NCBI RefSeq assembly: GCF_000039765.1
Contig: NC_004460.2
Location: 750,001 to 782,000 of the forward strand
Direction: 5' to 3'
DNA from: Vibrio vulnificus CMCP6
GTDB taxonomy: Bacteria; Pseudomonadota; Gammaproteobacteria; Enterobacterales; Vibrionaceae
DNA length: 32,000 nucleotides
The stretch's first letter is position 1. Each line of letters opens with the position of its first letter. This document shows, in pieces, positions 1 through 32,000 of the stretch. The position numbers were made by a program, and so were the translations under genes. The notes below the pieces were generated by a model that saw only the letters and a program-made list of their open reading frames with translations, did no database searches and was not told where the DNA came from.

Positions 1-92
1 AAATTGAGCTGGTTCAATCGCCGATATAATACGAGCGATGCATCATCAACGGGGCCCCCTCCTTTTTAAAACAGATCATTCCCTTGAAGCCT

Positions 93-479
93 ATGGTGGT
101 AGCCAAGGATGTAGCCTCGAATGTCAAACAGCCCTTTCGTACCAGCTATAACAGCACACAATGACCCAAACAGGATCTCAAAAAGACAACAAGTGACTTT
201 TGTACTCCGACACTAGACAGCCACAGCTTGAAAATGTTCTTCAACATACTCAATTTGCACCAAGATCCATTATCTGGTGATGGCGCATATGACACAAGGT
301 ATTGTCACGATGAAACACGATTTAAACGCCCCGTTTGGCTCATCCCACCAGAGAGGGTACTGCGTTTGGGGAAAATGGTTAGCCTGATACACTTAGCGTT
401 CGTCAATAATGTCTTGATTAAGTTAACAGAACTCATTTACACCACGAGATACACTATAATTTCAATCAACTTTAGCTAA
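93..479 (+). pseudogene. IS5-family (IS903-like, DDE_Tnp_1) transposase remnant
   Basis: One frame reads MVVAKDVASNV..., then an in-frame TGA at 162-164, then ...DSHSLKMFFNILNLHQDPLSGDGAYDTRYCHDETRFKRPVWLIPPER. The GDGAYDT...IPPR block is typical of IS5-family transposases. The N-terminal part is absent and the C-terminal part is shortened. The listed 83-aa ORF (228..479) is only its tail. Confidence 0.5.
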
Positions 480-497
480 TGAGATAAGGGAATAAAA

Positions 498-2162
498 ATG
501 AAGGATGACATATTGACTGAAAAGTCTGAATCTCATGAGATAGACCATACAAAACGTTCTACGTTGACTAAATTAGCCTTTGGCGCAGCAACACTTCCAT
601 TTGCTTCGGTTCTACATGCGGCTTCTGACAAACTGGCTGTACAGAATATTTCCCTAATGCCTAATGAAAAAGGCCCTTTTGATATTGTTATCGAAAATGG
701 TCGTGTGGTTGATCCTGAAACGGGCTTAGATGCGATTCGTAACGTGGGGATCAAAGGTAAGCGTATTGCTGCTATTTCAACAAATACCTTGAAAGGTGCC
801 AAAGTAATTAATGCTGAAGGTTTAGTCGTTGCTCCGGGCTTCGTTGATTTACATGCACATGGTCAACAGCTTCCTGCGGCTCGCGCTCAAGCATTTGATG
901 GTGTTACCACCCAACTGGAAATGGAATCGGGTTTATTACCCATCTCTAAATTCTACGATGATACCGCAAAAGAAGGTCGACCTCTTAACTACGGCGCTTC
1001 GGTTGCTTGGACCTACGCGCGAGTTATGGCAAAAGAACCAACAATGCCAGCAGCTGATGGTACGATTGTTTGGTTCCAAAAAGCATTTTCATACAACAAT
1101 TGGCAAAATACATTAGCAACACCAGATGAGCTAAAACAGATCCTCAATGATATCGAGCAGGGTCTGAAAGAAGGAGGTTTAGGCATTGGCATTAACGCAG
1201 GTTATGCTCCGGGTTATGGCCATAAAGAGTACTACGAGCTAGCGAAGCTCGCCAAACGCTATAATATGCCAACTTATACGCACGTTCGTTACTTAAACAG
1301 TGCAGAACCAAAATCCAGCTTTGAAGCTTATCAAGAACTGATCAGTTTATCTGCAACGACTGGTGCACACATGCACATTTGTCACCTGAATAGTACCTCT
1401 GTGCAAGATATTGATGATTGTGCGGACTTAGTGCAATCAGCGATTGATAGAGGTTTGAATGTAACTGCCGAAGCTTACCCTTACGGTGCCGGTTCGTCAC
1501 TGATTGGCGCAGAAGTTTTCCGTGGTGATGATTGGTTAGCGCGCTGGGGAGTACCAAGTGCAAGTTACATGGAAGCCAATGGGAAACCATTAACACAAGA
1601 AAAGATCACAGAGCTTCAAGCAAATGACCCAGGCAAAGTGGTAGTAATGCATTTCTTAAAACCTGATGATAATCCATCCGATCGTCAAAAAATGGATCGT
1701 TCAGTTCTGTTTCCCGGTGCAGCTATTGCTTCAGATGCTATGCCTTGGATGGACTCAAAAGGACAGGTCATCGAAGGTGATATTTGGCCACTCCCTAGTG
1801 ATGCCATCGCTCACCCAAGATCACTGGCTTGTTTTACCCGTTTCATTAGTAAATATGTTAACGAATACAAAGCGGTTACGCTTATTGAGGCAATGGAGCG
1901 TTGTAGCTTAAACGCTTGTCGCATTATAGAAAACAGCGTCCCACAAATGAAAAATAAAGGCCGTGTTCAAGTAGGTAAAGATGCAGATTTAGTGATATTC
2001 AAACTTGAAGATATCAAAGTGCTTGCGACTTTCGAAGCCCCTAATGCACTGTCTGAAGGTATGCATCATGTCATTGTTAACGGTACGCCCATCATTGCAA
2101 ATGGTGAATTACAGTTAGGCGTAAATCCGGGTGAACCCATTCGCAACCCTGTTATTGCATAA
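498..2162 (+). CDS. Metal-dependent amidohydrolase, N-acyl-D-amino-acid deacylase (D-aminoacylase) family, probably exported
   Basis: 554-aa ORF. N-terminal signal-like segment (KRSTLTKLAFGAATLPFASVLHAAS). GFVDLHAHG HxH metal motif. Length and layout are typical of D-aminoacylases. A hairpin terminator follows. Confidence 0.75.
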   Translation: MKDDILTEKSESHEIDHTKRSTLTKLAFGAATLPFASVLHAASDKLAVQNISLMPNEKGPFDIVIENGRVVDPETGLDAIRNVGIKGKRIAAISTNTLKGAKVINAEGLVVAPGFVDLHAHGQQLPAARAQAFDGVTTQLEMESGLLPISKFYDDTAKEGRPLNYGASVAWTYARVMAKEPTMPAADGTIVWFQKAFSYNNWQNTLATPDELKQILNDIEQGLKEGGLGIGINAGYAPGYGHKEYYELAKLAKRYNMPTYTHVRYLNSAEPKSSFEAYQELISLSATTGAHMHICHLNSTSVQDIDDCADLVQSAIDRGLNVTAEAYPYGAGSSLIGAEVFRGDDWLARWGVPSASYMEANGKPLTQEKITELQANDPGKVVVMHFLKPDDNPSDRQKMDRSVLFPGAAIASDAMPWMDSKGQVIEGDIWPLPSDAIAHPRSLACFTRFISKYVNEYKAVTLIEAMERCSLNACRIIENSVPQMKNKGRVQVGKDADLVIFKLEDIKVLATFEAPNALSEGMHHVIVNGTPIIANGELQLGVNPGEPIRNPVIA

Positions 2163-2180
2163 TTAACTCTCAATATAATT

Positions 2181-2206
2181 AAGCTCGGCGCAAGTCGAGC
2201 TTTTTC
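2181..2206 (+). terminator. Rho-independent terminator after the amidohydrolase gene
   Basis: aagctcg / cgagctt 7-bp stem (2181-2187 / 2196-2202) followed by a T-run. Confidence 0.6.
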
Positions 2207-2224
2207 ATGAAATGATATAGAGAA

Positions 2225-3205
2225 ATGTCGATGAGTAAAAAGCCAATTCCAGTCACTATCTTAGCCGGATTTTTAGGGGCAGGTAAAACCACCCTGCTCA
2301 ATCATATTCTGACCAATGCCAATGGAATGCGCATGGCCGTTATCGTCAATGACTTTGGTTCGATAAATGTTGATGCTGAACTGGTAAAGTCTGAAAGCGA
2401 CAATATGATCAGCCTAGAAAATGGTTGTGTTTGTTGTAATCTCGCTGAAGGTTTAGTGGTTTCTGTGATGCGTTTATTAGCACTCGAACAACGTCCAGAT
2501 CACATTGTGGTAGAAACCTCTGGAATTTCAGAACCAAAAGAAGTGGCGCTGAATTTTGAAGATCCAGAACTACAACAGCATGCGCCCCTCAATGCGATTA
2601 TCACCACCATTGACGCTAAAAATGTACTAACGCTCGAAAAACAGATGGCAGAATTAGCTGAACAGCAAATTCAAGTCGCTGATATTGTTTTGGTCAATAA
2701 AGTCGACCTAGTAGAGCCAGAAGAGCTAGCAAAAGTTAAACAATGGTGTCAGGTACAAGCGCCATTTGCAAAGCTGGTTGAAATTGAGTTTGGTAAAGTC
2801 GATTTACCTATTTTATTTGAAGTACCAGAGAGGCTTCAGGTTTCATCCCATAACAGAGAACATGGTGGCGAGCACCATCACTGTCATGATGACCATTGTG
2901 ATCACGTTAGCCATCAGTTTGAAACATTCAGTTTTGAAACAGAGCATCCCCTTTCACTGCAAGCCTTGTACCCTCTGTTGCAGCAGTTTTCTATCGATGC
3001 ATATCGCATGAAAGGCATCTTAAACCTTGATGATAAACCCGATCACCGTTGTATTTTCCAATGCACAGGACAACGTGCACAGGTGACGATTGGCGATCCA
3101 TGGCAAGAGGGTGAAAAAAGAGCGACTCGACTTGTTTTCATCGGCCCTAAAGGGGGATTAGATAGGAATGTTATGCGCAAGAAATTGGACGCTCTTGTGA
3201 TCTAA
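2225..3205 (+). CDS. COG0523/CobW-family G3E GTPase (putative metallochaperone)
   Basis: P-loop GFLGAGKTTLLNHIL, CVCCNL (CxCC) metal motif, and a His/Cys-rich stretch HNREHGGEHHHCHDDHCDHVSH before the CobW_C-like tail. Confidence 0.85.
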   Translation: MSMSKKPIPVTILAGFLGAGKTTLLNHILTNANGMRMAVIVNDFGSINVDAELVKSESDNMISLENGCVCCNLAEGLVVSVMRLLALEQRPDHIVVETSGISEPKEVALNFEDPELQQHAPLNAIITTIDAKNVLTLEKQMAELAEQQIQVADIVLVNKVDLVEPEELAKVKQWCQVQAPFAKLVEIEFGKVDLPILFEVPERLQVSSHNREHGGEHHHCHDDHCDHVSHQFETFSFETEHPLSLQALYPLLQQFSIDAYRMKGILNLDDKPDHRCIFQCTGQRAQVTIGDPWQEGEKRATRLVFIGPKGGLDRNVMRKKLDALVI

Positions 3206-3361
3206 CAATAAGTTTATTGGCTCAATAAATGCAGTTAAATGTAACCAAATGTAACCAATGAAAAATGGTGTGATAAAGAGCTATTAGAGCTAAATCGAAG
3301 TTGAATCAAGAAATCGTAATAACTAAGATGATAAATGAAAAAACTAACCATGGAGAGGTTT

Positions 3362-4351
3362 ATGAATCGAAGTATAGCGCTTTGTTTTACTTTACTTATC
3401 TCGTCATTAGTTCCAATTCAGCCAGCAGTTGCTAATGTGCATAATTTTAAAGATGTTTCGCAGAAACTTGAGACAATTTCACAGAGGCTAGTTGGCCGCA
3501 TCGGTGTGGCTGCTCAAGAAATTGGCTCTGGGGAGAGAATAACAGTAAACGGCGATGAAATGTTTGTGATGGCCAGTACCTACAAGGTTGCTATTGCTGT
3601 CGCCTTACTGGAGCGGATTGATAAAGGCGAGCTTAAGCTTTCCGATTTAATTGATGTCCCACAAGAAACCATGGTGACAGGTGACGGTGCTATCGCGGTG
3701 AACTTCGTGCACCCAGGTATAAAGTTATCTATCGCCAATTTAATCGAACCAATGATAACGTTAAGTGACAACACAGCGACAGATATTTGTCTAAAACTTG
3801 CAGGAGGGCCTGAAGCAGTAACTAAAGTGATGCGAAATATTGGTATTACTGATTTACGAGTTGATCGGTATACCAGTGAAATTTTAAGGGACTTCTATGG
3901 TTTACCCGACAAGGCCTATTCATCTGTACTTGCAAAGGCTCTTGCCCAAGACCCATCGCTCGCGTCAAAACAACCACTTAGAAACCTTAAGTTCGAACAA
4001 GAAGATCTACGAGATCAAAGCTCGCCTAATGCCATGTTGGAATTACTTCTGGCAATTGACAGCGGTAAAGTGTTAAGTGAGAAAAGCAGCGAATTTTTAC
4101 TTGATGTCATGTCACGTACACGCACTGGTGCTGGAAGGCTAAAAGGTCTACTACCAAAAGGAACCCTCGTTGCCCACAAGACAGGGACAATTGGCGGTGT
4201 CGCCAATGACGTGGGATTTGTAACGCTACCCGATGGTCGACGTTTTGCGATAGTCGTATATTCTAAGAGCAGCACAACATCGGAAGCTGATCGTGATCTA
4301 GCTATTGCAGAAATTACCCGAACGTTATACGATTTTTATTATTTAAAGTAA
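3362..4351 (+). CDS. Class A beta-lactamase-related serine hydrolase with an enlarged omega-loop region
   Basis: Class A motif order: STYK (SxxK), SDN, then RVDRYTSE (compare RxDRWE), then HKTG (KTG). Start chosen at the ATG preceded by GGAGAGG, giving signal peptide MNRSIALCFTLLISSLVPIQPAVA. About 30 extra residues lie between the E166-like position and the DxRDxxxP block. Confidence 0.75.
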   Translation: MNRSIALCFTLLISSLVPIQPAVANVHNFKDVSQKLETISQRLVGRIGVAAQEIGSGERITVNGDEMFVMASTYKVAIAVALLERIDKGELKLSDLIDVPQETMVTGDGAIAVNFVHPGIKLSIANLIEPMITLSDNTATDICLKLAGGPEAVTKVMRNIGITDLRVDRYTSEILRDFYGLPDKAYSSVLAKALAQDPSLASKQPLRNLKFEQEDLRDQSSPNAMLELLLAIDSGKVLSEKSSEFLLDVMSRTRTGAGRLKGLLPKGTLVAHKTGTIGGVANDVGFVTLPDGRRFAIVVYSKSSTTSEADRDLAIAEITRTLYDFYYLK

Positions 4352-4391
4352 CGAATTAAATTCAACTGTTAGTGCTTAAAAAGGTATAAAT

Positions 4392-5900
4392 ATGGATCAA
4401 GCCATTAAGAAGAAAATGAAATTATTACCTACCGTAATAGTTTCGTCTTTATTGACAATGCAGCCGGCATTGGCACATCAAAATAATAAAATGACACAGG
4501 AAGAAGGCCAAGCAACCTTCAATGCCGTCGTTGCCGATGTCAATAAAATGATCAAAGAAATGCACATACCGGGACTTGCTGTCGGTGTTATTCATGGACC
4601 TAACACCTACAGTGCCGGACTCGGTATCACCAAGGTAGGCACCAACGAGGCCGTTACCCCTGATACACAATTTCAAATTGGCTCTGTGACCAAAACCTTC
4701 CTTGCGACCCTAGCCATGCAGCAATCCGAACAGGGCATTCTGGATTTAAACGCACGTGTCGTCGATATTCTGCCGTGGTGGAGGGTTTCAGATCCCGAGG
4801 CGACATCTAAAGCGCGGGTTGTTGACCTATTCCATCATCGTGCTGGCTGGTATGGCGACCATGGGTTCCTTCGTGTTCCTCCAGGTGGTTCGATATCTGA
4901 GAAAGTAATGCTTCAAGGGGCTTACGCACAGCAGATCTATCCGTTCGATCAAACCTGGATGTACAACAACACCAGTATCACTTTCGCTACACATGTAGTG
5001 TCTCATGTCGGTGGAAAGCCGATCGAGACACTGATCGAAGAGAATCTGTTAACTCCGCTCGGCATGAATTCGTCATCCTTTAACTACGATGCTACCCCTC
5101 CTGCTAAAGATTACGCATGGGGCCATCCGCCGATCTACGGGAAAGGCAGCATAAGTGAACTCAAGCCGTACTACATTCCGTTGATTAGAGAGTCCGCAGC
5201 CTCCGGCGCACTCCGCTCTACGGTGGCCGACATGCTTAAATACGCCCGCTTTCAGCTAGACGGTAAGGATGCCTCCGGTAAGCAGTTGTTGTCTAAAAAA
5301 GCGCTGGATTATGCCCACGCACCTGCGGTCGAGGCTTCGACCGGAGACTTTACCGGACTGACATGGTTCGTCCACGACTACGATGGGACCACAAGCCCTA
5401 GCCATGGGGGGAATTGGCCCGGTACGCGTTCTTTTCTGCAGTTGATCCCGGATCACGACTTTGCCGTAGTGGTTTTGGTTCACAGCGATCGCGGAGCTGA
5501 AGCTTACAAAAAAGTGGCTAACGCAATGGTCAAAGCCTTTACGAAAATCGAATCCAACTCTCCGGTCTCCGTTGGTGCGACTCCGTCTGTGCTCGACCCC
5601 TTCGTCGGTGTGTTTAAGGGTAATTCCCAAAACATTGAGATCCGTAAAGATGGCGACAAATATGTGTTTGTCCAGTTTTCAGCATTGACTAAAGGAGCGG
5701 ATCCTGCCCCTGCCAATGTAGAAAACACGGCCGAGGGTTATTTTATCATCACCGAAGGTCCGAATAAGGGAGCACTTGGTGAATTGCTGAAAGACCCATC
5801 TGGCGAACTCAACTACGTGCGCTTCAACCACAGAATCTTTATTCGCGGTGAAGGTGCGGTTAACGAGTTCGACCTATCTGGATCGGTATTCGATAAGTAG
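4392..5900 (+). CDS. Beta-lactamase-fold (class C / DD-peptidase / D-aminopeptidase-like) serine hydrolase, exported
   Basis: Signal peptide ending PALAHQ. SVTK (SxxK) motif, YNN (YxN) motif, and SHGG in place of KTG. A C-terminal extension of about 120 aa follows. Confidence 0.7.
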   Translation: MDQAIKKKMKLLPTVIVSSLLTMQPALAHQNNKMTQEEGQATFNAVVADVNKMIKEMHIPGLAVGVIHGPNTYSAGLGITKVGTNEAVTPDTQFQIGSVTKTFLATLAMQQSEQGILDLNARVVDILPWWRVSDPEATSKARVVDLFHHRAGWYGDHGFLRVPPGGSISEKVMLQGAYAQQIYPFDQTWMYNNTSITFATHVVSHVGGKPIETLIEENLLTPLGMNSSSFNYDATPPAKDYAWGHPPIYGKGSISELKPYYIPLIRESAASGALRSTVADMLKYARFQLDGKDASGKQLLSKKALDYAHAPAVEASTGDFTGLTWFVHDYDGTTSPSHGGNWPGTRSFLQLIPDHDFAVVVLVHSDRGAEAYKKVANAMVKAFTKIESNSPVSVGATPSVLDPFVGVFKGNSQNIEIRKDGDKYVFVQFSALTKGADPAPANVENTAEGYFIITEGPNKGALGELLKDPSGELNYVRFNHRIFIRGEGAVNEFDLSGSVFDK

Positions 5901-5975
5901 GATGAGCAAAAGATATTAATTCACGCGGATAATGATTTCTGACAGACATCTATTAGCTGCATGAATACCCTTAAG

Positions 5976-6012
5976 CATCAAAACACGCCATAAGGACATG
6001 GGTGTTTTGATG
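5976..6012. other. Perfect 11-bp inverted repeat (stem-loop) downstream of the serine hydrolase gene
   Basis: catcaaaacac (5977-5986 region) ... gtgttttgatg (6002-6012) with a ~15-nt loop. No clear T-run follows, so it is only a weak terminator candidate. Confidence 0.4.
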
Positions 6013-6342
6013 GAAGAAAAACAAATTGCCCTGAGATATCAAAGCATCAGTCAGAAGGAGCAGAGGACATTTAAGGCAATGAGAAAATCATGATGCCTTG
6101 GTTGATGATCGGTCAAAAGCATCTCAACTAAGGCTGATTTTTATTAGCTGAAAGTTCGCCATCATGATTGGGCTAGACAAGTAACCATTGGCCCTTGATG
6201 AAAAACTTGCAGTCCGTGGGAATAATGGCGTTGATGACTTCAGCCTGAAGAGGGCTAGCTACGAAAAATTCTTGCTGGAACCGAACGTTCTATCAGCACG
6301 AGTAAAAATACGGACCAACCCATATTTAAGAAATGATTATAT

Positions 6343-7857
6343 TTAAAGCATACCTTCAATAGGTAAAACACCAGAGAGCCAAGCTCCAATGCTTCTCCAG
6401 ATACTAGATTCTGGCTCGCTGTCATAAACTTTACCATTCCCTAAATCTGTCCAATGTAAATTTCCCTCTCGAATCTCAACGTAATATGCGTCTTTAGGCA
6501 ACGCACTGTTTAATTGAACAGTGGCCTTTTTAACATATTCAGGATGTGTAATATGAACTGCCATTTCAGTATTGATATAGGCTGAGCGAGGATCCCAGTT
6601 CATCGATCCAACAATAAAATCAGCATCATCGATGACGATGACTTTGGCATGGAGGCTTGCTCGCTGACTCCCGATCAAACTCCATTGGCGTTTGATTTCT
6701 GCACTGGCTTTAATTTCCCAAAGGGTAATGCCACTTTCCAGCAATTCTTCTCGATATTTGGCATACCAGCCATGAACCGCGAAAACATCATTTGAAGCCA
6801 AGCTGTTAGTGACAATCGTAACTTTCACTCCGCTCTCCGCCAACCTTTTCAGTCCTAGGGTACCTGCTTCAGTGGGCACAAAATAAGGAGAAATGATCAA
6901 GATGGAGTCAGTTACATTGTTTAGTCTTTCGGCGAGTTGTTCCGCTACCTGACTATCACGGGTTTCTACCTTGTCTGGTAAGTCATACCAGAGTACTGCT
7001 TCACCCCAGTAAAGCTTGAGCGTACCGTGCTTTAGGTGCTCAAATAGCTCTAGTTGGCTGATGTCATATTCACCGTCTCTAAAAGGCGCTTCTAATGCGT
7101 TCACATCAACAAGGTCTTCCAAGGCATATTGCGTCTCGTAATCAGAGAGCGAAACAAGCGCACTGACAGATTGTGTTTGGTCGCTGTTCCAGTACAAATC
7201 AAACTGAGTTGCTGTTTCAACAACCGCAGGACCAAAAAGCAGCACGTCAAAATCGCCAAATTCAACTTGGGTGGAAAATGAAAAATATTCGTTGCCGATG
7301 TTCCGACCACCCACAATAGCTGCCACACCATCGGCAGTCATCGATTTATTGTGCATACGATGATTGAGTCGAGAAAAATCGGTGAGGAAAGATAAACCCC
7401 GGAAAAACCTGTTGGTGTATGGATTGAACAGACGTATTTCGATGTTCGGATGGTCATTCAACAGCGCCATGACCTGGTCGTCCCGACGCTGCATATCGTC
7501 AAGCAAAAGTCTCACTTTGACGCCGCGTTGCGCTGCTTCATAGAGCCGCCATGTGATGATTTTGCTTGTTTCATCATCTCCAAACAGGTAGTACTGCAAA
7601 TCCAACGAGTGCTGAGCACTTGTAATCAAGGCGATTCGGGCGAGTAGGGCGTCATCGCCATTATTGAGAGAGTGAAAGCCGGTTAAATTGTCTTTCACCG
7701 TTTCAGGGCGAAGCTGCTCATAATATTTGGCCAGAGTGCTACCTTCCTGATAGCCAGAGTGGTAGCTAAGCTTTTTTTCAGTCACTAATGGGTTGGAAGC
7801 TGAACACGCAAGCAATCCAAAACAGCTAGCAACAACTAGAACACGCATCCATTTCAA
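6343..7857 (-). CDS. Phospholipase D-family lipoprotein (two HKD motifs; ClsC/cardiolipin-synthase-like)
   Basis: HKD motifs: HNKSMTADGVAAIVGGRNIGNEY and HAKVIVIDDADFIVGSMNWDPRS. Lipobox LLACS. The TTG start at 7857 lies 7 nt after AAGGAG. Confidence 0.8.
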   Translation of the reverse strand: MKWMRVLVVASCFGLLACSASNPLVTEKKLSYHSGYQEGSTLAKYYEQLRPETVKDNLTGFHSLNNGDDALLARIALITSAQHSLDLQYYLFGDDETSKIITWRLYEAAQRGVKVRLLLDDMQRRDDQVMALLNDHPNIEIRLFNPYTNRFFRGLSFLTDFSRLNHRMHNKSMTADGVAAIVGGRNIGNEYFSFSTQVEFGDFDVLLFGPAVVETATQFDLYWNSDQTQSVSALVSLSDYETQYALEDLVDVNALEAPFRDGEYDISQLELFEHLKHGTLKLYWGEAVLWYDLPDKVETRDSQVAEQLAERLNNVTDSILIISPYFVPTEAGTLGLKRLAESGVKVTIVTNSLASNDVFAVHGWYAKYREELLESGITLWEIKASAEIKRQWSLIGSQRASLHAKVIVIDDADFIVGSMNWDPRSAYINTEMAVHITHPEYVKKATVQLNSALPKDAYYVEIREGNLHWTDLGNGKVYDSEPESSIWRSIGAWLSGVLPIEGML

Positions 7858-7908
7858 AAAAAACTCCTTAAGAACGAGTTAGTCAAAGTTGAACCCAAGT
7901 AATGACGA

Positions 7909-8928
7909 TTAATCTACTTTATCAACCACATAGTGAGAAGTAGTCTGAGTAAGGTTAAGTATCAAGTAACCAATCAAAATGGCTGTTGCGATTGATATTA
8001 ATCGCGTCAAGTGAGAGGAGAATGGGTCATCTCCCTGATAATTTAAAACCTGACTGACAAGAACAAAAAAGTTGGTAAACAGGAGTTGATAGATACTCAT
8101 ACGGCATCGCTGGCGCATAGCGAAGCAAGCCAATTGCAAGCCTAAAAACAACGTAGCGCCGAACAGTGCCCATGTAGGCCAGCCAACAATCGAAAGCAGA
8201 ACCATTGGGAGCGTGAAGAGTATACCGATAGCGGTGGTCGTGATACGATTCCGACTAAATAAGCGGTGATCATCAGAAAATGGCACCCTAATCATACTAC
8301 TGATGGTAATACCAATTAATATGGATTGGGAGCTTCCTGAAGCGATAAGCGCAACCATCACTAAGGCCATTGCAATACTTTTGAAAAAGATAAGCCCCAG
8401 GTGGGAGTTTGCTCCTTTGGGGTCCTCTTCATCAGTCTTTATTTCTTTTTCATCGCCTGGGAACAGCAAAAAGCTAAAGTAAGTGACGATCAACGCGATG
8501 ACACTCGCTTCAAGCATCAGTGCTGGCAAGCCAAAACTTGATATACCGAATTGCAGATTGATGACACTCATCATAATCACAACCAATAAGACAAATGTGG
8601 CCAAAATGTCTTTGGGATTTTCGTGACTTCGGTAAAAACTCCAGAATAAAAGCGCCCAGCAATAAAGCCCGTAGCCCGTTGGAGAATCGATGAGCTGTTC
8701 CCCTAACAATACAACACCAAGGCTGACAAATACCATAACCGCAAGAAGCTTAATCAGCATATCTACGGGAGGTTTTGATGGCATGATCGTTAAAAAAATC
8801 ACCACAAAAATTGGGGCAAGTATGGGCAAAATCGCTCCATGTGCTGAGAGATAAAAGAGCAGTATTGATGGTGCTAAAACCAAACGAAGCACCGGATTCG
8901 CGGCGCTACGAAACATAAGTCCAAACAC
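7909..8928 (-). CDS. Polytopic inner-membrane protein, FUSC/DUF2955-like (putative efflux partner of the upstream HlyD-family gene)
   Basis: 339 aa, very hydrophobic with many predicted TM segments. Its start (GTG 8928 or ATG 8916) overlaps the reconstructed stop of the HlyD-family gene at 8906-8908. The family call is from memory of the HlyD plus DUF2955 gene pairing. Confidence 0.55.
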   Translation of the reverse strand: MFGLMFRSAANPVLRLVLAPSILLFYLSAHGAILPILAPIFVVIFLTIMPSKPPVDMLIKLLAVMVFVSLGVVLLGEQLIDSPTGYGLYCWALLFWSFYRSHENPKDILATFVLLVVIMMSVINLQFGISSFGLPALMLEASVIALIVTYFSFLLFPGDEKEIKTDEEDPKGANSHLGLIFFKSIAMALVMVALIASGSSQSILIGITISSMIRVPFSDDHRLFSRNRITTTAIGILFTLPMVLLSIVGWPTWALFGATLFLGLQLACFAMRQRCRMSIYQLLFTNFFVLVSQVLNYQGDDPFSSHLTRLISIATAILIGYLILNLTQTTSHYVVDKVD

Positions 8929-9969
8929 TCAGTACATGCATCCAAATGCTTGCTAGCCACTCACCAAATTTGCTTTTCTCAGTATAGACTGCAACGGTAG
9001 CTTGAGAACCAAATCGGACGTTTGAAAGTCTCTCTACGTCATCAAAGACAATATTAACAGGGTAACGCTGGGCACTGATTGCCTTGTTATCTGCGACTAA
9101 AAAACCTGTAGTGGCATCTACATTATTACTGCCTCCTGTCCCCCAGCCAATGCTGTCAATTTTTCCGGAGAGACACGACCTGGCAGCGCATCCAATACAA
9201 TATCGACACGTTGTCCTTCTCGAATATGTTCAAGAGAGTTTTCTCGTAACTGGGCCGAGATCCATACGCCACGAGGGTCAATGAATGTTAATAATGGCGT
9301 GCCAGCATTAGCGCGTTGTCCGTTCGTGAGTTGGACATTAGTCACAACTCCCTTTGAAGGCGCAGTAACATTGGTTTTTTGAAGGTCAAGCTGAGCTTTT
9401 TCAAGTTTGGCCATCGCCGCGAGAATTTGCGGGTTGTTATTACCAGCAGGCCCCAAGTTTTGTTTTGCTTGCACTAATGCAGCTTCCGCGGCCTCCAGCC
9501 CAGCTTGCGCGCGAGTTTTTGATTCTAGTGCATTGTCCAGATCTGCCTTACTTAAGACCCCCCGCTTAGCCAGTGTTTCCGTTCTGGCTGCTTGCTCACG
9601 AGCATTATTTCTCGCAGCCAGAGCTTCTACAACTCTAGCCTGTGCAACCTCTACGGCCGCAGTATTTGCGCCAATACTTTGACCGACTAACTCCAACTCT
9701 GCTTGAGCCGCTCTAAGAGCAATGTCGTAGTTTCTTGGATCGATTCGGAACAAAAGGTCGCCGGCATTCACGATCTGATTGTCACTGACTGAAACGTCAA
9801 TGATATTGCCTGTTACCTCAGGTGCGATCTGAACAAGATAAGAATGGATCCGTGCACTGCTGGTAATTGGTGTAACCCTGTCGGCCCAAAGACTATAAAG
9901 CCAAATTACTAAAATCGTGGTAATAATGTAGATACTTAGTTTTCTCGATGATGATTGCGTGTCAGACAT
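8906..9969 (-). pseudogene. HlyD/EmrA-AaeA-type membrane fusion protein gene interrupted by a 1-nt frameshift
   Basis: From ATG 9969 the frame reads MSDTQSSSRKLSIYIITTILVIW...IAPEVTGNIIDVSV...LDALPGRV, then stops at 9118. Shifting frame near 9166-9175 gives SGKIDSIGWGTGGSNNVDATTGFLVADNKAISAQRYPVNIVFDD...WTYVS*, ending at 8906. Total length is 1064 nt, one short of a multiple of three. Confidence 0.8.
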
Positions 9970-10089
9970 CAGTAATTCTCTATTTTGCGTTACGCTAATT
10001 TGCGAAAGTATACCATTTAATTGAACATTTAATACATGCCAAGCAAGCGGCTTTGATGTGATGGATGCACCTCCCTTCTTGCATTGTTG

Positions 10090-10200
10090 TACCACACGAC
10101 AGGTACAGCCATTAAGAGCCGAAGTAACAGCCATGTCGATTAAAGTTGTTTTCCCAACCCCACCTTTTGGATTTGCGGCACTAATAGCGTTAGTTTTCAT
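10090..10200 (-). pseudogene. 5' fragment of a ParA/MinD-type P-loop ATPase gene
   Basis: ATG at 10200 gives MKTNAISAANPKGGVGKTTLIDMAVTSALNG (deviant Walker A, KGGVGKTT). Homology stops after about 37 codons. The frame then runs by chance into the HlyD-family ORF, producing the listed 363-aa ORF. Confidence 0.6.
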
Positions 10201-10215
10201 AACAAACACAAAGAT

Positions 10216-10233
10216 GTATTACATATATAATAC
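10216..10233. promoter_or_regulatory. Near-perfect palindrome GTATTA-N6-TAATAC just upstream of the ParA-like start (candidate operator)
   Basis: gtattacatatataatac: 16 of 18 positions are self-complementary, in an AT-rich promoter-like context 15 nt upstream of the ATG. Confidence 0.4.
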
Positions 10234-10538
10234 ACAAATAAGTTATAGGAAGTTCCTCTCAAGGGTCACTTGCACATCTGGCTCTATTCCCAGTCCAGCA
10301 GAAAACCCTATGTAGGTTCTCAAGCTAAAATTTTAAGAGCGATAGAAATATGGCTCTTAAACATCAATAGAATCAGCACCAACAAAGCTGGATCACTTTT
10401 GAGTCAACTTCTAGAGCCTTCTCTCACCGCTTCTATTGCAAAGTTATGCTCACCAATTACGGGCCTAATTTCTTAAAGCTACGTAACGAGGTCAGTTATC
10501 TCTATGCTGAGTTCCCTTTAGACAGTGTCGCTTCAGGG

Positions 10539-10691
10539 CTATTGAGTCGCATCGCTCTGATACTCCGCAAGCACCAAGCTCATTAAATAAATACCGATTT
10601 CAGCACGACCTGTAGCTTTTGTTTCCATGGCAACAGAATCAATAATAAAACTCATCACTTCAACTAGGTGGTTGTCTTGTAAAGATGACAT
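10539..10691 (-). CDS. Small hypothetical protein (50 aa), below the ORF-track cutoff
   Basis: ATG preceded by GGAGAGG at good spacing. Translation: MSSLQDNHLVEVMSFIIDSVAMETKATGRAEIGIYLMSLVLAEYQSDATQ*. It is co-directional with and downstream of rep. Confidence 0.4.
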   Translation of the reverse strand: MSSLQDNHLVEVMSFIIDSVAMETKATGRAEIGIYLMSLVLAEYQSDATQ

Positions 10692-10790
10692 ATACCTCTC
10701 CAATCAACGTTTGAATTTACCATTAGATACCGTTTTATAACTACGTAGTTGCGCAGAACATCACAACCTTTTGGTTGCAACTGCTTTTGT

Positions 10791-11969
10791 TCAAGGAAAT
10801 GACAGCTTAGACAAGGTGCTTTTTTGCTTCATCACATAACCCACAAGGTACGGCTCAACAGGAGCAGATATCTGATGTACAGCATCATTAACATGACAAA
10901 TCGGCCCATTTCGTTCGCTCATAGCAAGTGCAGACCTAACTCGTTCAAGTAAATAAACATAACGACTGACTGTCTGACGACACAGGTGAGCCATACGAGC
11001 CACGCTACCAATCGTAAGTGGTTGGTTGCTCCGTAGTAGACGTTGACAGGCATGGACAATACGACGAGCTGTATTCGTTCGGCGTATCCGGTGCGTTCTC
11101 TTGGCTGCTCTTCGCTGCCTTTCATGCAAACTTAAGCCTCTATCCAGTTTCATCACGCCGCGCTGACAGTCTGCTCTGGCAAAATACTTATCCCAAGTCC
11201 AACGAGATACGCTTTTCACTAGTGCCTGAACCTCACTACTTGGCAACGGTGGACTTTCCGGCATAGCGCTAACATTTTTGTAGCGTGCAAACCCCTCGAT
11301 CCGTGCTTTAAAATCGATATAACATCCCCGCTCTCGTGCCTTGCCAACAATGCTGTAAGCGTACTGGCGGGTGTGTTCAAACAATGTGCAGTTTCGGGAG
11401 TAGGAAGTATCATGTGCTTTTCGTTGCCACAAACGATCTGTCTCTAGTTCAAGGAAATCTGCAAGCTCACCAAGCTCAAAAACACTTCGGTGGAGTTCGG
11501 TCGTCAGCCAGTCAGCATGAAAAGGCGTTTTGGCCACTGGACCACAGTAGCTCAAATCAGCCTCTAGCCTTAATGCAAGCGCTCGATAAATGGCTTGGTA
11601 ATAAGCGATAGGTTTGGCGTTTGCGTTATCACTGGTGCAAACAGGCACAATGGCATAAAAAAGATGGGCTTTGTTGCTGGTGCGATCGCGCACAATCAAG
11701 TTCGGCGGTGGCAACCCTTCATCTTGCCAGATGTAGGGATTTGGCAAGACACGGTGTTCATGATCAATATCGAACACCATCCAAGCCTTCATATCTCTTC
11801 GATTAACTTGCATGTATGGCCACTTTACAGCGTAATCACGTGGCCTAACGAGCATAGCGGTTTTATTATCACTACACCTCGAAAAATAAGGCGCTTCCTC
11901 AATCAAGCGTGTTTTCAACGAATGCAATTGGGCTGTGATATGAGCCTGGTCAGAACGAATCACCGTCAT
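10791..11969 (-). CDS. Plasmid/phage-type replication initiation protein (Replicase-family N-terminus, PriCT_1-like motif, C-terminal HTH)
   Basis: KAWMVFDIDHE and NKAHLFYAI blocks. YSRNCTLFEHTRQYAYSIV resembles the primase C-terminal PriCT_1 motif. A basic stretch and the HTH-like LTIGSVARMAHLCRQTVSRYV lie near the C-terminus. I prefer ATG 11969 to the TTG at 12020. Confidence 0.6.
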   Translation of the reverse strand: MTVIRSDQAHITAQLHSLKTRLIEEAPYFSRCSDNKTAMLVRPRDYAVKWPYMQVNRRDMKAWMVFDIDHEHRVLPNPYIWQDEGLPPPNLIVRDRTSNKAHLFYAIVPVCTSDNANAKPIAYYQAIYRALALRLEADLSYCGPVAKTPFHADWLTTELHRSVFELGELADFLELETDRLWQRKAHDTSYSRNCTLFEHTRQYAYSIVGKARERGCYIDFKARIEGFARYKNVSAMPESPPLPSSEVQALVKSVSRWTWDKYFARADCQRGVMKLDRGLSLHERQRRAAKRTHRIRRTNTARRIVHACQRLLRSNQPLTIGSVARMAHLCRQTVSRYVYLLERVRSALAMSERNGPICHVNDAVHQISAPVEPYLVGYVMKQKSTLSKLSFP

Positions 11970-11976
11970 AATAAAT

Positions 11977-12198
11977 TCAACACAGTTTGCTTCTGAGTGC
12001 GTCAGAGAGTGCAAGGCCAAGCACTACCGTCATCGTGGTGAATATCATCATGCTGGCTGAATTGTGTTTAATTAGATCTCTCGATCGAACATTGATAGCA
12101 ATGCCCTCTTCAGCGTCACTTTCTAAGACTAAATTGAGAGAATGGGTACATTCTTGAGTTGCCTTATGGTTTAAGGCCTCAAATCCTTGATGGTTCAC
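11977..12198 (-). CDS. Hypothetical small protein with a hydrophobic C-terminal segment (uncertain)
   Basis: 73-aa ORF with a GTG start and weak SD. The tail MMIFTTMTVVLGLAL is TM-like. It sits between orf87 and rep in the same operon direction. Confidence 0.3.
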   Translation of the reverse strand: MNHQGFEALNHKATQECTHSLNLVLESDAEEGIAINVRSRDLIKHNSASMMIFTTMTVVLGLALSDALRSKLC

Positions 12199-12270
12199 AG
12201 GGTTTACCTTGTCTAGCCCCCTCCCAAGTTAGGAGGAGCCATTGGCACAAATCAGGCTAATGTATAAAAC

Positions 12271-12534
12271 CTAAAGCCAACGTTCTCTGATCTTGTCTAT
12301 TCGCTTTTCGACACCAAGTAAACGTATTCGCAGACGCACTTGCGCCAACAAATGAAGTGTGTGGTGTAACTGGCGAATTAAGCTCTGCTGCTCTTGTAAT
12401 AACGGGGAAAGTTGACGCCGATAGAGCTCATGTCGAATTTGCCTGATATTTATAAGTCCTCTGCGTATGTCGTTCTCTGTCAACAAGCGAGAATACTTAT
12501 CTGGGCATGGTTTATGGTAATGAACTACGGACAT
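12271..12534 (-). CDS. Hypothetical basic coiled-coil protein (87 aa)
   Basis: ATG preceded by GGAGGAG. It begins 23 nt after the CII-like stop. The sequence is heptad-like and Arg/Leu/Gln rich. No family recognised. Confidence 0.55.
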   Translation of the reverse strand: MSVVHYHKPCPDKYSRLLTENDIRRGLINIRQIRHELYRRQLSPLLQEQQSLIRQLHHTLHLLAQVRLRIRLLGVEKRIDKIRERWL

Positions 12535-12557
12535 CGCTCCTCCAAATTAATACACGC

Positions 12558-13073
12558 TTACCCTGCCCTGACGACAGACTCAATCTCCATACATGGAGAG
12601 ACATCTTGATTGAGTTTTTCAAGGCTATTGATGATCAAAACATGGTTACTGATACTGGCCTGTGCCGTCTGAACAATCTTATGTTTCATCGTTCGACTCA
12701 ACTCTTGCTTACCAACACAATCAAGCGCCATACGAGACAACTCACCGGAATAAATGGCGTTATCCACTGCCCGTCGCAACAAAGTTGCTTCAGTTTCGTC
12801 AGGGGGAATATGAGCTGTTACTACACCCAGTCCTATAAGTAACACGTTCACAATGGAGTGATTCCCACTTATTTTTGAGATCGTAATGAGCTCTGTACAG
12901 CTGAGAACATGAGGTTGCTCGGGGTTGAGTTTATTGCGAAGCATCGTCGCATTCATTCCAAGACGTTCTGCTAGCTGAGCCATGTTTTCCGTTCTCGCAA
13001 AAGCACAACACGCTTCGTTAAATGCCTTTTGTTTAGAACCAAGAAAGTCGCACCTTAAGTCAATGTCGTCCAT
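12558..13073 (-). CDS. Phage regulatory protein CII (CP76 / phage 186 CII-like)
   Basis: From ATG 13073: MDDIDLRCDFLGSKQKAFNEACCAFARTENMAQLAERLGMNATMLRNKLNPEQPHVLSCTELITISK... This gives about 171 aa with an HTH, in the same size and position as CII in 186-like phages. Confidence 0.65.
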   Translation of the reverse strand: MDDIDLRCDFLGSKQKAFNEACCAFARTENMAQLAERLGMNATMLRNKLNPEQPHVLSCTELITISKISGNHSIVNVLLIGLGVVTAHIPPDETEATLLRRAVDNAIYSGELSRMALDCVGKQELSRTMKHKIVQTAQASISNHVLIINSLEKLNQDVSPCMEIESVVRAG

Positions 13074-13185
13074 AGCGAATACTCGATTGAAGAAAAATGG
13101 TATGAAAACGAAACCCAACCAAGAATGTGAGCCACAATGGGCAATGTCCCTTGGTTGGAATTAAGGAACATAAGCGCATGATGAC

Positions 13186-13398
13186 CTATCCCATTCGTTG
13201 CAACGTTTCTCTTGTTGCCATTTCAAGTAACTCGACCATATTGATTAAAGGAGTTTCTTTAGCTTTAGCTTTCTCTTTAATGGGTAAGCGACCGTCTGAG
13301 ACCCAATCCATGATGGTGCGTTTGGGCATGCCAGAGAACTGAGAATACTGGTCGTAAGTCATATACGGGGTATTTAGGACTACTTGATATGAAAGCAT
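13186..13398 (-). CDS. Apl/Cox-like small HTH regulator (possible excisionase/switch protein)
   Basis: 70 aa with SD AAGGA. YDQYSQFSGMPKRTIMDWVSDGRLPI parallels the P2 Cox segment as I recall it (from memory, unchecked): YQEFAKLIGKSTGAVRRMIDKGKLPV. It is divergent from the CI-like gene. Confidence 0.6.
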   Translation of the reverse strand: MLSYQVVLNTPYMTYDQYSQFSGMPKRTIMDWVSDGRLPIKEKAKAKETPLINMVELLEMATRETLQRMG

Positions 13399-13490
13399 AG
13401 TGGTATCCTTGTAAGTGATTGAATGTTAATAAACGATCTAGCGAGCCGCAGCTCATAACTAGTTCGTATGCGAGAGATTATTGATCGTAT

Positions 13491-14099
13491 ATGCGAGAAA
13501 AACAAGCTCAGCTATCCGCTTTTGAATATCAAGGTGGAAAGCATGTCACAGAAAGATTGTGTAAGGCACTGGATGCAAAGAACTTAAGTGAGCTTTCGAG
13601 CATCCTAAATATACCTACTTCAACAATGTCTACATGGCATAAGCGCGAGCTATGTCCTTTCGAAGTAGTGATTAGAGCTCATATGTATACAGGCGTGTCG
13701 GTACGTTGGTTGACGCTTGGTGAAGGTGAACCCTTCCCAAATCGAACGGAGCGAACTGAATCTAACCTCCTTTTCGAAATCGACTCGCACAAAGTTCTCA
13801 ATGGCGAGCTAGTTTCCCATGAAGTTCTCATTTTCGACAAAACCATATTAGATGACGCTTCAGTCACTAACATTATGGCAATTCGCGATGGCGAAAAGAC
13901 TTACATCATTGATAAAGAAACACATCAAGCTGTAAGCGGAACTTATCTAGTCGATATGGACGGCCTTCTATCGCTGAACGAGATCCAGCGTTTACCAGGT
14001 AAGAAACTGGCGATTAGCTTTAATGGATCAACTCTTACAGTTGAAGAGGATGAGGTTAAGGTTGTTGGTAGGGTTGTGTTGGTGGTTGATAAAGTATGA
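13491..14099 (+). CDS. Phage 186/P2-type CI repressor (Phage_CI_repr HTH plus C-terminal domain)
   Basis: ERLCKALDAKNLSELSSILNIPTSTMSTWHKRE...VSVRWLTLGEGEPF matches the 186 CI N-terminal signature as I recall it (...LQWLLTGEGE.F). 202 aa. Confidence 0.7.
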   Translation: MREKQAQLSAFEYQGGKHVTERLCKALDAKNLSELSSILNIPTSTMSTWHKRELCPFEVVIRAHMYTGVSVRWLTLGEGEPFPNRTERTESNLLFEIDSHKVLNGELVSHEVLIFDKTILDDASVTNIMAIRDGEKTYIIDKETHQAVSGTYLVDMDGLLSLNEIQRLPGKKLAISFNGSTLTVEEDEVKVVGRVVLVVDKV

Positions 14100-14136
14100 A
14101 AAGCAATATGAAATCAAGTTAAAGAGTGTCTACTGA

Positions 14137-14293
14137 TTTGGTGGCTATTCAGATCCTGTAGTGAAAGCCTGGATTCTACTTCGAGCTAGCGGTATATTTG
14201 AATGTCGCAATAAGCCTGCGCCTTTTTTGACAGCCTCAGGTAGACCATACCTGGAAGTCCACCATTTGATTCGGTTAATCGATGATGGTCCTG
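14137..14293 (+). pseudogene. C-terminal fragment of a McrA-like HNH endonuclease
   Basis: The frame opens at 14137 and reads ...DPVVKAWILLRASGIFECRNKPAPFLTASGRPYLEVHHLIRLIDDGP. Compare the McrA-type pattern C..C..APF...G.PYLEVHHI.PLS.GG. There is no N-terminal region or start codon, and the distal part of the motif is lost. Confidence 0.5.
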
Positions 14294-14295
14294 TT

Positions 14296-14644
14296 AGCAC
14301 GCCGTTGTCACCGTCAGATCCTTTGTTTTTATCTGCAACTGACAAGTCTGGGCATGGTGACCCACCAATGAAACCCGTAAGTGCTTCTTTCTTAGCTTTT
14401 GTTACCAGTTCAGTTAAATGTTTGGCCTCTTCACCAGTTACGAGATCATCTATTGAACCATGGTAGTAACCATATTTTGGCTCAGGAATGCCTATTTGTT
14501 CTCTGGAGTACTTATATGCGTCTAGAAAAGGCTATGGAATTCGTTGATAAAACGCACATCAAAACCTGAGCGTTCGAAGCCTAAATCTAAAAATCCACTA
14601 CCAGAGAAAAATAAGAAAATTATTGGTCGTTGTTGAGCTGACAA
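14296..14644 (-). pseudogene. N-terminal fragment of a DNA (cytosine-5) methyltransferase, frameshifted and 3'-truncated
   Basis: Motif I is IIFLFFSGSGFLDLGFERSGF, with a stop at 14522-14524. Shifting frame gives DAYKYSREQ...GFIGGSPCPDLSVADKNKGSDGDNGVLT (motif IV, PC). Motifs VI-X are absent. Confidence 0.65.
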
Positions 14645-14850
14645 ATAAGAGCCTTTCTTAATTGTTAATTCTATCGTTAAACAGTATCCAACCCGCCATA
14701 ATACATTATAGCTACGGCAGCTAAAACAGGACTCTACTTTAGATAGACGGTTTGAGGGATGGAGGGATTGTTTTAAAGTCGCGACATAAAACATTGCAGT
14801 ACATACAAACACATTTAAACTGTATTTATATACAGAAAAACGAGCTAACT

Positions 14851-15882
14851 ATGTCTATCCGCAACTTAAAAGATGGGTCTAAAAAACCCTGGTTCTGCGA
14901 GTGTTACCTAAATGGTCGCCAGGGCAAAAGAGTTAGAAAGCGATTCGCGACTAAAGGCGAAGCCGCCGCTTTTGAGCGCTTTGTGACTAGAGAGATCGAA
15001 GACAAGCCCTGGGAAGGCGATAAACCCGATCACCGTAGGCTTACTCAACTGATAGAGATTTGGTTTACACGCTACGGAGTCACACTTGCTAATGGTGCAG
15101 TGGTGTACAGCAAGCTACTCAAGATGTCAGATGCGATGGGTAATCCAGTCGCTCCCCTTCTCAATGCCAAGTTGTATTCGGAATTTCGTAGTCAGCGTAT
15201 GCATGGTCAGATTAGTTTTGTCGACCACAGGTGGCAAAAAGGTGCACCGAGTATCGCGACACTCAACTCTGAACTCGCCAGATTTAAGGCGGTATTCAGC
15301 AAACTTAAGGAACTGGGTGAATGGAAACTGGCCAATCCTGTAGAAGAAGTAAAACCATTTAAAGATCACGAACGCAGCATGGCTTTCTTACACGAAGGAC
15401 AGATATCCCTGTTGCTTGAGCTAGTTGCACAACACAATCGTAAGGATATGCTCAAGATTGTGAAACTTTGCCTGGCCACCGGAGCACGTTGGAATGAGGC
15501 AGCGCAACTTAACGGCTCTCAGCTCACTAAATTCAAAGTCACTTATACCAACACAAAAACAAAGAAGAATCGCTCTGTACCCATCGCTGAAGAGCTATAT
15601 AACGAGATCCATAAGCCAACTACTGGCAAGTTGTTTGAAGAGTGCTATACGCCTTTCTGCTACATTCTGAAGAATAAACTTGGCATTACCCTCCCATCAG
15701 GTCAAGCTTCGCACGTTCTGCGCCATTCATTCGCCAGCCACTTTATGATGAATGGTGGCAACATTCTTGTCCTGAGAGACATCCTTGGCCATGCCGATAT
15801 AAGCATGACAATGCGTTATGCCCACTTCGCACCTGATCACTTGTCTGAGGCGATCACTCGCAACCCACTCGCGAATTTATAG
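14851..15882 (+). CDS. Tyrosine recombinase, P2/186-type phage integrase
   Basis: MSIRNLKDGSKKPWFCECYLNGRQGKRVRKRFATKGEAAAFE is a P2-Int-like N-terminus. The catalytic region has LATGARWNEA, HVLRHSFASH and LGHADISMTMRYAH. Start moved to ATG 14851. Confidence 0.9.
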   Translation: MSIRNLKDGSKKPWFCECYLNGRQGKRVRKRFATKGEAAAFERFVTREIEDKPWEGDKPDHRRLTQLIEIWFTRYGVTLANGAVVYSKLLKMSDAMGNPVAPLLNAKLYSEFRSQRMHGQISFVDHRWQKGAPSIATLNSELARFKAVFSKLKELGEWKLANPVEEVKPFKDHERSMAFLHEGQISLLLELVAQHNRKDMLKIVKLCLATGARWNEAAQLNGSQLTKFKVTYTNTKTKKNRSVPIAEELYNEIHKPTTGKLFEECYTPFCYILKNKLGITLPSGQASHVLRHSFASHFMMNGGNILVLRDILGHADISMTMRYAHFAPDHLSEAITRNPLANL

Positions 15883-15910
15883 TCATCGCCATAAAATTTT
15901 TTCTGCGGCT

Positions 15911-15931
15911 GTCGCCACTTTGTCGCCACTT
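15911..15931. repeat. Tandem 11-bp-period direct repeat gtcgccactt x2, next to the int 3' end
   Basis: gtcgccactt at 15911-15920 and again at 15922-15931, about 30 nt after the int stop. Candidate integrase arm-type sites. Confidence 0.45.
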
Positions 15932-15943
15932 GCCAAATTTAGG

Positions 15944-15973
15944 ACAAAAAAAGAGCCGCTAAAAGCGGCTCTT
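15944..15973 (-). terminator. Rho-independent terminator of guaC
   Basis: aagagccgc / gcggctctt 9-bp stem (15951-15959 / 15965-15973). On the minus strand it is followed by a T7 run (15946-15952). Confidence 0.8.
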
Positions 15974-16001
15974 AATAATTCGTTATTTCCGAAGTGTTGT
16001 C

Positions 16002-17048
16002 TTACTTCTCTTTACCAAACACATTGTTCTCTTGCTCAAGAACGCGGATGAATGTGGTGCGTTTTGTTAGCTCGCGAAGCTCCGCTGCGCCTACGTAGGT
16101 ACAGGTTGAGCGTACGCCGCCAAGGATGTCTTGAATGGTGCCGTGAACACTGCCACGGTAAGGCAACAGTACGGTTTTTCCTTCTGCAGCGCGATAGCCT
16201 GCAACACCACCAGAATGCTTGTCCATCGCGCTCTTTGAAGACATGCCGTAGAATTTCATGTAACTTTCGCCGTCTTTTAGCACGATTTCACCGCCTGATT
16301 CTTCGTGGCCAGCGAGCATGCCGCCTAACATCACGAAATCTGCACCGCCGCCGAAGGCTTTCGCTACATCACCTGCACACGCACAACCACCGTCACCGAT
16401 AATACGGCCACCAAGACCGTGCGCGGCATCGGCACACTCAATAATGGCAGAAAGCTGAGGGTAACCAACGCCCGTTTTCACGCGAGTGGTACATACTGAA
16501 CCTGGGCCGATACCCACTTTAACGATGTCTGCGCCAGCAAGGATCAGCTCTTCTACCATATCGCCAGTGACGACGTTACCGGCTGAGATCACTTTGTCTG
16601 GGAACGCGGCGCGAACTTGCTGAACGTATTGCACTAGGTGCTCTGAATAGCCGTTGGCGATATCGATACAGATGAAAATCAGCTCATCGGAAAGCGCCAT
16701 GACATCTTTGGTTTTTTGGAAGTCAGCTTCCGATGTGCCGGTTGAAACCATTACTTTGTTCAAGGTTTCGCTGTCAGCGTCTTTGACGAAATCGGCCCAA
16801 TCTTGAACGGTGTAGTGTTTGTGGATGGCGGTCATTACACCGTGCTGAGAAAGTGCTTTCGCCATTTCGAAGCTGCCCACAGAGTCCATATTGGCAGCAA
16901 TGACAGGCACGCCAGACCATTGACGACCACTATGTTTGAATGTAAACTCGCGGGTTAAATTTACTTGAGAACGGCTTTTCAGGGTAGAACGTTTCGGGCG
17001 AAACAGGACATCTTTAAAACCTAACTTAAGTTCTTGTTCGATACGCAT
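16002..17048 (-). CDS. guaC: GMP reductase
   Basis: From ATG 17048 (SD AAGGA): [29 protein letters not shown]... 348 aa, with IMPDH/GMPR-fold motifs ([11 protein letters not shown]). The listed ORF has a 19-codon upstream extension. Confidence 0.95.
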
Positions 17049-17137
17049 TGTGTAATTCCTTGATTCATAACTTGTATGTGTCATCGCAGAGTGCGTAGTA
17101 ACCAAGTTGGCAGACGAGGTTACTGTTCTTCGGACAC

Positions 17138-17170
17138 AAAAAAACCGGAGCGTTGGCAGACGCTCCGGTT
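17138..17170 (-). terminator. Intrinsic-terminator-like hairpin in the guaC 5' region
   Basis: accggagcg / cgctccggt 9-bp stem (17145-17153 / 17162-17170). There is a U7 run on the minus strand (17139-17145) and T4 on the plus strand. It lies about 90 nt upstream of the guaC ATG. Confidence 0.6.
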
Positions 17171-17177
17171 TTCAGCA

Positions 17178-17205
17178 TTATAGGTCGCGATTTTTTTTCG
17201 ACAAG
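17178..17205 (-). promoter_or_regulatory. Sigma70-like promoter (TTGTCG-N16-TATAAT) facing guaC
   Basis: On the minus strand: TTGTCG (17205-17200), a 16-nt spacer, then TATAAT (17183-17178). The predicted start lies only a few nt before the hairpin at 17170-17145. Confidence 0.4.
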
Positions 17206-17322
17206 TCTGATTTTTTAAATTTTTTTGTGCTACCATCGCAGAGATTCCATACCCACTCCCCCTGATTTCTCTCTTAATTTCTTTTTTATCTTTTAATTCA
17301 TGCCGTTAGTTAAGAAACCGTT

Positions 17323-17336
17323 CGCAAACGCTTGCG
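17323..17336. promoter_or_regulatory. PurR-like (LacI-family) palindrome
   Basis: cgcaaacgcttgcg. The core GCAAACGCTTGC differs at one position from the GCAAACGTTTGC PurR-box core. It lies in the guaC/omp divergent intergenic region. Confidence 0.35.
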
Positions 17337-17550
17337 CAATGCTTTGGCTATTTGTTCACCCATATCCGTTTTTTTCTCAAGATGTGACCTAAACGAGGTG
17401 ATCGCTGCTTATCAACCTTCTCACTTTTTTGTTAACCCGCCTAAACTTTTAGTATGAAAAGCGGACTGTTTTTTGCTTAGTAAGGTATTAAGGAATAAAC
17501 AAGGAACACTTTTGCCGCTCGGCAAATGAACAACAAAGGCAGTGTCGATA

Positions 17551-18102
17551 ATGAAAAAACTCTCTTTAATCACTCTTGCATTAGTGACTACGCTTCCTGC
17601 TGCGGCATACGCAAAAGGGGAAATGGGCTCCATGTACACCAACGTGGGAGCAACAATGGTAAGCAATGGCAACGAAGAAGAACTCGCTTACTTTTTCCAA
17701 GTCGGCTACAACCACCGCATTACCGATTTTCTTTCCGCTGACGTGAGTTATAAAAAGGTAGAAACGGTAAACAGCAGTGTGGCGGCCAACTCGAAAGATT
17801 TTGTACAAACCTATAACGCGTATGGTGTGGGCTTGAGGGTCGATCAACACCTTGGCGCGCTCAGTATCTACGGAAAAGCTGGGGCAAGTTACATTGAGTC
17901 AGAGTTGACGAAGTGGGACACGGTGACGTCTGCGGAAAAAACCACCACGGATGACAGCTTTAAACCTTATGCAAGTGCAGGCGTGAGCTTAGCCTCTCCG
18001 TTTGATCAACGTTTAACGCTAGATGCCGCTGTCACTTATCAGATGCTGCCGAATGATGAGCACGCTACCTCAGTGAGTGCTGGCGTGAAGTTCTCGTTCT
18101 AA
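17551..18102 (+). CDS. Small outer-membrane beta-barrel protein (OmpW/OmpX/opacity-like)
   Basis: Signal peptide MKKLSLITLALVTTLPAAAYA. Alternating amphipathic strands. C-terminus ...SAGVKFSF ends in an aromatic residue. Confidence 0.7.
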   Translation: MKKLSLITLALVTTLPAAAYAKGEMGSMYTNVGATMVSNGNEEELAYFFQVGYNHRITDFLSADVSYKKVETVNSSVAANSKDFVQTYNAYGVGLRVDQHLGALSIYGKAGASYIESELTKWDTVTSAEKTTTDDSFKPYASAGVSLASPFDQRLTLDAAVTYQMLPNDEHATSVSAGVKFSF

Positions 18103-18119
18103 GCGGTTCCGGTCCAAGC

Positions 18120-18173
18120 GGCAGAACTTTCTGCCTGTTCAATGTGCTCAAACCGCCATCGTGGTGGTTTGAG
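18120..18173 (+). terminator. Two stem-loops after the OMP gene (probable terminator region)
   Basis: ggcaga/tctgcc (18120-18135) and ctcaaaccgcca/tggtggtttgag (18147-18173, with one G-U pair). The T-tracts are weak. Confidence 0.45.
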
Positions 18174-18296
18174 TCTATATTCATTTGTCTCTGCCTCACC
18201 TTAACGCTGAGGCAAATGGGGTGAACTCGATACTGGACAAACTCGGTGAAAGATAAGTTGCCAAAATGCAAGTCGTCACAATGTTGCGGGATAGGT

Positions 18297-19784
18297 TCAA
18301 TCAGCGTTCAGCAACTGACGAATTTTGTCGAACAAATCGGAGGCCAGTAAACCTATCTCCCCTTTTTCCGTCGCGCAAATATCCGCCGCACAACTGTGTA
18401 AAAGCACGCCTAGCGATGCGGCTCTCAATAATGGCAGCTTCTGTGCCAATAACGCACCGATCACTCCGGAAAGCACATCGCCCATTCCCCCCGTAGCCAT
18501 GCCAGGGTTGCCAGCGCTACACGCGAAAGTCTGTGTACCATCACAAATAAGAGTGCCAGCCCCCTTAAGGACCACCACTCCTCCGTATTGGCTTTGCAAT
18601 ACTGAAATCGCGGCAAATCGATCGGCTTCGACTTCATTAACGCTACAGCCGAGCAACCTTGCGGCTTCTCCCGGATGCGGGGTAATAATGCGCCGATCAT
18701 TGTGGTTTGGGTAGCGCGCAAGCCAGTTCAAAGCATCGGCATCTAACACCATTGGCCCTTGGAAATTGGCAATGTCGTTCCAACGTTTTTTTGCCCATTC
18801 ATCGGTTCCTAAACCCGGCCCCACCACGAGTACATCGGCCCAATCGAGTTTCTTTTCGAGCTCTCTCTTGTCTTCGTTATAGCCCAGCGTCATCACTTCA
18901 GGGCAATGAATTTGCAGCGGCAAGGCGGATTCTGGATGCGTCAGCGCGGCCACCAAACCTGCGCCACTGCGCGCGCAAGCGGTTGCCGCTAATGAGATTG
19001 CCCCAGACATGCCGCGGTTACCCCCGAGCAACACAACACGTCCATGGTCGCCTTTATGAGCGCAGCGGTCTCTGGTAAGTCGCCATTGAGCAATCTCATC
19101 ACGCTCAATCGTCATCTTGAAACTCGGGACTAATTTGGAAAATTCAGCACCGACGCCAAGGTCAGCAAAATGTATCGCACCACAAAACGCTCTCGCTTTT
19201 CCCGTGACGAGCCCTTGTTTGGTGCCAATGAAGGTGACGGTGTGATCGGCATGAATAGCGTCAGGAAGCGCTTGGCCAGTATCAGCACAAAGTCCGGACG
19301 GAATATCCACTGACACAATCGGTTTTCCCGCGAGGTTGACCGTGTCTATGACCTTGGCCATCTTTTCACGAACAGCGCCTGCTAGGCCTGTACCCAGCAG
19401 AGCATCCACCACCAAATCGCAGTCCGAAAGTGCCGCGTTGAGGCTGGCGGTGTCAGATATTTCTCCTCCAGCGTCTCGCCACGCTTGCTGCGCTTGTTTG
19501 GCATCTCCGCTTAGACTCTCTGCATTGCCACTTTGAATAAGTACCACATGCAAACCTTGCTGACGAGCTAATCGCGCAACCACATAGCCATCACCGCCAT
19601 TGTTTCCCTTGCCACACACCACACATAAGCGTGATACCGCAGGGTAATAGTTAAGGATCACAGCAAATGTAGCGCGCCCTGCTCTTTCCATCAGCTCATA
19701 GAGTGTCACGCCCGCATTGGCGGCAGCGCCCACTTCCCCTTCTCTTACTTGCTTTGCGGTATACAGTGCTTTGCGTAAATCCAT
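18297..19784 (-). CDS. nnr: Bifunctional NAD(P)H-hydrate repair enzyme (epimerase plus ADP-dependent dehydratase, YjeF)
   Basis: YjeF_N region (CGKGNNGGDGYVVAR) and C-terminal carbohydrate-kinase-like region (GGMGDVLSG). ATG 19784 follows AAGGTG. The listed ORF starts 3 codons earlier at a GTG. Confidence 0.9.
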   Translation of the reverse strand: MDLRKALYTAKQVREGEVGAAANAGVTLYELMERAGRATFAVILNYYPAVSRLCVVCGKGNNGGDGYVVARLARQQGLHVVLIQSGNAESLSGDAKQAQQAWRDAGGEISDTASLNAALSDCDLVVDALLGTGLAGAVREKMAKVIDTVNLAGKPIVSVDIPSGLCADTGQALPDAIHADHTVTFIGTKQGLVTGKARAFCGAIHFADLGVGAEFSKLVPSFKMTIERDEIAQWRLTRDRCAHKGDHGRVVLLGGNRGMSGAISLAATACARSGAGLVAALTHPESALPLQIHCPEVMTLGYNEDKRELEKKLDWADVLVVGPGLGTDEWAKKRWNDIANFQGPMVLDADALNWLARYPNHNDRRIITPHPGEAARLLGCSVNEVEADRFAAISVLQSQYGGVVVLKGAGTLICDGTQTFACSAGNPGMATGGMGDVLSGVIGALLAQKLPLLRAASLGVLLHSCAADICATEKGEIGLLASDLFDKIRQLLNAD

Positions 19785-19840
19785 GGCAGACACCTTATTT
19801 TTCGCGTTACTGAAATCTCTACGATGACTATAGACGAAAA

Positions 19841-19860
19841 AGCCAAGGAAAACCTTGGCT
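19841..19860 (-). terminator. Rho-independent terminator after the PAS gene
   Basis: agccaagg-aaaa-ccttggct 8-bp stem, followed on the minus strand by TTTTT. Confidence 0.75.
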
Positions 19861-19895
19861 TAAAAGAGAGTTTGCACAAATTGCTCGACAAAATG

Positions 19896-20336
19896 CTATT
19901 GATGTTGCTGCGCCATGATCGCTTCTGCGGTGGCATCTTGTATGGAGAGAAACAGTGATTTCACTTGCCCCGTGGGTGTGCGCATCGGGTTGAGAGTCAC
20001 GTTTTGGTACATGAACTCCGCTTGCTGTGTCACTGGGCGTACGTTGCGGCAGCGGAACAAATACGGGCGCTGACGCCAGGTGATAAAGCTACGACAGCCC
20101 AAGTTGTACACAGGCTTGGTTTTTAATTTGAACCATTCTTGGGGGATCTCTGGAAAGAGTTCAAAGATCGATTTGCCAATGGCGTCGTGCGCTTGTTTGC
20201 CACTGTGGTGCGTCATAAATCCATTCCACACTTGCACATTGTAATCGGTATCCAACACGATCAAACCCATGTCGACGTTTTGCACCATGTCCACCATCCA
20301 GTGGAACTGTTCAAATTCTGCAGGAAGATTAAGCAT
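19896..20336 (-). CDS. Stand-alone PAS-domain protein
   Basis: 146 aa. GLIVLDTDYNVQVWNGFMTHHSGKQAHDAIGKSIFELFPE is a PAS-type N-cap/core. The ATG overlaps the upstream stop (TAATG). Confidence 0.65.
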   Translation of the reverse strand: MLNLPAEFEQFHWMVDMVQNVDMGLIVLDTDYNVQVWNGFMTHHSGKQAHDAIGKSIFELFPEIPQEWFKLKTKPVYNLGCRSFITWRQRPYLFRCRNVRPVTQQAEFMYQNVTLNPMRTPTGQVKSLFLSIQDATAEAIMAQQHQ

Positions 20337-21340
20337 TAGAAGTCCTCCATCAGATAAGCGAGTTTGTTGTCTAACAACGGCAGTGACTCATCAACGAACA
20401 TAAACAGCAAGTCACAACGAATCGACGTATTTTCAATGGTATAACTCACTTCAAACGTCATGGTTTTAGTAAATGAGCCGGTAGTATTTTCAATCACAGA
20501 ATCAATTGATATGTGCTGACCTAACAAGACAGGAGAGCTTTGGAAAAAACGCACTTCCGCTTGCTGCCCTAAGCCATTCAGGAAGGAGCCAACTAAGATA
20601 TTGGAAACGTCCATAAGAAGCTCGAGCTCTTCCAGTTCTTCGCTGTCTGCCGGTACTTTCATCAGTTTTTTCAGGTCGGCAACACTGGAATCGCTGAGCA
20701 AGACGAGTGCCTCTCCCGCAATCCCTTCACCACTGAAACCTTGGCATACGCCGGAAACGTTGTCACTTTCCGCCAAATCGCGCAGCGCCATGTGCAGCTC
20801 GCTGAGCTCAAAGATATTCACGTTCGGTAGCGGCAAGTTTACAAACACATCAAAGTGCCTTGCCAACGCATCTGCAGCGCGACCAATGGAAACGTTCGCC
20901 ACTTCCATGTAGATGTCACGGCGACGTAAAATCGGCAATTCGATGGTTCTTGGCGTGACAACTTGCGGCACCGATGCTGGCTCCACCAACTCTTTGAGTG
21001 TCGCTTTCAGTTCATCTTGGCCGATCGGCTTTTGAATAAATGCCTTAGCTCCCAGTGCGAAAACGCGTTCTTTCGCTTTGGGTTGGATATCGCCGGAGAC
21101 AACGATAACGGGCGTATTGTCACCACGGTTTCGCATTTCTTCTAATGTTCCAAAGCCATCCAGCTCTGGCATGGTGAGATCAAGGAACATTAATTTAAAT
21201 TGTTTTTGGCTCAGTTCTTCTAATGCGTTAAGACCATGCACTGCGAATGTAATATCCGCATTCAAAGAAGCAGGTAGTGAGCGAGCCATTTGCTTTCGAG
21301 CAAGCGCTGAGTCATCACAGATGAGTACAGGAAAAGACAT
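20336..21340 (-). CDS. Response regulator: REC domain fused to a CheC/CheX-like domain
   Basis: REC domain: VLICDDSALARKQ...MFLDLTMPELDG...VIVVSG...K. C-terminal EVANVSIGRAADALARHF and DVSNILVGSFLNGL resemble the twin CheC-family motifs. Confidence 0.7.
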   Translation of the reverse strand: MSFPVLICDDSALARKQMARSLPASLNADITFAVHGLNALEELSQKQFKLMFLDLTMPELDGFGTLEEMRNRGDNTPVIVVSGDIQPKAKERVFALGAKAFIQKPIGQDELKATLKELVEPASVPQVVTPRTIELPILRRRDIYMEVANVSIGRAADALARHFDVFVNLPLPNVNIFELSELHMALRDLAESDNVSGVCQGFSGEGIAGEALVLLSDSSVADLKKLMKVPADSEELEELELLMDVSNILVGSFLNGLGQQAEVRFFQSSPVLLGQHISIDSVIENTTGSFTKTMTFEVSYTIENTSIRCDLLFMFVDESLPLLDNKLAYLMEDF

Positions 21341-21573
21341 TCAACCACCCTTTTGACAGGTATTCCACTGCAACAAGTTTAACAGATAGATACTAAATGA
21401 CGTACGGAAACTGACGTATTTATTATTGTTGTTCGCTATAAGTATGAACGTTATTTAACGAGAATACGAAATAACTTCTAGGGTGGGAACGATTTTCTAT
21501 GGCCTCGGTAACAAAAATCTTTTAAATAAGAATTAGTTAAGGAAAAGCGTTTAACTTTTGTTCGTTTTCCATA

Positions 21574-21608
21574 CAAAAAGAGAAAGCGCCCAACGAATTA
21601 GGCGCTTT
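21574..21608 (-). terminator. Rho-independent terminator after the 81-aa membrane protein gene
   Basis: aaagcgcc / ggcgcttt stem (21583-21590 / 21601-21608), followed on the minus strand by CTCTTTTT. Confidence 0.7.
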
Positions 21609-21622
21609 TGATTGAGAATGTA

Positions 21623-21868
21623 TTAAAGAGTGTAGACAGGGAAAATGATCATTAGGCCAAAACGCATTACCACTGCAAACAGACACAAACCAATGCCAAG
21701 GCGATACCATTTAAACTCACTGATCGACATCGGAATGCGTTTGTAGAACATCGTTGCAATTCCTCGCCAATCTTGGCTGCGTTTTCCATACTGAATAACG
21801 CCTGTTAGCACGAAAAGTATGCCTAGCAACAGTATGGCTTTTTCAAGCATGTATAAACCCGCTTCCAT
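21623..21868 (-). CDS. Small hypothetical membrane protein (81 aa)
   Basis: Two or three hydrophobic segments (AILLLGILFVLTGVI and LGIGLCLFAVVMRFGLMIIF). It has its own terminator. No family recognised. Confidence 0.5.
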   Translation of the reverse strand: MEAGLYMLEKAILLLGILFVLTGVIQYGKRSQDWRGIATMFYKRIPMSISEFKWYRLGIGLCLFAVVMRFGLMIIFPVYTL

Positions 21869-22013
21869 GTGATCCCTCTCATCTACCGCTATTGTTACTG
21901 CTTGGTATCATAGTAGCGGTATGAGGCAAAGAGATCTCTTGGACTTAAGTCTTAGTTAACCTGATTAGCAAGATGAAGCCCAATAAACGTCAACATCGAC
22001 CAAGCATGTTGCG

Positions 22014-22646
22014 TTACTTTAGTTCACCATAGCGTTCAAGAAACAGCACTGTCGCCGCGGTGCGCGAAGGCACTTTGAGTTTTTTCAACAAGCTCTTCAT
22101 GTGCACTTTGACCGTCGATTCAGAGATAAACAATCGGTCTGCGATCTGCTTGTTGCGAAAACCACGCGCCACTTCTTGTAGAATTTGGCGCTCACGCTCG
22201 GTCAGTTCATCAAAGACATCGGTGTTCTCTTCACGCTGCAGCAAATATTTCGCGACAACGCTGCTGTAGGCTTTGTCGCCCAAGTGCGCTTTCTCAAGCA
22301 ACTCTACCAGCTCATCGGGCTCAGTATCTTTCAGAAGGTAGCCATCCGCGCCTGCTTTTACGATGGCTTCGATGTCAGCGGGGCTATCTGATACGGTTAA
22401 GATAACGATACTGGCTTCACAGCCATCAGCTCGCAATGCTTTTAAGGTATCCAAACCAGACATACCTTTCATGTTGAGATCCAACAAGATGAGGTCTAAT
22501 TCGTTTTCATGCGCTTTAGCAACGGCCTCAGTGCCATTACTGGCTTCTGCGACCACTTCAAATTGCTCTTCAAAGCTTAATAGTTGGTTAATACCACGAC
22601 GCATCAAGGGATGATCGTCCACCAACATTACTCTACACACCGTCAA
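22014..22646 (-). CDS. narP: Nitrate/nitrite response regulator NarP (NarL/FixJ family)
   Basis: VMLVDDHPLMRRG REC domain plus a LuxR-type HTH (LTERERQILQEVARGFRNKQIADRLFISESTVKVH). 210 aa. It overlaps the narQ stop. Confidence 0.9.
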   Translation of the reverse strand: MTVCRVMLVDDHPLMRRGINQLLSFEEQFEVVAEASNGTEAVAKAHENELDLILLDLNMKGMSGLDTLKALRADGCEASIVILTVSDSPADIEAIVKAGADGYLLKDTEPDELVELLEKAHLGDKAYSSVVAKYLLQREENTDVFDELTERERQILQEVARGFRNKQIADRLFISESTVKVHMKSLLKKLKVPSRTAATVLFLERYGELK

Positions 22647-24358
22647 ATTCGTGTTTCCTTAATACGTTGATATTTTAACACTACAGCACAACCATTCTGT
22701 GGCGATGCGGTGACCGATAACGATCCGTTCAAACGCGCTGCTCGCTCTTGCATGATGGACATTCCGTAGTGATTCAATTTCTGGTTACACTGATCAAACC
22801 CTACCCCATCATCACTCACGGATACCGTGACCCACTCCCCTTCTTCACAACATTCGATCCGAATGTTGGCAGCTTTAGAGTGTTTAATGGCGTTGATGGT
22901 GGCTTCACGAATCAGTTGCAACAAATGCACTTGTTGGTGAGCGTCCAGTTCCACCGACGAAAGATCATTGGTTAAATGAATCTCCGCTTCCGTTTGATCC
23001 CCTAGTTGCACCACCATTTCTTGTAGCGCTTGACCAAAGGTGCCTTCTTTAATCGTGAGTCGGAAAGTCGTCAGCAGTTCGCGTAATTGGGTATATGCCG
23101 ACGACAGTCCAGTATCTAATTCTGCAATCACTTGATTGGTGCGCGCTAGTTGAGGCTCATCGTTCAACTTCGCGACACTGCGTTTGAGCAATGATACCTG
23201 AATCTTGAGGTAAGAAAGAGATTGTGCCAACGAATCATGTAACTCACGCGCAATCGTCGCTCGTTCTTCCATCAAAAGTAGTTGTTCCGCTTGTCTTTGC
23301 GCCTGATTGTAGTAGACCGCACGCGATAGAATTTGCACGAAGTTGTCGATCAACGCTTGATCTGGGCACGGCAAACCGCTGCACCAATGCAAATACCCTA
23401 GGTGTTGCCCATCGAGCGTTAACGCTTTTTGATTACAACGCCCGACGCATTTAGGGCCTTCAGTGAGCACCAAGTTACGCTCGCCGATCTCTTCAATCTC
23501 TAATTTGGCGGACACAATGCCTTCGATACTCACAATGTGTCTCAAAATCGCTTGGAAGTTCTCTTGGCTGATGCGTGACGCCGTCAGCTCTTGAGAGGAA
23601 TGATACAGCACCTGAAGAGACTGATTGGCGTGTTGCAGCTTGTGCGTCTTCTCATTCACCGCTTGTTCCAAACCTCGGTAGAGTTTACCCAGGTCAGCCG
23701 CCATATTGTTGAAGGTTCTGGTGAGGATACCCATTTCATTATCACTGGTGACATTGAGGGAAACATCAAACGAGCGCGATTGAATTTGCTCACTGGCGGT
23801 GACCATCGCCTTGAGTGGCGTAACCACTTCACGACGCACAAAGTGAACAACAAAAATGCTCACCAATAAAATCCCACCCAAGCCTAAACCACCGACCCAA
23901 GCGAGCTTGATCAGCTTTTGCTCGGAAAAATGTTGCAGCTTAAAAACAAAAGCGTCAATTTGTGAAACAAAGCCAGCGACCAAAACCAAGTAGCGTTCTC
24001 TATCTTTACTTTGCAGCACTTCTTTTAATTCGTGCCAACGCATGATCAAACGATAGTAGTCGTGGGTAATGTCATCAGGCACTGTCCAATTTTGCAGTGC
24101 TTTCATGGAAGGCGAGTATATCGAACGCTCAAACAAATAGATGTGAGAGGAATAATCCTGCGCATTGATTTGAATATCATGGGCTAAACGGTAGCTTTGC
24201 ATGCGCATCGAGCCTGCCACGTTGACTGCCTCGGCATCATTCAAGCTAGAAGCTAGGTTGATAATTGCAAAACTGGTCGTTGCAATAGATAACAGCAAGA
24301 TCAAGCCCATTGCCTTCGCAATCGTGCTTGTTACTGACTTTTTCACCGTTTTTAGCAA
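22643..24358 (-). CDS. narQ: Nitrate/nitrite sensor histidine kinase NarQ
   Basis: Periplasmic P-box VNVAGSMRMQSYRLA, a HAMP domain, the H-box IARELHDSLAQSLSYL, and an HATPase region. 571 aa. Confidence 0.9.
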   Translation of the reverse strand: MLKTVKKSVTSTIAKAMGLILLLSIATTSFAIINLASSLNDAEAVNVAGSMRMQSYRLAHDIQINAQDYSSHIYLFERSIYSPSMKALQNWTVPDDITHDYYRLIMRWHELKEVLQSKDRERYLVLVAGFVSQIDAFVFKLQHFSEQKLIKLAWVGGLGLGGILLVSIFVVHFVRREVVTPLKAMVTASEQIQSRSFDVSLNVTSDNEMGILTRTFNNMAADLGKLYRGLEQAVNEKTHKLQHANQSLQVLYHSSQELTASRISQENFQAILRHIVSIEGIVSAKLEIEEIGERNLVLTEGPKCVGRCNQKALTLDGQHLGYLHWCSGLPCPDQALIDNFVQILSRAVYYNQAQRQAEQLLLMEERATIARELHDSLAQSLSYLKIQVSLLKRSVAKLNDEPQLARTNQVIAELDTGLSSAYTQLRELLTTFRLTIKEGTFGQALQEMVVQLGDQTEAEIHLTNDLSSVELDAHQQVHLLQLIREATINAIKHSKAANIRIECCEEGEWVTVSVSDDGVGFDQCNQKLNHYGMSIMQERAARLNGSLSVTASPQNGCAVVLKYQRIKETRI

Positions 24359-24455
24359 TTTATAACCTCTTCACTAACAAAACGGCAGCGAAGCCTCTCC
24401 GTTTCACGTTTTTCTGTTAACAATATCAATATGTGATCACTCTCGCCGGAATTTA

Positions 24456-24469
24456 TTGATCTAAAACAA
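24456..24469. promoter_or_regulatory. FNR-like box TTGATctaaAACAA upstream of napF
   Basis: It matches TTGAT-N4-ATCAA at 9 of 10 positions. Its centre is about 29 bp upstream of the NarP site. Confidence 0.5.
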
Positions 24470-24483
24470 CATTGCCTCTTAAT

Positions 24484-24499
24484 TACCCCCTAAGGGGTA
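24484..24499. promoter_or_regulatory. NarP/NarL 7-2-7 heptamer pair TACCCCC-TA-AGGGGTA
   Basis: taccccctaaggggta matches the TACYYMT-N2-AKRRGTA arrangement. A TACAAT -10 candidate at 24522-24527 places the site near -44, as at E. coli napF. Confidence 0.7.
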
Positions 24500-24608
24500 T
24501 TTATACAAATATGTCAAAAACTACAATTTATGTGCGCTTAAATGACAGTTTATTAATGAGAAATGTGAACTAACATTAAGTCATGTTTCTTAAACTCAGG
24601 ATAGTACA

Positions 24609-25091
24609 GTGGTAGACCTTTCAAGAAGACGATTATTTTCCAGAAAAAAAGTCGATGACGGCTTAATTCGTCTTCCCTGGTTGGCTGATCGCATGCAGTT
24701 TACCGATCAATGCACTCGATGTGGTAAATGCGTTGAGCAATGTGAAACTCAAATCATTGTTAAAGGCGACGGAGGCTTTCCTACCGTCGATTTCTCTATT
24801 GATGAATGTACGTTTTGTTACCGTTGCGCAGAAGTCTGTCCCGAGTCACTTTTTTTAGCGAAAGATGCGCAACCTTGGCAAGCAAAGGCAATAATAAATG
24901 AGTCCTGTTTGTCGTACCACAACGTGGAATGTCGCAGTTGTGGCGAGATGTGTGAACCCATGGCTATCCAATTCAAATTGGAAATCGGCAAGGTCGCACA
25001 ACCTCAGATAAACCTTGATGAATGTAGTGGATGTGGCGCTTGTGTTTCGGTTTGCCCTTCTTCATCCATCAATGTGAGCATAAACGAATAA
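24609..25091 (+). CDS. napF: Ferredoxin-type protein NapF
   Basis: GTG start after AGGA. Several CxxCxxCxxxCP iron-sulfur motifs (CTRCGKCVEQC, CTFCYRCAEVCP, CSGCGACVSVCP). Confidence 0.85.
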   Translation: MVDLSRRRLFSRKKVDDGLIRLPWLADRMQFTDQCTRCGKCVEQCETQIIVKGDGGFPTVDFSIDECTFCYRCAEVCPESLFLAKDAQPWQAKAIINESCLSYHNVECRSCGEMCEPMAIQFKLEIGKVAQPQINLDECSGCGACVSVCPSSSINVSINE

Positions 25092-25111
25092 AAGAATAAT
25101 GAGAGAGAATT

Positions 25112-25417
25112 ATGGCACTAAATGAAGTGCATATTTCAAGTTTAGTGGTACACGTGGCCCCTGAGCACTTAGGCACGATAAAGACGCAGATCGAAACCAT
25201 CGAGAACGCGGAAATTTATGGTGATAGCCCAGAAGGCAAAATCGTCGTGGTTCTGGAAACCGAAAACCAAGGTTTCGTTACCGACACCATTGAAACCATC
25301 AACAATTTACCGAACGTTCTCAGCACGGTTCTGGTTTATCACCAAATTGAAACCGATCTGGATGACACGGACGAAGACACTGGAACACAACATTCCCAAA
25401 TCGAGGGTGAAGTATGA
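25112..25417 (+). CDS. napD: NapA chaperone NapD
   Basis: [15 protein letters not shown]... NapD-type fold, placed between napF and napA. It overlaps the napA start (ATGA). Confidence 0.8.
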
Positions 25418-27903
25418 AAATGACAAGACGTGCGTTTGTGAAAGCAAACGCAGCTGCATCAGCGGCGGCAGTAGCTGGCATTACGCTGCCTGCTTCAGCA
25501 GCAAACCTGATCGCAAGCTCAGACCAAACCAAAATCACATGGGACAAGGCTCCTTGTCGTTTCTGTGGTACAGGCTGTTCTGTACTCGTAGGTACTCAGA
25601 ACGGTAAAGTCGTTGCAACACAAGGTGACCCTGAAGCACCGGTAAACAAAGGCTTGAACTGTATCAAAGGTTACTTCCTATCGAAGATCATGTACGGTCA
25701 AGACCGTCTGACTCAGCCACTTTTACGTATGAAAGATGGCAAATACGACAAAGAAGGTGACTTCACGCCAGTGTCTTGGGATGTGGCATTCGACACCATG
25801 GCTGAGAAGTGGAAAGCTTCTCTGGCGAAGAAAGGCCCAACAAGCATCGGTATGTTTGGTTCTGGCCAGTGGACGGTAATGGAAGGTTACGCGGCGGCGA
25901 AAATGATGAAAGCGGGTTTCCGCTCGAACAACATCGACCCGAACGCGCGTCACTGTATGGCATCTGCGGTAGTTGGTTTTATGCGTACCTTCGGTATCGA
26001 TGAACCAATGGGTTGTTACGATGACTTCGAACACGCAGATTCTTTCGTGCTTTGGGGTTCAAACATGGCAGAAATGCACCCTGTTCTTTGGACTCGTATC
26101 ACTGACCGCCGACTAAGCCACCCGCATGTTAAAGTAAACGTACTTTCTACTTACTACCACCGTTCTTTTGAACTGGCTGACAGCGGTTACATTTTCAAGC
26201 CTCAATCTGATTTGGCGATCGCAAACTTCATCGCAAACTACATCATCCAAAACGATGCCGTAAATTGGGATTTCGTTAATAAACACACCAACTTCAAACA
26301 AGCGACTACCGATATCGGTTACGGCTTGCGTGACGATGATCCGCTGCAGAAACAAGCGAAAAACCCGAACTCGGGCAATATGACCTCCATTTCGTTTGAA
26401 GAGTACAAAAAATCGGTTGCACCATACACGGTTGAAAAAGCATCAGAGATGTCTGGCGTTGCGCAAGACAAACTGATTGAACTTGCAAAACAGTATGCGG
26501 ATCCGAACACCAAAGTGATGTCACTTTGGACAATGGGTATGAACCAACATACTCGTGGTGTGTGGATGAACAGCCTTGTTTACAACATCCACCTACTAAC
26601 CGGAAAAATTTCCACTCCGGGTAACAGCCCATTCTCGTTGACTGGTCAGCCATCAGCTTGTGGTACGGCTCGTGAAGTAGGTACATTTGCACACCGTCTG
26701 CCTGCAGACATGGTCGTTGCGAATCCGAAACACCGTGCGATTGCTGAGAAAATTTGGAAACTGCCTGAAGGCACTATTCCACCAAAACCAGGCTTCCACG
26801 CAGTTCTTCAAGACCGCATGCTGCACGATGGTGTACTGAACTGTTACTGGGTTCAGTGTAACAACAACATGCAAGCTGGCCCGAACATCAATGGTGAACG
26901 TCTACCAGGTTACCGTAACCCTGAAAACTTCATCGTCGTGTCTGACCCATACCCAACGGCGACAGCGCAAGCGGCTGACTTAATCCTTCCTACAGCAATG
27001 TGGATCGAAAAAGAAGGCGCTTACGGTAACGCAGAGCGTCGTACTCAAGCGTGGTACCAACAAGTTGGCACAGTCGGTGAAGCGAAGTCTGACTTGTGGC
27101 AAGTGATGGAGTTCTCTAAACGCTTCAAGATGGAAGAAGTGTGGCCAGAAGAGCTTCTAGCGAAAGCGCCTCAGTACCGTGGTAAAACCATGTACGACAT
27201 GCTGTTCGCTAACGGGCAAGTGGATAAGTTCCCATTGTCAGAAGCTCGCCAGCTTAACGATGATTCACACCACTTTGGCTTCTACGTACAGAAAGGTCTG
27301 TTCGAAGAGTATGCTGAGTTTGGCCGCGGCCATGGGCACGACCTAGCACCATACGATGTTTACCACACTGTTCGCGGTTTACGTTGGCCAGTGGTTGACG
27401 GCAAAGAAACACTTTGGCGTTACAAAGAAGGCTCGGATCCCTATGCGAAGAAAGGCTCTGGATGGGACTTCTACGGCAAACCTGATGGCAAAGCACTGAT
27501 CATCTCAGCCCCTTACGAGGCGCCACCTGAGTCTCCAGATGCTGAATACGACATGTGGCTATGTACTGGCCGTGTTCTTGAACACTGGCACACAGGCACC
27601 ATGACTCGTCGTGTTCCTGAGCTTTACAAAGCGGTTCCAGACGCGGTGTGTTACATCCACCCAGAAGATGCGAAAGCACGCGGTCTGCGCCGTGGTGACG
27701 AGGTTCTTATTTCGAACAAACGTGGTGAAGTACGTGTTCGTGTCGAAACTCGTGGCCGTAACCGTCCACCTCAAGGCTTGGTATTCGTACCATTCTTTGA
27801 TGCACGAATTCTGATTAACAAGTTGATCCTTGATGCGACTGACCCGCTGTCTAAACAGACAGACTTCAAGAAGTGTCCAGTTAAGATCACTAAAGTTGCT
27901 TAA
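25414..27903 (+). CDS. napA: Periplasmic nitrate reductase catalytic subunit NapA
   Basis: Tat signal [22 protein letters not shown]. 4Fe-4S motif CRFCGTGC. An 829-aa molybdopterin oxidoreductase. Confidence 0.97.
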
Positions 27904-27977
27904 CAGACCGAAATGCACAGGCTGCTCTTAGACTTAAGGGCAGCTTGAAAAGAATTAAGCCATCAGGCGGAGATTAC

Positions 27978-28454
27978 ATGATGAAAAAACTATTAATGGC
28001 ACTGTTATCTGTAAGTGCACTTTCATTGGGGACATTGGTAGCAGGTGTTGCACAAGCTGAGCTGGATAACCCAGGCGGCATCGGTGGTTTAGAATCACTA
28101 CGTGGCGCAACCAACCTTGAAGACACACGTCCTGCAGATGATTTTAAGAAGTTCCCTCGTGAACAAACGCTAGACAGTGATTACATCTATCAACCACCAT
28201 TGATTCCACACAATATTCGTGGCTACGAAGTAACACTCAACGCGAACAAATGTTTGGCGTGTCATAGCTGGAAAAACGCTAAAGAAATGGGCGCAACCAA
28301 AATCAGTGTGACTCACTTTGTAAACCGTGAAGACGCTGTATTGGCTGACGTATCACCTCGTCGTTACTTCTGTTTGCAGTGCCACGTTCCTCAAGCGAAT
28401 GCTAAACCGCTTGTAGAGAACGATTTCGAGCGCGTTGACTCACTGCGCAAGTAA
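27978..28454 (+). CDS. napB: Diheme cytochrome c NapB
   Basis: ATG 27978 follows GGAG. Signal peptide MMKKLLMALLSVSALSLGTLVAGVAQA. Two heme motifs: CLACH and CLQCH. Confidence 0.9.
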   Translation: MMKKLLMALLSVSALSLGTLVAGVAQAELDNPGGIGGLESLRGATNLEDTRPADDFKKFPREQTLDSDYIYQPPLIPHNIRGYEVTLNANKCLACHSWKNAKEMGATKISVTHFVNREDAVLADVSPRRYFCLQCHVPQANAKPLVENDFERVDSLRK

Positions 28455-28484
28455 TAGCCAACAACAGAATCAAAGAGGCTATCT

Positions 28485-29060
28485 ATGAAATTACTTAAAG
28501 CGTTTTGGAAGCGACTAAGCACTCCTAGTAAAGCAGCAGCGGGTATTTTGCTGTTCATGGGATTTGCTGGTGGTCTTCTATTCTGGGGCGCATTCAACAC
28601 GGGTATGGAGGCGACTAACTCAGAAGAGTTCTGTTCTGGTTGTCACGCTCCAATTGTTGCGGAAATCCAGGAAACGATTCACTACTCTAACCGTTCTGGT
28701 GTTCGTGCGATTTGTTCCGACTGTCACGTACCTCATGAGTGGACAGATAAGATCGTCCGTAAAGTGCAAGCATCAAAAGAGTTGTTTGCCCACTTCATCG
28801 GTACTATCGATACACCTGAGAAATTCCAAGAGCGTCGTGCTCACCTTGCTGAGCGTGAATGGGCTCGCTTGAAAAAGAATGACTCATTGGAATGTCGTAA
28901 CTGTCACGAGTTTGAATACATGGACTTTTCTGAACAAGGTGCGCGCAGTGCAAAACAGCACTCGACGGCATTGGCTTCTGGCGAAAAAACCTGTGTAGAC
29001 TGCCACAAAGGTATCGCTCACAAACTGCCTGACATGCACGGCGTTGAAGGCTGGCAATAA
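28485..29060 (+). CDS. napC: Tetraheme cytochrome c NapC (NapC/NirT family)
   Basis: N-terminal TM anchor. Four CxxCH motifs: CSGCH, CSDCH, CRNCH and CVDCH. Confidence 0.92.
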   Translation: MKLLKAFWKRLSTPSKAAAGILLFMGFAGGLLFWGAFNTGMEATNSEEFCSGCHAPIVAEIQETIHYSNRSGVRAICSDCHVPHEWTDKIVRKVQASKELFAHFIGTIDTPEKFQERRAHLAEREWARLKKNDSLECRNCHEFEYMDFSEQGARSAKQHSTALASGEKTCVDCHKGIAHKLPDMHGVEGWQ

Positions 29061-29071
29061 GGAGAACAAGC

Positions 29072-29206
29072 ATGAGTACACTGGAATCGGTTATTTGGCA
29101 TGTTCTTGGTTATAGCGCTATGCCTGTCATTATTCTAACTGGGTTTGCTGGCGTTGCTGCCGTCTCACTCTGGTTACTGTCTTTGGGTAAAGACAAAGAC
29201 ATCTAA
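29072..29206 (+). CDS. Small membrane protein (44 aa) downstream of napC, not in the ORF track
   Basis: AAGGAGAACAAGC then ATG. Translation: MSTLESVIWHVLGYSAMPVIILTGFAGVAAVSLWLLSLGKDKDI*. One TM segment. The strong terminator follows. Confidence 0.6.
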   Translation: MSTLESVIWHVLGYSAMPVIILTGFAGVAAVSLWLLSLGKDKDI

Positions 29207-29243
29207 GAATTCGTCAACTCTTTTGCCTATTTTGTTGATGACA

Positions 29244-29273
29244 AAACCCCAGATGGTTTCCCATCTGGGGTTT
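29244..29273. terminator. Bidirectional rho-independent terminator between the nap operon and the convergent kelch gene
   Basis: aaaccccagatgg-tttc-ccatctggggttt 13-bp stem, with T-runs on both strands. Confidence 0.85.
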
Positions 29274-29341
29274 TCTTTTTAGCATCTGAGACCATTTCTA
29301 TTCGGTGTTTTCGCTCTCTCTATCAGCCTTTATCACTGCCT

Positions 29342-30403
29342 CTATTCGAGTTCAATTGCATAAACTTGCTTCGTTGCTTCTCCTTGACTGTTTTCTCCTC
29401 CCAACAAGAGAAGAGTGTTCTCCATCATCACTGAGCAACCATAAGCCAGCCCCTGAGGCAGCAGACCAACACATGACCACCCTTCCCCATCAAAACACCA
29501 AATATCTCGACTGTAGTGTTTGATGAGCCCTTTATGGCTATACCACTGCCCTTTCTTATAGTTTTCTTGGCTACCGACAAAATAGGCACCGCCTGCCACG
29601 AGAAGTTGGCGCTGATTTGTCCCAGCAAAAGCCCCCGCCAGACCTTCGTGCAATGCCTGTTTATCAATGATCGAAGGGAAACGGTTACATTCCACTTCAC
29701 CATGGGTGCAAAAGCGATACTGCTTAGTTGTTACGCTGCGAAGACCCGGTTTTATCTCACCTTCAATCAATAAATAATTGTCTTGATAATGAAGAATAGA
29801 CGCACCGCAGTTAGCAGAATATGGATTGATGCTCAGCTCTCGCCATTGATGTGTCTGACAATCAAAACCAATAATGCTCTGATTCCAGCCATACGCGTGG
29901 ACTGGCTGAGACATAAAAGCCTCAAGCAAACTACGATGAGCGTCGCTACCGGGCGCGACATCACTCAGTTCTGCCACAAAAGAATCGAACGTCTCTTTGT
30001 TATAGCCGCCCCAAAACGCCAGTTGGCCTTGTTGCCACTCGCAACCACTGGCACCAAGAAGTCCAACAGGAGGAGGGGTTTGTATTGCTTGCCAACACCA
30101 TAATTCAGCATTGAAGAAATACCCATCCATCAGTACTTGTGTAGTTACAGTAGCCTCTGGTTGGCCTGCCCCCGAGAAAACGTAAAGACCATCAGCAACG
30201 GCAATGCAGACCGCATCGTTTCGCCGGCAACCGGGAAATTCAGGGGCGAGTTGCCACCCCCGCTCTCGCTTTGAATCTTCTAAGTAGAACAACTGCTGAC
30301 CAGCACTGCCTAAGCCAATAAAAATACGATCGCCGACTCTTGCCGCAATGCCATTCTTGATGCCAATGGGTAAAGCGGGAAATGTTTCACGAATATTGAG
30401 CAT
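29342..30403 (-). CDS. Kelch-repeat mutarotase-family protein, NanM paralog without a signal peptide (possibly the cyclically permuted YjhT-like family)
   Basis: 353 aa. MLNIRETFPALPIGIKNGIAARVGDRIFIGLGSAGQQLFYL aligns with mature NanM (WPDLPIGVKNGVSAQIGSKVYVGLGSAEKSFYVL) encoded next door. There is no leader peptide. Confidence 0.7.
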   Translation of the reverse strand: MLNIRETFPALPIGIKNGIAARVGDRIFIGLGSAGQQLFYLEDSKRERGWQLAPEFPGCRRNDAVCIAVADGLYVFSGAGQPEATVTTQVLMDGYFFNAELWCWQAIQTPPPVGLLGASGCEWQQGQLAFWGGYNKETFDSFVAELSDVAPGSDAHRSLLEAFMSQPVHAYGWNQSIIGFDCQTHQWRELSINPYSANCGASILHYQDNYLLIEGEIKPGLRSVTTKQYRFCTHGEVECNRFPSIIDKQALHEGLAGAFAGTNQRQLLVAGGAYFVGSQENYKKGQWYSHKGLIKHYSRDIWCFDGEGWSCVGLLPQGLAYGCSVMMENTLLLLGGENSQGEATKQVYAIELE

Positions 30404-30414
30404 AACCCTTCCTG

Positions 30415-31569
30415 CTAATCGACGATGTCTATTTGGTTATTGTTGAGGCCAACAAGGTACACTTTGGTGCTCGCAGTGCGATCGGCCCGTTCTCCACCCA
30501 CCATCAATACACCGCCTTTAACACTGAATGATGCGCCATAAGCCAATCCTTCAGGCAGTTGACCCACTTGTTGCCAAACGCCTTTTTGCTTGGCGTATAT
30601 TTCGCTGTTGTAAGCTTTACTCAAACCGTTGTGCGCGAACATCTGGCCCGATTCAAACTGTGCTTTCGCGCCATGAAAATTTGCACCACCCGCGACGAGA
30701 AGGGTGTTACTCACCACTCCAGAATATGCTCCTGCAATTCCTTCTTGTTGCGCTTGTCCCTTGGCCGCTGGCAGAGCATAGGTACTTTGCCATGGCTGCA
30801 ATTCACCGTAAGTAAAGGTTTTTACTTCCGCGGTTCTCAAACCTGGTTTGATTTCGCCAGAAATGAGCGTGATACTCGGGCCGTCAATGACTGTTGCACT
30901 GCCACAATTAGGAAGATAGGGAGAGCGAGTCACAACGTCCCATTTATCGTTAGTAGGATTAAAACTCAGAACATCGCGATTCCATTGATACGCTAACGGC
31001 TCCATCCCCATGTAATCATCGACAATTTTCTGCCATTGTTCAGGCTGAGCTTTCTTATCCGTTCGAGTAATGTCAGCAAGGTACTTATCAAACAACGGTT
31101 TACTGTAACCACCGAAAAACAGCACCTGTTTACCATCAGGCGAATAAGAAGAAGCACCAAGTAGCCCAACAGGTGTTTGAGTTTTCACTTGATGCCAGCG
31201 GTTCGTCTGGGTATCAAAGCGATAAACCGTATCAAAAATAATGGGGGAACTTGCGTCATCAGACGCTTTGCCCGAACCACCAAAAACAAAAATGTTTTCA
31301 CCAACCACAGTTGCAGTCGCGCCGCTGCGTTCCGAACCAATAAACTCAGCAAGCAATGTCCAACCGTTTTGCGGCGCTTGGGTGTCCAGAACATAAAAGG
31401 ATTTTTCTGCCGAACCTAAACCAACATAAACCTTGCTGCCTATTTGGGCGCTAACCCCATTTTTTACCCCTATGGGCAGATCTGGCCAGTGATTGTTCGC
31501 TAACGCCATATGAGAGAGTAAAGAGGAAGAAGCCAGCAGCGGTAACAGTAAGTACTTTGTTTTCATCAT
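30415..31569 (-). CDS. nanM: N-acetylneuraminate epimerase (sialic acid mutarotase, YjhT/NanM), periplasmic
   Basis: Signal peptide MMKTKYLLLPLLASSSLLSHMALA, kelch repeats, and 384 aa. It is adjacent to an RpiR/SIS regulator gene, as in sialic-acid loci. Confidence 0.8.
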   Translation of the reverse strand: MMKTKYLLLPLLASSSLLSHMALANNHWPDLPIGVKNGVSAQIGSKVYVGLGSAEKSFYVLDTQAPQNGWTLLAEFIGSERSGATATVVGENIFVFGGSGKASDDASSPIIFDTVYRFDTQTNRWHQVKTQTPVGLLGASSYSPDGKQVLFFGGYSKPLFDKYLADITRTDKKAQPEQWQKIVDDYMGMEPLAYQWNRDVLSFNPTNDKWDVVTRSPYLPNCGSATVIDGPSITLISGEIKPGLRTAEVKTFTYGELQPWQSTYALPAAKGQAQQEGIAGAYSGVVSNTLLVAGGANFHGAKAQFESGQMFAHNGLSKAYNSEIYAKQKGVWQQVGQLPEGLAYGASFSVKGGVLMVGGERADRTASTKVYLVGLNNNQIDIVD

Positions 31570-31710
31570 TGTTTTTATTCCCTTATTGATGTGAATCCAA
31601 TCTTGATTGATTAAGATTTATCCTAATTATCGATTAATGAAAAAATATTTCTTTGATCAAACTTTCAATAAAAATATTTTTTATTAATTAAGTTAAGAAA
31701 AGATTCAAAA

Positions 31711-31734
31711 AAGGCTTACTCATAAGTAAGCCTT
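31711..31734 (-). terminator. Rho-independent terminator after the RpiR-family gene
   Basis: aaggcttact-cata-agtaagcctt 10-bp stem, followed on the minus strand by TTTTT. Confidence 0.75.
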
Positions 31735-31754
31735 TGATAAGGAAATAAAGTTTA

Positions 31755-32000
31755 TTAATTTGCCATTAAAGGAATGACTACTTCTGCTGTTTCTTGCACC
31801 GAGTCTTTGTATTCCGGGTAGCTCTCTAATAAAGAGTTGACCAACACGTCCACTAAGAGCAGCGCGCCGACTTTCGAGGCAAAAGCACCACCTGTTAGTG
31901 GCCCTTCTGGTCTTGCAGCCACCAGCATTTCAGTTGAGAGAGAAGAGAGCGGGCTGTGATTGATGTTTGTCAGAGAAACGACGGGAATATCACGCTTATA
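31755..32000 (-). CDS. RpiR/MurR-family regulator, C-terminal SIS domain (partial; 5' end outside the window)
   Basis: The minus strand reads ...YKRDIPVVSLTNINHSPLSSLSTEMLVAARPEGPLTGGAFASKVGALLLVDVLVNSLLESYPEYKDSVQETAEVVIPLMAN*. It is absent from the ORF track because it has no start codon in the window. Confidence 0.7.
   Translation of the reverse strand, partial: YKRDIPVVSLTNINHSPLSSLSTEMLVAARPEGPLTGGAFASKVGALLLVDVLVNSLLESYPEYKDSVQETAEVVIPLMAN

Follow-up and report, generated by a model that had tools for sequence, protein, structure and literature searches.

Next to guaC on chromosome II of Vibrio vulnificus CMCP6, a block of about 6 kb joins a phage-type lysogeny switch to a plasmid-type replication gene, which raises the question of whether it is an element in its own right or a piece of a larger one. 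The window analyzed is a stretch of 32,000 nucleotides (NC_004460.2, positions 750,001 to 782,000), and all coordinates refer to it. An initial annotation had read the block as a compact 186/P2-type integrative element with an intact switch and replication module, possibly a self-contained satellite or replicon; our analysis supported this interpretation in part. Positions 10126–15950 are very likely what remains, on the int side, of a large chimeric integrative element whose insertion point was the guaC terminator, and we hold with good confidence that the block is the decayed, non-excisable front end of a P2-type switch/plasmid hybrid. The stub itself is ordinary; the parent family, for which no published description was found, is the moderately interesting part.

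Table 1. Features of the guaC block and its flanks, in window coordinates
Feature	Position	Strand	Basis or remark
HlyD-family membrane-fusion gene	9118..10125	-	Pfam HlyD_D23, HlyD_3; in frame from parA start
parA stub, first 25 codons including Walker A motif	10126..10200	-	tblastn, 25/259 residues
Near-perfect 20-bp palindrome directly upstream of parA	10215..10234		candidate par operator or centromere
orf50	10539..10691	-	phrog_5581 1.5e-7
Rep–orf50 spacer, candidate replication origin	10692..10790		analogy with ColE2-type replicons
Rep, plasmid-type replication initiator, 392 aa	10791..11969	-	PF03090 Replicase 4e-37; PriCT_1 (PF08708) 4e-10
orf73, small gene directly 5' of Rep	11977..12198	-	no family match
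orf87, small conserved family-specific gene	12271..12534	-	no Pfam/PHROG/NCBIfam match
CII/CP76 regulator, 171 aa	12558..13073	-	Pfam Phage_CP76 2e-36; phrog_101
Apl/Cox-like excisionase-repressor, 70 aa	13186..13398	-	phrog_575 'Cox-like excisionase and repressor' 5e-24
cI–apl intergenic switch region	13399..13490		assigned by position only
cI repressor, 202 aa	13491..14099	+	Pfam Phage_CI_repr 1e-17, Phage_CI_C 7e-18; 51% to L9-1 CI
Fragment of gene after cI in L9-1, ~53 aa	14152..14310	+	79% identity to L9-1 'h6' (228 aa)
Cytosine DNA methyltransferase N-terminal fragment, ~93 aa	14292..14570	-	tblastn, 60% identity to L9-1 Dcm (373 aa)
Tyrosine integrase int, 343 aa, intact here	14851..15882	+	Int_N 7e-27; Phage_integrase 5e-18; phrog_1 6e-61
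Two tandem Int arm-type repeats, GTCGCCACTT x2	15911..15931	+	sole such cluster in window
guaC terminator hairpin, AAGAGCCGC-TTTTA-GCGGCTCTT	15951..15973	-	terminator scan; int-proximal junction
guaC	16002..17048	-	adjoins int side of element

All genes listed by the initial annotation were recovered with the same boundaries, and profile searches agreed for each of them except orf87 and orf73. Its assignment of the switch to the P2/186/K139 type was borne out by comparison with Vibrio phage L9-1 (OR762784, Peduoviridae), in which the gene order is the same and to which Apl, CII, CI and Int are 84, 57, 51 and 53% identical, respectively. Apl is 100% identical to that of a V. parahaemolyticus relative (L022), whose CI is 90% identical to L9-1 CI; within the phage collection, no phage was identified with a CI closer to the window CI than that of L9-1. 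A consensus scan returned no strong sigma-70 promoter in the switch region. Virion genes are missing, as had been proposed: tblastn with the structural and lysis proteins of L9-1 revealed no homologues in the 32 kb, and the genes called in sister loci, which together cover most of the window, have housekeeping or metabolic roles.

Rep was confirmed as a plasmid-type primase-replicase rather than a gpA-type protein. It shares approximately 50% amino acid identity with Reps in 388 plasmid records, including those of Marinobacter, Vibrio campbellii, Salmonella, Pseudomonas and Xanthomonas, and matched none of 50,697 phage genomes. Rep proteins of its own clade (at least 56% identity) were found nowhere but on chromosomal contigs of Vibrio or on short, unplaced contigs, and in no PLSDB plasmid. 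The PriCT_1 motif described earlier was detected, whereas the C-terminal HTH was only weakly suggested by a mediocre structural model (pLDDT 66). Rep comprises an AEP-type Replicase domain, PriCT_1 and a helical C-terminus, and its top PDB fold match, a weak one, is a PrimPol AEP domain. Upstream, orf87 precedes Rep in relatives from more than eight Vibrio species, and orf73 is 56–79% conserved in close relatives. Downstream, orf50 is a shortened copy, with an 11-bp deletion, of a 66-aa gene (orf66) that follows Rep in relatives, and it is homologous to a small ORF after gpA in L9-1 (tblastn to h14, 2e-6). The spacer between Rep and orf50, a candidate origin, is well preserved among the five closest aligned relatives, and L026 has a diverged version.

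The block had been placed between the guaC terminator and a truncated ParA-like gene, and both boundaries were found. The terminator hairpin is the core of the attachment site, and other guaC islands (L016, L017, L021) carry a duplicate of it at their far end. A pattern search for the Int arm repeats gave one match in the window and none in 100 shuffles; the motif adjoins int in all guaC-linked relatives and lies at both ends of phage L9-1. Hairpin or arm repeats mark the true far ends of this phage and of guaC islands L016, L017, L021 and L071. Of the two flanking att repeats envisaged by the initial annotation, only the int-side one is present: neither the guaC 3' end nor the hairpin nor the arm repeats recur elsewhere in the window, and no second att copy was detected in sister-strain loci extending ~24 kb past int. 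Some V. vulnificus strains lack the element, and homology to them begins at 15918–15985. Intact here, int carries a frameshift in 8 of the 14 V. vulnificus assemblies, and same-family int remnants occur at guaC in many strains.

The far edge lies within parA, which is broken off there. In alignments to L022, L025, L042, L049 and L050 (ParA, 259 aa), the match to intact parA stops at ~10127–10135, and the stub carries a 3-nt deletion. The HlyD-family gene appears to be flanking DNA outside the element and marks the break junction; the parA–HlyD fusion is annotated in sister strains as a 431-aa protein, and the HlyD-to-AI-2E block may be either chromosome or former cargo. The junction is identical in all 16 V. 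vulnificus loci retaining it, while another 13.3 kb has been deleted from L007 and L008. An inverted 11–13-nt half-hairpin right at the junction (10109–10121; BLAST E 1.5) could be due to chance. The palindrome upstream of parA, a putative par operator or centromere, is kept in five aligned relatives with parA and missing from L026. The 750-bp spacer between cI and int is also damaged, containing two gene fragments rather than being empty. The methyltransferase fragment (PADLOC MTase_II 2e-12, covering profile positions 3–38 only) is the apparent deletion scar of a cargo slot, and the h6-like fragment is similar to the C-terminal end of a methyl-directed restriction enzyme of type IV (PADLOC mREase_IV 1e-8, profile positions 195–238 of 277).

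Relatives revealed what lies beyond the break. Window positions 10145–13454 are 90.7% identical to L022, where parA is complete (259 aa), and in V. parahaemolyticus the int-to-Rep block continues through intact parA and then stays collinear, for at least 18 kb, with the leading region of conjugative Vibrio plasmids. The int-to-Rep order was found again in V. parahaemolyticus, V. profundi, V. atypicus, V. amylolyticus, V. neptunius, V. ouci, Vibrio sp. F13, SWAT-3 and EA2, and in metagenomes; the parent-family order is int, a variable defence-cargo slot, cI, apl, cII, orf87, orf73, Rep, orf66, parA and orf99. The element in GCA_032335315.1 runs for at least 29 kb, encoding ParA, orf99, a KAP NTPase, DndB, RadC, DUF2913, DUF4942, a 614-aa ParB_N protein and DUF7659, and is collinear both with p1 of V. 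harveyi, a conjugative plasmid (MOBF/MPF_F), and with chromosomal loci that go on to SLT and TraI. In none of the relatives do P2 structural homologues occur in the 10 kb downstream of Rep. The searches recovered no relative that is full-length and has both att sites, and no oriT or relaxase was seen linked to the family in one contig; the far end, relaxase and transfer genes of the parent are predicted from collinearity, not from one contig. Several relatives (L026, L031, L064–66, L071) also end shortly after Rep, at differing points, so the complete form may be rare. Based on these comparisons, the parent would combine a P2/186-type recombination and immunity module at its front with a ColE2/pPT23A-type replicon and partition system at its back.

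Among V. vulnificus strains, cI–Rep is 99.2–100% identical, with 10 polymorphic sites, compared to 95.4–98% and 72 sites in neighbouring guaC. Since cI–Rep is far less diverse than the adjacent gene, the island is young, and the stub may have spread across lineages through homologous recombination rather than its own mobility. The ORFs from cI through Rep are intact in 18 of 18 loci, which fits a recent arrival but also continued selection for some function.

Three other explanations were weighed. It is extremely unlikely that the 6-kb unit itself excises, replicates and either is packaged by a K139/P2-like helper or persists as a small plasmid. Such a satellite would suit the intact int, cI, apl, cII and Rep, the conserved spacer that may host an origin, switch proteins near those of co-circulating Peduoviridae, as for a helper-responsive element, and compact int–cI versions seen again in other samples (L042, L050, L067/68). 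However, the sequence evidence argues strongly against it: the unit has a single att site, its left edge lies inside parA at one ancestral junction common to strains, compact relatives still run into intact parA–orf99 and further, searches gave no ~6-kb contig whose ends join into a circle, most sister strains have a broken int, the unit shows no similarity to the L9-1 interval that carries cos, and all PICMI and P4 markers failed. The earlier description of the unit as intact also falls, with parA truncated, orf50 shortened and the second att site absent. A plain remnant of an ordinary P2-like (Peduoviridae) prophage, in which gpA was swapped once for a plasmid Rep and late genes were then lost, is very unlikely. 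The initial annotation had anticipated that such a remnant would be the left arm of a P2-like prophage ending at a unique junction; the junction is indeed unique and the block is the arm of a larger element, but that element is not a P2-like phage. Its longest relative enters conjugative-plasmid genes instead of portal and terminase, relatives lack virion genes within 10 kb of Rep, Rep is absent from the phage genomes searched, and the cII–orf87–Rep–orf66–parA join is kept across more than 10 Vibrio species, co-diverging (Rep 56–95%) rather than being a one-off. The switch order, cargo slot with dcm fragment and orf50 nevertheless all match L9-1, guaC bears same-family int remnants, and two visible hybrids (L030, L046) have a truncated gpA or a second cII beside Rep, so P2-like prophages do recombine with the Rep module. 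Integrative plasmid-like ancestry over an ordinary P2 prophage was upheld.

Domestication of the module under selection is unlikely, whether for CI-based superinfection immunity to homoimmune P2-like vibriophages or through self-addiction, with CI loss leading to lethal in-situ Rep-driven replication. A young island accounts equally well for cI, apl, cII and Rep remaining uninterrupted while int decays. Rep has 8 synonymous and 2 non-synonymous polymorphisms, a count in favor of selection that is biased because 10 loci were picked for an identical Rep protein; cI has 2 and 4, a diversity too low to gauge selection. The CI of relatives can approach phage CI closely, as in L022, but the window CI is only 51% identical to that of L9-1.

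Returning to the truncated front end of a hybrid element, the following scheme is proposed. In the parent, CI would hold the early operon off; once CI is lifted, Apl and Int would excise the element, Rep would begin plasmid-like replication from an origin beside its own gene, ParA/orf99 would partition the episome, and transfer would proceed via conjugation, not virions. With parA cut short and joined to the gene for an efflux pump, the far att lost, the cargo slot reduced to two fragments and orf66 shortened, the stub cannot excise precisely. Its own CI most likely keeps it silent and may still confer immunity to related P2-like vibriophages.

Compared with known systems, the block resembles L9-1 in the matching order and orientation of int, cargo slot, cI, apl/cox and cII, in the above identities, in the Int arm repeats (GTCGCCAYTT), in a homologue of the small post-gpA ORF and in defence cargo between int and cI. 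Unlike L9-1, it has no gpA-type replication protein and none of the genes for portal, terminase, capsid, tail or lysis; it shows no similarity to the presumed cos interval, and its replication gene, of the plasmid-type PF03090+PriCT_1 kind, is followed by parA. With ColE2/pPT23A-family plasmids it shares the two-domain Rep (plasmid-specific primase, PF03090+PriCT_1; ~50% identity) and, in its relatives, a ParA partition gene after Rep; in contrast to these plasmids, its Rep sits in a phage-type early operon under CI, integrated in the chromosome. P4-like satellites are similar in concept only: they pair an integrase with a primase-type protein for their own replication, may exist in a plasmid state, are associated with P2-like phages and have a hotspot for defence cargo; the block lacks alpha primase-helicase, psu/sid/delta, epsilon, AlpA and cos, showed no P4 homology with Pfam or PHROGs, and has protein CI immunity where that of P4 is RNA. 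Likeness to the marine minimalist satellites, i.e., the phage-inducible chromosomal minimalist islands (PICMI) of Vibrionaceae, held for the ~6-kb size, Vibrio host, integrase plus replication gene and lack of capsid genes (PMC10803314), and failed for every defining feature: PICMI lie downstream of fis (PMC10803314) rather than at guaC, and the block has no flanking direct repeat, no AlpA above threshold and no DUF3987/DUF5906 in its replication protein, and does have a cI/cII switch. Vibrio GIVchO27-1 is reported to encode a PF03090+PriCT-1 protein (PMC8409611). Although the guaC family is regulated by P2/186-type cI–apl–cII rather than AcaCD/SgaCD, targets the guaC terminator rather than trmE or dusA, and is represented in the window by a truncated stub, it shares with replicative integrative mobilizable or conjugative elements (SGI1 with rep–oriV; GIVchO27-1) an integrase-borne island with its own plasmid-type replicon, together with stability genes (ParA, toxin-antitoxin) and conjugative-plasmid leading-region genes in its relatives.

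The window lies on chromosome II of V. vulnificus, with 99.98% identity to CP037932.1 across 12 kb. The block adjoining guaC, running from int to a fragment of parA (about 10126-15950; here called the stub), is laid out in the table. The gene set listed in the initial annotation was confirmed, because int, cI, apl, cII and Rep all gave strong profile matches (Pfam, PHROG). There is no tRNA target in the window, and an Rfam E-value scan of 9900-16200 for known RNAs returned just two sub-threshold matches, both over the guaC terminator.

Features of the guaC-adjoining stub (window coordinates)
Feature	Position	Strand	Extent or context	Basis
guaC	16002-17048	-		
guaC terminator	15951-15973			terminator scan
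two tandem Int arm-type repeats, GTCGCCACTT	15911-15931			pattern search
int	14851-15882			Pfam/PHROG profiles
cI-int spacer			750 bp	
cI	13491-14099			profiles
apl/cox	13186-13398	opposite cI		profiles
cII	12558-13073	opposite cI		profiles
orf87, orf73		opposite cI	between cII and Rep	
Rep	10791-11969	opposite cI		profiles
orf50	10539-10691	opposite cI		
parA	10126-10200		first 25 codons only; in frame into HlyD-family efflux gene	

The divergent int-cI and apl(cox)-cII switch of P2/186-type (Peduoviridae) prophages is present in the window. Its assignment to this type, proposed earlier, is borne out by the Pfam/PHROG matches and by 51-84% identity to the proteins of L9-1, a Vibrio Peduoviridae phage (OR762784): Apl 84%, CII 57%, Int 53% and CI 51%, with the order conserved. 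L9-1 is arranged as int, dcm, four cargo genes, cI, apl, cII, three small genes, gpA, a small ORF and portal, the small ORF being a homologue of orf50. In the window, the gpA position of the early operon is occupied instead by Rep, and the L9-1 gpA protein had no tblastn match there. The reported absence of virion and lysis genes also held, as 18 L9-1 structural/lysis proteins (portal, terminase, capsid, tail, lysis) gave zero tblastn matches in the window; the same 18 had no match within 10 kb of Rep in any relative. In the search for a cos site, the spacer between parA and orf66, the full-length relative of orf50, showed no similarity to the gpA-portal interval or any other part of L9-1. The cI-int spacer contains a 53-aa fragment of the gene that comes after cI in L9-1, similar to the C-terminal end of a type IV restriction enzyme, together with a 93-aa N-terminal dcm fragment; the cargo slot is deleted, with two gene stumps left.

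The only Pfam domains of Rep are an N-terminal Replicase (PF03090; 127.6 bits, cut-off 26) and PriCT_1 (PF08708; 39.5 bits, cut-off 21.1), which matches the two-domain architecture of the ColE2/pPT23A-type plasmid Rep family. The plasmid/primase character first ascribed to this protein is upheld by these domains and by 388 plasmid records matching at E<1e-30, with ~50% identity to annotated Reps; among 50,697 phage genomes no match was found. Searches of PDB sequences and NCBIfam returned no match. The AlphaFold model is mediocre (pLDDT 66), with only a weak Foldseek match to an AEP PrimPol, and was taken as minor support only; its C-terminus is helical and HTH-like, in partial agreement with the C-terminal HTH originally described. 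Replicons of the ColE2/pPT23A type have their origin beside rep and use a primer RNA synthesised by Rep; the one candidate counterpart seen in the window is the 99-bp Rep-orf50 spacer downstream of rep, whose sequence is well preserved among the five nearest relatives in the alignment. V. atypicus has a ~250-bp insertion directly after the Rep stop codon (L026 ~11180-11430) that is absent from the other aligned relatives. A metagenome contig (L024 6650-6919) carries an inverted partial second copy of the Rep C-terminus (90 aa, 54% identity), 2.7 kb downstream of the complete Rep.

Strains lacking the element exist, a point raised in the initial annotation: in these strains, homology to the window starts only at 15918-15985 and extends rightwards, and the junction is therefore the guaC terminator hairpin. 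The whole 32-kb window has a single hairpin and arm cluster (15911-15973) and lacks any further copy of the guaC 3' end; sister-strain loci extending ~24 kb beyond int likewise showed no second copy of any of the three. Flanking direct repeats were sought by a repeat search (seed 10) and by blastn-short (word 7) queried with the guaC 3' end and terminator; both yielded only 10-13-mers at chance level. Given this single cluster, the idea of two att repeats flanking a ~6-kb unit had to be abandoned. Far-side second copies of the guaC 3' end or hairpin are found in other guaC islands (L016, L017, L021), and each end of L9-1 carries att and arm repeats. In L071 (1-2700), elements are arrayed in tandem at guaC: the first has Rha and DUF4238 genes, next comes an 85-aa guaC 3' fragment with the hairpin, and the int of the Rep element then follows. 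No attR was present in the window or in any relative within the DNA extent available. At the parA break there is an inverted 11-nt copy of the guaC-terminator half-hairpin (10109-10121 versus 15966-15976), which becomes 13 nt (CCATTAAGAGCCG) when set against the far att of L017 and L021. This copy may be due to chance, since its BLAST E value is 1.5, though its placement is striking; the inverted 11-13-mer was not accepted as attR.

In V. cholerae, guaC is a published hotspot of short defence islands (PMC12082036). The region downstream of guaC in V. vulnificus (L012-L021) is a hotspot whose contents differ by strain: dcm, GmrSD and AAA_15; DNA methylase, HATPase and GIY-YIG; WYL-associated genes; KAP NTPase; or only int and CI_C fragments. 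Near-empty guaC sites of this species keep a 78%-identical int 3' remnant. At the same site, L015 and L019 (11192-21047; V. vulnificus) carry a Tn7-like transposon (TnsA, TniB) with Csy2/Csy3/Csy4, which suggests a type I-F CRISPR-associated transposon targeting guaC. A group II intron reverse transcriptase (RVT_1 + GIIM) lies near guaC in one V. vulnificus strain (L017 5861-7144), and another is found downstream of the element in V. amylolyticus (L028 19292-20923).

The left edge of the stub is a break. Window 10145-13454 is 90.7% identical to a V. parahaemolyticus locus (L022) where a 66-aa ORF and then a complete 259-aa parA lie after Rep, and homology ends ~75 nt into parA in the window. 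The parA stub has a 3-nt deletion, and orf50 corresponds to orf66 minus 11 bp. An identical parA junction is found in all 16 V. vulnificus loci retaining the region. Two of the sister-strain loci, L007 and L008, have lost an extra 13.3 kb, from 11312 (window 10658), inside orf50, to an IS fragment (HTH_Tnp_1) that adjoins a SIR2_2 gene. With this deletion (see also L033 7200-20537), the whole HlyD-to-AI-2E block, which lies left of the stub beyond the parA break, is gone. This block is always found with the stub. Window 1-10090 contains an amidohydrolase, CobW, two beta-lactamase-fold genes, PLD, DUF2955 and HlyD. The PLD gene adjoins the stub in every contig read, and its exact protein is on record in 63 blocks versus 1437 for exact GuaC. 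The 13.5-kb left-hand block seems accessory, either former cargo or a separate island. Within the 3' part of HlyD (9118-9300), a 1-nt indel sets the window apart from all 16 sister loci with the gene, the 99.98%-identical CP037932 included, so that the HlyD ORF ends at 9118 and not at ~8905; the cause is either a frameshift or an error of sequencing.

Across V. vulnificus strains, cI-to-Rep identity is 99.2-100%, compared with 95.4-98% for the neighbouring core gene guaC, and Rep has 10 polymorphic sites versus 72 for guaC in a partly biased sample of loci. The few polymorphisms and this sampling also bound any selection test within the species. A frameshifted int is present in 8 of the 14 distinct assemblies, and these alleles are ~3% diverged; recombination break-points therefore seem located between int and cI. 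The island is probably young in V. vulnificus and may have spread among its lineages by homologous recombination.

Our comparison of relatives revealed a recurring order of int, variable cargo, cI, apl, cII, orf87, (orf73), Rep and orf66. It adjoins guaC in V. parahaemolyticus, V. atypicus, Vibrio sp. EA2 and several metagenomes, neighbours a NUDIX gene in V. profundi, where the int differs, and occurs also in V. amylolyticus, V. neptunius, V. ouci, Vibrio sp. F13 and SWAT-3. The recurrence at guaC that was to be checked was observed for the int-to-Rep order, but not with two flanking att repeats. Rep identity among relatives is 56-95%. Between V. vulnificus and V. parahaemolyticus the element is closer (91% nt) than guaC (79% nt), so the element has moved between species. 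The cargo slot of relatives holds SIR2-STAND, Thoeris-like, AAA_15, DUF4365 or methylase genes. Downstream of Rep, most members have parA-orf99, often with DUF2913, toxin-antitoxin genes and RadC, and some stop at differing points shortly after Rep. A truncated gpA (431/626 aa) and a cII fragment directly precede Rep in V. ouci (L030 8294-9709), and a full P2-like early region plus a second cII precede it in V. neptunius (L046 5965-8509). Both look like recombinants of a P2-like prophage and the Rep element, so that recombination with true P2-like prophages appears to occur at shared sites. Among Logan/ENA/JGI contigs of 5-13 kb, searched for small circles, those with close Rep homologues were linear pieces of the same chromosomal arrangement.

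The stub is most likely the int-proximal end of a larger parent. A walk with the exact DndB protein followed the V. parahaemolyticus element in GCA_032335315.1 for 29 kb from guaC, with neither its end nor an attR within that distance. Beyond parA-orf99 the genes are KAP NTPase, three small genes, DndB, RadC, DUF2913, DUF4942, one for a 614-aa ParB_N protein, and DUF7659 with those adjoining it. This stretch is collinear with the leading region of p1, a conjugative plasmid of V. harveyi (MOBF/MPF_F), and with chromosomal loci in which SLT and TraI are the next genes; TraI/SLT are found in those loci and on p1, and the GCA_032335315.1 stretch reaches leading-region genes only. A walk by DUF2913 homologues towards the far end was rejected, as it reached a related but different chromosomal island (TraI-SLT-DUF2913-RadC). 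From these gene orders we infer a parent of large size that is integrative and resembles a conjugative plasmid. It is possible, though we hold this with some doubt, that it represents an undescribed guaC-targeting family widespread in Vibrio, in which a P2/186-type cI-Apl-CII switch would govern the backbone of a conjugative plasmid (ColE2-type Rep, ParA, leading region, probably a MOBF relaxase). The switch is similar to its counterpart in co-circulating Peduoviridae, in some members almost to the point of identity. We found no description of such a hybrid family in the open-access literature.

Judging from the known roles of these protein families, CI would hold off the early operon of the parent; once derepressed, the element would be excised by Apl and Int, Rep would fire at an origin near its own gene, for which the 99-bp spacer is the candidate, and the episome would be partitioned by ParA/orf99, with conjugation as the likely route of spread. 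A 20-bp palindrome lies upstream of parA. The window copy is predicted to be incapable of excision because attR is missing, and to have lost partition; CI probably keeps its operon silent and may still protect the cell against related phages.

For the window this is mainly a correction: the seemingly tidy mini-satellite is a broken stub, and it should therefore neither be counted as a new satellite family nor serve as a basis for inferring helper-phage interactions in V. vulnificus. There is nothing unusual about the stub as such; the hybrid family is a variant form that we did not find described, in which a phage lysogeny switch and a plasmid replicon with partition genes are joined in a stable cross-species element family. 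Its members sit at the known guaC hotspot, with defence cargo (SIR2-STAND, Thoeris-like, KAP NTPase, methylases) in a slot also used by P2-like phages. If the full-length form is active, it would offer another example of a plasmid-like or conjugative element that is regulated in phage fashion, and would explain the origin of some short guaC defence islets. Should the parent reading be true, the element would sense phage signals and confer immunity, and might share its inducing cues with phages, but it would spread plasmid-style with defence cargo in a phage-type hotspot and leave stubs that persist at guaC as immunity and defence islets.

The known systems differ from the stub in distinct ways. 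Despite its switch, a P2 prophage is ruled out, as gpA and virion genes are missing and att is single. Phage-inducible chromosomal minimalist islands (PICMI; features from PMC10803314) are inserted downstream of fis with short direct repeats, whereas the window element lies at the guaC terminator without a flanking repeat; they encode an AlpA regulator (PF05930/PF12728), whereas the window Apl, a Cox-like phrog_575 protein, scores just 17.5 bits on HTH_17 (PF12728; cut-off 27); and their primase is DUF3987/DUF5906 in place of PF03090 + PF08708. Site, missing AlpA and different primase rule out this identity. P4-like satellites have an alpha primase-helicase, psu/sid/delta and cos; no window ORF matches these Pfam/PHROG families, which rules them out, and the window has no similarity to the cos-bearing interval of the phage. 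A self-contained mini-satellite, as initially suggested, is thus not sustained for a broken stub with a single att and neither PICMI nor P4 features. Integrative conjugative or mobilizable elements share int and an excisionase with the window, but their relaxase, oriT, type IV secretion system and second att are missing from it. For the Vibrio island GIVchO27-1, a PF03090+PriCT-1 protein is on record (PMC8409611). In mode of working, the closest known systems are the SGI1-like replicative integrative elements.
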